Both the position numbers and the translations under genes were made by a program. From positions 543,631-607,630 of the forward strand of contig CAVURN010000003.1 of the NCBI GenBank assembly GCA_963743915.1: a stretch of DNA of 64,000 bases. The letters are read 5' to 3'. Positions within the stretch are counted from its first letter, which is position 1; every line of letters starts with the position of its first letter. Source of the DNA: an uncultured Actinomycetota bacterium. GTDB lineage: Bacteria; Actinomycetota; Actinomycetes; JAHEKZ01. This document shows, piece by piece, positions 1 to 64,000 of this stretch. Below the pieces are notes generated by a model. That model made no database searches, had not been told where the DNA came from, and saw only the letters and a program-made list of their open reading frames with translations.

Positions 1-322
1 GACCGAGGCGACGGTCTGCTGCACGTGTTCGTCCCGCACGCCACCGCGGGGATCGCGATCCTCGAGACGGGGGCGGGAAGCGACCACGACCTGCTCGCGG
101 CGCTCCGCGACCTGCTTCCCGCGGACGACCGTTGGCACCATCGCCACGGCAGTGCAGGGCACGGCCGCTCGCATGTGCTGCCGGCGTTGGTCGCACCGTT
201 CGCCACGCTGCCCGTCGTCGGCGGTCGCCTGGCACTGGGGACGTGGCAGAGCATCTGCCTGGTCGATCTCAACATCGACAATCGAGGACCGGCAGGTCCG
301 ACTGAGCTTCGTCACCGCATGA
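1..322 (+). CDS. YjbQ/UPF0047 family protein (5'-truncated by window edge; probable frameshift near 3' end)
   Basis: Motifs FVPHATAG, HRHGSAGHGRSHV, LALGTWQSICLVD; alternative frame gives the typical ending RQVRLSFVTA-stop. Confidence 0.85.
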   Translation, partial: TEATVCCTCSSRTPPRGSRSSRRGREATTTCSRRSATCFPRTTVGTIATAVQGTAARMCCRRWSHRSPRCPSSAVAWHWGRGRASAWSISTSTIEDRQVRLSFVTA

Positions 323-335
323 AGGGAGAGCGTCG

Positions 336-899
336 ATGACGGCACGCACGGACGCGGCAGCCAACCACCGCGAGACAGCAGAAGGCTTTGCGCGCCGCGT
401 GCGGGGCGTCACCGCGGGGGGTTGGGACGCTCCGTCCCCCGTCGAGGGCTGGGTCGCGCGCGACGTCGTCCGCCACCTGGTGACCTGGCTCCCCGGATTC
501 CTCGAAGGGGGCAGCGACGTGGTGCTGGCTACCGTTCCCTCGGTCGACGACGACCCGGTGGCTGCGTGGTCGGCGCATGCCGAGCAGGTGCAGACGGTTC
601 TCGACGACCCCGCCACCGACGGGCGCGTCTACACCAGCCAGTTCACCGGTGAGATGCCGCTCGCGCAGGCGATCGACCAGTTCTACACAGCCGACGTCTT
701 CATGCACACCTGGGACCTGGCACGCGCGACAGGACAGGACGAGCGGCTCGACGAGCAACGGTGCAAGGCGATGTACGAAGGCATGCTGCCCCTGGACGAG
801 CTGCTGCGCAGCAGCGGTCAGTTCGGTCCGCGGGTCGATGTCCCCGAGGACGCGTCCTACCAGGACAAGCTGATCGGTTTCATCGGCCGTCAACCCTGA
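336..899 (+). CDS. TIGR03086-like mycothiol-dependent maleylpyruvate isomerase family metal-binding protein
   Basis: WDAPSPVEGWVARDVVRHL and DVFMHTWDLARATG motifs; ends GFIGRQP. Confidence 0.85.
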   Translation: MTARTDAAANHRETAEGFARRVRGVTAGGWDAPSPVEGWVARDVVRHLVTWLPGFLEGGSDVVLATVPSVDDDPVAAWSAHAEQVQTVLDDPATDGRVYTSQFTGEMPLAQAIDQFYTADVFMHTWDLARATGQDERLDEQRCKAMYEGMLPLDELLRSSGQFGPRVDVPEDASYQDKLIGFIGRQP

Positions 900-2156
900 G
901 CGTCAGCCAGCAGCGCGTCGTCCAGGAACCCGGTCACCCGCGACTCCCACTCGTCCGGTGCCGTGGCGAGGCCGCCGGTGTGTCCGGCGCCGTCGACCGT
1001 CCAGACGTCGACGCGGGACGGCGCAGCGGACTCGAGGTAGGTGGCGGCGTGCGACTCGTCCGGCATCTCGCCGGCCGTGATGAGCAGGAAGCGGGCGTCG
1101 GTCGCCTGCTCGACCGTGTCGTGCAGAGCTGCGGGGCGCGGGACGTCCGTGAAGAGCGCCGTGACGAGATCCTGCACCTTCTCGAGCTGCTCCTGGACCG
1201 CGCCGCGGACGCCGTACACGTCGGACAGCCATGACTCGTCCGGCGCCGTGCGCGCCGTCGCTCCTTCGGCAACCACCGCGCGGACGTCGGTGGCGTCGGC
1301 TGCGCCGATGGCCTCCTCGCCGCCCATGGACATCCCCACCAGGCCGATCCGGCCGTCCTCGACGTCGTCGCGTCCGTCCAGGTACGCCGTCGCGGCTGCG
1401 ACGTCGGCGTCGCCGGCCCATCCGAAGTCCATGGCCCGGCCCTCACTCTCGCCATGACCACGCGCGTCCAGCATGAGCACCCCGAAACCGTGCTCGGCCA
1501 GCACGGCCGCCTCGTCGAGGACGTTCGAGCGGGTCGACCCGGCCCCGTGCAGCAGGACCACCGCTGCACCGTTGCGGGACGGCACGTACCAGGCGGCGAG
1601 CGTCACGCCGTCGGCCGTCTGGACGCGGACGTCCTCGTAGCCGAGGTCCGACGCTGGAGGGGCTGGCCCCGATGGCGGGTCGGGGGACGTGCGTGGCCGC
1701 CACCGCGGGTGAGACCACCGAGACGGTCAGCACCAGCGCTGCCAGCACCACGAACCCGGCCAGCACCCGCCGCCAGATCCTCACCCCCGCGGTCGCGCGC
1801 ACCAGGCCGCCGCCGATCAGCAGCAGACCCGCGACCAGCAGCACGGCGGTGGCCGCCTTGACGATGAAGGGGCCGTCCTTGACCAGGTAGGGCCCGAAGC
1901 CGACGGCCGTGGCCACCGTCACGATGCCCACCAGTGTCAGCAGCCACCCGGACCACCGCGGACTCGTGCGCCGTAGGCCGAGGGAGAGCAACCATCCGGA
2001 GGCCAGCCCGAGCAGCGTGAAGGTCACCTGCCAGGCCGCTCCCGCGTCCGAGGCGAGCAGGAACCCCGCAGAGGCGCCAGCGACGAGCAGGGTCGCCTCG
2101 AGCCGACGGGGACGTGTGACGCCGGTCGTCGGGACGTCGAGCACTGCCTGCTGCAC
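890..2156 (-). CDS. Membrane-anchored alpha/beta hydrolase (frameshift near 1645)
   Basis: ORF 1443-2156 gives N-terminal TM helices; ORF 890-1606 gives LLHGAG, DARGHGES and the GMSMGG nucleophile elbow. Confidence 0.8.
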
Positions 2157-2222
2157 ATCTCGAACCTACGGCTGGGGCGCAGGCGGTCGAGCAGGGCCGA
2201 ATGTCACCGCGACGCCTGCGCG

Positions 2223-3636
2223 TCACCGACGCGCGCGAGTCACCCCGGGAAGCAGCGACAGTCCTGGGGTGTGCATGAGGCGTCCACCGATGAGCTGACC
2301 GAGCAGGACGCCGGCCGCCAGCGCGATGGCGATGGAGGCCGCTTCGACCAGCGAGGCGATGCCCTTGTCGGGCTGGTCCTGGCTCAGCGCGTAGCAGACC
2401 CTGGTAGACGGCGAGCCCGGGGAGCAGGGGGATGATCCCGGGCACCGTGACGAGCACCGGGGGAACGCGCATGCGGGCGCCGAAGAAGCGGCTGGCGACG
2501 CCGATGGCGATCGCGGGGACGGCTGTGGCGGCGCCCGGGCTGTCCAGCCATTCGCTGACCGTCAGGAACACGACGAAACCGAGACCGGCGATCACCCCGC
2601 CGACGATCGCCAGGCGCCAGGGCGACTGGTACGTGATCGCGGCTGCCAGAGCCGCGACGCCCGCAGCGATGGCAGCCGCGGTGACGGTGGACGCGCTCGC
2701 GTCGGGTCGGACGGTCGCCGCCATCGTCACGTCGAGCTCGGCGGCAATGGTCAGGCCGAGGAGGATGCCCGACACGATGCCGATCGTCGCGAAGGTCAGC
2801 TCGACGGTGCGCGCCGCCGCGGTGACGGCGAAGGATCCGATCGCCTCCTGGGCGGCCACCATCAGGCTCATGCCGGGGAGCAGTCCGATGATGCCGCCGA
2901 CGATGACCAGTGACGCCTTCACCTTCAGGTCGCCCTGCTCGTCCTCCAGTGCGGTGACACCGACGGCGATCATGACCGACGAGAGAGCCAGCACCAGGTT
3001 GATGAAGAACGTGGCGACCTTGCGGTGCGCCAGTCGGTTGCCGATGAACCCGGTGGTGCTCGCCGCGGCGAACGCGACGGCGGCGGTGAGGGCGTTCCCT
3101 CCCAGCATGACGGTGATGGCCGCGGACAGGGCGCCGAAGGCGATCACGACGAACCACCGCGGGTACGGACGGCGCAGGTGCTCGATGTCGCTCAGCCGCC
3201 GCTCGACGTCGCTGGGCGGAATGCGTCCCTCCGCGAGGTCGAGCACGAGCTGGTGTGCAGCAGCGACACGTGCGTAGTGCGTCGAGCGTCCCCGGACGAC
3301 GCGCATGTCGGTCAGTCCCGGACGGTCGTTGCCGGGGGCGACGCTGATGACGATCGATCCGTACGTGATGTCGACCTCGAAGGTGCCGAGGCCGACGGCG
3401 GTGCCGACGGCGAAGATCGCCGCCTCGACGTCCTCGGTGGGTGCGCCTCCTGCGAGCAGCAGGGTCCCGACCCGCAGCGCGAGCGATACACCGTGGTCGA
3501 CGGCGGCCAGCTCGGCGTCCTCGCTGGGGCCGCGCCGCGGGTAGACCGCGCGGGTCGGCGTCCGGACGACGGGGATCGGGGCCGTCTCCCCTCGCCAGAG
3601 GGCGGTGCGCCAGCGCGAGGGGGTGGGTTCGGTCAC
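2223..3636 (-). CDS. Threonine/serine exporter, ThrE family (frameshift near 2390)
   Basis: LRVGTLLLAGGAPTEDVE, GGIIGLLPG and PGIIPLLPGLAVYQG motifs; many TM segments. Confidence 0.85.
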
Positions 3637-3699
3637 CCCGCCAGTATCCCGCGGGCACACTCGCCGGGTGTCCCGCTTCGGTGTCGCGCTCGGCGGGCT

Positions 3700-4699
3700 C
3701 TACGGGACCAGGACGGCGGCTCCGTCGACGCGGTCCGCTGCGAGGTCGGCGAGCGCCCGGTCCGCCGCGTCGAGCGGGTACACCTGGTGGTGCACCTGCA
3801 GCGACAGGGACGCGGCGGCGCGCAGGAACTCCTCGCCGTCGGCTCGCGTGTTCGCGGTGACCGACCGCAGCACCCGCTCCCGGAACAGGTGCTTCTGGTA
3901 GTCGAGCGGCGGGATGTCGGACAGGTGGATGCCGGCGACGGCCAGCGTCCCGGCGTCGTCGAGGGCGGCAAGTGCGGCGGGCACGATCTCACCGGCCGGC
4001 GCGAAGATGATCGCCGCGTCGAGGCGCTCGGGGGGAGCGTCGTACGTGTCACCGGCGCTCGCGCAGCCCAGGGAGAGCGCCAGCGCCCGGGCCTCGGGCG
4101 ACCGCGTCATGACGTGCACCGTCGCCCCCTGCTGCATCGCCACCTGCGCGGTGAGGTGGGCGGAGGCGCCGAACCCGTAGATGCCGAGCCGCCCGCCCTC
4201 GGGCAGCGACGCCATCCGCAGGGCCCGGTACCCGATGATCCCGGCGCACAGCAGCGGTGCGGCGTGCACGTCGCTCCACTGCTCCGGGATGCGGTACGCG
4301 AACGCCTCGGGGACCACCGCCTGGTCTGCGTAGCCGCCGTCGGCGTCCCACCCGGTGAAGGTCGCCTCCGGGCACAGGTTCTCCAGGCCGCGCCGGCACC
4401 AACGGCACCTGCCGCAGGTGTGGCGGAGCCAGGCGATCCCGACCCGGTCGCCGACCGCCAGCCGCATCGGTGCCCGGGCCGACCCGGCTCACCGTCCCGA
4501 CCACCTCGTGCCCCGGCACCGTGCGGGGACGGTGCGGGGCGAGGTCGCCCTCGGCCAGGTGCAGGTCGGTCCGGCAGACGCCGCACGCCCGGACGTCCAC
4601 GACCACCTCACCGGGGCCGGGCTCAGGGTCGGGCAGGTCGACGAGCCGCAGTGGCCCGGACGCCATCGGCCCCGGCTCCAGCACCACCCATGCCCGCAC
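3700..4699 (-). CDS. Zinc-dependent alcohol dehydrogenase family protein (frameshift near 4470)
   Basis: [37 protein letters not shown] and GFGASAH motifs. Confidence 0.9.
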
Positions 4700-4786
4700 G
4701 GCGTCAGCCTGCCGTGCGGACGGGGCCGGGGCCAAGGGTCGATCGGCCCGGCGGCCCGTTCACCCCGGCCCGCGTGACCTGCCGTT

Positions 4787-4806
4787 GTTCACCTTCCGTT
4801 CACCTG
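4787..4806 (+). promoter_or_regulatory. PHO box (PhoP/RegX3-type direct repeat) upstream of pit
   Basis: GTTCACC-TTCC-GTTCACC with 11-nt period; 19 nt identical to the site upstream of pstS. Confidence 0.75.
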
Positions 4807-4889
4807 GTGGTCGCCTGGCGGACGGCGCGGTCGATCAAGATTTCCGCGCAGTTCACGGGCCACAAGCCCCCGAACATCTGAGGACCAGG

Positions 4890-6068
4890 GTGGACCCTCT
4901 GCTGTTGGCCGTCATCGCCGTCGTTGCGCTTGCCTTGGTGTTCGACTTCACCAACGGGTTCCATGACGCCGCCAACTCGGTCGCCACGGTGGTGGCGACG
5001 AGGGCCCTCAAACCGAAGGCGGCTGTCGCCTTCTCCGCCTTCTTCAACTTCGCCGCGTACTTCATCGTCGGCACGGCGGTCGCCAACACCGTCAGCAAGT
5101 TCGTCGACGCCGAGTACGCCGGCGTCGCCGTGGTGTTCGCGGCGCTCATCGGCGCCATCACGTGGAACTACCTCACGTGGTGGATCGGCATGCCGTCATC
5201 GTCCAGCCATGCGCTGATCGGCGGACTCGTCGGCGCGGGGCTCTCCGTCGGATGGATCGACGCGATCGCGTGGTCAGAGGTCGAGAAGGCGGTCATCGCC
5301 ATCTTCGTGTCACCACTGGTCGCCTTCACGATCGCCTTCGTCGCGATGTACCTGGTGGCGCTGCTGCAGAAGCTGACCGGGTGGCACGACAACGCCAAGC
5401 CGTTCAAGTACCTGCAGGTGGTGTCGGCGGCCGCCGTCTCGTTCGGGCACGGAGCCAACGACGCGCAGAAGACCATGGGAGTGATCGCCGCCCTCCTGGC
5501 CGGAGCCGGCTACACGACGGTCGGCGGCGACGGCACCGTCCCGGTGCCCGAGTGGGTGGCGCTCGCCGCCTACGCCGCCATCGCCCTGGGAACGTTCTGG
5601 GGCGGCTGGAAGATCATCGAGACGATGGGTCTGCGCATCACGACGTTGCACGCCAGCTCCGGCGTTGCGGCCAACGTGGGTGCCACCGCCTCCATCTTCG
5701 GAGCCACCGATCTGGGGATCCCCATCTCGACCACCCACGCCGCCGGGTCGTCGGTGATGGGCGCAGGGGTGGCGTCCGGCCGTGGCATCAACCTCAAGGT
5801 GGTCGGCGAGATGCTGCTGGCCTGGGTCGTGACGATCCCGGTGACCAGCGTGATCGCGTTCCTGGTCTTCAAGCTGACGCAGCTTCCCACGCCAGCCGCA
5901 TGGGTGTCGGTCACCGCGCTGCTGTTCGTGCTCGGTGGCGCGATCGCCTACGCCATGACGCATGCGGTGGGAGCCGACGACGTCGAGCAGGAGATCCCCG
6001 ACGAGCAGGATCTCGCGGAGCACATCCCCGCGATCCCGCACATCGAGGGCCACGGTCCGGCCGCCTGA
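4890..6068 (+). CDS. pit: Inorganic phosphate transporter, PiT family
   Basis: FDFTNGFHDAANSVAT, GMPSSSSHALIGG, HGANDAQKTMG and GIPISTTH signatures; AGGA RBS before the GTG. Confidence 0.92.
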   Translation: MDPLLLAVIAVVALALVFDFTNGFHDAANSVATVVATRALKPKAAVAFSAFFNFAAYFIVGTAVANTVSKFVDAEYAGVAVVFAALIGAITWNYLTWWIGMPSSSSHALIGGLVGAGLSVGWIDAIAWSEVEKAVIAIFVSPLVAFTIAFVAMYLVALLQKLTGWHDNAKPFKYLQVVSAAAVSFGHGANDAQKTMGVIAALLAGAGYTTVGGDGTVPVPEWVALAAYAAIALGTFWGGWKIIETMGLRITTLHASSGVAANVGATASIFGATDLGIPISTTHAAGSSVMGAGVASGRGINLKVVGEMLLAWVVTIPVTSVIAFLVFKLTQLPTPAAWVSVTALLFVLGGAIAYAMTHAVGADDVEQEIPDEQDLAEHIPAIPHIEGHGPAA

Positions 6069-6076
6069 CCCTCGGC

Positions 6077-6139
6077 TGTTGATCTGAGCGCGGGGGCAGA
6101 CCCGCCGGGTGTTTCTGCCCCCAGGCTCAAGATCAACTG
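6077..6139. terminator. Long imperfect hairpin between convergent genes (terminator or REP-like)
   Basis: GTTGATCT..GGGGGCAGA / TCTGCCCCC..AGATCAAC inverted repeat. Confidence 0.55.
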
Positions 6140-6164
6140 CGGTCAGGCGAGGCGCAGCAGCGGA

Positions 6165-7055
6165 TCAGGGGACGCGGACGGTCAGCGCGTCCTCGCGGAG
6201 CCGCACGATGAATCCGTGGCCCTCCTCGATCAGGTCCCCGTCGATCTGCCGCGGACGCGCCCGGTGCGTCGTCACCACGACCTTGCGTCCCTGCAGCACC
6301 GTGCGTGAGGGGTCGTCGTCGCCGGTGTTGCCGCGCAGCAGCCCCCAGGACGAGCGGGCGTAGTCGACGGCAGTCGTGGGATCGAACACCAGCACCTCCA
6401 TCTGCCCGTCATCCGGCTCGGACTCCGGCAGCAGGGACACCCCGCCGACCAGCTTGCCGACGTTGGCGATGAGGCAGGTGCGGGCCAGGTAGCTGTGCTC
6501 GGGTCCGTCGTCCACCTGCACGCGCAGGCGCAGCGGGTGGTCGCGAACGGTCCGGGCGGCCTGGACGGCGTAGGCCGCCCAGCCCATGCGGGCCTTGACC
6601 GCCTCGCTGACGTCCATCATCGCCGCGTCCCACCCCATGCCGCACATGACGAGCGACACGGTGCGGCGACCCTGACCGAGGGAGACGTCGAGCACGTCGA
6701 TGACGCGGTCCGAACCACCGAACGCGACCCCGATCGCCTCGGTGACCTCGAGCGGGACGTCCAGGTTCCGGGCGAGCAGGTTGCCGGTCCCGAGCGGCAG
6801 CAGTCCGAGCGGGGTCTTCGTTCCGCTCAGTGCTGTGGCCACGGCGCGCACGGTGCCGTCACCGCCTGCGGCAAGCACGAGCGAGGCGCCCTCGGCGACG
6901 GCGGTGGCGGCCTGGGCGGTGCCTGGCTCCTCGGCGGTGGTCTCGACCCACTGCAGCTCGCCGAGCTCGTACTGCTCAGCAGCGGTGACCAGCCGTGCCC
7001 GAAGTCCGTCGCGATCGTTGACCTTCGTCGGGTTCACGATGGCGACGACGGACAT
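6165..7055 (-). CDS. Diacylglycerol/lipid kinase family protein
   Basis: IVNP, AAGGDGTV, LPLGTGNLLARNL and QIDGD motifs. Confidence 0.9.
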   Translation of the reverse strand: MSVVAIVNPTKVNDRDGLRARLVTAAEQYELGELQWVETTAEEPGTAQAATAVAEGASLVLAAGGDGTVRAVATALSGTKTPLGLLPLGTGNLLARNLDVPLEVTEAIGVAFGGSDRVIDVLDVSLGQGRRTVSLVMCGMGWDAAMMDVSEAVKARMGWAAYAVQAARTVRDHPLRLRVQVDDGPEHSYLARTCLIANVGKLVGGVSLLPESEPDDGQMEVLVFDPTTAVDYARSSWGLLRGNTGDDDPSRTVLQGRKVVVTTHRARPRQIDGDLIEEGHGFIVRLREDALTVRVP

Positions 7056-7120
7056 GCGCCGACCGTACCGGGCGGCTCCACGACCGCATGCTCTGGCCGG
7101 GTGGGTGCGAGAGTGGTCCC

Positions 7121-7633
7121 GTGCGCGTGCGAACCCCCCTCGGCCGGCTCCCGGCGTTCGTCGTCATCGCGGCCAACGCAGCGTTCTGGCCCGCGTGGAC
7201 GGCCGCCGTCGGCTGGGCGGCGCAGCGGACCCCGGACCGGCGCTTCTCGTCCGACGACGCGGTCACCCGGGAACGTTCCTTCGAACGCGGCGGCCGCTGG
7301 TACCGCGAGGAGTGGCAGATCGAGCGGTGGAAAGGCGCCCTTCCCGAAGCCGGACGTGCGTTCGGCGGGTTCGAGAAGCGTTCGGTGGCGCAGGGCGACG
7401 TCGAGGTGATGGAACAGTTCCTGATCGAGACGCGGCGGGCCGAGCACGCGCACTGGGGCATGGTCGCCGGAGTGGCGGTGACGCTGCTGTGGAACCCGTG
7501 GTGGGCGACACCGGCCAACGTCGCAGTCGCGGTGGGCAGCAACGTCCCCTGCATCGCCGTGCAGCGCTACAACCGGGCGCGCCTGCGTCGCGCGATCGTC
7601 GCGGTGCGACGCCGCGCTACATCTGCTCGATGA
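7121..7633 (+). CDS. CrtO-like (glycosyl-4,4'-diaponeurosporenoate acyltransferase family) protein
   Basis: ETRRAEHAHW and NVPCIAVQRYNRARL motifs typical of the family. Confidence 0.75.
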   Translation: MRVRTPLGRLPAFVVIAANAAFWPAWTAAVGWAAQRTPDRRFSSDDAVTRERSFERGGRWYREEWQIERWKGALPEAGRAFGGFEKRSVAQGDVEVMEQFLIETRRAEHAHWGMVAGVAVTLLWNPWWATPANVAVAVGSNVPCIAVQRYNRARLRRAIVAVRRRATSAR

Positions 7634-8381
7634 GGTCCCGCGGGCCCACCACGATCACCGGATCGAGGTCAGGGTCGAGCCACTGCAGCACCTGACGCAT
7701 CCGGGCGCGCGAGATGGAGATGCACCCGGCGGTGGCGTCCGTGCCGTTCACGTGCAGGAAGATGCCACCGCCTGCTCGCGTGTCCGCGGTCTCCAGAGCG
7801 ATGCGCTGGCCGTTCCGCCACCGCAGCGCGGCGGGCAGGTTGTAGTCGAGCACCACCGCGAAGCGGTACTGCTTGCGGTAGGACGCCAGACGCTCGGCCC
7901 AGTCGGTGCGCCACTGGGCGTGCCGGGGTCGCCACGGCTGCAGGACGTTGTACGTCTTGGGGTCCGACGGGTCGTACGGCCACCAGTCGTTGGCGTCGAC
8001 CCGGCGGTACGGCAGCTCGACGCCGCCAGGCTTGGCCAGGCCGAACCCGCGCAGCAGGGCGAACGTCCCGGCCGGGGTGGTCCCGGTGCTCTGCAGGCGG
8101 TCCTCCGCGGCTCGCATTCCGTTCCAGCCCACCCGCGCCGGCACCGGTGCCATCACCTGCACCCAGGCACCGCCCGTCGTCCGGCGCCAGGTCTGCAGCC
8201 TGGCGTAGCTGGTCTGCCAGCCGCTGGAGGTGACCACCACGACCTGGCGGGCGTCACCGACGTTCGCGAGGCGTGCGGGCAGTGGCGCACCGGCAGCTCC
8301 TGCCGGCGCCGCTCCACCCAGCGCTCCGGCCACCACGGCGGCCGCTGCCAGGGTCGCGAGGGCGGCGACGAGTCGTCTCAT
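7617..8381 (-). CDS. Secreted L,D-transpeptidase (YkuD)-like protein
   Basis: Signal peptide; TTPAGTF and GGGIFLHVNGTDATAGCIS catalytic His/Cys motif. Confidence 0.85.
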   Translation of the reverse strand: MRRLVAALATLAAAAVVAGALGGAAPAGAAGAPLPARLANVGDARQVVVVTSSGWQTSYARLQTWRRTTGGAWVQVMAPVPARVGWNGMRAAEDRLQSTGTTPAGTFALLRGFGLAKPGGVELPYRRVDANDWWPYDPSDPKTYNVLQPWRPRHAQWRTDWAERLASYRKQYRFAVVLDYNLPAALRWRNGQRIALETADTRAGGGIFLHVNGTDATAGCISISRARMRQVLQWLDPDLDPVIVVGPRDLIEQM

Positions 8382-8471
8382 CCCCCCAGTATCGGTCGGT
8401 GGGGCGGGGCGGCTTGAACCCCGGGACCGGCCTGGTGACCACGGAGCGCGCCGGCGTGCGAACCTGGGCCC

Positions 8472-8933
8472 GTGCGCGGACGCCTCTTCGTGACGGTCCA
8501 GACGATGCTCCTGGTGGTCCTGGGGCTGTCGCCCTTCTGGGCCCGGGAGCCTGACGTACCGCTGGTCGTCACGCTGGCGGGGGCACTCGTCCTGCTGGCC
8601 GGGCTGGTGGTGTCCGCGCTCGCTCTGCGGAACCTCGGCGACGCCCTGACCCCGCTGCCGGAGCCACGCCCTGACGCCGCGTTGGTGGTCACGGGCCTCT
8701 ACCGGTGGGTCCGGCACCCGATCTACACGGGGGTCCTCACCACGGCGGTCGGCTGGACGCTGATCCTTCCGTCGTGGTGGACGGCTGGTGTCACCGTCGC
8801 TCTCGTCCTCCTCTTCACGTTGAAGAGCCGCTACGAGGAGTCGCTGCTGCGCGAGCGGTACGTCGGGTACGCCGACTACGCCAGGCGCACGCCGCGCTTC
8901 GTCCCGCGTCCGCGTCGTCCGCTATCGCTGTAG
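8472..8933 (+). CDS. Isoprenylcysteine carboxyl methyltransferase (ICMT/PEMT) family membrane protein
   Basis: LVVTGLYRWVRHPIY, EESLL..Y..Y and TPRFVP motifs. Confidence 0.88.
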   Translation: MRGRLFVTVQTMLLVVLGLSPFWAREPDVPLVVTLAGALVLLAGLVVSALALRNLGDALTPLPEPRPDAALVVTGLYRWVRHPIYTGVLTTAVGWTLILPSWWTAGVTVALVLLFTLKSRYEESLLRERYVGYADYARRTPRFVPRPRRPLSL

Positions 8934-10439
8934 GCGGCCTGTAGCCGCGGCGAAGGCCAGCACCGATCGTGGGGCGAACGGTGCGCGCCACATGCCGCCA
9001 TGCATGGCGCCGGCGGCGAGCAGGTCCATGCAGGAGTCGACCGGGACGGCGGGGTTGGCGAGCGATGCGTCGTTGCGCAGGTCGTGGACCAGCAGGGCGG
9101 CCATCACCTGTCGGCTGGCTGCCGGGGAGAACACGTGCAATCCGAACCGGTGTGCGCCCCCGTACGCCGAGGCGATCAACGGATTGCTGACGACCGAGCG
9201 TGAGCGGGTGGCCGGAGCGACGTTGATCGAGACACGGACGCCTTGCGCCCGGGCCCGCGCGGCACGCCACCGCTGCACCCGTTTGGCCAGGGCGTAGTTG
9301 GGCCCCTGCTGCGTGATGAGTGCATCCATCAGCCCGTACCGCTGTCCGGTCGGCAGCGTCTCGATGCCGTCGTACGCGGGTCGGAAGATGCGGCGTCCGC
9401 CGAGCTCGCGGGCGATCGACACCATGACGGTCGACTCCGCGTAGCGCCGGCGCGACAGCTCGACCGCGTCGCTCGGGACGGCGTACACGTCGGTGGGGGT
9501 CGCCAGGTAGGCGAGGCTGATGTCGGACCGCCGGTCGAGCAGGTGGGCGATCACCGCGTCCACCGCCGCCGTGGTGCGCACGTGCGTCGAGCCCGAGGCG
9601 TAGACGTAGTCACCGATGACGAGGGGGCCGGGCAGGTGTGCGAGCCACTCGGCGATCTCAGGCGCCTCGTTGATCACGTCGGTGCCGGCCTTGGCGGCGA
9701 CGGCGGCGTCCCTGGCGTCCGGGTCGATGCCCCCGCGCACGGGCACGGTCAGGCGTCCGGGCGATCGCCGGGCCTGCTCGATGAGGGGACGCCACAGGTG
9801 CGGTCCCGGCAGGTCGACCGCCACGACATGGGCCCCCCACCGCAGCAGCGGCGCGAGCGGCCCCATCTCAGACGCGGCACCGAGCACGACGACCGTGGTG
9901 TCGGACAGGTCGAGCCACTCCGGGTGCGCTGCGACGGTGCGGAGAGCCTCGATCGCCGACGGCTCGCCGACCGCCTCGGCCTCCCAGCGGTCGAGCAGGC
10001 GCAGCGCGTCGTCGCCGGCGACGCGCGTCTCGTCGTCGACCAGGGTGAACGTGGTGTCGGGCAGGCCCTGGCCACGTACCCGGTGACCGGACAGGTAGTG
10101 GGTGCGCGGCACCTCGAGGGCTTCGGTGATCGAGCCCTCCGCGCCCTGGCGTCGGAAACGCATCTCGGAGTGGAAGGCGGTCAGGCCATCGGTGGCGATG
10201 AGACCAACGTGCCCGCCGGCCGACAACCGGGTCATCTCGCGGAAGTGCTTCGGGTAGTGGCGGTACCAGTGGGACTCGTCGCGGGCCGCGTCGCTCGCGG
10301 CGGTGTCGACCCGACCCGTCGAGGCAGCCACCACACGCCGACCGACCGGCTGGGTGGCCCGCTCGCTGCCGGTGAGCGGGAACACCACACCCGCATGGGA
10401 CGCGGGGGTGTTCGCCGGCTCCCGGCTGCGACGCCTCAC
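8922..10439 (-). CDS. Conserved hypothetical protein with Rossmann-like motif
   Basis: 505-aa ORF with VVVLGAASEMGP, LAYLATPTD and QQGPNYALAKR; function not assignable. Confidence 0.7.
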   Translation of the reverse strand: MRRRSREPANTPASHAGVVFPLTGSERATQPVGRRVVAASTGRVDTAASDAARDESHWYRHYPKHFREMTRLSAGGHVGLIATDGLTAFHSEMRFRRQGAEGSITEALEVPRTHYLSGHRVRGQGLPDTTFTLVDDETRVAGDDALRLLDRWEAEAVGEPSAIEALRTVAAHPEWLDLSDTTVVVLGAASEMGPLAPLLRWGAHVVAVDLPGPHLWRPLIEQARRSPGRLTVPVRGGIDPDARDAAVAAKAGTDVINEAPEIAEWLAHLPGPLVIGDYVYASGSTHVRTTAAVDAVIAHLLDRRSDISLAYLATPTDVYAVPSDAVELSRRRYAESTVMVSIARELGGRRIFRPAYDGIETLPTGQRYGLMDALITQQGPNYALAKRVQRWRAARARAQGVRVSINVAPATRSRSVVSNPLIASAYGGAHRFGLHVFSPAASRQVMAALLVHDLRNDASLANPAVPVDSCMDLLAAGAMHGGMWRAPFAPRSVLAFAAATGRLQR

Positions 10440-11419
10440 GGGGCCACCGTCCGCGCGGACGCGGCGCGCCGCAGGCGGTCGCGCACCGCGTGCCCGACGC
10501 CCTCGTCGGGAGGGAGCACCGCGACGACGGTGTCCAGTCCGGCCTCGTCGGCGGCGCGCAACGCGGCGTAGAGCAGGTGCGCGTACTCGGTGTCGTCGGT
10601 CGGGGCCGCGAGTCGTTCGTGCGGGATGCCGGGGTCGGCGAGGTCCGCCAGGGCGATCAGCCCGAACCGGACGGGTGCCAACGTGGCGGCGAGCGCGGCC
10701 AGGTCCTCCGGCTCGGTGACGAGCACGCGTGCGCGGGGCGCGTAGTGGGACTCCGTGCTCCCTGGCGCACGGACGCCCGCAGCGTCGCGGACGACGACCA
10801 GCCCGGTCAGCTGCTCGACCTGGGCCACGGTGACCGCACCCGAACGCAGCAGCCGAGGGTGTTCGTCCCAGGCGCCGATGATGGTGGACTCCACCCCGAC
10901 CGGGCAGCGGCCACCGTCGAGCACGAGGTCGCGGTCGGCGTCCAGCAGCGGTCCGAGCTCGTCGACGACGTGCTGGGCGGTGGTGGGGCTGACCTGTCCG
11001 TAACGGTTGGCCGAGGGAGCCGCCAGGCCGCCGCCGAAGGCGCGCAGCACGGCGAGCGTGAGTGGGTGCGCCGGCACCCGCAGGCCGACGGTCGGCTGCC
11101 CGCCGGTGACGGCGTCCAGCACCCCCTCGCCGCGCGGCACGACCAGCGTGAGGGGTCCGGGCCAGACGGAGTCAGCGAGGGCACGCGCCCAGGGCGGGAC
11201 GGCGGTCGCCCAGTCGTCGAGCATCTCGGGACCGGGCAGGTGGACGATCACGGGGTGAGTGGCGGGGCGTCCCTTGGTCGCGAAGATGCGGTGCACGGCC
11301 TCGGCGCTGCGCGCGTCGCCGGCGAGCCCGTACACCGTCTCGGTCGGAAGCGCGACCAGCCCACCGCGGCGCAGGCTCTGCACGGCGGCGTCGACGTCCC
11401 GGGTCACGGCGATCGGCAC
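10436..11419 (-). CDS. sua5: L-threonylcarbamoyladenylate synthase (Sua5/TsaC)
   Basis: PTETVYGL, KGRP..HPVIVH, WPGPLT, AAPSAN, GVEST and C-terminal SUA5 domain (HYAP). Confidence 0.93.
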   Translation of the reverse strand: MPIAVTRDVDAAVQSLRRGGLVALPTETVYGLAGDARSAEAVHRIFATKGRPATHPVIVHLPGPEMLDDWATAVPPWARALADSVWPGPLTLVVPRGEGVLDAVTGGQPTVGLRVPAHPLTLAVLRAFGGGLAAPSANRYGQVSPTTAQHVVDELGPLLDADRDLVLDGGRCPVGVESTIIGAWDEHPRLLRSGAVTVAQVEQLTGLVVVRDAAGVRAPGSTESHYAPRARVLVTEPEDLAALAATLAPVRFGLIALADLADPGIPHERLAAPTDDTEYAHLLYAALRAADEAGLDTVVAVLPPDEGVGHAVRDRLRRAASARTVAP

Positions 11420-11475
11420 ACGTCCAGTGTGGCGGCAGTGCCGGTCGGGGTGCGCAGAGGCCCGACGGGTGGGCC

Positions 11476-11739
11476 TCAGGCAGCCGTGCTGGCGCTCTCC
11501 GCTGCCTCCCGGCGGGCCCGCCGCTGGCGGGAGCGTCGCAGCGACCGTCGCTCGACCTCGGTGAGGCCGCCCCAGACCCCGTGGTCGAGCCGCGTGGCCA
11601 GGGCGAACTCCAGGCACTGGGTGCGCACCGGGCAGCCACGGCAGATCGCCTTGGCCTCCAGGGACGGGTCCGAGGGGCGCTCGGGGAAGAACACGTCGGG
11701 GTCGATGGCCCGGCAGCTCGCCTCGTCATCCCATTTCAT
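11476..11739 (-). CDS. WhiB family Fe-S transcriptional regulator
   Basis: C...FFP...AKAICRGCPVRTQCLEFAL...GVWGGL. Confidence 0.93.
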   Translation of the reverse strand: MKWDDEASCRAIDPDVFFPERPSDPSLEAKAICRGCPVRTQCLEFALATRLDHGVWGGLTEVERRSLRRSRQRRARREAAESASTAA

Positions 11740-11956
11740 GCAGCACCTCCGCGTGCTCTCGTCCCTGGCGAGACCAGTAGGACGCGGCGGGCGGGCCCCC
11801 GGTTCCCTCCGAGCAGTGAAGAGTGCGGCCGTCTGGCGGCCGGAACCGTCAGCCGTGCGCCGTGCACCTGGCAGTCGGTTGGTGGTGGTCACAGCAGCCC
11901 CGCACGTGGAAACTCTTGCCGATCTCGTCGGCCGAAGTTTCCGCAACCGGGACCGG

Positions 11957-13582
11957 CTAGCGGACGACCGCCTTGATCGACGCTCGGAGGTTCTGGTCGC
12001 GGGGGATGCCGCCGTAGCACGAGAACTGGGTCAGGCCCGAGTAGCACTTGCTGAAGGCGTCACTGGCGTTGCCGACGGTGAGCACCACCCGTTGCACGTC
12101 TCCTGGAGAGAACCCCACGCGGATGGATCCGTCACCCTTGCGGTTGAGCGCGATGCGGCGGATCCCGGAGGTGCTGCCGTCGTCGCGGACCACGAGCAGC
12201 CGGGCCACGGGAGAGGTTCTCCGGGACGGCAGGTCGACGGTGATCGCCAGACGAGCGTCGGAACGCAGCCGGTCACCCGGCAGGATGCGGACGGGTGCGT
12301 AGGAGAGATGGTCGAGGGTGAAGCGACGCCACCCGGTGCTGTCACCGGTCCTCGTGAGTCGGTAGCTGCCGACCGACGCCGACGGGTAGGCGGAGCCCTC
12401 TTCGAGGAACTCGTCCGGTTCGGCGATGGCCAGACCGAAGTCGCCGAGCACCGCGGTGAGGTCAGCCCCCCGCTTGCGCAGGACGCGCTCGAGTGCCGTG
12501 AGCGAGTAGTCGTCGGGGCCGGTGGGGGAGGCGTCCGCACGTTGCCACACCGACCACATCAGGCCCGGCCCGAACCGCTCGGTGAGGTAGCGCCAGAACC
12601 CCCACGACCCGTACCGGCTTGCCCCCTTGGAGACGTCGAGGGAGAGCCACGGCCGAGCGAACTGGCTGACGGCGAGGTACTGGCGGTTGTCGTTGACGCT
12701 GTCGTAGACCTCGTCCTCGATCCAGGCCGCGGATCCCTCGGCGAGCCAGAGGTCCTCGGTGGCGTCGTAGGCGAACTGGATCGCGTGGAAGAACTCGTGG
12801 GCGGCGGTGACCTTGAGGTTCTCCAGCGGGGTGTTGCGGCTGCCGAACTCGCCCTTGGCGTAGTCCTCGTCCAGGACGCAGTAGGACGCGAAGTCGTAGT
12901 ACCGGTAGTTGGACGTGCGGAGCGCCCGTGAGTCGTCGATGGCGCAGTACCCGTAGAGGCCCGAGTCGCCGATGTCGCTCAGATAGACGTCGAAGCGGGG
13001 GTCGTCGTCGTCGATCGAGGCCCGCTCGTCGGTCAGCGGTTCCCGGAACCCCATGTCGTCGATCTCGACCGTCCAGACCGACTCCATCACCGCGAGGGTC
13101 CGCTCCACCTGGTTGGGGACACCGTCGACGTCACGGTCACCTGGGTACGGAGCGTCGTCCCCGCTCTCGGTCCAGTGCACGCAGAGGGGCAGGGTGGTCG
13201 AGCAACCAAGGTCGTCCCGGGACGCCTGTGCCTCCGGTCCCTGCCAGATGGCGCCGGAGTCCGCTGCCTGTCGACCGCCGTTGGGCCGGGCCAGCAGGGC
13301 CCGGGCGGTGCGCCGGTCGGCCCGGTCGAGGGCCGGCAGCGCCAGGGCCAGCTCGCGCAGCGCGAGGGTGGCGTCGGGCTGATGACCGGTTCCGTCGCCG
13401 GCGAGCACCTGCTGGGCCAGCGCGAGCGCCTGCTCGGCGTCGGTCGCGACCGGGGCGAAAGCCGGTGGCCCGTCGACGTCCGCCGATGCGGAGGTGACGC
13501 TGACGGCAGCCAAGGGCAGGGCCAGCGCACCGGCCAGGACGAGAGCCAGAGCGCGCCGCGGCGCGCGTGGCAGGTGAGCCAT
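11957..13582 (-). CDS. Secreted zinc metalloprotease-like protein (MXAN_6640-like)
   Basis: Signal peptide; VTAAHEFFHAIQFAY...WLAEGSA zincin motif. Confidence 0.8.
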   Translation of the reverse strand: MAHLPRAPRRALALVLAGALALPLAAVSVTSASADVDGPPAFAPVATDAEQALALAQQVLAGDGTGHQPDATLALRELALALPALDRADRRTARALLARPNGGRQAADSGAIWQGPEAQASRDDLGCSTTLPLCVHWTESGDDAPYPGDRDVDGVPNQVERTLAVMESVWTVEIDDMGFREPLTDERASIDDDDPRFDVYLSDIGDSGLYGYCAIDDSRALRTSNYRYYDFASYCVLDEDYAKGEFGSRNTPLENLKVTAAHEFFHAIQFAYDATEDLWLAEGSAAWIEDEVYDSVNDNRQYLAVSQFARPWLSLDVSKGASRYGSWGFWRYLTERFGPGLMWSVWQRADASPTGPDDYSLTALERVLRKRGADLTAVLGDFGLAIAEPDEFLEEGSAYPSASVGSYRLTRTGDSTGWRRFTLDHLSYAPVRILPGDRLRSDARLAITVDLPSRRTSPVARLLVVRDDGSTSGIRRIALNRKGDGSIRVGFSPGDVQRVVLTVGNASDAFSKCYSGLTQFSCYGGIPRDQNLRASIKAVVR

Positions 13583-13632
13583 GGATCCCCGATCGAGAAA
13601 GACCGCCTCTGGGGCGGTGCCGAGCACCCAGT

Positions 13633-15280
13633 CTACCTGTCCGGGTCGGCCCATCGAGGGGACGTGGAGCGCGGGGGGAAGAGCGTGGCGCGGTAGACGA
13701 TCAGCCGCGGGTCGCCGGACACGGCCGCGCGGGCCAGCGCGTCGCGGAGGTCGTCGGGGGCGTCCGGTCGGTCGATCGGCAGGGCGAACGCCGCAGCGAG
13801 CTCTTCCCACCGGGGCCCGAGCAGGTCGACGCCGCGCTCGGGGTGTCCGCCGCGCTGCTGGTCGAACCGGAGCATGCCGTAGCCCCCGTCGTCCACGACG
13901 AGGAGCGTGACGGGCAGGTTGAGCTGGCGGACGGTGGCCAGCTCGCCGAGCGCCATGGCGAGCCCGCCGTCACCCACGACCGCCAGCGTGGGGGTGCCGC
14001 TCGCTGCGACGCCGATGGCGGCCGGCAGTCCGTAGCCGAGCGTCCCCCAGCCGACGGGGTAGAGCATCTGACGGGAGCGTCGGACCGCTGCGTAGCCGCC
14101 GACCCAGTAGCCCGCGACCGCCATGTCGCACACGATCGCGTTGGCGTCCGGCCAGGCGCGCTCGACGGCGTCCACGACTGCCACGGCCTCACGGGTGCGG
14201 GCGTCGGTGGCGGCATCGGCGCGGACGGCGTCGCGGATGCGGAAGGGCGAGTCCGCCCACGGCTCGCGTCCGGCGAGGCGCAGCGTGACCGCGTCGACGA
14301 ACGCGGCCACGTCGGCGGCGATGGTGAGGTCGGGGTCGAAGGCTCCGCTCGGGGCCAGGTTGACGTCGATCACCGCTGCCGGACGCGGCAGCGACCAGTG
14401 CGCCGTGGTCATGCCGTCGAGCGCCGAGCCGAGCACGACCAGCAGGTCGGCGTCGGCGAGCAGCTCGCGAGCGCGGGGCTCCATGGCCGGCACGTCGACG
14501 AGCAGCGGGTGGCCCGACGGCAGCACTCCGCGACCGGCGTACGTGGCGAACACGGGTGCGCCCAGCCGCCACGCGAGCGCCTCGACGTCGGCACCCGCGG
14601 CGACGGCGCCGCCTCCGACCCAGAGCGCCGGGCGGCGCGCGCGGGCCACCAGCTCGGCGGCCGCCGCGATCTCCGACACCGACGGGGTGGCCGCGGGTGC
14701 TGGGCGCGCGGCCGGGACAGGGGGCGCGGGCGCGTTCAGCACGTCCGCGGGGATGCCGAGGTAGACCGGCCCGCGGGGGTGGGTCAGCGCGGTCGCGATG
14801 GCATCTGCGGCGGAACGGACGGCGTCCGCAGGGGTGGTGGGCTGCAGCGACGCCTTGGCCAGCGGGGCGAACCACGCACCCGGGTCGGCGGACTCGTGCA
14901 GCAGGCCGCGCGGCCGAGCCCGGTCGCGGAGCGCCTCCGGGACGTCGCTGGCGATCACGAGCAGCGGGACGCCGCTCGCCGCTGCCTCGCCGAACGCGCC
15001 GAGGGTGTTGGCCGCCCCCGGTCCGCTGGTGACGAGCGCGACGCCGAGGCCGCCGGTCGAGCGGGCGAGTCCGTCGGCGGCGTACGCCGCGGTCTGCTCG
15101 TGGCGCACCGTGTGGATCTGCACGCCGGACGGATGCCGGTCGTCGCCGTCGAGGCTGCGCCAGAACGGGAGGTTGTGCACACCCGGGAGGCCGAAGGCGG
15201 TGCGGACGCCGGCGTCCGCGAGTGCGTCGAGGATGCGGTCAGCGGTGGTGGACGCCGGTGGTGGGGCCGGTGGTGGACAC
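13633..15280 (-). CDS. Thiamine-pyrophosphate-binding enzyme (acetolactate synthase-like); start uncertain, probable frameshift
   Basis: FGLPGVHNL, RHEQTAAYAADG, SGPGAAN and GDGG..D..YG TPP motif. Confidence 0.87.
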
Positions 15281-15372
15281 GCGCCCCATCCTTTCCCAAG
15301 AACGACGCATTCACCCGCACTGGTGGAACACGCGCCGCACTCACGCGGTGGACGGGGCCGGTGACGTCGGAG

Positions 15373-16005
15373 CTAGCGCGTCCAGACGGGTGCGATGTTC
15401 TTGCGGTAGCCGCGTCCGAACAGGGCGGTGAGAGCCGAGAGCACGGGGCCGGGAACCCCGTCCGTCACGGCCGCTCGCTGGGCCGGGGTCGCGCCGTCGA
15501 GCATCCACGCGAAGAAGCGACCGCCACGAGCGGGGCTGACCTTGGCGAACTTCTTGCCCATCGCCTTGATCTCGGGGTGGTCGCGGTTCTGCTGGTACAC
15601 GTCCTCGAGCTCGGCCTCCTCGTGGTCGAGGTGCGCCACCGCGGCGTTGCGCAGCTGCTGCATCGCGCTCAGCGCGATCTGTGCATGCTCGGCGCTGGGG
15701 ACGCGGTTCAGGTCGGCCATGGCGCGTCGGGCGTCGCCCAGCGCGGCCGCCATGGTGTCGTGCTCGGCGTCCATGGTGTCGAGCAGCTCGCGGCTGACGC
15801 CGACCGCCTCCAGGTGCGGCCACGCGATGGTGTGCTCGCCCTCGTGGTGGTGCGTGAGCTGGTCGTCGAAGTTCTCCCAGGCCGCGGCCAGCTGCTGGGC
15901 GCGGACCGCGTCCCCGGCGGGGAAGTCGCCGAGGGCGGCGATGAAGCGGTCGAGGTCGCGGCGGAAGGCTCCGTGGATCGCCTTGTTCATGCTCATCTCA
16001 GCCAT
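15373..16005 (-). CDS. Hemerythrin (HHE) domain protein
   Basis: IHGAFRRD, HHHEGE, MDAEH and HLDHEE motifs. Confidence 0.85.
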   Translation of the reverse strand: MAEMSMNKAIHGAFRRDLDRFIAALGDFPAGDAVRAQQLAAAWENFDDQLTHHHEGEHTIAWPHLEAVGVSRELLDTMDAEHDTMAAALGDARRAMADLNRVPSAEHAQIALSAMQQLRNAAVAHLDHEEAELEDVYQQNRDHPEIKAMGKKFAKVSPARGGRFFAWMLDGATPAQRAAVTDGVPGPVLSALTALFGRGYRKNIAPVWTR

Positions 16006-16051
16006 GCGAGGAGGGTACGGCGATCCGCGAGGTCGCTCTAGGGTGACGAGC

Positions 16052-17600
16052 ATGGCGATTTCGAGCTCGGCAGGCACCCCGTTCGTCAAGCACAACCCGG
16101 CCAACACGTCCGACGTGGTCTGGAGCGGTGAGCTGGCGGCGTCCGACGTGCTTCGTGGACGCCGCGCGGCGTGCGCGGGAGGCGCAGCGTGAGTGGGCGC
16201 AGATCCCGGCCCCGGCGCGCGGACGCGTGATCGCGCAGGTCGGCCGGCTGGTCGAGGCGAACAAGGAGCGGCTGGCGGGGCTCGTGACCCGCGAGATCGG
16301 CAAGCCGTACGCGGAGGCGCTCGGCGAGGTGCAGGAGGTCGTCGACACGTGCGACTTCTTCCTCGGTGAGGGACGTCGGCTGTACGGGCAGACCGTGCCG
16401 AGCGAGATGCCCGACAAGCAGCTGTTCACGTTCCGCGTCCCGGTCGGAGTCGCGGCGGTGGTGACGGCGGGCAACTTCCCGGCTGCCGTGCCGTCCTGGT
16501 ACCTCGTGCCGGCGCTGCTGTGCGGCAACGCCGTGGTGTGGAAGCCGGCCGAGACGGCGAACGCGGTGGCGGAGGCGCTGACCGCGCTGTTCCACGCCGG
16601 CGGTGTGCCGGCCGACGTGCTGCAGACGGTGCCGATGGCCGGGCAGGAGACGTTCCAGGGTCTCACCGGCGCGTTGGAGGCGGGGTTCGTCGACAAGGTC
16701 GGCTTCACCGGCTCGACCGAGGTGGGCCGGGCGATCGGTGAGCTGTGCGGTCGGCACCTGCAGTCACCGTGCCTGGAGCTCGGCGGCAAGAACCCGATGG
16801 TCGTCATGCCGGACGCCGACCTCGACCTGGCCGTCGAGGGGGCGCTCTTCGGCGGGTTCGGCACGGCGGGGCAGCGGTGCACGTCGCTCGGCACGGTGTG
16901 GGTGCACCGCTCGGTGCACGACGCGTTCGTCGACGCCTTCGCCGATGCCGTGGAGACAGCCGTCATCGGTGACCCGACGCAGGACGTGCTGTACGGACCG
17001 ATGATCGACGAGCGGTTCCTGCAGCGGTTCGAGGGATGGCTCGACCTCGTGCAGCCGCACCACACGCTGCGAGGGTCGACGGGGACCGGACGCATCACGT
17101 CGTCCAACCCGCGCAAGGGCTTCGTCGGTGACCCGGACGCGGGTCTGTTCGCGCATCCGACGATCGCGGTGGGCGTGCAGGCGTCCGACGCTCTGTACCG
17201 GACCGAGACGTTCGGGCCGTTGGTCGGCGTCGGCGTGTTCGACGACCTCGACGAGGCGCTCGCGTTGGCGAACGGTCACGGGTACGGGCTCTCGTCCTCG
17301 ATCTACACGCGCGACCCGGAGGCGGTGTGGCGGTTCCGCCAGGGGAGTCAGCGCCGGCATGGTCAGCGTCAACAACTCGACGTCCGGCGCGGAGGCGCAC
17401 CTGCCGTTCGGCGGGAACGGCAAGAGCGGCAACGGCTCACGCCAGAGCGGCATGTGGGTGCTCGACCAGTTCACCCGCTGGCAGGCGATGAACTGGGACT
17501 ACAGCGGCCGACTCCAAAAAGCCCAGATGGACACCGCATCGGTGACCGACGCTCTTGGCCGGCGAGCCCGACTTCCGCCTCCCCTGAGGGTGCGGTGTGA
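16052..17600 (+). CDS. Aldehyde dehydrogenase family protein (frameshifts near 16150 and 17345; 3' end uncertain)
   Basis: WKPAE, FTGSTEVG, LELGGKNP, GQRCTS, ETFGP and LPFGG motifs. Confidence 0.9.
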
Positions 17601-17706
17601 CACCGATCCCGTTGATTGCAGGGATCGGCACACCCATGGTCGAACGCCACCCACCGTGGGTGGCGACCAAACCTTCATTGATCGTCTGCGGTGTCACACC
17701 GCACCC
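17588..17706. repeat. Long imperfect palindrome between convergent genes
   Basis: GGGTGCGGTGTGACACCG...CGGTGTCACACCGCACCC arms with inner CGCCACCCAC/GTGGGTGGCG stem. Confidence 0.65.
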
Positions 17707-17719
17707 AAAGGGGGGTGGG

Positions 17720-18304
17720 TCAGGCGAGGGCGCCTTCGGCGAAGGCTTGGGCGTCCGCGTCGCTCTGGAAGACGAGCACCGTCGCGACCGAGTCCTGGAT
17801 CCACGCGTACGCGGTGCCACCGGCACTCGGTGCGGACACCTTGACGACCTTGGTGCCGTTGATCTCCTCGTAGTCCGGCTCGACGTCGCTGCCGGCGATC
17901 CCGCCGGCGAAGCCCGGCAGGAAGCCGTCCTCGAACCCGGGAGTGTTGGCCGCCTCCGGGTCGATCGAGATCCGCATGATCAGACCGGCCTGCTCCCCGT
18001 CCTTGAGCACCAGCTGACCCGCGGCCTTGCCGACCTGGGGCGTGCCCTTGACGGCGGCGTCGAAGGCGTCGAGCGCAGCGGCCGGGAGCTTCTGGTACGT
18101 GTAGCCGTCGACCTCGGGGAAGTCGTCGAGCGCGGCCGGTGCGGAGGTCTCCTCCGGCTGCGACGACGGCGACTCCTCGGGCGAGCTGCTCACCTCGGGC
18201 GAACCGGCGGCCGGCTCCGGTGTCGAGTCGTCGGAGGAGCAACCACCGAGCACGAGCAGCGCGGAGGCGGCGAGGGCAGCGACAAGGGTCGCGGAGCGGC
18301 GCAT
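17720..18304 (-). CDS. Putative lipoprotein
   Basis: Lipobox LVLGGC followed by Ser/Pro/Glu-rich linker. Confidence 0.75.
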   Translation of the reverse strand: MRRSATLVAALAASALLVLGGCSSDDSTPEPAAGSPEVSSSPEESPSSQPEETSAPAALDDFPEVDGYTYQKLPAAALDAFDAAVKGTPQVGKAAGQLVLKDGEQAGLIMRISIDPEAANTPGFEDGFLPGFAGGIAGSDVEPDYEEINGTKVVKVSAPSAGGTAYAWIQDSVATVLVFQSDADAQAFAEGALA

Positions 18305-18379
18305 GGGAGACCTCGATCTCATCTGGGTGTCTTCACCCTAGTCTTCGGCAGGTGCCCGGCCGTGCCTTACGGTGCTGGG

Positions 18380-18697
18380 GTGAGCGATGTCGCCGAGGTG
18401 CTGCGGGCCAAGCGGGCCGAGGTGCTGGCGGAGATGGGGCAGCTCACCGAGCCCACCCCCGACACCGGTGGCATCTCGTTCGGCAAGCGCGTCGGTGACG
18501 GCACCAGCATCGCCGTGGAGCGCATCACCCAGGTCGCGGCGCACGACCGGCTGCAGGTGGTGCTCGCCGAGATCGACCGCGTCGAGGCCAAGCTCGACGA
18601 GGGCAGCTACGGCGTCTGCGACGTCTGCGGGACGCCGATCGCTGCGGCCCGCCTCGAGGCACGTCCGTGGTCGACCCACTGCGTCGCGTGCGCGTGA
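18380..18697 (+). CDS. TraR/DksA C4-type zinc finger protein
   Basis: GSYGVCDVCGTPIAAARLEARPWSTHCVACA. Confidence 0.88.
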   Translation: MSDVAEVLRAKRAEVLAEMGQLTEPTPDTGGISFGKRVGDGTSIAVERITQVAAHDRLQVVLAEIDRVEAKLDEGSYGVCDVCGTPIAAARLEARPWSTHCVACA

Positions 18698-18713
18698 GCG
18701 ATCCGCTGCCACG

Positions 18714-19127
18714 ATGATGAGGCGAGCGCTGCGGACGACGGTTCCGTTCGGGTTGGCCGCCGGCACCCTGTACTTCATCATCATCGGGTTCACCGCGACG
18801 CTGTTCACCGTGTTCGGGATCGAGGGGTTCTCGGCCCTCGAGCTCGTGCTCTTCATCGGCGTCGGTGCGGGGCTAGGCCTGGTGCTCGGCGTCGTCGTGG
18901 GTGTCGTCCTGGGCGCGACCGTCCGACCGGGCGGGACGCCGACGCGTCAACGGGTCATCGGGGCGTTCGCCGGTGGGCTTCCGGTTCTCGTGCTGACCGG
19001 CATCGAGTACTTCACGGGAGTCGTCGGCGTCCTGGACCAGGACCCGACGACGGTGGTCGTCGTCCCGACCGCGGTCGCAGCCATCGGCTCCGCCGCCCTG
19101 GCCCCCCACCTGACGACTTCGGGGTAA
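18714..19127 (+). CDS. Hypothetical membrane protein (about 4 TM)
   Basis: Hydrophobic ORF directly after the DksA-like gene. Confidence 0.6.
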   Translation: MMRRALRTTVPFGLAAGTLYFIIIGFTATLFTVFGIEGFSALELVLFIGVGAGLGLVLGVVVGVVLGATVRPGGTPTRQRVIGAFAGGLPVLVLTGIEYFTGVVGVLDQDPTTVVVVPTAVAAIGSAALAPHLTTSG

Positions 19128-19170
19128 TCCGTCAGGGTCATGACCCGGAGGAGTTTCCCCAAAGGTGTGC
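19115..19170. repeat. REP-like palindrome family 2, copy 1
   Basis: Centred on GGGTCATGACCC; reverse complement matches 39748-39803. Confidence 0.75.
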
Positions 19171-19172
19171 CG

Positions 19173-20105
19173 TCAGCCGAAGCGGCCGGAGACGTAGTCC
19201 TCCGTGCGCTGGTCCGCCGGGTTGGTGAAGATGTTCCGCGTCCAGTCCATCTCGACGAGGCGACCGTGCCGCTCGCCGTGCTCGTCGACCTCGGCGGTGA
19301 AGAACGCCGTGCGGTCCGAGACGCGCGCCGCCTGCTGCATGTTGTGGGTCACGATGATGATCGTGTAGTTCTTCACCAGGTTGTGCATGAGGTCCTCGAT
19401 CTTCGTCGTCGAGATCGGGTCCAGGGACGCGGCCGGCTCGTCCATGAGGATGACGTCCGGCTCGACAGCGATGCAGCGAGCGATGCACAGCCGCTGCTGC
19501 TGGCCGCCGGAGAGCGCGAACGCGCTGTCCTTCAGCTTGTCCTTCACCTCGTCCCAGAGCGCCGCCTTGGTCAGGGACTCCTCGACGAGGTCGTCCATGT
19601 TGGAGACCTTCCAGCCGTTGACGCGCGGGCCGTACGCGATGTTGTCGTAGATCGACTTGGGGAACGGGTTCGGCTTCTGGAAGACCATGCCGACGCGTCG
19701 CCGCACCTCGATGATGTCGACGTCGGGGGCGTAGAGGTCCTGCCCGTGGTAGGTGATCTTCCCGGTGATGGTTGCGCCGGGAATCAGGTCGTTCATCCGG
19801 TCGAAGCAGCGCAGCACCGTGGACTTGCCGCAGCCGGACGGGCCGATCAGCGCGGTGATCTGGTTCTTTCCGAACACCATGTCGACGTTGCGGACCGCCT
19901 CGTAGTCGCCGTAGTAGACCGACAGGTCGATCGTCTCGATGACCGGGTCGACGGTGGCGTTGTTCGGGGCCTCGGTGGACGCCACCGAGCTCACGTTGAG
20001 CGAGGGCATTCGCTGGGACTCGCTGGGGGTCGTGTCCATGGCTCCCGCCGGTCTCGTGATGTGCGTCCTGCTCGACTCATGATCGATGGTCATGGCCTTC
20101 TTCAC
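19173..20105 (-). CDS. pstB: Phosphate ABC transporter ATP-binding protein
   Basis: [40 protein letters not shown]; ends GRFG. Confidence 0.97.
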
Positions 20106-20998
20106 CAGCGCTTCTGGGTCTTGTTCCGGATGTAGATGGCTACCGAGTTCATGGCGAGGAGGATCACGAGCAGGACGACGCTGGCCGCGGCCGCGAGCTC
20201 CTTGAACTCAGCACGGGACTCGGTCGTCCACTGGAAGATCTGGATCGGGAGCGCCGTGAAGGACGACATGAGGCCGTCCGGGTTGAACCGGACGAACCCG
20301 ATCCCGAGCATGATCAACGGTGCGGCCTCGCCGATCGCCCGCGACAGGGCGAGGATCGACCCCGTGGCCATGCCCGGCGTCGCCGCGGGCAGCACCTGGC
20401 GCCAGATGGTCTGCCACTGGGTGGCGCCGAGCGCCAGCGACCCCATGCGGATCGAACGCGGGACGGCGCGGATGGCCTCGCGGCTGGCGATCACGACGGT
20501 GGGCAGCACCAGCAGGGCCAGCGTGAGCGATCCGGTGAGGATCGTCGGGCCGAAGCCGAGACCCCGGGAGATGAACGCAAGGCCGAGGATGCCGAAGATG
20601 ATCGACGGCACCGCTGCGAGGTTGAGGATGTTCACCTCGATGATGCGGTTGATGCGTGCCGTCGGGTTGGCGTACTCCTCGAGGTAGATCGCCGCCGCGA
20701 TGCCGGTCGGGATCGTCCAGAGCGCCGTGAAGAACATCAGCCACAGCGTGCCGGTGATGGCCGACTGAGCCCCGGCTGTCGCCGGGTTCACCTGCGAGGG
20801 CATGTTCAGCACCAGGTCGGCGTCGAGCCTGGGCCAGCCTTTCAGGACGGTGTAGGTCAGCAGGACGACCAGCGTGACGACACCGACTGAGAGGCACGCG
20901 ATGAGCATCCAACGGAAGAGCTTCTCCCTGAGGGGCTCGCCACCGGACTTCGTCAGCGACGGCCTCTCGCCACCTCGGATCATCGTCGGCGCGCTCAT
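20102..20998 (-). CDS. pstA: Phosphate ABC transporter permease PstA
   Basis: [24 protein letters not shown]; operon position. Confidence 0.96.
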
Positions 20999-21945
20999 TC
21001 GTAGACCTCCCGGTACTTGCGCACCAGTCGGATGCTCAACATGTTGAGCAGGAAGGTGAAGACGAAGAGCAGCGAGCCGACCGCGAAGATCGTCTTGTAC
21101 TCGATGGAGCCGGTGGGCACGTCACCGGAACCGGTGGCCGCGATGAAGGCTGTCATGGTCTCCATGAACTCGAGCGGGTTCAGTGACAGGTTGGGCTGCA
21201 GCCCGGCTGCGACGGTGACGATCATCGTCTCGCCGATGGCCCGGGAGATGCCGAGGATGAAGGCGGCGGCGATCCCGGAGAGCGCGGCCGGGACGACGAC
21301 GCGCGTCGAGACCTGGCGCTTGTTGCTGCCGAGCGCGTAGGCGCCCTGACGCAGGCCGTTCGGCACGGCGGCCATGGCGTCTTCGGAGAGCGATGCGACG
21401 GTCGGGATGATCATCACGCCCATGATCAGGCCGGCTGAGAGGGCGTTGAAGGTCGTGGGAAGGGAGTCGCCGGGCACGATCGACTTCAGGATCGGGGTCA
21501 TGAAGGTCAGCGCGAAGAAGCCGTAGACGACCGTGGGGATGCCGGCCAGCACCTCCAGGGTCGGCTTGAGGGCCTGCCGGACGCGTTCCGGTGCGTACTC
21601 GGACAGGTAGATCGCCGACCCCAGGCCGAGAGGGAGGGCGACGAGGCAGGCGATGAAGGTGATGACCAAGGTGCCGACGACGAGGGGCAGGACACCGAAC
21701 TGAGGATCCTGGAAGAGCGGAGTCCAGTCGGTTCCGGTCAGGAAGTCAGTGATCGGTACTTCGGCGAAGAACTCGACGGTGGGGATGACCAGGGCGACGA
21801 TGATCGCCACGGTGGTGGCGACGGCTACTGACGCAGCGGTGAAGAGGACGGCCTTGATCGCCCACTCCCCGTAACGCGGTCGCTGCTGCCGCAGGAACCC
21901 TTCGGCTCCCGCGGCAGCAGCGCGCTTGTCGACCTGGATCGTCAT
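20995..21945 (-). CDS. pstC: Phosphate ABC transporter permease PstC
   Basis: [24 protein letters not shown]. Confidence 0.96.
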
Positions 21946-21953
21946 CGACAGTG

Positions 21954-22940
21954 CTACAGACCAGCCGCGGACTTGGCGTCGGCCAGCTCGGACTCCAGCG
22001 TGCTCTTCTGGTCGTCGCTCAGCGGGATGTACTGGGCGGCCTCGGCGATCGCGTCGTCGTTCTCGACGTAGTAGTCGAGGAACGCCACGAAGGCCTCGTT
22101 GTCGCTCAGGCTGGCGATCGCCGGGTAGATGAAGAGCGGGCGACCCAGCGGGGTGTACGACCCGTCCTGCACCGTCTCGGCGCTCGGTGCCACACAGCCG
22201 GAGCCGCTGTCGATCTCGACGGCCTTCAGCGTGTCGGCGTTCTCCTCGTAGTAGGTGTAGCCGAGGTAGCCCAGGCCACCCTCGCCGCCGGCCACACCCT
22301 GGACGATGATGTTGTCGTCCTCGCTCGGGGTGTAGTCGGCACGGCTGGCGCCCTCTTCACCGTTGATCTCGTCGGTGAAGTAGTCGAAGGTGCCCGAGTC
22401 GGTGCCGGGGCCGTACAGGTCGAGGTCCACGTCAGGGAACGACGGGTCGACCTGGTTCCAGTTGGTGATCTTCTTCTCGGCCTTCGGCTCCCAGATCAGC
22501 TTCAGCTGGTCGGTGGTGAGGCAGGTGGCCCAGTCGTTGCTGGTCGGCACGATGACCGTCAGCGCGTCGTTGGCGACGACCATCTCCTGGTACTCGATGC
22601 CGTTCTCCTCGCAGATCGGCACCTCGTCCTCGTCGCTGATGGGGCGGGAGGCGTTGCTGAGGTCGGTCTCACCGGCGCAGAACTTCTCGAAGCCGCCACC
22701 GGTGCCGGACTCACCCACGGTGATCCGGACGTCGGGGTTCTCTTCGTTGAAGAACTCGCTGGCGGCCGCGGTGAGCGGGCCGACGGTGCTCGAGCCGTCG
22801 GCGGTGATCGTGCCGGAGAGGCCGCCGTCCGTACCGCCGCCGTCCTCGTTGTTGTCGCCGCCGCAGGCGGCCAGGGTCAGGGCGAGGGCCGCGACCGTCG
22901 CCGCCGGGGCAGCTGCCCGGCGCAGGGTGGTGCGCTTCAC
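21954..22940 (-). CDS. pstS: Phosphate ABC transporter substrate-binding lipoprotein
   Basis: Lipobox LAACG; DGSSTV, SGTGGG and DSGTFDYF motifs. Confidence 0.95.
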
Positions 22941-23078
22941 GTGTAGGACCTTCCAGTCGATGTGAACTGTCGCGGCGACGCTAGGGATGCGCGGTGACCG
23001 GTTGCGGACGTCTCGGTGAACGGGTCGTGGCCCACCGGTGCCGAGTCTGGAAAAGGTCGGTGGACGGGCTGCGGCCGT

Positions 23079-23098
23079 CAGGTGAACGGAAGGTGAAT
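23079..23098 (-). promoter_or_regulatory. PHO box upstream of pstS
   Basis: Minus strand reads ATTCACC-TTCC-GTTCACC; extra GTTCACC half-sites at 23015 and 23111. Confidence 0.78.
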
Positions 23099-23149
23099 TC
23101 AGGCTTCCCGGGTGAACCGCTGGGCCGTGGACACCTCAGACCGCGTCGG

Positions 23150-24100
23150 GGAGCATCAACCAGGTGATGCGAGAGACCGTGTCGACCGAAGGGCTCCCCA
23201 GCGATTCTCTCCTGTGCCTCCCTGACACTGGACGGCTGTTCGTGGGGGGATTGTCGCCCTGCACGGCTCGTCGCTGCCCCAGCGCGACCAGCCAATCTTC
23301 CATCACCTGGCGCAGACACTGACGCCGCTCGGCTACGTCGTCATCGACGTTCGACCGACGATCGGCGGCCGAGGCGAAGACACGCCGTTGGACGTCCAAG
23401 CGCGCGACGCACGACAAGCGGTGCGCGACTTGAAGGATCGGATCAATGCACCCGTGGGGCTCTTCGGGTTCAGCCAAGGGGCGTGGTCGGCGGCTCTGGC
23501 CGCGTCCGAGGACGACACGCGTGGCCTTCTTGGTGCTGGTCGGGTGTTCTGGCGTGAGTCCTGCCGACCAGATGAGGTTCTACGGTGACGAGCTGCTGCG
23601 CCGCGGCGGATTACGACTCGACTGCTCGGGCTGCCCAGCTGCGGCTACGCATCGCGATTGAGGACTGCTCTTCGCGGCACGGGAACCAGGGAGGAAGCAC
23701 AGGCCCTCCTGGAGGAGTCACGCGACGAATCGTGGTTCCGCGTGGCTTTCGAGAGTGCGGACCTGCCCTCGTCCTGAGGATCGATGGCACGACATGGACT
23801 ACGACCCGGCGCCATCGTTCACCCGCGTGACCGTCCCGACGCTGCTGCTGTACGGCGCGGACGAGGAGTGTGTGCCGGCCGAAGCCAGCAAAGAGATCTG
23901 GTCACGCGCGTCGCAGGCGTCGGGGAACCGAGACATCACGATGCTGGACATTCAGGACTGCGGGCACTTCCCGGCGGCAGGCGAAAGTGCCGCATCCCTG
24001 GAGGTTCCCGCTGTCGGCCTTCAGCCCCGCCTACACGGCGGCGCTGCACACGTGGTTCGAGGTCCTTGACGTGTCGGCGAAGACGCGACTCGCAGACCGC
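23150..24100 (+). pseudogene. Multiply frameshifted alpha/beta hydrolase
   Basis: Fragments GLFGFSQGAW, VSPADQM, MDYDPAP..VTVPTLLLYGADEECVP and CGHFP spread over several frames; boundaries approximate. Confidence 0.65.
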
Positions 24101-24114
24101 CTCTGTCACCGGCG

Positions 24115-25053
24115 TCAGCGGGTGTGGAGCTCGAGGGCGAGGGCCTGCAGCCGCTCACCAGCACCGGCCGCGCCGGGGTCGGCGTGGACGTGCAGCACGA
24201 TCAGGGACGCCGTGGGCACGGTGTCCGGCAGCGGCAGGTCCCACGGGTCGGCGGTGGGGGACGCCGGACAGAGGCCGACCAGGTGGTCGACGAGGGCGGG
24301 CAGGTACGGACGGTGGCCGCACAGAGCCGTGGGCTCATCGCTGCGGGCCGCGTCGGCCAGCAGTTCGGCGGCCCGCTCCAGGGCGGCCTCCGGGGCTTCG
24401 TCGAAGCCCGCCTCGGTCAGCGCCGGCTCGGCGGCCAGTGGCACTCCCGCCGTCAGCGAGTAGGGCCGGACGGTGTCGGAGCAACGGCGAGCAGCCGAGG
24501 AGTGCAGCCGGGTGACGCCGTACGCGGCGAGCGCGCGGACGAGCACCTCGGCCTGCTCGACCCCGGCAGCGTCGAGGGGTCGGTCGACGTCCTGCCCGGT
24601 CCAGTCCGAGCGCTTGACGGCGTGCCCGTGCCGCAGGAGGACGAACGGGGTGCCGGCCGGCTCTGAGGCCAGCTTCACCAGGGACGCGTCGTCGACGTGC
24701 GTCACCAGGGCGGCGGCATCGTCGACGCTGAGCCAGCGGATCTCGTCCACCTCGTCGTGCGGGGTGAACGTTCCTTCGGCCAGCACCTCGGCACGCCAGT
24801 AGTGGACGACCTTGCGCTCGCCGTCCACGAGGTACCGACGCTCGGGCAGCGGCCGGCGCAGGGCGACGTGGCAGCCGGTCTCCTCCAGCACCTCGCGGAC
24901 CGCGGTGCACGTGATGTGCTCCCCGGCGTCCACCTTGCCCTTGGGCAGCGACCAGTCGTCGTACCGCGGTCGGTGGACGAGCAGCACCTCGAGGCCGCGC
25001 GACCCCTGCCGGGTGACCAGGCATCCGGCGGCGACGATCGGGTCGCGGCTCAC
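24115..25053 (-). CDS. mutT1: NUDIX hydrolase with C-terminal histidine-phosphatase domain (MutT1-like)
   Basis: HRPRYDDWSLPKGK..AVREVLEETG Nudix box and LLRHG motif. Confidence 0.88.
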   Translation of the reverse strand: MSRDPIVAAGCLVTRQGSRGLEVLLVHRPRYDDWSLPKGKVDAGEHITCTAVREVLEETGCHVALRRPLPERRYLVDGERKVVHYWRAEVLAEGTFTPHDEVDEIRWLSVDDAAALVTHVDDASLVKLASEPAGTPFVLLRHGHAVKRSDWTGQDVDRPLDAAGVEQAEVLVRALAAYGVTRLHSSAARRCSDTVRPYSLTAGVPLAAEPALTEAGFDEAPEAALERAAELLADAARSDEPTALCGHRPYLPALVDHLVGLCPASPTADPWDLPLPDTVPTASLIVLHVHADPGAAGAGERLQALALELHTR

Positions 25054-26626
25054 GACTTGGCCGCCATCCAGGTGCGCCACTCGGGGGCTGAGATCCGCGG
25101 CCAGGCCTCGACGAACTCGTGGCGCAGCGCCGCCACCTCGGCGCGCTGCTGGGCGTAGAGCACTCCGAGCGCGAACGGTGCACGCGCCCCGCGCGTCGTC
25201 AGCGCCAGCTGACGGGCCAGCTCGGCGGCGATCGCGGCGTCCTGGTGCTGCCCGAGCATCTCGGTCACCTGCTCGAGCTGCCGGGCCAGCTTCTTCGCCG
25301 GGCCGCCGAAGACCGGCACACACGCCTCGACGGTGTAGCGCGCGCGCTTGGCGGTGATGCGGGTGCGGTGCCAGTGGTCGTCGTGGCCCTCGAGCTCGTC
25401 GTGCAGACGCCGGGCCTGCTTCTCGAGGCGTCGCCAGGCGCGGTCGGCGAGCGGTGGCAGCACGGCGGACGCCTTGGGCTCGGCCAGTGCGGTGACGGGC
25501 GTGTCCTCGACCGCGTCGTGGAGGGCGTCGACCAGGGTGAGGTAGCGGTCGGAGGCCATCGCCTCGTCGATGCCTGCCTGCGCCTCGACCAGCTCGGCGT
25601 CGAGGTGACGTCGAACCGCGACGAGTGCCGCGGCGCCGTCGACGTCCGAGGGCAACATCCGAAGCGCGTCGGTGAGCCGCTCCTCGAGCACCTCGCGGTC
25701 GCGTGCCTGCGACAGCACGGAGGCGATCCAGCCGAGCTCCGCGCGCAGCGAGCGCGCCCACACCTCGTCGACCAGCGGCTCGAACGCCTGCAGCACGCTG
25801 CGCAGGCGGCGGGCGGCGACCCGGTACTGGTGCACGGCGTCGGGACGGCCGCGACGGACGCGGAGGTCCTGAGTGATGATCGCGTCGACCTGGGTGCGCA
25901 CGTGGTGGCGCACGGCGTCCGCGGCGGGCTGCTTGGGGCGCGGTCGCGCGCCGATCTCGACGAGCGGGGGCAGCGTGGTGTCGCCGACCATCGCTCGCAC
26001 CCCCTTGCTCACCGCCGCGGACGGAGCGGCGCCGGCGGTGACGAGTGCGTCGACCGCGACCGCGAGCAGGGCCGGGGCGGACTTGACCTCGACCTCGAGC
26101 TCTCGGTACCGCAGCGCCGGTCTGCGGCCCACCGACCACGCTCACCTCGTCGTCGACGACCTCGACGCCCACGCTGCCGTCGTCCGCCATCACCCACCAG
26201 GGGATGCGGCGGGTCTGCTGCGTCGCCTGCACCTCGAGCGGGGAGCTGCCGGTGACGCCGTACACGAGGGTCGCCAGCGCCGAGGGGACGCGGCCCGGCC
26301 CTCCGGCCGACAGCGGGAGCTGGATCTCCTCGCGCGCGTCCGGGTCGAGAGGGTCCGGGGGCAGCTTCAGGTGCCAGCCGGAGTCACCCACCGGTGCGCC
26401 GCCGCAGGGTGATCCGGGCGCGGGCGAGCCGGTGGTCAGCGGTGTCGTAGTAGACCGCGGTGAGCTTCAGGGCGCGCTGGCGCACCACAGGGCCGACGTG
26501 CTGGAGCGCCGCGACGATCTCGGCGTCTCCGAACGACTGCGGCACGGTGAGCTTGCGCTCGACCTCGGACGTGACGTCCGGCGTCCCGTCCGGGAGGTCA
26601 ACCTGCTGCTGTGACACGGCCTGCAC
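25050..26626 (-). CDS. CYTH and CHAD domain protein (frameshifts near 26390 and 26120)
   Basis: EVERK, YYDT.D.RL, GWHLKLP, ELEVE (CYTH); VHQYRVAARRLRS, H..RI.AKRARY, LGQHQD (CHAD). Confidence 0.88.
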
Positions 26627-26632
26627 CTGGCG

Positions 26633-28733
26633 CTACCGGAGCGGGACGCGTCGGGACTGGCGTTTGCGCGCGATGAGCTCGGCCTGCAGGTCACCCAGCG
26701 GCTCACCGTCGGCGTCGCGGCTGACCTGCTGCCAGCTGCCGTCGGCGTGCAGGTGCCACGACGCGATGTTCTCGTCGAACGACAGGTCGAGCAGGGCACC
26801 GAGCTCGGTGACGTGGTGCGCGCCGGTGATGCTGACGAGCGCCTCGACGCGGCGGTCCAGGTTGCGGTGCATGAGGTCGGCGCTGCCGATCCACACGCTC
26901 GGCTCGCCGTCGTTCTCGAACCAGTAGATGCGCGAGTGCTCGAGGAAGCGCCCGAGGATGCTGCGCACCCGGATGTTCTCCGACAGTCCGGGCACGCCGG
27001 CCCGGATGGCGCAGATGCCGCGCACGAGGACGTCCACCGGGACGCCTGCCTGCGAGGCGCGGTAGAGCGCGTCGATGATCCGCTCGTCGACGATCGAGTT
27101 CACCTTGAAGCGGATCGCTGCCTTGCGCCCGGAGCGTTGGTTCTCGATCTCGCGCTCGATGCGCTCGACGAGTCCGGAGCGCACCGAGTGCGGCGCCACC
27201 ATCAGGCGCTGGTAGTCGGTGGTCAGTGAGTACCCGGTCAGCACGTTGAAGAGCTTGCTGACGTCGTCACCGACGGCGGCGTCCGACGTCAGCAGGCCGA
27301 GGTCCTCGTACAGGCGAGCGGTCTTGGGGTGGTAGTTGCCGGTGCCGATGTGCGTGTACCGGCGCAGGACGCCGTCCTCGTCCTGCCGCACCACCATCGA
27401 CAGCTTGCTGTGTGTCTTCAGCCCGACGACGCCGTACACCACGTGGCAGCCCGCCTGCTCCAGCTTGCGGGCCCACTGGATGTTCGCCTCCTCGTCGAAG
27501 CGCGCCTTGATCTCGACGAGCACGAGCACCTGCTTGCCGGCCTCGGCTGCCTGGATGAGCGCGTGGACGATCGGCGAGTCACCGCTGGTGCGGTAGAGCG
27601 TCTGCTTGATGGCCAGGACGTTGGGATCCTCGGCCGCCTCCTCGAGGAACGCCTGCACGCTGGTCGAGAACGAGTCGTACGGGTGGTGCAGCAGGACGTC
27701 GCGGTGGCGCATGACCTCGAGCACCTCAGGTGCCTGGCTCGTCTCGACCTCGCTCAGCTCGGTGGACGTCATGGGCACGAAGGGCGGGTACTGCAGGTCG
27801 GGTCGGTCGAGCGCGGCGATGCCGAAGAGCCCGGTGAGGTCGAGCGGCCACGGGACGGTGACCACCTCTTCGCGGGCGATGTCGAGCTCTTCGACGAGCA
27901 GCTCGAGCACGTGCGGGTCGATGGTCTCCTCGACCTCGAGCCGCACCGGCGAGCCGAAGCGCCGGCGGGAGAGCTCGCGCTCGAGCGCCTTCAGCAGGTT
28001 CTCCGACTCGTCCTCCTCGACCTCGACGTCCTCGTTGCGGGTGACGCGGAAGGTGTGGCGCTGGAGGATCTCCATGCCGGGGAACAGACGATCGAGGTGC
28101 GCGGCGATGACGTCCTCGAGCGGGACGAACCGGTCGCCCTCGAGCGGGACGAAGCGCGGCAGCGTCGGTGGCACCTTGACCCTGGCGAAGTGCTCCTGCC
28201 CCGTCGCCGGGTTGCGCACCACGACGGCGAGGTTGAGCGACAGGCCGGAGATGTACGGGAACGGGTGGGCAGGGTCGACGGCCAGCGGCGTCAGGACGGC
28301 AAAGATCTGCTCGTCGAACCACCCCGTCATGGCCTTCTGCTCGTCGACGTCGAGGTCGCGCCAGCGCAGGATCTCGATGCCGGCCTCGCTCAGCTCGGGA
28401 GAGAGGCTGCGGTAGGCCTGCGCGTGCTGCGTCATGAGCTCGCGGGTCCGCTCGTGGACCCGCTTCATCAGCTCGCGCGGCGTGAGCCCGCTGGCCGCTC
28501 GCACCGCGATGCCCGCCGCCATGCGGCGCTTCAGGCCGGCCACCCGGACCATGTAGAACTCGTCGAGGTTGCTGGCGAAGATCGCCAGGAACTTGGCGCG
28601 CTCCAGCGTGCGGGACGGTCGTGTCCTCGGCGAGCTCGAGCACGCGCTGGTTGAAGGCGAGCCACGACAGCTCCCGGTCGGAGAACCGGTCGGCAGGCAG
28701 CGGCTCGTCAGGCGCGGCAACGGCCTCGCTCAC
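26633..28733 (-). CDS. ppk1: Polyphosphate kinase 1 (frameshift near 28615)
   Basis: [62 protein letters not shown]. Confidence 0.97.
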
Positions 28734-28842
28734 AGAGGACCCCTCTCATCAGGTGCCTCCATGGTGACAGCAGCGGGGGCATCGGTCATCCGGACCAAGG
28801 TCCCCATCACCCGTCCGGTGGTGACGGCGCGGTGCGCCCGGC

Positions 28843-29835
28843 TCAGGCGGGGGACCGGAACTGGACGTCGGAGTCCCAGTGGGTGAACCCGAGCCGCTCG
28901 TAGGCGGTGATGGCCCGCCGGTTGTCCGCGTCCACGTACAGCATCACCTCGAGCAGGCCCCTGCTGCGCAGGTGGTGCAGGCCGGTGAGGATCAGGGCAC
29001 GCCCGAGCCCGGTCCCCTGCTCGGAGGGGTGGACGCCGACCACGTACACCTCGCCGATCAGCTCGTGTCCGTGGTGGTGGGGCTCGGTGCCGTCGGCGTG
29101 GCTGTGCCCGTGCTCGTGGTCGCCCCCGTGGACCTTCGTCCAGTGGTAGCCCACGAGGCTCCCGTCGCGCTCGGCCAGGAAGAACCCGGCGCGGTCGAAC
29201 CAGGGTTCGGCCATCCGCCGGTGCAGGTCCTCGCGCGTCAGCGACCCCTGCTCCGGGTGGTCGGCGAACACCAGCGCGTTGAGGGCGACCCACGCGTCGT
29301 CGTCAGCGCCCGGGACGAAGGTGCGCAGGCTGACGCCGGGGGGCACCTTCGGTGTGGGCAGCGGCGCCGAGAGCGAGCGGCGCAGCTGCAGCAGCTCCCG
29401 CACCTTGCGGAATCCCAGGCTCTTCGCGAGACCGACCGCCGAAGGGTTCTCGCCGTGGGCCCACAGGCGCAGCCGTCCGTCCGGTGTCTCGGTGCGGGCG
29501 GTGGCGACGAGTCGCCGCCCCACACCGCGTCGCCGCCACGAGGGGTCGACGACGACCTCGGCGCTCGACCCCGCCACCGTGTCCGTGACATCGAGGTGCG
29601 CGTAGCCGGCCAGCTGCGGATGATCGCCGCGCGCCGGACCGTGGACGAGGATGTGCCGGATGCCGACGTCGCCGCCGTGGCGCAGGTGCAGCGTCGAGTG
29701 CTCCGACAGCGGCCGGACGCCGTCGGCCTCGGTGGCCCGCTCGGCGAGCAGGGCGACGGCTGCGGTCTCGTCTGCGTCGAGCCGGGTGAGCACCTCGACG
29801 AAGAAGCCGTCAGGCTCGCTGCTCTCGGCGCTCAT
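28843..29835 (-). CDS. mshD: Mycothiol synthase (tandem GNAT)
   Basis: [22 protein letters not shown] and LYVDADN motifs; synteny. Confidence 0.93.
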
Positions 29836-29863
29836 GCGTGCAGCCTAGGCCGCGGCGTCCGCC

Positions 29864-30539
29864 TCAGGACGACGCGCTGACGAAGCGGTAGCCGACGTTG
29901 CGGACGGTGCCGATCAGCTGCTCGTACTCGCCGCCGAGCTTGGCGCGCAGGCGTCGCACGTGGACGTCGACCGTGCGCGTGCCGCCGAAGTAGTCGTAGC
30001 CCCAGACCTCCTGCAGCAGCTGTGCCCCGCGTGAACACCCGTCCCGGGTGCTGGGCCAGGAACTTCAGCAGCTCGAACTCCTTGTAGGTCAGGTCGAGCA
30101 CGTTGCCGCGGAGCTTGGCGGTGTACGTCGCCTCGTCGATCACGAGGTCGCCGTTGCTGATCAGCGGCTGGTCACCGTCGTTCGTGGCTGCGAGCCGCTC
30201 AGTGGCGAGGCGCAGCCGCGCGTCCACCTCGGCCGGGCCCGCGGTGGCGAGCACCACGTCGTCGACGCCCCACTCGGCGGTGACGGCGGTGAGTCCGCCC
30301 TCGGTGGTGACCAGGATCAGCGGCACGGTGACGCCGGTGGTGCGGATCAGCCGGCAGAGCGAGCGGACCCGTGGCAGGTCGCCGCGTCCGTCCACGAGCA
30401 GGGCGTCGGCCGGTCCGGAGTCGAGCAGCGCGGCGGCCTCGGCCGGCAGCACGCGCACCTGGTGGGGAAGCAGCTCGAGGGCAGGCAGCACCGACTCGGC
30501 GGTGGGACCACCGTGCGTCAGCAGCAGCAGCCGTGCCAC
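29864..30539 (-). CDS. glnR: OmpR-family orphan response regulator, GlnR-like (frameshift near 30025)
   Basis: [46 protein letters not shown]; adjacent to mshD as in other actinomycetes. Confidence 0.82.
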
Positions 30540-30600
30540 GCGTCCTCCTCGCTGTCGCCCCCCTGAGGCTATCGACCCGTGGGGGACGCGGGTGAACGCG

Positions 30601-31437
30601 TCAGGCGCTCACCTTGGCCGGAGCCGCTGCCGCCACCGGACGCCGGATGCTGCGGAGGAAGAGGTACATCGTCGGCACCAGGTAGGCGAACCAGGCGACG
30701 ACCTCGAGCCAGCTGGGCACCGTCCGGACCGCGAAGAGGCCGCGGAAGAGGGCGTACTGCACCGAGTCGGTGGGGAACGCGCCGCTGATGTCGAACGCGA
30801 TGGAGTCCTCACCGAAGAGCAGGCCGGCCTCCTGCAGCTCGTGGATGCCGTAGGTGAAGACGCCGGCCGCGATGATGATCAGGGCGAAGCCGGTCCACTT
30901 GAAGAAGGTGCCGAGGTTGACGCGGAGCGCTCCTCGGTAGATGAGGAGTCCGAGGGCGACCGCCACCACGAGGCCGAGCAGGCCGCCGAGGATGGCCAGC
31001 CAGCCACCACCGGTGGTCTGCAGCGACGACCAGAGGAAGAGCGCGGTCTCGAACCCCTCGCGGGAGACGGCGATGAAGGCCATGGCCGCGACGGCGCCCG
31101 CGCCGGCCGCGGTCGCCTTGTCGAGGTGGGCGTGCAGCTCGCCCTTGAGCGCGCGGGCGTTGCGGGCCATCCAGAAGACCATCCAGGTCACGAAGGCCAC
31201 GGCCAGCAGCGCCATCACGCCCTCGAACGCGGCCTGCGCCGCCTCGGGAAGCCGGTCCGCGGCCAACGCGAGGGCGCCACCGACCGAGAGCGAGAAGACG
31301 GCAGCGGCACCGACGCCCGCCCAGACGTAGCGCACCGAGCTGCCGCGGTCGGTCTTGACCAGGTAGGCGATGAGGATGCTGACGATCAGCGCGGCCTCGA
31401 GGCCCTCGCGAAGCGTGATGAGAAAGGCGGCGAGCAT
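30601..31437 (-). CDS. efeU: Iron permease, FTR1/EfeU family
   Basis: Two REGxE motifs (REGLE, REGFE); multiple TM helices. Confidence 0.9.
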
Positions 31438-31483
31438 GCGGCGGTCCTTCGGGAGGGGCAGCGGGCCGCCCGTGCTGGTGGAG

Positions 31484-31502
31484 TTAGGTAAACCTTACCT
31501 TT
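31484..31502. promoter_or_regulatory. IdeR/DtxR/DmdR iron box
   Basis: TTAGGTAAACCTTACCTTT resembles the 19-bp consensus TTAGGTTAGGCTAACCTAA; directly upstream of the iron permease. Confidence 0.8.
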
Positions 31503-31587
31503 GACAGGTCTCCCGTGCCAAGCCCGTCAGGCGTCGGGGAGAATCGGGGGATCGGGGCGGACCGGTCCGAACGGGAGGCGGGGATCG

Positions 31588-31872
31588 ATGGCGGTGCTGC
31601 GCTACTGGGCCGGTGCCCGGGCTGCGGCGGGTGTCACCGAGGAGCAGGTGGACGCCGCGACGCTGGCGGCCGCCCTCGACGCGGCCCGGGTCGGCCGGGA
31701 CGAACGGTTCGCGCGGGTGCTCTCGGTCTGCGCCTTCGTCATCGACGAGCAGCCGGCGGGGCTGACCCCGCCCGACCAGCTGCCGCTGACCCCTGAGTCA
31801 GTGGTCGACGTGCTGCCGCCCTTCGCGGGCGGAGCCCGCGACATCGGGCTGAGCGCAGCCGGAGCCGGCTAG
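31588..31872 (+). CDS. MoaD/ThiS family sulfur-carrier protein
   Basis: LRYWAGARAAAG N-terminus and VDVLPPFAGG. Confidence 0.88.
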   Translation: MAVLRYWAGARAAAGVTEEQVDAATLAAALDAARVGRDERFARVLSVCAFVIDEQPAGLTPPDQLPLTPESVVDVLPPFAGGARDIGLSAAGAG

Positions 31873-31884
31873 CCGGATTCGGCG

Positions 31885-32661
31885 GTGCGGCATGATCGGC
31901 GGGTGACCGCCGGACTCCACCTGCCCGACTGGCGCGCTCCTGCTGTCGGTGCCGTGGCGTCAGGGGCGCTGCTCGTCGGCGGGATCGCGGACCTGCCCTG
32001 GCTCTGGATCCCGGTGGTCGGCCTGCAGCTGATCGTCGTCGTCACCTGGCACCGCACCGCTGACGCGCCGGCAGCCGCCAGCGGTGCGCTGGTCGGTGCC
32101 GGACTCGCCGCGATCGTCGACGTCGTGGTCGCGACCACCGAGGACGCGCCCAGCCTCGGTCCGGTGGCGGTGGTGCTGGGCGCCGGCTACCTCATCGCTG
32201 TCGCGCAGCAGCTTGTCCGGCGCGACGGCCGGCCCCGGCTCGTCGACTCCATCGCCACCTCGGTCACCCTCGCCACCCTGGCCGCGTTCGGTGCCGCGTG
32301 GGTGGTCCTGGTGCAGCTGCCCGACGGGCCGGACATCGTCGTGGTGCTGGCCGGCGCGTCCGCCGCCGCCGCCGTCGGACGCCTCGCGCCCGGCATGTCA
32401 GGCGCGGCGGTCGCCCCGATGCTGGCAGCGGTGCTCGCCGGATGGGTGCTGGGCATGGCGGTGGACGCCGCCGGACTGGGCGTCGCGCTCGGCGTCGCGG
32501 CGGGTCTGCCGACGGCGCTCGCCGCGCTGCTGCAGGTGCGGCTCGGCACGCAGCTCGGCGACCAGCCCGGCGTGCTGCGGGGGGCCTGGCTCCCCAGCGG
32601 TGCCTGGCCGCTGCTGCTGATCGCTCCGCTCGGGTACTTCGCCGAGCGGCTCCTCGCCTGA
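31885..32661 (+). CDS. Hypothetical multi-pass membrane protein
   Basis: Hydrophobic ORF with QLVRRDGRPRLVDS motif in the syntenic position after moaD. Confidence 0.7.
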   Translation: MRHDRRVTAGLHLPDWRAPAVGAVASGALLVGGIADLPWLWIPVVGLQLIVVVTWHRTADAPAAASGALVGAGLAAIVDVVVATTEDAPSLGPVAVVLGAGYLIAVAQQLVRRDGRPRLVDSIATSVTLATLAAFGAAWVVLVQLPDGPDIVVVLAGASAAAAVGRLAPGMSGAAVAPMLAAVLAGWVLGMAVDAAGLGVALGVAAGLPTALAALLQVRLGTQLGDQPGVLRGAWLPSGAWPLLLIAPLGYFAERLLA

Positions 32662-32698
32662 GGGGAATGACGGTGACCCCCTCAGCGCTGGTGTCGGC

Positions 32699-33142
32699 GT
32701 GAACGACGTCGGGCTCCTCGTGCTGGCCGTCGTCCTGGTCGCGGCCACCGCGTTCGGCGTCTGGCGTCGACGCACCGACGGGCGGCTGCGGGCGACCGAC
32801 CCGGCGGCACCGGAGCGCCCGACCTTCCCGGCGTCCGACCTCGGGATCGCGCTCGGCCCGCGGGCCACGCTGGTGCAGTTCTCCAGCGCCTTCTGCGCGC
32901 CCTGCCGGGCCACCCGTCGGGTGCTGAGCGAGGTCGCCGACATGGTCGACGGCGTGGTCGCGGTCGACGTCGACGCCGAGGCGCATCTGGACCTCGTCCG
33001 CGAGTGGAACGTCCTGCGCACGCCCACGGTCTTCGTGCTCGACGCCGAGGGACGGGTGGCGCAGCGCGCCGCCGGACAGCCCCGCACCGTCGACGTGATC
33101 GCGGCCCTCGGCGCCCTCGGCAGCGGGTCGTCCGCCGAATGA
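32699..33142 (+). CDS. Membrane-anchored thioredoxin family protein (ThiX-like)
   Basis: N-terminal TM; FSSAFCAPC motif; LRTPT. Confidence 0.87.
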   Translation: MNDVGLLVLAVVLVAATAFGVWRRRTDGRLRATDPAAPERPTFPASDLGIALGPRATLVQFSSAFCAPCRATRRVLSEVADMVDGVVAVDVDAEAHLDLVREWNVLRTPTVFVLDAEGRVAQRAAGQPRTVDVIAALGALGSGSSAE

Positions 33143-33206
33143 GACGGTGTCTCACCATGCGGGACGCAGGTGACACCGGCAGGGCGGGGTCCCTAGCCTC
33201 GAGCCC

Positions 33207-33284
33207 ATGACCGGTGACCTCCTGACACGGCGACGCGCAGTCGACCTCTGTCGGGTCTCCGGCTGCCTGTGTTGCGGACGCTGA
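33207..33284 (+). CDS. Cys-rich leader peptide (Ms5788A-type cysteine-sensing attenuator)
   Basis: MTGDLLTRRRAVDLCRVSGCLCCGR immediately upstream of DUF4395-cysA-sseC; too short for the ORF track. Confidence 0.85.
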   Translation: MTGDLLTRRRAVDLCRVSGCLCCGR

Positions 33285-33365
33285 GCACTCTCGCCCGTCC
33301 CCACCCGCGGATCTCCGGCGCCTGAGGCGCCGGTCGCCGCTCCACCACCACCTTCGGAGAACCCG

Positions 33366-33815
33366 ATGATCGACCCCCGTGGTCCGCGCTTCGCCGCGGC
33401 CGTCACCACCCTCGTCCTGGCCGTCGTGCTGCTCACGGGCAGCGTCTGGCTGCTCGCCGCGCAGACCGCCGTCTTCGCGGTGGGGGCCTTCGCCGGCTTG
33501 CACCGCAGCCCGTACGGCGTCGCCTTCCGCCGCTTCGTCCGCCCGCGGCTGGCCCCGCCGGCCGAGCTCGAGGCGTCCACCCCGCCCCGCTTCGCCCAGG
33601 GCGTCGGCTTCGCCTTCGGCCTGGTCGGCACGCTGGCGCTGGCGCTCGGCGCGTCCACCGTCGGTCTGGTCGCGGCCGGGCTGGCGCTCGCGGCGGCGTT
33701 CCTCAACGCCGCGTTCGGGTTCTGCCTGGGCTGCGAGATGTACCTGCTCGGACGCCGGCTGCTGCCCGCGCGTCCGGCCGTCGTGGCACCGGCCGTCGAG
33801 GAGGCCAGCGCATGA
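33366..33815 (+). CDS. DUF4395 membrane protein
   Basis: IDPRGPRFAA, PPRFAQGVG, LNAAFGFCLGC. Confidence 0.9.
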   Translation: MIDPRGPRFAAAVTTLVLAVVLLTGSVWLLAAQTAVFAVGAFAGLHRSPYGVAFRRFVRPRLAPPAELEASTPPRFAQGVGFAFGLVGTLALALGASTVGLVAAGLALAAAFLNAAFGFCLGCEMYLLGRRLLPARPAVVAPAVEEASA

Positions 33816-34651
33816 GCCGCTCCGACGTCCTGGTGGACGCCGACTGGGTCGAGGCGCACCTGGCCGACCCGTCGGTCGTGCTCGTCGAGGTGGACGAGGA
33901 CACCAGCGCCTACGAGAAGGGTCACATTCGCGGTGCCGTGCGGCTGGACTGGAAGCGCGACCTGCAGGACCCCGTCAAGCGTGACTTCGTCGACCGGCAG
34001 GCGTTCGAGGCGCTGCTGTCCGAGCGCGGGATCGCGAACGACCACACCGTCGTGCTCTACGGCGGCAACAACAACTGGTTCGCCGCCTACGCGTACTGGT
34101 ACTTCAAGCTGTACGGCCACGGCCCGGTGAAGCTGCTCGACGGTGGCCGCAAGAAGTGGGAGCTCGACTCACGCGAGCTGGTGTCCGACGTCCCGGATCG
34201 CGAGCCGACGCAGTACCGAGCCCGCTACCAGGACACCTCGATCCGGGCGTTCCGCGACGACGTGCTGTCCGCGATCGGCACGCACAACCTGGTCGACGTC
34301 CGCTCACCCGACGAGTACTCCGGACGCCTGCTCGCACCGGCGCACCTGCCGCAGGAGCAGTCGCAGCGTCCGGGGCACGTCCCGACCGCGGTGAACATCC
34401 CGTGGTCGAAGGCGGCCAACGAGGACGGCACGTTCCGCGACGACGGCGACCTCACGGCGCTGTACGAGGGAGCCGGTGTCGACCTCGGCAAGGACACCAT
34501 CGCCTACTGCCGGATCGGTGAACGGTCGGCCCACACGTGGTTCGTGCTGCACGAGCTGCTGGGCGTCGAGAACGTGAAGAACTACGACGGCTCGTGGACC
34601 GAGTACGGGTCGCTGGTCGGCGTCCCGATCGAGCTCGGCGACGGGTCGTAG
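33812..34651 (+). CDS. cysA: Thiosulfate sulfurtransferase (rhodanese)
   Basis: VEVDED, YCRIGERS and NYDGSWTEYG motifs. Confidence 0.93.
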   Translation: MSRSDVLVDADWVEAHLADPSVVLVEVDEDTSAYEKGHIRGAVRLDWKRDLQDPVKRDFVDRQAFEALLSERGIANDHTVVLYGGNNNWFAAYAYWYFKLYGHGPVKLLDGGRKKWELDSRELVSDVPDREPTQYRARYQDTSIRAFRDDVLSAIGTHNLVDVRSPDEYSGRLLAPAHLPQEQSQRPGHVPTAVNIPWSKAANEDGTFRDDGDLTALYEGAGVDLGKDTIAYCRIGERSAHTWFVLHELLGVENVKNYDGSWTEYGSLVGVPIELGDGS

Positions 34652-34659
34652 GGGGCGGC

Positions 34660-34953
34660 ATGTGCGGAGCAGTGGCCGGAGGGCCCGACATCTTCGGCGT
34701 CGACGCCACCAAGGAGGCGGTGATCCAGGGCGTCGTCACGCGTGACGGCGAACCCGTCTCGCCCGCCTACGTGAGGCTGCTGGACGCGTCCGGCGAGTTC
34801 ACCGCGGAGGTGCCGACATCGACGTCCGGCGAGTTCCGCTTCTTCGCCGGGCCCGGCCCGTGGACGGTGCGGGTGCTGGCAGCTGGGGGGACCGCTGACC
34901 GCACCGTCCACGCGTCCGTGGGGCAGGTGGCCGACCTCGCCGTCACGCTGTAG
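34660..34953 (+). CDS. sseC: DUF1416 / SseC family protein
   Basis: YVRLLDASGEFTAEV..GEFRFFA; follows cysA. Confidence 0.88.
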   Translation: MCGAVAGGPDIFGVDATKEAVIQGVVTRDGEPVSPAYVRLLDASGEFTAEVPTSTSGEFRFFAGPGPWTVRVLAAGGTADRTVHASVGQVADLAVTL

Positions 34954-34972
34954 CGGTCGCGCAGGCGCGCAT

Positions 34973-35032
34973 TGGAGGATTCCTTGCGGTTTCAGGCACT
35001 GCGCGGCGTCCAAAGCGCAGGTGATCCTCCGA
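34973..35032 (+). repeat. REP-like 60-bp palindrome family 1, copy A
   Basis: TGGAGGATTCCTTGCGGTTT...AAAGCGCAGGTGATCCTCCGA. Confidence 0.8.
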
Positions 35033-36098
35033 ACCATCGCGACACGGCGACCCTCTGGACGGGGTAGCCGGCTCGAGCCAAGCGATCGACTTCCGCGACG
35101 ACTCGTGGGGGCAGCTCGATCCCCAGGGGCTGTGGCACGTCGACGGTCACGCCGACCGGCCAGCGGAAGCCGCTCGCGCGCTGCTTGCCGACCGCTCGGT
35201 GGTAGCGGCGCTCGAGGGCCGCACCGTCGTCGGCGACTTCGGGCCACCCCCAGCGGGGGACCGCGAACCCGAGCTCCTCCAACCAGTCGTGTCGGCGTTT
35301 CTCGTCCCAGATGACCTCGGAGGCGTTCTCGTTCGCGTACTTGCCGTTGCCGTCCGCCTCCCCGACGACGCCGTCCTCGACCCAGAGCTTGTCCACCCGG
35401 GCGACGCGCCCCCCTTTCCTGATCACGACGTTGCACAAGGGGAGCGGCAGGCCGAGCTCGATGACCCGTCCCCGGGACAGGGACTCCAACGGAGACTCGG
35501 ACGCGGGGTCGCCTGCCGTGAGCGCCAAGCGGGCTCGGTCGACACCGGCGAAGGTGCCTCGCTGCTCGAGCGCGGTCTGAAGCCGTCCGAGCGGAAGACC
35601 CCGCCGCAGGGCGGCGTCGAGGGTGATGAGTGCGTCCGGTAGTGGGACAACAGACGCGACGTCAACCACGGTGTGGGCCAGGCTCAGCGTGGCGAGCGCT
35701 TGTCGCCGACAGATGTGCTCCCGGTCGAGGGCGCGTCGCTGGACGGACGCCGAGGTCAGGGGGGACGCGTCGGGGCCACGGATCACCGCTGGCTTGCTCG
35801 GGATGCTCCGCACCGGAAGTCCCCAGCTGATCGCCGAGGTGGCCGCCCGCGCGACGCTGTCCGGCGCCGACAGCTGCACACCCAGCAGGCGCATCAGATG
35901 ACGCTGCTGTGCAGTGGCGGCGGACCAGCGGTCGCTGTCGACCAGGCAGCCGGGGGCGACGCGGATGAGACGCCCGCGGCGCACCCACGTGGCGATCGTC
36001 CGGTCGCTGACGCCCACTGTGTGCAGCTGCGCCCGGGTGACGACGCCGTGCTGGCCGTCGAGCAGGCACCGCACCGCGTCCGTGAGAGATCGAGCCAT
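34992..36098 (-). CDS. AbiEi-like wHTH plus DUF559/PD-(D/E)xK-like nuclease domain protein
   Basis: QHGVVTRAQL..RRGRLIRV (AbiEi N-terminus); SESPLES; ARVD..W..GEADG.GKY; EKRRHDWL..LGF.V.RW. Confidence 0.82.
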   Translation of the reverse strand: MARSLTDAVRCLLDGQHGVVTRAQLHTVGVSDRTIATWVRRGRLIRVAPGCLVDSDRWSAATAQQRHLMRLLGVQLSAPDSVARAATSAISWGLPVRSIPSKPAVIRGPDASPLTSASVQRRALDREHICRRQALATLSLAHTVVDVASVVPLPDALITLDAALRRGLPLGRLQTALEQRGTFAGVDRARLALTAGDPASESPLESLSRGRVIELGLPLPLCNVVIRKGGRVARVDKLWVEDGVVGEADGNGKYANENASEVIWDEKRRHDWLEELGFAVPRWGWPEVADDGAALERRYHRAVGKQRASGFRWPVGVTVDVPQPLGIELPPRVVAEVDRLARAGYPVQRVAVSRWFGGSPALWTPRSA

Positions 36099-36209
36099 CG
36101 AGCGAGCGTCACAGCACCCGGCGACGCCCGTTCTCTCGACGCCGCCCGCTGTGGACGGAGACGGCGGGTGTGGGCTGTGGACCGTCCAGCGGCGCAGTGT
36201 CGTCGTCGA

Positions 36210-36269
36210 TCGGAGGTTCGCCTGCGGTTTTGCGGCTCCGGACGGCCTCGAACCGCACGGAATCCTCCA
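36210..36269 (-). repeat. REP-like 60-bp palindrome family 1, copy B (inverted relative to A)
   Basis: Reverse complement TGGAGGATTCCGTGCGGTTC...AAACCGCAGGCGAACCTCCGA matches copy A. Confidence 0.8.
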
Positions 36270-36337
36270 TTGCAGGATCGTGGACGCCGGGGAGGTGCTG
36301 CGACAGTTCCGGCGGCTCTGTGCCGATACTGGAGCGC

Positions 36338-37120
36338 ATGGAGCAACACGAGCGACACGAGGACCTCGACCGACGCGCCTTCCTCACGCGCGCCGGGCTC
36401 GTCGGCGCCGCAGCGGCGTCCGGGGCCCTGGCGTGGACGGGCGCGGCGCAGGCCGGCGACGGGATCACCAGCCCGCTGAAGGTGGTCATCGGCGAGTCCA
36501 CGCGCGGGCGTCCGATCCGGGCGTATCTGATCGGCAACCGCCAGGCGCGCAACCGCTACGTGGTCCTGGGACAGATGCACGGCGACGAGCCGGCGGGCCC
36601 GTACGTGGTGCTCAACCGGCTGCTCGACGCCGCTCCGCTCGAGGACTTCGCTCTCTGGCTGATCCCCACCATCAACCCTGACGGACGCGTCCGCGGCACG
36701 CGTACGAACGCGCGCGGCGTCGACCTCAACCGCAACTTCCCGAGCCGCACGTGGGTCTACAACGGTGCCGGGACGCGCTACTTCTCCGGGCCGCGTCCGG
36801 CCAGCGAGCCCGAGACCCGCGCGTTGGTGCGCTTCCTCACGCGCGTCGAGCCGCAGACGGTCATCTCGCTGCACCAGCCACTGGCGTCGGTCGACTTCTC
36901 GGGGGGCGACGAGGAGGTCACGCGCTGGCTCGCGCGCAACCTCCGGCTGCCGGTGGCGAACATCCAGGTGTCCGGTGGCGGCACGATGACCAGCTGGTTC
37001 AACCGCGAGTACCGCCGGCGGACCGCCGTCACCGTCGAACTGCCCCCGTCCACCACGCCCGAGTACCGCAAGAGGGTGGCCGAGGTGCTGCTGCTGCACG
37101 CCGAGCGTCGCCGCGTCTAG
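36338..37120 (+). CDS. Tat-exported M14 zinc carboxypeptidase (MpaA-like)
   Basis: DRRAFL Tat motif; HGDE, NPDG, VDLNRNF, SEPET, ISLH. Confidence 0.88.
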   Translation: MEQHERHEDLDRRAFLTRAGLVGAAAASGALAWTGAAQAGDGITSPLKVVIGESTRGRPIRAYLIGNRQARNRYVVLGQMHGDEPAGPYVVLNRLLDAAPLEDFALWLIPTINPDGRVRGTRTNARGVDLNRNFPSRTWVYNGAGTRYFSGPRPASEPETRALVRFLTRVEPQTVISLHQPLASVDFSGGDEEVTRWLARNLRLPVANIQVSGGGTMTSWFNREYRRRTAVTVELPPSTTPEYRKRVAEVLLLHAERRRV

Positions 37121-37121
37121 C

Positions 37122-37679
37122 TCAGTGCACGAAGACCTTCAGCAGCAGGATCAGCACACCGAAGGACCCGACGATCAGCGCGTTCAGCAGGATGCTGAGA
37201 GCCCCGCGGCCCTCCCGCACCCCGAGCAGCACGCCGTAGACGAACAGCGCGCCGATGCCGACACCCACCGCCAGGTAGGACGCGGTGTCGCGCGAGATCC
37301 AGCCGAACGCCCCGAGCAGCAGCGGCACGAGGATCGGCACCGACGACTGGAGCATCGGCCACTCGGCGGCGGCGATGGCGCGCACCTCGGCGGCCGTCAG
37401 GTGGCGTCGAGCCACCATGCGGGCGGCCACGACGAGCGAGTAGACGTGGGCCAGGTAGAAGACGGCTGACGTGACGACGACGATGAGGATCGACTTCTCG
37501 AGCTTCTCGGGGCTGTGCCCGAGGGCGGCGACGACCGTGCTCGCCAGGATCGTTCCGTAGATCGCGCCGGCGATCGCGTGGGCCTCGTGCTCGGCCCGTC
37601 GCAGCTGCTCGTGGTCGACGACGTCCTCGTCGGGCACGCCGATGACGTCCTCGATCTCGTGGTCGAACTGCTCGCTCAC
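37122..37679 (-). CDS. Hypothetical membrane protein
   Basis: AIYGTIL, FYLAHVYS, ends LKVFVH; several TM helices. Confidence 0.7.
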   Translation of the reverse strand: MSEQFDHEIEDVIGVPDEDVVDHEQLRRAEHEAHAIAGAIYGTILASTVVAALGHSPEKLEKSILIVVVTSAVFYLAHVYSLVVAARMVARRHLTAAEVRAIAAAEWPMLQSSVPILVPLLLGAFGWISRDTASYLAVGVGIGALFVYGVLLGVREGRGALSILLNALIVGSFGVLILLLKVFVH

Positions 37680-37793
37680 CGGTGGTCGGCTCCGATTTCT
37701 ACGCCAGGTCGCCAGGATGCCCTGTTCGCCGGCGTGAGTGTGGCGGTCTGGCGTTGGGGGGCGGCGGCTGATCCCGCCTCGTAGGATGGTCCC

Positions 37794-37895
37794 ATGCTCG
37801 AAGTCGTCTACACCGGCCTGCTGGTCGTCGTGTCCCTGCTGATCGCGTGGTTCTCGTTCTACGTGGTCTACAAGCTCTACAAGGGACAGGGCTAA
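37794..37895 (+). CDS. Small single-TM protein (33 aa)
   Basis: MLEVVYTGLLVVVSLLIAWFSFYVVYKLYKGQG; high GC3; TAGGAT-N6-ATG leaderless start; 7 nt before the FABP gene. Confidence 0.72.
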   Translation: MLEVVYTGLLVVVSLLIAWFSFYVVYKLYKGQG

Positions 37896-37902
37896 GCCCG
37901 CA

Positions 37903-38397
37903 GTGTTCGAGATCCCGGCCGACCTCGCTCCGGAGTGTGCGCCGGTCGCCTGGATGCTCGGCACATGGCGCGGTGAGGGCGTAGGCGGCTACCCCACGAT
38001 CGACGACTTCCGCTTCGCGCAGGAGGTCACCTTCGAGCAGAACGGCAAGCCGTTCCTCGCCTACCGCTCGCGCAGCTGGCTGCTGGACGCCGACGGCAAC
38101 CGCGTCCGCCCCACCGCCGCCGAGACCGGCTTCTGGCGCCCGCAGCCCGAGGGACGCCTCGAGGTGCTGCTCGCGCACCCCACCGGCTACTCCGAGATCT
38201 GGGAGGGCACGGTCGACGGCCCGCGGGTCGAGATCCACACCGACCTGGTCGCGCGCACGTCGTCCGCCAAGGAGTACACCGCCGGGCACCGGCTCTACGG
38301 CCTCGTCGAGGGCGACCTGATGTGGGCGTTCGACATGGCGGCGATGGGCGAGGCGCTGCAGCCGCACCTGTCGGCGCGGCTGGCGCGTGTGGAGTGA
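37903..38397 (+). CDS. FABP-like/nitrobindin heme-binding beta-barrel protein (Rv0813c-like)
   Basis: WMLGTWRGEG.GGYPTI, ETGFWR, HLSARL. Confidence 0.88.
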   Translation: MFEIPADLAPECAPVAWMLGTWRGEGVGGYPTIDDFRFAQEVTFEQNGKPFLAYRSRSWLLDADGNRVRPTAAETGFWRPQPEGRLEVLLAHPTGYSEIWEGTVDGPRVEIHTDLVARTSSAKEYTAGHRLYGLVEGDLMWAFDMAAMGEALQPHLSARLARVE

Positions 38398-38828
38398 GCC
38401 GCGACGACTGGCACACCGAGCTGCGCTCGCGCGGCTACCGGCTGACGCCGCAGCGGCAGATGGTGCTGGACGCCGTGCGCGACCTCGGGCACAGCACGCC
38501 GGACGAGATCGCCAGTGCGGTGCGGCAGCAGGCGCCCTCGGTGAACCTCTCGACGGTGTACCGCACCCTCGACCTGCTCGAGCAGGTCGGCCTGGTGACC
38601 CACACCCACCTCGGCCACGGCGCTCCGACCTATCACGCGGCCGACGGCGACGACCACGTCCACCTGGTCTGCCAGCAGTGCGGGCACATCGAAGCGGTGC
38701 CCGCGGCGCTGGTCGAGCCGCTGGTGGGAAGTTTGCGGGAGGCGCAGGGGTTCGAGGTGAATGTGGCGCACGTCGCGATGCACGGACGGTGCGCGGACTG
38801 TGCCGCAGCAGACAAGGAGCCCACGTGA
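38394..38828 (+). CDS. nur: Fur-family regulator, Nur-like
   Basis: RGYRLTPQRQ, STVYRTL, HTHLGHGAPTYH, HLVCxxC; resembles Streptomyces Nur, with the same synteny. Confidence 0.8.
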   Translation: MSRDDWHTELRSRGYRLTPQRQMVLDAVRDLGHSTPDEIASAVRQQAPSVNLSTVYRTLDLLEQVGLVTHTHLGHGAPTYHAADGDDHVHLVCQQCGHIEAVPAALVEPLVGSLREAQGFEVNVAHVAMHGRCADCAAADKEPT

Positions 38829-39736
38829 TCCAGAACGCGATCGCGCCGCCCGAGGGCTCGCTGGACGCCGGGGTGGCCTGGCACTACGGCGACCCGCTCG
38901 GCGAGCAGCGGCAGCTCGACCGCGGCGAGGGCTACGTCGACCTCTCGCACCGGCCGGTGGTCGAGGTCGCGGGCGAGGACCGGCTGACCTGGCTGCACAC
39001 GCTCACCTCGCAGCACCTGTCGGCGCTGCCTCCTGGCCAGTGGACGCAGGCGCTCATCCTCGACGCGAACGGGCGGGTCGAGCACCACCTCGACCTCGTC
39101 GACGACGGCGAGCGCGTGCTGATGCACGTCGAGCCCGGCACCGTCGACGACCTCATGGGCTACCTGCAGAAGATGGTGTTCTGGTCCAAGGTCGAGCTCC
39201 GCGTGCGTGACGACCTCGGCACCGTGTGGCGTCCCGGCCCCGCGGGCATGGACGGCGCCGACGGGTTCGCCTTCGTCCCGCGCGACGCGGTCGCGGCGAC
39301 GGACGGGCCGGCAGCCGGCACCTGGGCGTACGAGGCGCTGCGCGTGGCGGCCGGACGCCCGCGGCTCGGCTTCGAGACCGACCACCGCACGATCCCCGCG
39401 GAGGTCAACTGGATCGGCGTCGCGGTGCACCTCGACAAGGGCTGCTACCGAGGGCAGGAGACCGTCGCGCGGGTGCACAACCTCGGCAAGCCGCCGCGGC
39501 GTCTGGTGCGGCTGCACCTCGACGGCAGCGACGAGCAGCTGCCGTCGCGCGGTGACGCGCTGGTGCTCGAGGGCCGCACGGTGGGCTTCGTCGGGACGGT
39601 GGTGCAGCACTACGAGCTCGGTCCGGTCGCCCTCGGCCTGGTGAAGCGTCAGCTGCCGGACGACGCTCCGGTGCGGGCGGCGTCCCGTGACGGCGACGCC
39701 GTCGTCGAGCGACCCGTGACGCTGGAGACCGTGTAG
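38825..39736 (+). CDS. ygfZ: Folate-binding protein YgfZ
   Basis: WHYGDP and KGCYRGQE signature. Confidence 0.92.
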   Translation: MIQNAIAPPEGSLDAGVAWHYGDPLGEQRQLDRGEGYVDLSHRPVVEVAGEDRLTWLHTLTSQHLSALPPGQWTQALILDANGRVEHHLDLVDDGERVLMHVEPGTVDDLMGYLQKMVFWSKVELRVRDDLGTVWRPGPAGMDGADGFAFVPRDAVAATDGPAAGTWAYEALRVAAGRPRLGFETDHRTIPAEVNWIGVAVHLDKGCYRGQETVARVHNLGKPPRRLVRLHLDGSDEQLPSRGDALVLEGRTVGFVGTVVQHYELGPVALGLVKRQLPDDAPVRAASRDGDAVVERPVTLETV

Positions 39737-39747
39737 GCAACCGCACA

Positions 39748-39803
39748 GCACACCTTTGGGGTGACTCGTCCGGGTCATGACCCGGACGAACTTCCCCGAA
39801 GAC
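39748..39803. repeat. REP-like palindrome family 2, copy 2
   Basis: GCACACCTTTGGGG..TCGTCCGGGTCATGACCCGGACGA..CCCCGAAG; matches reverse complement of 19115-19170. Confidence 0.75.
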
Positions 39804-39839
39804 GTGCAGTTGCCGTGCGTGCTCGGTGGGGATGGGAGG

Positions 39840-41627
39840 ATGGGGCGTGTGACGCGCCGATCCCGCCTGCTGCTCGGCGCGCTCGTGGTGGTGGTGCTGC
39901 TCGGGGTGGCCGCCCTCTGGATCGTCGTCCGGGCCCAGCAGGCCGCTGACGCGCTGAGCAGCGCGCGCACCGGAGTCACGCAGATCCGCGAGAACCTCTC
40001 CGCCGGACGCCCCGACCCGGTGCAGCAGCAGCTGGCGGTCGTGCAGGCCGACACCGCCCGCGCGGTGGACGTGACCAGCGACCCGGTGTTCCGCATCGCC
40101 GCGCAGATCCCGGTCCTCGGCGCCTCGCCCGCGGCGGTCCGCGACGTCGCCGAGGCGGCGGACGCGCTGGCGCAGGACGCCCTGCCCGACCTGCTCGAGG
40201 CGGGCACCGCGCTCAACCCGGACGGCATCCGCCTCGAGGGCGACCGGCTCAACCTCGCCGCGTTCGAGGCGGCGACGCCGCCGCTGCAGGACGCCGTCGC
40301 GTCGCTGAGCGCGATCTCCGCCGACGTCGCCGCCATCGACACCGCCGGGACGCCGGGCCGGGTGAAGGACGCCGTGAACGGCCTGCAGGACGACCTCGAC
40401 GACGCGCTCTCCGAAGCCGAGTCGGCGCGCCGGGGCGCGGAGCTGATCCCACCGATGCTGGGCGGCGACGAGACGCGTCGCTACTTCCTCGCGCTGCAGT
40501 CCAACAACGAGGCGCGCGGGACCGGCGGGTTCTTCGGGTCGTTCGGCGTCATCACCGCCGACGACGGCAAGGTCGACGTGCGCCAGCTCGCCCCGCGCTC
40601 CGTGCTCTACGACCAGACGTACGACCAGGTGCCGCTGGACTTCGGGCCCGACTACGCCGCGCTCTACGGCGACGACCCGGCCAGCTGGGCGAACGCGAAC
40701 CTCTCGCCGCACTACCCGTACGCCGCGCAGCTCTGGCTGAAGATGTGGCGCGACCGCACCGGCGAGCAGCTCGACGGCGTGGTCACGACCGACCCGGTGG
40801 CGCTGTCGTACCTGCTCGAGGCGACCGGGCCGGTCACCATGCCGGACGGCCGGGTGATCTCGGCGGACAACGTCGTCTCCTTCACCGAGAACGAGATCTA
40901 CTTCCTCATCCCCGACGACGACGCCGCGCGCGACCAGTACCTGCAGCAGGTGGCCGAGGCGTCCCTGAAGGCGGTGCTCTCCGGCGAGGCCGACCCGCGC
41001 GCCCTGCTGGACGCCCTCGGCCGCGCGGCCGGCGAGCGGCGGCTGCTGGTGTACTCCGATCGGGTGAACGAGCAGGCCGAGCTCGCGGCGTCCGCGATCG
41101 GTGGGGCGCTCCCGGGCGACGCCGGGCCGTTCGCCGGGCTCGCCACCATCAACGGCGGCGGCAACAAGCTCGACTACTACCTCGACCAGGGGCTCAGCTA
41201 CCGGGTGGTGGGCTGCCTGCCGGACGGCGGGCGGCGGGTCGAGATCACCGCGACGTACAAGAACACGGCTCCCGGCGACGGCTCCCTGCCCCTGTACATC
41301 GACGCGCGGGGGGACCGGCCGCTGACGCCGGAGGGGCTGCCGCCGAGCGGCAACGGGGACCACTTCTTCTTCACCCAGGTCTACGCGACCGCCGAGTCTT
41401 CGCTGGTCAGCGCGGTGCGGGACGGCAAGCCGATCGCCATGGAGCAGGGCCGCGAGCAGGGGCACCGGGTCTTCCGGGCGGGCCTGGAGGTCAAGGCGGG
41501 GGACTCCACCCGCGTGGTGCTGACCGTGGACGAGCCGCCCACGTCCGGCGAGCTGCGGACCTTCGTGACGCCCCTGGTCAAGCCGGTCTCGGTGGATGCC
41601 GACATCACGGAGTGCGGCGGCGACTAG
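39840..41627 (+). CDS. DUF4012 domain membrane-anchored protein
   Basis: N-terminal TM; RRYFLALQSNNEARGTGG, NLSPHYP, DGVVTTDP, NKLDYYL. Confidence 0.88.
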   Translation: MGRVTRRSRLLLGALVVVVLLGVAALWIVVRAQQAADALSSARTGVTQIRENLSAGRPDPVQQQLAVVQADTARAVDVTSDPVFRIAAQIPVLGASPAAVRDVAEAADALAQDALPDLLEAGTALNPDGIRLEGDRLNLAAFEAATPPLQDAVASLSAISADVAAIDTAGTPGRVKDAVNGLQDDLDDALSEAESARRGAELIPPMLGGDETRRYFLALQSNNEARGTGGFFGSFGVITADDGKVDVRQLAPRSVLYDQTYDQVPLDFGPDYAALYGDDPASWANANLSPHYPYAAQLWLKMWRDRTGEQLDGVVTTDPVALSYLLEATGPVTMPDGRVISADNVVSFTENEIYFLIPDDDAARDQYLQQVAEASLKAVLSGEADPRALLDALGRAAGERRLLVYSDRVNEQAELAASAIGGALPGDAGPFAGLATINGGGNKLDYYLDQGLSYRVVGCLPDGGRRVEITATYKNTAPGDGSLPLYIDARGDRPLTPEGLPPSGNGDHFFFTQVYATAESSLVSAVRDGKPIAMEQGREQGHRVFRAGLEVKAGDSTRVVLTVDEPPTSGELRTFVTPLVKPVSVDADITECGGD

Positions 41628-41743
41628 CCCCGGCGTGCCCGCATGACGCTAGGCTAGGGAAGCCGACGGCCGGGACTCCCGGTCGACCGTTTACGACTGC
41701 TCGGGGATGCGCAACCCCGGGCTGCAACAGATGGGGGTGCGGA

Positions 41744-42329
41744 GTGATCGGCACCAAGACGCGTCGTGGCATGGCCTTCGTGGCCATCGCCGCCGTCCTG
41801 TTCATGCCGCTCGGCCTCGCGCCGGCGCATGCCGACCCCGACTACCCGCCGTCGTTCTACAAGATCACCGCCGAGCGGTACACCGCCACCATCGGCCAGC
41901 GGATCCAGTTCACCGCCCAGACCTTCCGCTCCGGCTCCACGGTGACGGTCGACGTCACCGAGTCCGGTGCGCCGTCCGCCGACAGCGCCACCGTCACGGC
42001 CAACCGCAAGGGCATCGCGAAGGCGTCGGTCACCTTCACCGTCGAGGGCATCAACACGGTGACGATGTCCGGCACCGCCGACGACGGCCGCCCGCTCGCG
42101 CTGGCCGCTGACATCACGGTCACCGCCGAGAACGTCGAGCCGGTCAACGGCAACGGCGGTTCCGGCGACAACGCACGGCGGGAACGACTCCGCCGGTGGC
42201 ATCCCGATCCTCGGGGGCGGCCTGCCGCGCACCGGTGGCGAGATCGCCGGCACCGCGCTGGTGGCGGCTGTCCTGATCGGTCTCGGTGCACTGCTGGTGG
42301 TCTTCACCCGTCGCCGCCGCACCAGCTGA
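41744..42329 (+). CDS. Secreted LPXTG sortase-anchored surface protein (frameshift near 42175)
   Basis: Signal peptide; shifted frame ends GLPRTGGEIAGTALVAAVLIGLGALLVVFTRRRRTS. Confidence 0.82.
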
Positions 42330-42600
42330 CACCCCGCTGACCTCACAGCCCGCCGAGTGCTGGGCTGGTTGACGCCACAGCCCGTCGAGTGTCCCCTTGG
42401 GTGACCTCAGCCTGTCGGTTGCGTCCGTTGAAGCGATACTCACGCTTTCGGGGGCCCCGAGCCCGTCGAATGGTGAGTATCGCTCCAATCGACGGCGTGG
42501 GGATTCCGGAACCCTTCATACCCAGTGGACGTTCCCGGTTGATTGTGTCGTCGGCTGGCGTCTAGGCCCCATTAGTGTCCCGGTCACCGAGTGTGGCTCC

Positions 42601-43572
42601 TCAGCGCTCGGACCAGGTGTCCCCACCGTCGCTCGAGACCAGCATCACCGGCTCGCGGTTTCGCAGCCCGAGCAGCACGGCGTCCTGCTTCGACGTGAAC
42701 GCCACGTCGAGCACCCGGTCCACCTCGACCGACGCCGACGGGCAGTCCAGACGCCGGAACGAGGCGCCCTCGTTGACGCTCTCGCGGAGCTGACCTTCGC
42801 TGCAGTCCCCGCCCGGTCCGAAGAGCACGAAGGCGGTGCGCGTGCCCGCAACGTCGAGGTCGAGCACCGTCTCGGCACCGTCGAGGCCGAGCTCGGGACG
42901 GTCGTCCGTCAGCCGCTCGAAGATCTCGCCGGCGTTGGTGGTGCGGGCCAGCAGCCGTGACCCCGTGACGGCGTTCTGGCACAGCAGCAGCCCTTTGGTG
43001 TCGTCCCAGAACGCCAGGTGCTGCGGCTCCCCGTCAGCGGCGTCGCACGGCTGGCCCGGCTTCACGCCGCGCACCGGCACCAGCCGCAAGTCGGCGTCGA
43101 CGCGGTAGACCGAGATCTGCGGCTCCCCGATGGTCTGCTCGATGCCCCAGACGCGGTCGCCCTCGTACCAGGCGTCCAGCAGCACCGGGTTGTCCTCGCG
43201 GTACACCCACGTCTTGCCGCCGTCGTCGGTCAGCGCCACCCCGCGCGAGCACGCACTCGTGGTGCCGGTCGCGACGCCATCGGACGCGTTCGCGAACGAC
43301 AGCGCGTACACGTTGGCCAGCGGGATCGAGGACGGACGCCACTCGCCGCCGGCCTCGCTGCGCTCGAGCGGCAGGGCGTCCGAGTCGGCGTTGCAGTCCG
43401 TGGGGCCGACCCACCGCCACACGGTGTCGCCGGACGCCGCCACGACACCGATCTCGAGCGCAGGCGGCGTCTCCGGAGCCTCGACAGGGCGCAGCGCCAG
43501 CAGCACGAGGAGCACTGTGAGGATGGCGAGCACCACGATGACCACGCCGGTGACCAGGTGGCGTCGCCTCAC
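42601..43572 (-). CDS. Membrane-anchored BNR/Asp-box beta-propeller protein
   Basis: N-terminal TM; TDDGGKTW, TTNAG..F and SSDGGDTW repeats. Confidence 0.72.
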   Translation of the reverse strand: MRRRHLVTGVVIVVLAILTVLLVLLALRPVEAPETPPALEIGVVAASGDTVWRWVGPTDCNADSDALPLERSEAGGEWRPSSIPLANVYALSFANASDGVATGTTSACSRGVALTDDGGKTWVYREDNPVLLDAWYEGDRVWGIEQTIGEPQISVYRVDADLRLVPVRGVKPGQPCDAADGEPQHLAFWDDTKGLLLCQNAVTGSRLLARTTNAGEIFERLTDDRPELGLDGAETVLDLDVAGTRTAFVLFGPGGDCSEGQLRESVNEGASFRRLDCPSASVEVDRVLDVAFTSKQDAVLLGLRNREPVMLVSSDGGDTWSER

Positions 43573-43895
43573 GAGTGCTCCCCGTTCACGCGCTCGACCC
43601 ACTCGCCCTCGAGCAGCTGCCCGTACAGCTCGACGATGTCCGGGACGATCGCGTCCGTCTTGACCCCGTACTCCGGCGCGATGCGTTCGGCGACCTCGCC
43701 CGCGTCGACACCGCCTTCCCCCGCATCGACGATCTCCCGCCACACCCTCGTCGCGGTGTCGGACAGCCCGATCCGGCGTCCGGAGGGCAGGTGAAGCAGC
43801 ACCGCCCGCGGCGGGTCAGCCGCCTCGTCGAGCACGTGGGCGACCCAGTCCGGACGCCGCACGCGCCCCGACGCGTCACCTGTCACCTCAGCCAC
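43569..43895 (-). CDS. PqqD/RRE family protein
   Basis: LSDTATRVW...EVAERIAPEYGV.....DIVELYGQLLEGEWV pattern. Confidence 0.78.
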   Translation of the reverse strand: MAEVTGDASGRVRRPDWVAHVLDEAADPPRAVLLHLPSGRRIGLSDTATRVWREIVDAGEGGVDAGEVAERIAPEYGVKTDAIVPDIVELYGQLLEGEWVERVNGEHS

Positions 43896-44058
43896 ACCAC
43901 CCCGAGCTCGTCACATCAGTCACACCCGTCACACCCGAAAACGCTCATCATGCGTCATCATGGGGGACCGGGTCCCCGCACGGCGCGCCGCGTCGTACGC
44001 TTCCTCGACGTGCGGTCGACCCGGCTGACGACGCTCCGCAATCGAAAGGTCACGCACC

Positions 44059-46044
44059 GTGGACTTGAGGGACTACCTCGACATCCTGCGGGCGCGGTGG
44101 CGCCTGATCACGGCCACCACGCTCCTCGGGATCATGGCGGCAGCCCTCGCCTCGATGATGGCCACCCCGATGTACACCGCCACCGCGACCACGTTCGTGT
44201 CGGTCAACGGTGGCACCGCCAGTGACGTCAACAGCGCCTACACCGGCTCGCTCTTCGCCCAGCAGCGGGTGAAGTCGTACGTCGACGTGGTGCGGTCGGA
44301 CGACGTGATGACCGCGGTGATCGACGAGCTCGGCCTGGCCAAGAGCCCCAACGCTCTCGCCGGCCAGATCGACGTGAACAACCCTCTGGACACGGTGACC
44401 CTGGAGATCTCGGCCACCGACCCGAACCCCGCGCTGGCCCAGTCGATCGCGAACGCGACGGCCTCCCAGCTCGAGCAGGCTGCGGCCGAGCTCGAGCCAC
44501 CGGGGGCGGATGGAAACCCGCTCGTCAAGGTCACGACGACGCAGCCGGCCGCACAGCCCTCGTCGCCGTCGTCGCCCCGGACGATGATCAACCTCGCGCT
44601 CGGGCTTCCTGGTCGGTCTCGCCATCGGGGTCGGTGCGGCGGTGCTGCTCGAGACGCTGGACACCCGGATCAAGTCGATCGAGTCGCTCGCGAAGTACTT
44701 CGACCAGCCGCTGCTGGGTGTGATCGGCTACGAGCCCGAGGCCGAGAAGAAGCCGCTGCTGACCGACTACCCCGGCCAGAGCAAACGCTCCGAGTCCTTC
44801 CGTCAGGTGCGCACCAACCTGCAGTTCGTCGACATCGACCACCGCCCCCGCTCCATCGTCGTCACCAGCGCGGTGCCGCGCGAAGGCAAGTCGACGACGG
44901 CGATCAACCTCGCGATGACGATCGCGCAGACGGGGCAGCCGGTGTTCCTCATCGAGGGGGACCTGCGGCGCCCGAAGATCTCCGAGTACCTCGGCATCGA
45001 GGGCAGCGCCGGCCTCACCGACGTGCTGGTCGGACGCGCCACCGTCGACGAGGTCATGCAGCCCTGGGGAAACACCGGCAACCTGTGGGTGCTGGCCTCC
45101 GGAGCGTTGCCCCCCAACCCGTCCGAGCTGCTCGGCAGCCAGGCGATGGCCGACCTCATCCGCCACCTCGAGAAGCGCGCGACGCTGATCATCGACGCGC
45201 CGCCGCTGCTGCCGGTCACCGACGCCGCGGTGCTCACCCGTCTCGCCGGTGGCGCGATCATGATCATCGCCACGGGCAAGACGCGGCGCGAGCAGCTGCG
45301 CACCGCCACGAGCAACATCGAGTCGGTCGGCGGCAAGATCCTCGGTCTGGTCATGAACATGGCACCCGCGCGCGGACCCGACTCGCACCGCTACGGGTAC
45401 GGCTACCAGTACGACTACCCGAGCACGAACGAGCGCCAAGAAGCTCGACGACCACGCTCCGGTGATCCCGGCCGGGCTCGGTGGCCTGCCCGGGGTCAAC
45501 GGCTCGCCGACACCGACGGTGCCGGTCGGACGGTCGGGGCGTCCCCGAAGCCGCACGAGCCGAACTCGGTGGCCGAGGTGATCGAGGGACACATGGGCTC
45601 GCCGCGTCCCGCGTCCAAGGCGTCGGTGCAGGCGTCCGCCGCGCTGACGGTGACGGCGCTCGGGCCGCTTCGACGCCGGCGCCCGCGGCGAAGACCCCAA
45701 CCGCGACATCGGGCCCCCCGCTGCAGAGCGTCGTGCCCGCGGAGGAGAAGGTCATCGGCGGCTCGGCCGGCGTGCCGTTGGCGACCACGACGCCGGTGGT
45801 GAGCAACCCGGTTCCCGAGCTGTTGCCGGCGGACACCGCGTCCGGTGCGCGCTTCGGCCTCGACGACGACGCCCCGTTGAACGGCGTGGACGAGGTGCCG
45901 GTGGACCGCACTGCGGCCGAGCCGGTCGCGACCTGGACGCCGCCGTCCCCGCGGGCCGCGCTCGACCCGCTCACCGCGCCGTACGAAGAGGTCCAGGTGG
46001 CCGACCTTCGGCGGCAGGCCCCCGAGGAGCCCGACGGGTCCTGA
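44059..46044 (+). CDS. Wzc-like polysaccharide co-polymerase/BY tyrosine kinase with long Pro/Ala-rich tail (frameshifts)
   Basis: LRDYLDILRARW, SPR..NL (Wzz); ESFRQVRTN, EGKST, DLRRP, PPNPSELL, IDAPP; YGYGYQYDY Tyr cluster. Confidence 0.88.
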
Positions 46045-46074
46045 CGCGGCAAGCGATCGCGTGCGACGCGGCGA

Positions 46075-46774
46075 CTAGACCGCCAGGCAGCCCAAGACGG
46101 TGCAGCGACGCGTCGGCGAGCACACCGCCGTCGTCGTGCAGGCCGCGAAAGCGCCGCCGCAGGTCCCGCCAAGACCGCAGTTGCCGTGGGTGCAGCCGCC
46201 GTTGCCTGAGCAGGTCGACCCTGGGCCGCCGCAGGTCTTGGGCCCGTCGGTCCGCCCCGAGCACTGGCCGGCGGTGCAGTCGGCGGTGGTCGCACACGGC
46301 AGTGCTGATGCCACCCGCTCGGCACGTTCCGCCCGTGCAGATTCCCGTGATGCAGTCCACCGGTGCGTCGCAGGGATCTCCCGTGACCCCCTGGACGCAG
46401 ACGCCGCCGGAGCAGATGCCCTGAGCGCAGTCGGAGGTCGCCAGGCAGGTGTCCCCGAGCTGACCCGGCTGACACGTCCCGCCACTGCATCGGCTGGTCA
46501 CGACACTCGGCATTGACCAGACAGGTGCTGCGCCGACTCCGCAGAGCGGACACCCGGCTGCCCGTGCCAGCAGAGTCCCCTGCGAGCACGGCCCGGACGC
46601 GGCGGCGGCCGGAGCGGTGGCGGACTGGAGCGCTGGCACCGACCACACGGCCGCACCGACGACTCCAGAGCGGCGAAGGAAGTCGCGGCGGCTCATGCCG
46701 CGGCGAGGTGTCGGCGCATCTAAGGCCTGCCGACGGGCGACTCTGCGCGCGAGGGTGTCGAGCCAGGAAGTCAT
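46075..46774 (-). CDS. Cys-rich repeat protein 1 with Tat-like leader (frameshifted)
   Basis: MTSWLDTLARR..SRRDFLRRSGVVGAAVWSVPALQSATAPAAAAS followed by about 6 C-x5-C-x4-C-x4-C-type repeats. Confidence 0.75.
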
Positions 46775-46867
46775 ACCCGTCCGACTCCGGTCGTGATGCT
46801 GCCGGGTACTACTTCACCGTTGCCGATGCGCTTTCGCGGGAACCGACACGCCAGCCCGCAGCTCGCG

Positions 46868-47000
46868 TCAGGTGACGCTGATGCCGTCCACCGACGACCG
46901 CGGTGCCGAGCGACGCGGCGTGACGCGTCCCCAGCACCCGCACCTCGAGCGTGTGCCGCTGGTCGTGACGGCCTGAGACGGTGACCGTCGCTGCCGATAC
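46868..47000 (-). pseudogene. Orphan 3' fragment of a beta-sandwich (carbohydrate-binding-like) domain gene
   Basis: Reads HTLEVRVLGTRHAASLGTAV(V)..DGISVT-stop with no upstream gene body. Confidence 0.4.
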
Positions 47001-47076
47001 GGCGAGGGCCGGCGCTCAGGATCCGCGGGCACCCGCGGTGCCGACGGGGATCCGCCAGGTGGGTGGTGCGCCGTGC

Positions 47077-47990
47077 TCAGGGCAGGACGACGAGGGCACG
47101 GGCTGCCAGCACCCGCACCAGGTCCTCGACGTCGAGCAGGATCTCGTTGGAGTCTGCGCCGTAGTGCGCGGCCAGGTCGCCGGCGAGCTGGGTCAGGGTC
47201 ATCTCGCCGTCGAGGGAGAGCCAGACGGCGGTTCCCGGCCCGTCGAGGTGGTGCAGGTGCTGACCGTCGAAGAGCACGGCCTCGCCCTCGAGCACGATCC
47301 AGTCGACGCCCTCCGCGCGCCTGGGGCCGGCGGTACCCGATGGGGCAGCTTCGGGGGTCGTGCTGATCTGCTCGGGGTGCTTCGCCCCGGTCTGGGGCAG
47401 CAGGGTGTCGGTGATCACCTTTGCGGCGTCGAAGGCGTGGCCGTAGCTGACCTGGTAGGCGGGCACGCTCAGCACGAGGCGGGCAAGCGCAGCCAGGGGG
47501 CGGGGCTCGATGGCCCACATCGCGCTGGACTGCTCTCCCAGGACGAAAGCAGCGCGTGCAGGGGTGACCTCTTCGATGCCGACGTCGTTCCGCTCCTCGT
47601 CGACGTCCGGGAAGACGATCAGGGCGGGACGCAGAGGCGCGTCGGGCAGCGAAGGTCCGCCGAGCCGTTCCGGGGGCAGCTGCCAGTTGCCCGAGCCCTC
47701 GGAGACCTCGTCCTGCGGCGGGCTGCAGGTGGGCGAGGAGCTCGTGGGAGCCAGGCTTGACGGTGAGCGGCTTGAGGAAGGGCTCGATGGCGAGGGTGTC
47801 CGGGTCGAGGCAGACCGTCTCGTCGGTGACGTAGGCGAGCCCCTGGGTGACGAGGGCGGCGGTCAGCGTCGTCTTGCCAGCACCGGACGCGCCATGCACG
47901 ACGATCGTGCGCCCGTCAGACGTCGCGGCACCACCGGCATGAAGGAGCAGCTGCCCACGCCGGGCATCGATGAAGGCAAGCGTGGCGCGT
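47077..47990 (-). CDS. HPr-kinase-like P-loop protein fused to a C-terminal PqqD domain (N-terminus missing, frameshifts)
   Basis: LLLHAG, GASGAGKTT, YVTDE; C-terminus EAVLFDG..LHHLD..GTAVWLSLDG..LAAHYG...DVEDLV..L. Confidence 0.78.
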
Positions 47991-48027
47991 CGGCGACCTC
48001 GGCGTCCGTGGTGCAACGGCAGAGCGT

Positions 48028-48500
48028 TCAAGCGCGACTGTCGCCAGGGTGCTTCTTGCATTGGCCGCCAAGACCGCGTTTCCGCTGCGCTGGCACACTT
48101 GCGTGTTGTCCGGCAGGTGGCACCTGCTCCGCCACAGTACCGCATTGCTTGGAGCAGTCAGCTGTTGTAGCACGCACACGCCGCCTCGCACAGGCGGCTC
48201 CCACGCCTCCGCAGATGCCCAGGTAGCAGACCGACGAAGTCCCCGCATGCACGCCAGTCGCCGACCCGGCGCACACCGATGCCGACGGCCCGGGTGACGC
48301 GCTCGCCGCCGGGGCCATGACCGTCTGCAGGACCGGGACGCTCCAGGCGACTCCACCGACGACGCCGGCCTTCTTCAGGAAGTCGCGCCGTGAGGAGGCG
48401 GGCGCAGGAGCCTGCCGGAGGCGGGCGAAACCGACTCCGGGGCAGCAGAAGGGGCGGCCTCAGCCGCCCGCTTGGCCCACCTGTCGAGCCATCCACCCAT
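48028..48500 (-). CDS. Cys-rich repeat protein 2 with Tat-like leader (frameshifted, 3' end damaged)
   Basis: MGGWLDRWAKR..SRRDFLKKAGVVGGVAWSVPVLQTVMAPAASAS followed by Cys-rich segments. Confidence 0.68.
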
Positions 48501-48618
48501 GCTGTAACCCCCGAGAGTCGAATCCGGCCCTCCCGAGAATAGGGGTTCGGGGGTGGGTATGGCGAGCCGCCCGACCGGAAAGACCCCGGTCGGGGCTCAG
48601 GCGGGCCAGATTGCCTGG

Positions 48619-49315
48619 TCAGGGGCCCGTGGGGCGGAACCCCTGACCAGGCATCCGGCCGTCTATGCGGACGCAGTAGCCGTTCCGGCAGCGACCGGAC
48701 ACGCACTTGTTGTTGTTCTGCACAGGCGGCGCCGGTTCCGCCGCAGGTGTGTGGTCTGGTTGGTGCCGCAGGTGGTGTTGTCCGTGCAGTCCGCGGTGGC
48801 CCGGCAGTAGCCACCGAGGGGGTTCTCGAAGCACTGCCCGCCGTTGCACTTGTCCGACAGGCACTGGCTGTTGGCCGTGCAGGTCGTCCCGGGCCACGAG
48901 GCGAGGCAGACGCCGCCGAGGCAGTTCCCGCTCTGGCACTGGCTGTCCGTGATGCAGGCGGTGCCGTTGCCGTAGGGGATCATGCAGATGCCGTTGAGGC
49001 ACACCAGCCCCGAGGCGCACTGGACGCCGGGTCCGCACGCGGTTCCCGGGGGGCACGCCACCGTGCACGGTGCACGCTGGCAGCCGCCGCAGGGGCGAGC
49101 GCCGACTGCAGCAGCGGGGTGGTCCACACGGCGGCACCGACGACGGCACCGCGGCGGAGCAGGGCACGACGAGAAATCCCCTGCGCACTCGGCGCAGGGG
49201 TGATCGCGTCGGGACGCCCGGACTCAGGCGTGGATTCGATCCCCGAGACAGCTGTGCGATGACGAACTCGGTGACCGGTCGACGCCTTGGCCAGGGCGTC
49301 GAGCCAGTGCCCCAC
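48619..49315 (-). CDS. Cys-rich repeat protein 3 with Tat-like leader (frameshifted)
   Basis: VGHWLDALAK..SRRALLRRGAVVGAAVWTTPLLQSALAPAAAAS; repeats CITDSQCQSGNCLGGVC and CTANSQCLSDKCNGGQC. Confidence 0.75.
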
Positions 49316-49400
49316 GGGGAGAACGTCGGCATTTCGGCGTCCGTGCTTGAGCCGGCCTCGTTCACCCATTCGGCCTAACGGCAGCTCCGGACGCCTCCGC

Positions 49401-49700
49401 CTACCAGTCACGCTCGTCGCGGGTCGCGGAGACGATGGCCACGTCGATCACGCGTTCGAGGGCCAGCCCCTCCTCGGCCAGAGCGTCCTGCAGGACGTCG
49501 AACGCGCCGGCGACGGCACCGTGGGGGCTCGTGGGAGGCGAGACGTAGTTCAGGGCGAGCCGGGTGATCCCCTGCGACCCCATGGCCAGGCCGACGCCGG
49601 ACCAGCGCCGCGGCTCTGACATGCCGAGCTGCCGCACCGTGTCGTCGTCGGGGGGCGGGTCGACGGCGAGCGTCAGCCGCACCTCCCACTCGTCTGTCAC
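49401..49700 (-). CDS. Hypothetical protein (99 aa)
   Basis: ORF with coding-like codon usage between the mauE fusion and Cys-rich gene 3. Confidence 0.55.
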   Translation of the reverse strand: MTDEWEVRLTLAVDPPPDDDTVRQLGMSEPRRWSGVGLAMGSQGITRLALNYVSPPTSPHGAVAGAFDVLQDALAEEGLALERVIDVAIVSATRDERDW

Positions 49701-49786
49701 GCGTCAATCCTGACCGGTGCGTCAGCACCCGGACCGGCTCCGACACGCGCTAGATCCACATGCGAGCCGAACGGACGAGTGGGCGG

Positions 49787-51215
49787 TCAGCCCAGCACGC
49801 GCACGGACGCCAGCAGGTTCAGCACCTCGGGACCGCCCACCGCCACGGTGGACGCCAGCTCGCCGTCTCGCAGGCGCACGGCGGTCGGTGTCCCCGGAGC
49901 CTGCAGCGCGCCGCCCACGCCGAACGTGGGGTCGAGCGCCACCGGCACGGTGAAACCGCGCTCGCGCACCGCGTCCGCCGAGCTGTCGCGCACCACCAGC
50001 ACCAGCGGCACGCTGCTCTGACGCCGCAGCACGTCGTCCTCGATCTGCTGGCAGAAGCCGCACCCGGTGTCCCAGAACAGCAGCACCGCGTCGTCGCCGG
50101 CAGCCTCGGCGATCGGCATCCGCTCGCCGTCCATCTCGACCATGACGTCCGGCGCCGGATCGCCCTCGCGCACCGGCGGCGGCCCGATCACCAGGTCTTG
50201 CGGCGCCCGGCCCGCGGCCGCCTGATAGAGGCGCCGCACGTCGTCGGAGCCATACGCAGGGGGTGTTGTGACCATGCCGTCGGCGCTCACGACCACCGCG
50301 CCGGGTGTGTACTCGATCCGGTAGTCGTCGACGGCGCGCGCCGTCGTGCGCGTGGACGGTCACCGCGCCGAACTTGCCCGCGATCGCGTCACGCTCGCCG
50401 CCACTCAGCACGACGACGTTCGGCCCGGTCTCGTCGGCCTGCCAGTCATTCAGGTCGTCGACCAGCTCGCCGCAGGCCTCGCACCAGGGCGCGACGAAGA
50501 CGAAGAGGTTGACGCGCTCGGGGTCGGTGACGTCGTCGAGCGCGACGTCGCGACCGTCCGCGTCGACGGCGACGAGGGCCGGCGCCTGCCACGGAGCGAA
50601 CTCGTGCGCGTGACCGTGGTGGACGCCTGCGCCTGCGGCCTCCAGCTCGTCGATGCGCAGCAGCGCGCGTCCGTGCCGCCGGAGCACCATCAGGAAGAGC
50701 ACGCCGAGCGCGACCACCGCTGCCCCGAGCAGCACGACCGCGATCGCGAGCCACGTCTCGGTACTCGTGAGCCCGTCGAAGGCGTCCGCCACGACCTGCC
50801 ACGGCCAGCCCTGAGAGCCGCCCCCGGCGAGCGTCACACCCGCCAGCACCATCAGCCCGACGTTGCGGGCGACCGACCACCACGACAGCGGCTTGGTGGA
50901 CATTGCCCCGAAGCAGTGGCAGTCGACGCGGTTGTCGCGCAGCAGGTTGGTGACGATGCCCAGGGTGAAGGCCGCCAGCAGCCCGAGGGCCAGCACCGCG
51001 CCTGCCACGACGGCCGGGCCACTGGTCACCAGCAGCAGCGCCGACAGCAGCTCCAGCGGCGCCAGCGAGACCGCGACCAGCGGGGTCAGCGACGCCGGGA
51101 CGCCGAAGTCGCGGACCGCCTTGCGGGCACCGTCGGCGTCCCGCAGCTTGGCGACCGCCGAGACCACGAAGGTGGCGGCGAGCGCCACGCGGGCGATCAG
51201 GGCGACGAGCTCCAC
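49787..51215 (-). CDS. MauE/DoxX membrane domain fused to two thioredoxin-like (MauD/TlpA-type) domains (frameshift near 50340)
   Basis: SAVAKLRD, VDCHCFG..WSVARN (MauE); FVAPWCEAC; FWDTGCGFC..GTPTAV. Confidence 0.83.
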
Positions 51216-51311
51216 GGCAGGTACAAGTCCTTCGGCGGTGACGGTGATTCCGCGCCCATTCTGCCGGGGCAGGTCTCCCCGGCGCCGCAGGAGGCGTCCG
51301 CGGAGGCTCAA

Positions 51312-51354
51312 GAGTGGAAACTTGTGCCGCTCTGGCGCGCATTTGTTTCCACTC
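51312..51354. repeat. Inverted repeat between divergent genes
   Basis: GAGTGGAAAC...GTTTCCACTC. Confidence 0.5.
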
Positions 51355-51488
51355 GTGGACGTCCGAGGGATACCGCCAGCGGACGCCACCCGCGGCCGCG
51401 CCCCGGCGACCCGAGACTTCGGCGCGCATTCACCGGACGTTCGCGCAGGTGAGACGCACCGCTCACCTCGCGCGCGGACCGTGGCCGC

Positions 51489-52628
51489 ATGACGACCACC
51501 GACCCTCGGTCACTTCCCCTGCCGACGGTGCCGCGGTACGGCGTGGACTTCTGGCGCGAGGCGCTGGCGTCCCCCGCGCTCGTGGGTCTCGGCCCCTACG
51601 GACCGTTGGGCCCACCGGACATCTACGGCGTCCGCGTGCCCGGTGGCTTCCGCGCCCGCGTCATCGGTCGCAGCGGGCGTCCCATCACCGGAACCGGTCA
51701 CACGTGGCACCTGCACCCGTCCGACGGCGCGACCATCGCCACGCGCGACGGTGGCTGGGTCTACGTCAGCAACTCCCAGGCCGGACCAGGCGAAGGCGGC
51801 GCCAGCGGGATCCGCTTCCGCCAGGACGGGCACATCGTCGACGCCTACCGCGTCCTGGACGGGACGCTCGGCGTGCGGGCCGGCAGCCGGACGCCGTGGG
51901 GTACGTGGCTGGCGGGGGAGACGGGGCGCACCGGGCGGCTCTGGGAGTGCACACCGGACCGTCCGGGGCAGGGGCAGATGTACCCGCTCGCGGGATCGTT
52001 CGACCACGGAGCCCTCGCCATCGATCCGCGCACCGGCGTCGTCTACCTCTGCGAGAACGACTACGACGGCCGGCTCTACCGGTACCGGTCGGACATCTAC
52101 GGTGAGCTGTCGAGCGGCGTCCTCGAGGCGGCCAAGGTGCGGCGGAGCGGCCACGTCGACTGGGTCGAGGTGTCGAGCAAGCACCCCGAGCGCAGCGATG
52201 CCACGACGGGCTTCCATCGCACCGACGGCGCGTGGTTCGCGGACGACGCGCTGTTCATCACCAGCGCCGACGCGCGCTGCGTCTGGGCGTTCGACGTGCG
52301 GGCCAACGAGCTGTCGCTCATCTACGACGCCGCGACGATGCCGGTGGACGCCCCCATGCGCGAGCCCGGAACGGTGACCGTCCACGAGCGGTCGGGCGAC
52401 ATCCTGGTCGCCGAGTACATCGACCAGCCGCTGCTGGTGCTGCTGGCCGACGCCAGCACGCGACGCGTCGCGGCGCCGTTCCTGGAGCTGGTCGGCCACG
52501 GGGGCAGTGAGATCACCGGGATCGGGTTCGACCCGACGGGCACGCGGCTGTACCTCAGCTCGCTGGTCGGCAGCGACGGGAGCGGGCTCACGTTCGAGGT
52601 CACTGGGCCGTTCCGGCGTCACCGATAG
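51489..52628 (+). CDS. PhoX/DUF839-like beta-propeller protein with degenerate metal-ligand motifs and no signal peptide
   Basis: GGWVYVSNS, TPWGTWL, GVLEAA, SEITG..FDPTGTRLY, FEVTGPF. Confidence 0.8.
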   Translation: MTTTDPRSLPLPTVPRYGVDFWREALASPALVGLGPYGPLGPPDIYGVRVPGGFRARVIGRSGRPITGTGHTWHLHPSDGATIATRDGGWVYVSNSQAGPGEGGASGIRFRQDGHIVDAYRVLDGTLGVRAGSRTPWGTWLAGETGRTGRLWECTPDRPGQGQMYPLAGSFDHGALAIDPRTGVVYLCENDYDGRLYRYRSDIYGELSSGVLEAAKVRRSGHVDWVEVSSKHPERSDATTGFHRTDGAWFADDALFITSADARCVWAFDVRANELSLIYDAATMPVDAPMREPGTVTVHERSGDILVAEYIDQPLLVLLADASTRRVAAPFLELVGHGGSEITGIGFDPTGTRLYLSSLVGSDGSGLTFEVTGPFRRHR

Positions 52629-52770
52629 CCCCTGGACGGCAGTCCGCCCGCCGCGCTTCTCAGCAGGCAACGGGCGGATGCTCTATGGGGGTGTTATCGG
52701 CACCTTCCGGCCGGATCTGAACCCCTGCCCGCGGGACGCCACCTGGTCCGAACCGGCGTACCGTGGACGG

Positions 52771-53172
52771 GTGACCGCTCGACGCGTCCTCGTGGGTGCG
52801 GCGGCAGCGCTGGCGCTGTTCGCGCTCGTGATCATGCACGGGCTGCCGCTGGCGGCGTCCAACGCGTCGCCCGAGCCGACGGTCCACGCGATGCCGATGA
52901 CGGCGTCGCACGAAGGCCACGCCATGCCGGAGCCGACCGGCGCCGCGACGACCCAGACCTCACCGGACGCCCCCGCGCCGCACGAGCACACGCTGGCCCA
53001 CCTGTGCCTCGCCGTGCTGACCGGCGCGCTGCTGCTGCTCCTGCTCGTGGTGGGACGTCGTCCGCTCGGTGCCCACATGTCCGCGGCGTCGCTGGCCGCC
53101 CACGTCCGCGCTCTCGTTCCACGAGCGGTCGGCCCCCCGGCACTCGCTGAGCTCGGTCTCCTGCGCTGCTGA
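52771..53172 (+). CDS. His/Met-rich small membrane protein (DUF6153/DUF2946-like)
   Basis: MHGL, HLCLAVL and C-terminal GPPALAELGLLRC; precedes a DUF305 gene. Confidence 0.65.
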   Translation: MTARRVLVGAAAALALFALVIMHGLPLAASNASPEPTVHAMPMTASHEGHAMPEPTGAATTQTSPDAPAPHEHTLAHLCLAVLTGALLLLLLVVGRRPLGAHMSAASLAAHVRALVPRAVGPPALAELGLLRC

Positions 53173-53228
53173 TCGGACGTCGCGACGACGTCCCGATCAC
53201 GCACGCCCACACCCTGAGGAGACCTTCC

Positions 53229-53829
53229 ATGAAAGCGCGCATTCTCACTTCCGCGGTAGCCGCCGTCCTGTTGCTCGGCGGCTGCGTGGAGATCAACACC
53301 GACTCCGGTACCGACGCCGGGTCCACCGACCACAACGCGGCGGACGTCACGTTCGCCCAGGACATGATCCCGCACCACCAGCAGGCCCTGGTCATGGCAG
53401 ATGTCGCGATCGAGGGAGCGCAGACGCAGGAGCTGCGCGACCTCGCCGAGCGGATCAAGGCGGCGCAGGCGCCGGAGATCGACCAGATGACCTCGTGGCT
53501 CGAGGCGTGGGGCGAGGACGTCCCCGACCTCGACGCGATGAGCCACATGATGATGGGCCACGGCGACGACGACGAGCTCAACGACATGCCCGGCATGATG
53601 GACGCCGACCAGATGCAGCGGATGACGCAGATGATGGGCGGCGGGCGAGCCTTCGACGAGATGTGGGTGCGGATGATGATCGCTGCACCACGAGGGGGCG
53701 ATCGAGATGGCCCAGGAGGAGCAGTCGTCCGGGCAGTACCCGGACGCGATCACGCTCGCCGAGGACATCGAGTCCGCCCAGACTGCCGAGATCGCCGAGA
53801 TGAAGCAGATGCTCCGCGACTGGAGCTGA
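53229..53829 (+). CDS. DUF305 (CopM-like) lipoprotein (frameshift near 53685)
   Basis: Lipobox LLGGC; FAQDMIPHHQQA, AQAPEI, HHEGAIEMA, AQTAEI. Confidence 0.87.
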
Positions 53830-53835
53830 CCCAAG

Positions 53836-53895
53836 CCCCCGCAACGTGTTGGATCTGTGGGGTCATAGGCCCACAGAACCTACACGTTGCGGGGG
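53836..53895. terminator. Long hairpin between convergent genes
   Basis: CCCCCGCAACGTGT..TCTGTGGG / CCCACAGA..ACACGTTGCGGGGG. Confidence 0.6.
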
Positions 53896-53904
53896 TTGGC
53901 GCCG

Positions 53905-54420
53905 TCAGTGCATGTGCTCCTCGTCCATCTTCATGGCGGTGACCGTCACCGTGGCCTCGACGGGCTCGCCGTCGGCGGCGTACTGGTTGTGGTCGTTGCC
54001 GTTGAGCGTGACGGTGACCTCGTGCTCACCGGGCTCCATCGCCATCGGGCCGATGAAGTACCACTCGCTGTAGACGCGTGAGAGCTTCACGTCGTCGATG
54101 TACACGTGGGCGTGCCCCTCGCCTGCGACGTGGTCGCCGCTGGCGTGCTCGGGCGCCCAGGTGAAGTTGCCAGTGGTCGTGTGCAGGTTGAAGCCGCCCA
54201 TCGGGTCCGGCGTGACCTCGATCGAGACCGTGGGCGCGTCTGCCGCGGGCAGGTCGCGCAGCTGGTGGCTCTCACGGTCGAGGGTGGTGAGCAGCTCACC
54301 GGTCGGTGTCGCCGAGGGGGACGCCGCGGGCGCGGCCTCCTCATCGGTGCCGCACGCGGTCAATGTGGTGGCCAGCAGCGCAGCGGCACCGATGGCGAGC
54401 AGAGCAGTGGAACGAGACAT
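53905..54420 (-). CDS. His-rich lipoprotein, putative metal binding
   Basis: Lipobox LTAC; EGHAHVYID, LNGNDH, ends MDEEHMH. Confidence 0.72.
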   Translation of the reverse strand: MSRSTALLAIGAAALLATTLTACGTDEEAAPAASPSATPTGELLTTLDRESHQLRDLPAADAPTVSIEVTPDPMGGFNLHTTTGNFTWAPEHASGDHVAGEGHAHVYIDDVKLSRVYSEWYFIGPMAMEPGEHEVTVTLNGNDHNQYAADGEPVEATVTVTAMKMDEEHMH

Positions 54421-54476
54421 GTGAAGTACTCCAGGAGAGAACTGCGGGCAGCGATGCCCGCAGGAAGGAAAGGGAC

Positions 54477-55066
54477 TCAGGCGAAACCGGCGGCGGCCGG
54501 TGGCCCTCTCCAGGAGACGTTCGCGCCGAGCACGCGCTCGACATGCGGGTCGAGGCGCGCGACGCACCGACAGAGGGGCGCAGACGCCACCACCGCAGAC
54601 GGCGTCCTGCGCAGAACGGCAAGGGGGCGGAAGACGAGCCACTCGACGACCACCCACAGCAGTCGCTCGCCGGCCGACAGCCACAGCGCCACCAGCAGTG
54701 CGGCGACGCTGTGCGCCACCACCATGGACGCGCTGAGCGCATGAGCGTGGGTGGCTGCGGTGCCGATGGCCGGCGCGTCGAGGGCAGCGGCGCCGTGCTC
54801 GTGACCGACAGCCGTCGACCCCTGCGCGAGCGCGCCGAAAGCGCCGTGCAGCAGCCACTGACCGCCGACCACGAAGGCGACGAGAGCGGCCGGCGCCAGG
54901 CGTCGGCGGGTGGCGAACCACGCGGCGAGCGTCACGGGCCGGCCAGCAGGGCGGCGTGACCGAAGGACGGCAGACCGGCTCCTCCAGCACCGTGCGCCAC
55001 GGACGCGAGAAGCAGCACCACGGCGCTGAGCACGGTGGTGCGCAGCAGTCGGTGCGGCGCGGTCAT
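54477..55066 (-). CDS. Hypothetical membrane protein (frameshift near 54940)
   Basis: GQWLLH, MVVAHSVAA, GERLL and RGPP motifs typical of actinobacterial metal-locus membrane proteins. Confidence 0.65.
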
Positions 55067-55155
55067 CGAGGTCGAGGCTAGTCACCTGCCTGCGGCCCGC
55101 CGTCAGGGGCTAGCCTGCGCGCAGGACGCCACCGGGCGCGCCGGAAAGGGAGCCG

Positions 55156-56592
55156 ATGACCGACCTTCACTACCTGTCAGCCACGGACGCGCTCGCGAAG
55201 TTCCGGAGCCGGGAGCTGTCCCCGGTCGAGCTGATGGAGGCGACCATCGCCCGCGCCGAGGCGGTCGAGCCGGACGTCAACGCGTTCTGCCACACCTACT
55301 ACGAGCGTGCGCTCGAGCAGGCGAAGGCGGCCGAGGCGGTCTACGCGCGCGACCCCGACGCCGCGCGGCCGCTCGAGGGGCTGCCGGTCGGCCTCAAGGA
55401 CGAGGTCGAGATCGCGGGCGAGCCCGCCACCCAGGCGTCCCTGGCCTTCAAGGACCTCGTCGCCGAGGAGACCACACCGATCGGTGAGCGCATCCTGGAC
55501 GCCGGCGGCATCATCCACGCGCGCACCACCACGCCGGAGTTCTCGTGCGCCGGGTTCACCCACTCCAAGCTCTACGGCGTCACCCGCAACCCCTGGAACC
55601 TGCACTACGGCGTCGGCGGCTCGTCCGGCGGCTCGGGTGCGGCGCTTGCCGCCGGAACCGCGACGCTCGCCAGTGGCTCAGACATCGGCGGATCGATCCG
55701 CATCCCCGCGTCGTTCAACGGTGTCGTCGGCTTCAAGCCGCCGCTGGGACGCGTCCCCGTCGAGCTGCCGTTCAACATGGACCGCTACTGCCACAACGGC
55801 CCGCTGGCCCGCACGGTCGCCGACTGCGCCGTGTTCGAGAACGCCCTCGCGGGTCCGCACCCGCACGACCACGTCTCGCTGCGACCCAAGCTCGAGATCC
55901 CCGAGACGCTGGACGGCATCGAAGGCCTCCGCATCGGCTACACCGTCGACTTCGGTGGCTGGCCGGTGGACGCCGACGTCGCCCGCAACACGCGGGACGC
56001 CGCCGAGGCGCTCCGTGACGCCGGCGCGACGGTCGACGAGGTCGCGCTGACCGTCGACCACGCGCTGATGAACAAGGCAGCCGCCGTGCACTTCCAGACG
56101 ATGTTCGCCGCGTGGATCGGCAGCGTCGCCGAGGAGCACGGCGACCTGCTGAACGACTACGCCATCGAGTTCGCCCGCACCACCGCCGAGGACGGCAAGG
56201 ACATGGGCGTCCTGGACGGGATGCTCATCGAGACCGAGATGTGGAAGCCGATCGGCGACCTGTTCGAGCGGTACGACGTGCTGCTCGCGCCGACCATGGC
56301 GACCCGCGGGCTGGTGGCCGGCGATGGCTACGTCGGCAAGGGCCTGGAGGTCGGCGGCGTGATGCTCGACAGCTACGCCGACACGCTCATGACCCCGGTG
56401 TTCAACATGTTCAGCCGCTGCCCGGTGCTCAACGTGCCGTCCGGCTTCGCCGACAACGGCGTCCCGACCGGGCTGCAGATCGTCGGGCGCACCTACGACG
56501 ACGTGACCACCTTCCGGGTCGGGGCCGCACTCGAGCGGGTCCGCCCCTTCTGGGCGGGCCAGACCCCGCAGTTCACCAACGAGCCCCACTGA
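55156..56592 (+). CDS. Amidase signature family protein
   Basis: GLKD, GGSSGGSGAA, GSDIGGSIRIPA. Confidence 0.93.
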   Translation: MTDLHYLSATDALAKFRSRELSPVELMEATIARAEAVEPDVNAFCHTYYERALEQAKAAEAVYARDPDAARPLEGLPVGLKDEVEIAGEPATQASLAFKDLVAEETTPIGERILDAGGIIHARTTTPEFSCAGFTHSKLYGVTRNPWNLHYGVGGSSGGSGAALAAGTATLASGSDIGGSIRIPASFNGVVGFKPPLGRVPVELPFNMDRYCHNGPLARTVADCAVFENALAGPHPHDHVSLRPKLEIPETLDGIEGLRIGYTVDFGGWPVDADVARNTRDAAEALRDAGATVDEVALTVDHALMNKAAAVHFQTMFAAWIGSVAEEHGDLLNDYAIEFARTTAEDGKDMGVLDGMLIETEMWKPIGDLFERYDVLLAPTMATRGLVAGDGYVGKGLEVGGVMLDSYADTLMTPVFNMFSRCPVLNVPSGFADNGVPTGLQIVGRTYDDVTTFRVGAALERVRPFWAGQTPQFTNEPH

Positions 56593-56618
56593 GCCAACCG
56601 ACGGACGAGGTTCTCCAC

Positions 56619-56678
56619 TGGAGGATTCCTTGCGCTTTCGAGCCCCTATCGGCTGTGAAAGCGCAAGGAATTCCACAA
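56619..56678 (+). repeat. REP-like 60-bp palindrome family 1, solo copy C
   Basis: TGGAGGATTCCTTGCGCTTT...AAAGCGCAAGGAATTCCACA. Confidence 0.8.
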
Positions 56679-56735
56679 TCGGCGGCTGGCCGGCACCCTT
56701 GCTGGTGGTGACGCGGTGCGTGCGACGATCGACGC

Positions 56736-57545
56736 ATGGACGCCGCACCCTCCGCGACCAGTCCCCGTGGGCTGCTGTTCGACATCGACGGGGTGTTCTT
56801 CGTCGGGGACGAGCCCGTGTCGGGCGGGGCGGACGTCATCGCCTGGGCGCAGGACGCCGGCATCCCGTACCTGTTCGTCACCAACACCACGTCGCACCCG
56901 CGCGCGTATCTGGCCGACAAGCTGCGCGGCTTCGGAGTCCCCGCAGATCCTGAGCACATCCTGTCGCCCGCTGTCGCCGCGCACGAGTGGCTCACCGAGC
57001 AGCACCGGACTCCGGTCGCGCTGTTCGTGCCCGACGCGACGGCGGCGGAGTTCGGCGACCTCGAACGCGTCGCACCGGACGCCGAGACCGGCGCCGCGGC
57101 CGTCGTCGTCGGCGACCTGGGCGAGTCGTGGGACTTCGCGACGATGAACCGCGCCTTCCGGCTGCTCACGTCCGATCCACGGCCGCCGCTGGTGGCGCTC
57201 GGCATGGCCCGCTACTGGAAGGACGTCGACGGCCTCCACCTCGACAACGGCCCCTTCGTGCAGGCGCTCGCCTTCGCCTCCGGCACCGAGCCGGTGGTGA
57301 CCGGCAAGCCGGCCCCGGAGTTCTTCCACGCGGCCGCTCACCGGCTGGGTCTGGCGGCGTCCGACGTCGTGATGGTCGGCGACGACGTGCACGGCGACGT
57401 CGGCGGAGCCCAGGGCGCCGGCATGCGCGGCGTCCTGGTGCAGACCGGGAAGTTCCACGCCGGCGACCTCGAGCAGGGCGTCACGCCGGACGCCCTGCTC
57501 GCGTCGGTCGCCGACCTGCCGGCCTGGTGGTGCCAACCGGACTAG
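56736..57545 (+). CDS. HAD-IIA hydrolase (LHPP/HDHD2-like)
   Basis: DIDGV, VTN, GKP, MVGDD..GDVGGA, VQTGK. Confidence 0.9.
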   Translation: MDAAPSATSPRGLLFDIDGVFFVGDEPVSGGADVIAWAQDAGIPYLFVTNTTSHPRAYLADKLRGFGVPADPEHILSPAVAAHEWLTEQHRTPVALFVPDATAAEFGDLERVAPDAETGAAAVVVGDLGESWDFATMNRAFRLLTSDPRPPLVALGMARYWKDVDGLHLDNGPFVQALAFASGTEPVVTGKPAPEFFHAAAHRLGLAASDVVMVGDDVHGDVGGAQGAGMRGVLVQTGKFHAGDLEQGVTPDALLASVADLPAWWCQPD

Positions 57546-59100
57546 GTGCAGCGAGGCCTGCCGTCAGCTCGTCGGCAGCAATTCGTCGTCGTGCGCGCGG
57601 AGGCTTGAAGTTGCCCTTGCCCTTGAGGCTGTTGACCGATGAGGTGTTCATGGCATACGTGAGCGTGGACGCCGCGACGGCGTCGCTGTTCACGTCGAGC
57701 ACTTCGTTGCTGTTGTTGGCGTAGGTGTCGCACGCCTGGTGGTAGCAGGGGTCGTAGGCGACTCCGGCCGTGCCGCCGAAGGTGGCAGCCTGCTGCGGCG
57801 TCTTGAGCACTTCGGCGCCGGTGAACAGCCCACCGAACGGAATCCCGGAGTCGAAGAAGGCCGCGTAGTCGGAGCGGAACGAGATCTCTGTTTGCTCCGA
57901 CGCGAGGCCGCGGTTGGCGTAGAAGTTGGTGAAGTAGCGCTCGATCGGTGCCGATCCTGGCGGGCCCGCGAGACCGAACTCCGAGCCGTCACCGTCGTAG
58001 ACGAACCGGACGTAGTTCGGCGAACCGATCATGTCGAAGTTCAGATACAGGGCGATCTTGGCGCGTTGTTCGTCCGACAGACCGAACACGTAGTGGTCCG
58101 AACCGACGAGCCCGGCCTCCTCGGCTCCCCAGAGGGCAAAGCGCACCGTGTTTCGCGGGTTGACCTTGGCCATCTGTTGCGCGGTCTCGAGGATCGCCGC
58201 GACGCCGGAGCCGTTGTCGTTGATGCCCGGTCCGGTGTCCACCGAGTCCAGGTGCGCGCCGACCATCACGACGTTGTTGTCGTTGCCGCTCCTGGTCTCG
58301 GCGAAGACGTTGGAGGTCTCAGCCTCGCCACGGAAGACGTTGGCGAAGAGGCGCATGGTGAGCCCAGGGGTGGCCGTCAGCTGGGCGCCAAGACCGTAGG
58401 TGGCGTTCATGACGGGTATCCCCGAGGTGTTGCCGGCCGTCAGGGTCCCACCGATCAGCCCCGTGCGATCAGCTGTGTTGCCCTGGTTGAAGAGGATCAC
58501 GCCGACGGCGCCAGCGGCTGCGGCGTTCTCGGCCTTCAGCTCGAAGGTGCATGTGCCGCGTTGGATCAGAGCGATGTTGCCCGCGGGGAACCCGGCGAAG
58601 TCACCTGCTTCACATCCACTGGTGGACGTGTTGCCCAACCCCAGCTGGATGTCGACAGCCGTCACCGCTGCGGTGACGTCCCCGGCGTCGGACTGATCGA
58701 AGGCCTGGAAGTCGACGAGCTCCTGGTAGGTCACCGACCCCGGGGCGATCTGCTGCAGGGCCGAGGGGCCGAGCCGGATCGAGGCGAAGAACGCGAAGGG
58801 CTGGACAGTGACCTGGTAGCCGGCGTCCTCGAAGACGTCGACGGCGTAGTCGACGGAGGCGTCGTAACCGGGAGTTCCCGACGCGCGGATGCCGTTGTTG
58901 GCGTCCGCGATCTCCTGCAGGGCAGCCTGGTGCTCACGGACGCCCGCGAGCTTCACGCAGGCGATGAGCTTGGCGATGGTGTCGTTGGTGCGGTTGGCGC
59001 AGCGGCTGTCGGTGACGCCGGCGGCCGGGGAGACCGGAGCGATGACGACCGAGGCAGCCACGAGTGCGGCGGCCGCTGCGAGGGTGGTGGTTCGGCGCAT
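57481..59100 (-). CDS. Secreted M28 aminopeptidase with PA domain (3' end uncertain)
   Basis: Signal peptide; RGTCTF..K; GAHLDSV, GINDNGSG, AEEAGL, NFDMIGS, CYHQACD. Confidence 0.92.
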   Translation of the reverse strand: MRRTTTLAAAAALVAASVVIAPVSPAAGVTDSRCANRTNDTIAKLIACVKLAGVREHQAALQEIADANNGIRASGTPGYDASVDYAVDVFEDAGYQVTVQPFAFFASIRLGPSALQQIAPGSVTYQELVDFQAFDQSDAGDVTAAVTAVDIQLGLGNTSTSGCEAGDFAGFPAGNIALIQRGTCTFELKAENAAAAGAVGVILFNQGNTADRTGLIGGTLTAGNTSGIPVMNATYGLGAQLTATPGLTMRLFANVFRGEAETSNVFAETRSGNDNNVVMVGAHLDSVDTGPGINDNGSGVAAILETAQQMAKVNPRNTVRFALWGAEEAGLVGSDHYVFGLSDEQRAKIALYLNFDMIGSPNYVRFVYDGDGSEFGLAGPPGSAPIERYFTNFYANRGLASEQTEISFRSDYAAFFDSGIPFGGLFTGAEVLKTPQQAATFGGTAGVAYDPCYHQACDTYANNSNEVLDVNSDAVAASTLTYAMNTSSVNSLKGKGNFKPPRARRRIAADELTAGLAAPSPVGTTRPAGRRPTRAGRPA

Positions 59101-59270
59101 AGGAGAACTCCCGTTCATCCCCGAGCGGTGGGCACTGTCTAGTGCCTTGCGGTGCGGGCGGTCAATGATTCGCCTGCCGACGTCCCCGGGTAGGTGTCTG
59201 GAATGTCTCGAGTGGCGCATTAGTTGAACCTTCATATACTGGAGCCACCCATCCAGCAGCCGGAGGTTCC

Positions 59271-59904
59271 GTGAGCACCCACCCGACCCGCCCCCGTATC
59301 CAGGTCATCCTCGGCTCGACCCGCCAGAACCGGGCGGGTGAGCAGGTTGCCTCGTGGATCACCGAGCTGGCCGCAGTCGCGCGACGACATCGACGTCGAG
59401 CTGGTCGACCTGCGCGAGTTCCCGCTGCCGTTCTTCGACGCTCCGGTGTCCCCGAAGCGTGAGCTGTCCGACGACCCGCGGGTGCGCGCCTGGGCCGCCA
59501 AGGTGGCCGAGGCGGACGGCTTCATCTTCGTGACCCCGGAGTACAACTACGGCTACCCCGCCGTGCTGAAGAACGCGCTCGACTCGATCTACTACGAGTG
59601 GAACGACAAGCCGGTCGGTCTGGTCGGCTACGGCGCCGTGGGCGGGGGACTGCGCGCCGTGATGCAGCTGCGGCAGGTCGTGGTCGAGCTCGGGCTCGTC
59701 CAGGCGCACGCCCACGTCATCGTCCCGTGGGTCGGGCGGGCGTTCGACGACGACGGCAAGCCGCGCGACGAGGTCACCCGCCGCATGGCGTCCGGCATGC
59801 TCGACGAGGTCGCCGAGTGGGCGCTGCTGCTGCGCGCCAAGCGCGAGGACAGCAGCGGCTCGAACCCAGACCGCCTGCAGCTCGGCGCTGGGTCGTGCCG
59901 CTAG
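59271..59904 (+). CDS. NADPH-dependent FMN reductase (frameshift near 59375)
   Basis: ILGSTR, FVTPEYN..YPAVLKNALD. Confidence 0.9.
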
Positions 59905-61308
59905 TCCCACGTGAACCCGGGTGGACGCGGCCGGCACTCTTGGCGCGCCAGCTGACGGTACTTCTTCACCTGGTCGCGGTAGTGAGGGTTGCCCGCCCTG
60001 TTGTGGAGCTCCTCGGGATCGGTCGCGTAGTCATACAGCTCCCGGCCGCGGTGGTCGTCGTACTCGACGTAGAGGTAGCGAGCAGTGCGGATGCCGCAAT
60101 AGGCGGGGTGGATCCCTACATCGGTCGTGTTCTCGGTCTGCTCGATGACGGTGTGCCGTGGGCGCTTGGCCGACAGCAGTGAGATCCCTTCGACATTGGG
60201 CAGGGTGGCACCGGTGACGTCGAGAATGGTGGCAGTGACGTCGACGTTCGTGACGATCCGCCGTGGGTGCGATGGCGGAATGACGCCGGTGTACCGGATG
60301 CCCATCGGGACGCGCACCGAACGGTCGTAGGGCAAGTCCTTGCCGGTGAGCCGGTGTGAGCCATTCATGAGCCCGTTGTCGGAGAGGAAGACGAACAGAG
60401 TCGGTTCTCCAGCAGCGGTGCGCACCAGACGTCCCACGGCCTCGTCGATCGCGAGAAGCGTCTCCCGCTGTCGGGTCAGTTTCAGCTGCTGCTGCTCGCG
60501 GTCCAGCTTCGGCCGTCGTATCCACTTCGGCTTGTCGGAGACGTCTGCCTCGTTGAAGGCTGCCACGTCCGTGACGTCCGCGAGCGGCAACGTGCCTTCA
60601 TGGCGCGGCGCCGGGATCCGGGGCCAGTGGGAGCCGAAGGGCGTGAACCAGACGAAGGCGGGACGCGATGACTGGGCGAGGAAATCCACCGCCAGGTCAG
60701 CGAGGACGTCGGTGGAGTAGTCCGACTCGTTGTCCCCGTAGTAGACGGGTTCGCCCGTTCCCTCGAGCTGGTAGTCGAAGTAGCGGGGAAGTCGTGAACG
60801 ACCGGAAGACGTCCCACCCCGGGGGGACGGTGCCGCTCCAGGCGTTGAGGTACTTGCCGAAGAGGCCGGTGCGGTAGCCACGAGCGTCGAGGGCCGTTGC
60901 CAGGGTGTGGTCCTCGTGCACCTGGAAGGCCGGCCAAGCACCGTGATTCTCGGGGTCGTTGGTCCAGACGCCGGTGGTGTGGGAGTGCTGCCCGGTGAGC
61001 AGGGACGCCCGCGACGGGCAGCAGAGAGGGGTCGGGATGATGCCGTTCCTGATCGCTGCGCCTCTGCGCATGATCAGCTTACGGACGTTGGGCATGACAT
61101 CGAGCGTGCCCACGGTCTGGTCGTCGGTGAGGATGACCACGACGTTGGGTCGTCCCGGCGTCGGGGCCGCCGCACGTTGGATCGCTGGTGGCGTTGCCGC
61201 GGCCTCGGCCGGCTGGATCGGAGTGGCGCCCACGGCGCCCACAGCTCCGAGGCCGAGCGTCAGGATGAGTGCCGGTCCAAGGACGCGTCGTGTGATGACC
61301 CCCGTCAT
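59901..61308 (-). CDS. Secreted sulfatase (frameshift near 60790)
   Basis: RPNVVVILTDDQ, CCPSRASLLTG, GKYLN, SDNG. Confidence 0.9.
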
Positions 61309-61318
61309 GACCTGCCTC

Positions 61319-62752
61319 CTAGTTCCAGCTGAAGTCCGGCGGGAACGGCTGACAGTTCAGCTTCGTCCTCCGGTCCAGGCGTCTCTCGATGGCTTGGTAC
61401 TCCTTTTCCCCCGCGACGTTGTCCAGCTCAGCCGGGTCGAGCATGTAGTCATAGAGCTCTCGCTCCTTGCCGGTTGAGTACCGTACGTAGAGGTAGCGCT
61501 TCGACCGCCACCCGCAGTACGCCGGATGTCGCTCGGAGGCCATCGCCTCAAGGACGACGCCGCGGCGACCACTCGAGAGCGCTGACCGTCCCTCCATGGC
61601 CCAGCTGACGCCTGCCGCCTCGGCAATGGTGGCAGTGACGTCGATGTTGGCCGTGACCCGCCCGGAGACCGAGCCCGGCTCGATCACACCGTCCCATCTC
61701 ATGAACAGCGGAACCCCGTGTGCAGCCCGGTAGGGCATGTCCTTCCCTTGCAGACGATGGATTCCCTGCATCAGCCCGTTGTCGGAGAGGTAGATGAACA
61801 GCGTGTTCGAGGCTCGATCGCCCGTTGCTGACACGAGGGCGCTGACTGCCTCATCGACGCTCCGCAGGGTCTCCAACCGGCGCCGTTGCTGCGCTTCCAG
61901 CAGGGCCTCTCGCACCCTCGGTGCGTCCCGCAGCCACGGAGGCTTGTCGCTCATGTCCTTCTCGTTCACGCCCTCGGGCATGATGATGGGCTGGTCTGCC
62001 CACGAGTCCACGTGTCGGGGTGCTGGCTGGAGGGGAGAGTGGGGGCCGAAGACGCTGAGCATGACGAAGAACGGTTGGTCTGACGGGGTGCTTCGGGCGA
62101 ACTCGACCGCCTGGTCGCGCAGCACATCGGTCGAGTAGTCCTCCGGGGCCTCGCCGAAGGGCCCTGCCTGCTGAGTGCCGATGAGCGAGTAGTCGTAGTA
62201 GGCGGCGTCGTTGTCGCCGGGGGGCTTGATGGCGAGGAACTCGTCCCAGCCTGGTGGAATGGCGTGCTTCCCGTCGACCTGCCACCCGTACCGGTTGTAG
62301 CCGTTCATGTACTTGCCGAAGAAGCCCGTCCGGTAACCGCCAGCTGACAGCTCCGTCGCGAGGGTCTGGTTCTCGTCGTCGCGAAAGGCCGGCCAACCGC
62401 CAAAGGGGGATCCCGGGTGGTTGCTGTAGACGCCGGTGCCGTGGGCCAGGCGGCCACTCAACAGCGCGGAGCGTGAGGGACAGCACAAGGTGGTCGGGAT
62501 GACGCCGTTCTGGAAGGTGACCCCCAAGTCCCGGATCTCGGACCTCACCCCCGGCATTGCCGCCATCGTTCCCTTGGGCTGGTCGTCGGCGAGCACGAGC
62601 ACGATGTTGGGGCGATCCGCTACCCCCGCTTGGGTCGGCGCAGCCGCCTGGGCGGGTGAGGCAGGGGAGGCGACCAGGGCCCCGAGCATCCCTGCGGTGA
62701 CGAGGAGAACCGCCGCAAGGCTGTACGAACGTCTCGCCGTGAGCCTCGTCAC
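61319..62752 (-). CDS. Secreted sulfatase
   Basis: RPNIVLVLADDQ, CCPSRSALLSG, GKYMN, SDNG. Confidence 0.92.
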   Translation of the reverse strand: MTRLTARRSYSLAAVLLVTAGMLGALVASPASPAQAAAPTQAGVADRPNIVLVLADDQPKGTMAAMPGVRSEIRDLGVTFQNGVIPTTLCCPSRSALLSGRLAHGTGVYSNHPGSPFGGWPAFRDDENQTLATELSAGGYRTGFFGKYMNGYNRYGWQVDGKHAIPPGWDEFLAIKPPGDNDAAYYDYSLIGTQQAGPFGEAPEDYSTDVLRDQAVEFARSTPSDQPFFVMLSVFGPHSPLQPAPRHVDSWADQPIIMPEGVNEKDMSDKPPWLRDAPRVREALLEAQQRRRLETLRSVDEAVSALVSATGDRASNTLFIYLSDNGLMQGIHRLQGKDMPYRAAHGVPLFMRWDGVIEPGSVSGRVTANIDVTATIAEAAGVSWAMEGRSALSSGRRGVVLEAMASERHPAYCGWRSKRYLYVRYSTGKERELYDYMLDPAELDNVAGEKEYQAIERRLDRRTKLNCQPFPPDFSWN

Positions 62753-62932
62753 TGCCCTGCCTCTCTGTCCGCCGCTCACGATGCGCGATCGTCCGCGCCT
62801 GGTGTGTCGTCACCGGTCCTCAGGCACGATAACTGGCATGACCCCACGTCGCGACATGCGCATGACCGGTGTCGTCCTCGGATCTCCCGATCCGCGTCGC
62901 TCGCTGCGGCGTCCTGCCTCTGGGGCGTCGAG

Positions 62933-63533
62933 ATGCGCCTTCGCCACCAAGCCCCTGACGGCGTCCACCTGGCCGGACTTCGCCGCCCTCGTCGAGAGCA
63001 ACAACGGCGTCTGGGGCGGTTGCTGGTGCATGGGCTTTCACTCGGAGGGAGTGGGGGGCGACCGGACCGCGGAGGAGAACCGCGAGAACAAGGAGCGCCG
63101 CGTCCGTGAAGGACGCACCCACGCCGCGCTGGTCTACGACGGCTCGACGTGCGTCGGCTGGTGCCAGTTCGGGCCCACGGACGAGCTGCCGCGGATCAAG
63201 AGCCGACGCGCCTACGAAGCCGAGCTGACCGACCTTCCGGACTGGCGGATCACCTGCTTCTACGTGGGCAAGGGCTTTCGCGGACGCGGCGTCGCGGCAG
63301 CGGCGCTGGCTGGCGCGGTCGACGAGATCGCCCGGCTGGGCGGGGGCATGGTCGAGAGCTACCCGGAGGACGCCGAGGGCAGGAAGGTCTCTGGCTCGTT
63401 CCTGCACAACGCGACGCTGGCGATGTTCGAGCAGCAGGGGTTCGAACGGACCCGTCGGATCGGCAAGAACCGCTGGGTCGTCCGCCGAGAGGTGGTCAGG
63501 GCGCGGCCGGGGAAGCCGATACAAGAGTCATGA
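62933..63533 (+). CDS. GNAT family N-acetyltransferase
   Basis: GGCWCMGFH, VGWCQFGP, WRITCFYV..FRGRGVA, ESYP; start approximate. Confidence 0.87.
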
Positions 63534-63790
63534 CGGCGATCGAGGGGGCTGCGGCAAGTCATTCCGCGCAGAAGCACGGGTGGCGTTTTGGGGTGGGCGT
63601 GACCTTCCTGGTGCTGGTGCTCGTGCCCATCGGGCTGGTCGCACAGGCCTTGACGGCACATTGGGTCGCCGTCTCCCTCGGCCCCACGCATCATGACGCG
63701 ATCGAAGCGGGTGGGTCGCAGACGGAGGACGGTCCCTCGGCGTCACCTACACCCACGGTGCATGCGAGGAGAGACGCCAGGCCAACTTGA
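63530..63790 (+). CDS. Hypothetical single-TM protein (possibly frameshifted or truncated)
   Basis: ATGA overlap with the GNAT stop; one hydrophobic segment. Confidence 0.35.
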   Translation: MTAIEGAAASHSAQKHGWRFGVGVTFLVLVLVPIGLVAQALTAHWVAVSLGPTHHDAIEAGGSQTEDGPSASPTPTVHARRDARPT

Positions 63791-64000
63791 TCGAGGAGTC
63801 GTCGCGCCGCGTGGTGCTATCGGTCACCTACAAGTCCCAACCATGGCCAGAGGACTGCATCCTCATCGGGTACTACAAGATCAGCTACTTCACTCTGGAT
63901 CAGCCGTTGGGCGAACGACGCGTCTTCTACGAGTCAGGCGAGGGCCTGCGCCCGCTGACGCTCGGTGACCCGATGCCACCTGGAAGTCTGCCCCCGACGG

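Follow-up and report, generated by a model that had tools for sequence, protein, structure and literature searches.

Between positions 42601 and 51215, the window (the whole stretch of DNA that was analysed, 64,000 nucleotides) carries a cluster of genes that would constitute an accessory island making and exporting modified secreted proteins. The reading that we regard as probable is that proteins bearing a Tat signal would undergo RRE-guided serine phosphorylation before export and disulfide formation outside the cytoplasm, in an island linked to polysaccharide.

The translations of 17 ORFs from 42.6–52.6 kb were compared with the Pfam and NCBIfam profiles. Every element of the gene list given in the preliminary description was recovered at its coordinates on the minus strand. 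MauE-Trx-Trx (49787–51215, minus strand, with a frame break near 50335) consists of a MauE/DoxX-type membrane domain and two thioredoxin-like CxxC domains. Between its gene and that of CysC lies an ORF of 99 aa (49401–49700, minus strand), recognized by its conservation in related loci. CysC (48619–49315, minus strand) is a leader protein whose knot-like modules contain about 22 Cys; its gene has frame breaks near 49067–49103 and near the 3' end. CysB (48028–48500, minus strand) is a short leader protein whose frame is broken after the N-terminal motif and before the RR motif. The following gene (47077 to about 48061, minus strand, frame break near 47725, start codon uncertain) encodes a fusion of an HprK-like P-loop kinase domain with a PqqD/RRE domain at the C-terminus. 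It is flanked on both sides by leader genes with short gaps, the second being that of CysA (46075–46774, minus strand), a leader protein with four-Cys repeats whose gene contains several single-base insertions in the assembly. A polysaccharide co-polymerase/tyrosine autokinase of the Wzc type, extended by a long C-terminal tail (44059–46044, plus strand, three frame breaks), occupies the middle of the locus, its gene converging with that of CysA and diverging from that of a stand-alone PqqD-family protein (43569–43895, minus strand), a second RRE candidate assigned by PF05402. Directly downstream of the latter, a BNR/Ycf48-like β-propeller protein (42601–43584, minus strand; weak BNR and PSII_BNR matches) is a neighbour whose synteny is kept in seven related loci. 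The plus-strand Wzc gene and the 99-aa ORF had been overlooked in the preliminary description. The 99-aa ORF is found with 68–74% identity in five related loci, and a search of related loci did not find it in three (L016, L018 and L019). It has no Pfam or NCBIfam family match, the sole lead being one from the Atlas to DUF6204 (score 0.89).

The PF05402 profile matches the kinase fusion with 40.9 bits and the stand-alone PqqD protein with 34.2 bits (cut-off 23.4), which bears out both assignments, and these are the only two PqqD domains returned by a search of the whole genome. Among curated models, TIGR04352 fits the kinase domain best; the match spans profile positions 93–276 of 280 and scores 50.8 bits with the fragment of the window and 71.7 bits with an intact orthologue of 311 aa, below the cut-off of 200 in both cases. 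This model belongs to the HPr-rel-A system of NCBIfam, in which an HprK-related kinase A is accompanied by a PqqD-family chaperone. The locus departs from that system in three respects: the score of the kinase is below the cut-off, the N-terminal domain of related kinases is missing in this order, and TIGR04353 gives no match to the stand-alone PqqD protein. The AF2 model of the kinase-PqqD protein has a pLDDT of 92. Foldseek relates its kinase domain to the nucleotide domain of PEPCK (E 1.5e-7) and to HprK/P (E ~1e-3, probability 0.98–0.99), and its winged-helix PqqD domain to the TbiB1-leader complexes (TM 0.78–0.83, rmsd 1.8–2.0). Among 26 diverse members of the kinase family, no variation is seen in the G-K-T of the Walker A motif or in a D-E pair, and a His is almost as constant. 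The retained P-loop and acidic catalytic pair support the preliminary description on this point.

CysA, CysB and CysC proved to be three co-oriented Cys-repeat paralogs with a common leader, as had been described. The leader starts with W-[LI]-D..A-[KR]-R and a Pro/Ala/Ser linker. It continues with S-R-R-x-F/L-L-[KR]-[KR], then ..W-[ST]-x-P-x-L-Q..A-P-A-A-x-A-S, after which come the Cys-rich repeats. In all three proteins, an invariant WxxPx[L/V] lies within the hydrophobic part of the twin-arginine leader. It is found by translation as W-T-T-P-L-L in CysC (49109–49126, minus strand), where it is the predicted RRE recognition sequence, W-S-V-P-V-L in CysB (48328–48345, minus strand) and W-S-V-P-A-L-Q in CysA (46625–46645, minus strand). 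The Trp, the Pro and the RR pair are invariant in the leader alignment, and RR...WxxPx[LIVFAM] is present in 139 of 143 representatives of the leader family. A Ser stands at +16 from the Trp, directly behind an Ala-x-Ala cleavage site, in the three leaders of the locus; of the 139 representatives, 81 have a Ser or Thr at +16 and 131 have one somewhere from +14 to +18. The family comprises 1282 cluster representatives at E ≤ 0.001, and no curated family beyond the generic Tat signal corresponds to it. CysA scores 17.2 bits with the Tat model TIGR01409 (cut-off 16.7) and 17.4 bits with PF10518 (cut-off 22.7), and the genome encodes TatC (220.6 bits). Within this 2.9-Mb genome, the leader HMM retrieves four ORF pieces that make up three genes, all in the locus. 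In PMC13381572, [Y/W]xxPx[L/V/I/F/A] is given as the motif bound by lasso and LPP RREs in crystal structures. Judged by its residues, the WxxPx[L/V] of the leader is of the type bound by lasso- and LPP-type RREs.

The distribution of the genes supports their being one co-inherited unit. Among 20 genomes of the order, kinase-PqqD, leader, MauE-Trx, second PqqD and Wzc are all present in nine and all missing in seven (cut-offs of E ≤ 1e-15 for the leader and E ≤ 1e-60 for MauE-Trx); in the four mixed genomes, the genes are on contigs of 2.5–4.6 kb. These and the following genome counts are raw, shared ancestry being ignored. Wzc follows the distribution of the island, occurring in the same 12 of the 20 genomes. 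The stand-alone PqqD is found in 11 of them, all of which hold other island genes. One genome (G017) has further sets of PqqD, Wzc and leader proteins on a second contig, of which only one includes MauE-Trx in the stretch that was fetched. In a sample of 301 Actinomycetes genomes, leader matches were obtained in 36 and the kinase family in 65, one unpublished genome (G275) included. Comparison of these two tables, with kinship ignored, places the kinase family in 32 of the 36 genomes with a leader match and in 33 of the remaining 265. Beyond the order, 31 of the 52 leader matches have a kinase or PqqD match no farther than 10 kb away, and 20 of the 28 genomes concerned show such a pairing. Twenty loci sampled from those 52 by best E-values and longer contigs contain HprK-like proteins (14), PqqD (10), MauE/Trx (4), Wzc (4) and PF14907 (3). 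The co-occurrence of leader and kinase, a check proposed in the preliminary description, is seen in the order and in the class. The conserved core across Actinomycetes is the leader protein with the HprK-like/PqqD pair, and the cores of the leader proteins are not always Cys-rich.

An association with polysaccharide functions is suggested by the neighbouring genes. The Wzc protein scores 52.1 bits with PF02706 (cut-off 25.5) and 155.7 bits with TIGR01007 (cut-off 108.05). Kinase similarity was used to fetch 49 loci. In 36 of them (37 by phmmer), the strand opposite the kinase gene carries a Wzc gene at a distance of no more than about 3 kb, and in 39 no leader protein was found within 10 kb. 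Of the 40 more distant loci, mostly from Nocardioides, 29 have Wzc. The Nocardioides-type loci inspected have Wzc, PF14907 and VanZ in place of leader proteins, and searching three Nocardioides genomes gave weak and partial leader matches only. The kinase family can therefore function with no leader protein nearby, and the true target of the kinase could be in the polysaccharide machinery. The island would then be composed of two unrelated modules: an HprK-like/PqqD module serving the Wzc machinery (its target being, for example, Wzc itself or a lipid-linked intermediate), and Cys-rich Tat proteins that are unmodified by the kinase and have MauE-Trx as their own disulfide catalyst. The proximity of Wzc to the kinase, and the PF14907 and sugar-transferase genes that accompany the kinase in Nocardioides-type loci lacking a nearby leader protein, favour such a partition. 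It is nonetheless unlikely, given the leader genes closely flanking the kinase gene on both sides, the presence of all three leader genes of the genome in this one locus, and the 31 leader matches beside a kinase or PqqD match outside the order, in many loci with no Wzc seen. Moreover, the invariant leader residues coincide with the known RRE-binding motif and with the predicted interface.

This interface comes from a model of the orthologous kinase-PqqD protein with the leader alignment, which obtained a score of 0.74 versus 0.01 for the best of three controls. Of 157 complexes of known structure in a benchmark, 116 attained the 0.74 mark, as did 2 of 215 pairs that were mismatched. Three runs share at least 79% of the contacts, with a partner pLDDT of at least 50. 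The PqqD strand 250–260 and helices 279–305 are predicted to contact leader residues 48–62, which include the invariant W, P and A-P-A. The model is a matter of likeness and not of binding, and its score may partly reflect already solved RRE-leader complexes (5v1u, 6jx3 and 9x8z). The earlier proposal that PqqD recognizes the common leader is therefore retained as a prediction, with the site moved from the N-terminal motif to WxxPxL. Leader residues 35–43, the RR region, are placed against kinase residues 156–166; the leader, modelled without its core, is not brought to the P-loop. Burial of the hydrophobic part of the signal together with the RR region is what would be seen if the kinase-PqqD protein were a chaperone holding the Tat signal peptide until the protein is ready for export, the nucleotide acting as a switch only, without covalent modification. 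Tat proofreading chaperones such as TorD and DmsD follow a comparable logic, and the lack in this order of the N-terminal domain found in related kinases would fit such a role. We consider it distinctly unlikely, since the acidic pair and the His beside the P-loop show the conservation of a working phosphotransferase, and the closest enzymes that have been studied, PadeK (PMC8498205) and LppK (PMC13381572), are true kinases.

For the disulfide step of the proposed phosphorylation pathway, the candidate is MauE-Trx-Trx. The announced fusion to two CxxC domains is present: its MauE domain matches PF07291 with 95.2 bits (cut-off 27), and the matches to Thioredoxin_2 and AhpC-TSA are weak. An intact orthologue of 478 aa is encoded at L015:4725-6161. 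The protein resembles MauE/MauD of the methylamine dehydrogenase system in its MauE domain followed by a thioredoxin-like CxxC domain weakly matching MauD. The analogy drawn earlier with that system is confined to the MauE domain; the MauD equivalog model TIGR02661 gives 22.8 bits versus a cut-off of 188.6. The locus also differs in that its ORFs include no mauA- or mauB-like gene according to Pfam and NCBIfam. The MauE fusion again adjoins HprK-like genes in six unrelated loci (L032, L053, L078, L079, L081 and L086). It is an accessory component, found in 4 of the 20 loci sampled outside the order.

The cores of the Cys proteins are arrays of Cys-knot-like units of about 25–30 residues. Conserved Cys columns appear in the alignment of CysC orthologues, and an intact CysB orthologue of 128 aa is found at L015:7495-7881. 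The route through Tat of such heavily disulfide-bonded proteins is unexplained and counts against the preferred reading. The unit arrays, together with structural matches that are weak and confined to knottin-type peptides (Foldseek E ≥ 1, VIA Z 2.1–2.5), would suit a classical small-peptide RiPP whose repeats are cut into many small knotted peptides, antimicrobials or protease inhibitors. This is very improbable, as neither a protease among the locus ORFs nor conserved cleavage sites between repeats in the orthologue alignment were seen, AF2 packs the modules of mature CysC into one confident chain (pLDDT ~90), and other members of the leader family have non-repetitive cores or sortase-type anchors.

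Frame breaks were mapped at about 44605, 45438, 46298, 47725, 49067–49103 and 50335, at least eight in about 7.6 kb. Polishing of the frameshifts had been advised in the preliminary description; contigs from four public runs have one base fewer at 44602, 45427/8, 46301 and 50335. For CysA, there are contigs without the extra bases at 46301, 46502, 46530, 46557 and 46575. The breaks at about 47725 and 49080 have no counterpart among the 12 indel rows listed. The orthologous locus L015, which comes from a short-read assembly, carries each of its genes intact. This intact locus and the contigs of the four runs indicate that the frameshifts are mostly assembly errors. That the island is a decaying remnant with real frameshifts and pseudogenes in this organism, as the number of breaks and the two unsettled ones might suggest, is extremely improbable considering, besides those contigs, that long-read relatives are broken elsewhere in these genes and in the neighbouring PhoX and BNR genes, that partial domain matches in a GlnR-type regulator and a sulfatase of the window suggest a like type of error, and that the codon-position GC is coding-like across every break.

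The absence of a lasso cyclase, radical SAM or YcaO gene from the locus ORFs was confirmed with Pfam and NCBIfam, and the system had been said to fit no named class. A relative does exist, in the linear polyphosphorylated peptide (LPP) clusters of Bacillota (Popov et al., Nat Commun 2026, PMC13381572). According to that report, an RRE guides the HprK-like kinase LppK, which adds polyphosphate to Ser3 of the core; the clusters lie inside capsule loci, and LPPs are called restricted to Bacillota. The LPP pathway is the closest known system, and the locus looks like an undescribed relative of it. The LPP clusters share with the locus an HprK-like kinase working with a PqqD-type RRE, precursors with a conserved N-terminal leader containing [Y/W]xxPx[V/L] and with cores that vary and reach 200 aa, a leader cut (in the locus, putatively) by a signal-peptidase-type enzyme with a Ser a few residues past the cleavage site, and a place inside loci for capsule or exopolysaccharide. 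A profile comparison also links the PqqD domain of the locus to LppB (9x8z_B, E 0.002). Compared with LPP clusters, the locus is distinguished by a leader that is a full twin-arginine signal with invariant RR, an RRE fused to the kinase plus a second free PqqD, Cys-rich cores of up to about 350 aa with MauE-Trx-Trx and Wzc genes, and a host of the phylum Actinomycetota; it is known from its genes, and its chemistry is inferred. Neither a SipW-type signal peptidase nor an MsbA-like ABC exporter was detected by Pfam and NCBIfam among the 17 locus ORFs, the weak ABC_tran matches being due to the P-loop of the kinase. The PF14907 nucleotidyltransferase has no match in the genome, which is 90% complete. 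With neither this enzyme nor a dedicated leader peptidase or exporter, the pathway differs from that of LPPs. PF14907 is found in five related loci (L030, L032, L078, L079 and L083) and, together with the Wzc gene of the island, ties the system to polysaccharide loci.

Phosphorylated and phosphoglycosylated lasso peptides offer a second comparison (PMC8498205). In the paeninodin pathway, the HPr-kinase homologue PadeK transfers phosphate to a Ser of a precursor that bears a leader; in pseudomycoidin, a nucleotidyltransferase then attaches a hexose to the phosphate, and the PqqD-like B1 protein binds the leader of lasso peptides. The kinase homologue, the leader-bearing precursor and the PqqD-like candidate leader binder are common to both, whereas the target Ser is C-terminal in lasso peptides and the products there are peptides of 20 residues, not proteins. 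Neither the asparagine-synthetase-like cyclase nor the transglutaminase-like B2 protease of lasso pathways was found among the locus ORFs with Pfam and NCBIfam, and the lasso PqqD model gives only weak matches to the locus (18–19 bits, cut-off 70).

In the proposed pathway, the hydrophobic part of the twin-arginine signal of the precursors CysA, CysB and CysC would double as a RiPP-type leader, because it holds WxxPx[L/V]. In the cytoplasm, the PqqD domain (RRE) fused to the kinase is predicted to clamp WxxPxL as an added β-strand, and the kinase domain would then phosphorylate, perhaps repeatedly, a Ser near the junction of leader and core. Export by Tat would be followed by removal of the leader by the general signal peptidase, and the cysteines would be oxidized or isomerized outside the cell by a membrane-anchored MauE-Trx-Trx. 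As the Wzc kinase and the second PqqD are co-inherited with the island, the products probably act with, or attached to, the Wzc-controlled polysaccharide. The dedicated pathway suggested in the preliminary description is partly supported, in so far as the genes form a co-inherited unit, leader binding is predicted and the kinase residues are retained. The analysis shows the gene content, the co-inheritance, the conservation of the motif and the folds; by analogy, we infer the phosphorylation and its site, the disulfides, the Tat export, the topology and role of MauE-Trx, and the connection with polysaccharide.

A wider interpretation, which we put forward as doubtful, is that the hydrophobic core of the Tat signal serves as RRE recognition sequence in a widespread actinobacterial pathway. 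Cytoplasmic (poly)phosphorylation of the future N-terminal Ser, or phospho-glycosylation by the PF14907 enzyme in relatives, might be coupled to export because the kinase-RRE would keep the signal masked for as long as the mark is missing. The phospho-Ser might be the point of attachment or docking of disulfide-knotted proteins to the polysaccharide made by Wzc, in an undescribed route of protein-polysaccharide matrix assembly.

If the proposed pathway is correct, RRE-guided modification would extend beyond small RiPP peptides with dedicated exporters to full-size secreted proteins. A general export signal would serve as leader, which would widen the notion of precursor used in genome mining. 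In the leader proteins, the many orphan HprK-like/PqqD/nucleotidyltransferase cassettes of polysaccharide loci would gain a first class of substrates, and a testable link would be provided among protein phosphorylation, Tat export and the assembly of the capsule or biofilm matrix.

The gene cluster lies at 43.5–51.3 kb of the window, which has a GC content of about 72% and comes from a 2.9-Mb, 5-contig, 90%-complete actinobacterial metagenome-assembled genome (MAG). On the minus strand, in the order of transcription, it encodes a MauE domain fused to two thioredoxin-like CxxC domains (MauE-Trx-Trx, 49787–51215), a 99-residue ORF (orf99, 49401–49700), the Cys-rich leader proteins CysC (48619–49315) and CysB (48028–48500), an HprK-like P-loop domain fused to PqqD (kinase-PqqD, 47077 to about 48061), and the third Cys-rich leader protein, CysA (46075–46774). 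A Wzc-type chain-length-determinant/tyrosine-autokinase is encoded on the plus strand (44059–46044), convergent to CysA and divergent from a stand-alone PqqD gene on the minus strand (43569–43895), which is followed by a BNR/Ycf48-like gene. The preliminary description gave correct coordinates and domain assignments for the elements it listed, all of which are present; the Wzc gene and orf99 were missing from its inventory. The two PqqD domains of the locus are the only ones in the whole genome, which also encodes TatC. No family was matched by orf99 in family searches; the Atlas links it to a DUF6204 cluster with a score of 0.89, which serves as a lead only. In the Wzc protein, the Tyr cluster is followed by a tail of about 250 residues (window 45440–46044; 10491–11200 in L015, an intact orthologous locus), the end of which is conserved and contains a W-T-P-P stretch. 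Upstream of the island, a DUF4012 protein is encoded at 39777–41627. DUF4012 proteins are often found near chain-length determinants.

Comparison with L015, a short-read assembly in which every gene of the orthologous locus is intact, located frame breaks at about 44605, 45438, 45540–45660, 46298, 47725, 49067–49103 and 50335. Contigs of four public runs, one of which may be the source sample, have exactly one base fewer at 44602, 45427/8, 46301 and 50335, and lack further bases at 46502–46575, within CysA. The frameshifts suspected from the outset are resolved by these contigs in four cases; the breaks near 47725 and 49080 are absent from the indels listed. In other long-read relatives the same and neighbouring genes are broken, at different positions. 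The frame breaks of the locus are taken as assembly errors. Truncated domain matches of a GlnR-type regulator (29832–30539) and a sulfatase (59901–60941) are consistent with single-base assembly errors outside the locus as well. A GC3-based break count over the whole window did not separate breaks from gene borders.

Conservation of the gene set was examined in the 20 genomes of the collection that belong to the order of the source genome; as these are close kin, the following counts are descriptive and do not constitute a statistical test. Kinase-PqqD, leader proteins, MauE-Trx-Trx, the free PqqD and Wzc are all found in 9 of the 20 genomes (G000, G003, G004, G006, G008, G010, G016, G017 and G019), and none of the five in 7 (G005, G007, G009, G011, G013, G014 and G018), the completeness of which is 73–94%. 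The four others are fragmented assemblies with part of the gene set on contigs of 2.5–4.6 kb. The genes are therefore inherited together, and Wzc, the membership of which had not been foreseen, is part of the unit since it is present or absent together with the other four components. The DUF4012 gene departs from this pattern, being found in 15 of the 20 genomes, including two without the island. Genome G017 has additional sets of PqqD, Wzc and leader protein genes on another contig, only one of which includes a MauE-Trx gene in the stretch fetched. A second type of locus (L073/L074, G016:C9:6000–35120) occurs in a sister genus within a polysaccharide biosynthesis cluster encoding glycosyltransferases, a sugar transferase, an asparagine synthase and a ligase-like membrane protein. 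It contains another HprK-like gene with PqqD, and at least six paralogous proteins with a leader of the RR...W-A-A-P-A-V type and Cys-poor cores.

CysA, CysB and CysC share a four-part leader consisting of an N-terminal W-[LI]-D..A-[KR]-R motif, a Pro/Ala/Ser-rich linker, S-R-R-x-[FL]-L-[KR]-[KR], and a highly conserved hydrophobic stretch with W-[ST]-x-P-x-L-Q that ends in A-P-A-A-x-A-S. Across 18 aligned leaders, taken from 10 loci, W4, D6, A9, the RR pair, W50, P53, A60 and A62 are invariant. A leader HMM run against the whole source genome matched the CysA, CysB and CysC genes only. At E ≤ 0.001 the leader profile matched 1282 cluster representatives among 1.84 billion; at E ≤ 1e-10 it matched 57. 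In 139 of the 143 representatives examined (out of 150 listed, the other 7 being left out), the pattern RR...WxxPx[LIVFAM] is present. The cores vary, from Cys-rich knots at one extreme to Cys-poor proteins at the other. Curated NCBIfam models compared with 30 representatives gave no fit except the generic Tat signal. In all three genes of the window, a serine stands 16 residues after the leader Trp, directly behind the Ala-x-Ala site; of 139 representatives, 81 have Ser or Thr at exactly +16 and 131 somewhere between +14 and +18.

The N-terminal motif, W-[LIF]-D..A-[KR]-R ahead of the RR motif, is present in about half of the leader family examined, and co-occurs with a free PqqD in 12 of 13 inspected genomes or loci that have it. 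It is encoded by the first codons of CysA (46763–46774), CysB (48489–48500) and CysC (49304–49315), and is also found at L032:7636–7815 and in the related loci L078 and L079. In the inspected loci with the motif the free PqqD gene adjoins Wzc, with the exception of L032, in which no free PqqD was found. In another locus (L096:9952–10524, genome G289), a family leader precedes a Pro/Thr-rich protein ending in an LPxTG-like sortase signal, and its gene adjoins an HprK-like/PqqD gene; the cargo can therefore be a cell-wall-anchored protein.

The model of an orthologous kinase-PqqD has a pLDDT of 92. Structural comparison pairs the N-terminal part with ATP-dependent PEP carboxykinase, in its nucleotide-binding domain (E 1.5e-7), and with HprK/P (E about 1e-3, probability 0.98–0.99), and the C-terminal part with leader-bound TbiB1 (TM 0.78–0.83). 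By sequence, the PqqD part matches PqqD, TbiB1, TfuB1 and 9x8z_B, which is LppB (PMC13381572). Searched against the PDB by sequence, the kinase profile retrieved generic P-loop proteins and PqqD/RRE (RiPP recognition element) chains only, with no HprK/P at E ≤ 1. The Walker A G-K-T and a D-E pair do not vary among 26 family members with identities as low as 25%, and one His is nearly invariant. The mature part of CysC is predicted with confidence (pLDDT about 90) as a chain of small disulfide modules. Foldseek against the PDB gave nothing for this core at E ≤ 0.001, the best matches being knottin-type peptides at E ≥ 1, and VIA wide gave weak knottin matches with Z of 2.1–2.5 only. In Pfam, the Cys-rich core matches the EB module, DUF7107 and Dickkopf_N at or below threshold.

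A model in which kinase-PqqD (alignment A2) is paired with the leader (alignment A3) scored 0.74, against 0.01 for the best of three controls. Of 157 solved complexes, 116 came up to this mark, as did 2 of 215 mismatched pairs. Between runs, agreement covers at least 79% of contacts, with a partner pLDDT of at least 50. Leader residues 48–62 (W..P..L-Q...A-P-A) lie along PqqD strand 250–260 and helices 279–305, and the RR region (residues 35–43) contacts kinase residues 156–166. The expected pairing of PqqD with the leader was thus predicted, through the WxxPxL stretch, with the N-terminal motif outside the interface. Since RRE-leader complexes have already been solved, this success may in part reflect those known structures. 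The model shows that the leader resembles a ligand of the PqqD fold, which is a likeness and not binding.

The association extends beyond the order. In 301 genomes sampled from the class, the leader was matched in 36 and the kinase family in 65, including the unpublished G275. Comparison of the two tables places the kinase in 32 of the 36 leader-positive genomes versus 33 of the 265 others. The observation made in the preliminary description is real and non-random. Of the 52 leader matches outside the order, 31 have a kinase/PqqD match no more than 10 kb away; these come from 20 of the 28 genomes. Twenty of these 52 sites were chosen by best E-values and longer contigs. An HprK-like gene adjoins the leader gene in 14 of them, PqqD is found in 10, MauE/Trx in 4, Wzc in 4 and PF14907 in 3. 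The kinase matches at the chosen sites carry the hallmark motifs of the family, and PqqD is N-terminal in some. In L078, from another family, the full set is repeated: PqqD, Wzc, kinase/PqqD, a Cys-rich leader protein, MauE-Trx and PF14907.

When loci were instead collected by kinase similarity, with the narrower alignment A2, 49 were obtained. On the opposite strand, at most about 3 kb away, 36 of these have a Wzc gene (37 by phmmer); a PqqD domain is found in 44, a PF14907 nucleotidyltransferase in 30 and a MauE gene in 10. A leader protein is present in only 10, namely nine close loci and L032. In loci of the Nocardioides type the order is sugar transferase, Wzc, PF14907, VanZ and HprK-like/PqqD; when three Nocardioides genomes were searched for the leader together with two MAGs, the matches were weak, partial and confined to Nocardioides. 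Because many Wzc-linked kinase loci are without leader genes, the kinase/PqqD pair could serve the polysaccharide machinery and merely neighbour the secreted proteins. This main alternative is considered rather unlikely. In Janibacter massiliensis (L066:9278–11926), a single ORF of 882 residues combines an HprK-like/PqqD region with a PPK2 polyphosphate kinase domain (TIGR03707, 376 bits, residues 628–853), a suggestive fit, by analogy, to the building of polyphosphate chains on serine by related kinases. In an unrelated MAG (L053:9680–11983), an HprK-like/PqqD gene is directly followed by that of a 451-residue MauE-domain protein, with no leader gene found within 10 kb. In L032, a long-read MAG locus, the leader gene and kinase start recur as a near-identical repeat (7561–8616 and 9010–9790) in which the end of the upstream thioredoxin gene is copied too; the repeat probably arose by duplication during assembly.

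By analogy with known pathways, it is considered fairly probable that the locus directs RRE-guided phosphorylation of Tat-signal proteins. The RRE would clamp the WxxPxL motif inside the Tat signal, and the kinase would phosphorylate the junction Ser. The protein would then be exported by Tat and its leader cleaved by the general signal peptidase. MauE-Trx-Trx would form or shuffle disulfides outside the cell, and the mature product would act with the Wzc-dependent polysaccharide. The dedicated pathway of recognition, possible phosphorylation, oxidative folding and export first proposed was largely on target, with corrections required.

In lasso systems, an HPr-kinase homologue phosphorylates and a nucleotidyltransferase then glycosylates on the phosphate (PMC8498205). 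In Bacillota, linear polyphosphorylated peptide (LPP) clusters are located within capsule loci and comprise genes for an HprK-like kinase, a discrete RRE, an NTP transferase, an ABC exporter and a peptidase of the SipW type (Popov et al. 2026, PMC13381572). As reported there, the precursors have 35–200 residues and a YxxPxVL... leader, of which the RRE takes up the [Y/W]xxP motif as an added strand; LppK places up to four phosphates on core Ser3, and the precursor is cleaved poorly if unphosphorylated. The present leader has the same type of motif, and a Ser at +16 from the Trp. In contrast to LPP, three defining genes are absent: the peptidase and exporter from the ORFs of the locus, and the PF14907-type NTP transferase from the genome. 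Moreover, the leader resembles a complete Tat signal, the kinase carries the RRE as a fused domain where LPP clusters have a discrete one, the substrates are protein-sized and Cys-rich, and MauE-Trx and Wzc belong to the unit. No Tat-leader version of such a pathway is described in the literature searched (HprK-like kinases, PqqD/RRE, MauE, PF14907), and a search of a 2025 RRE survey (PMC12710340) for the term 'kinase' gave no match. The system represents an actinobacterial variant, so far undescribed and apparently widespread, of a pathway type published in 2026.
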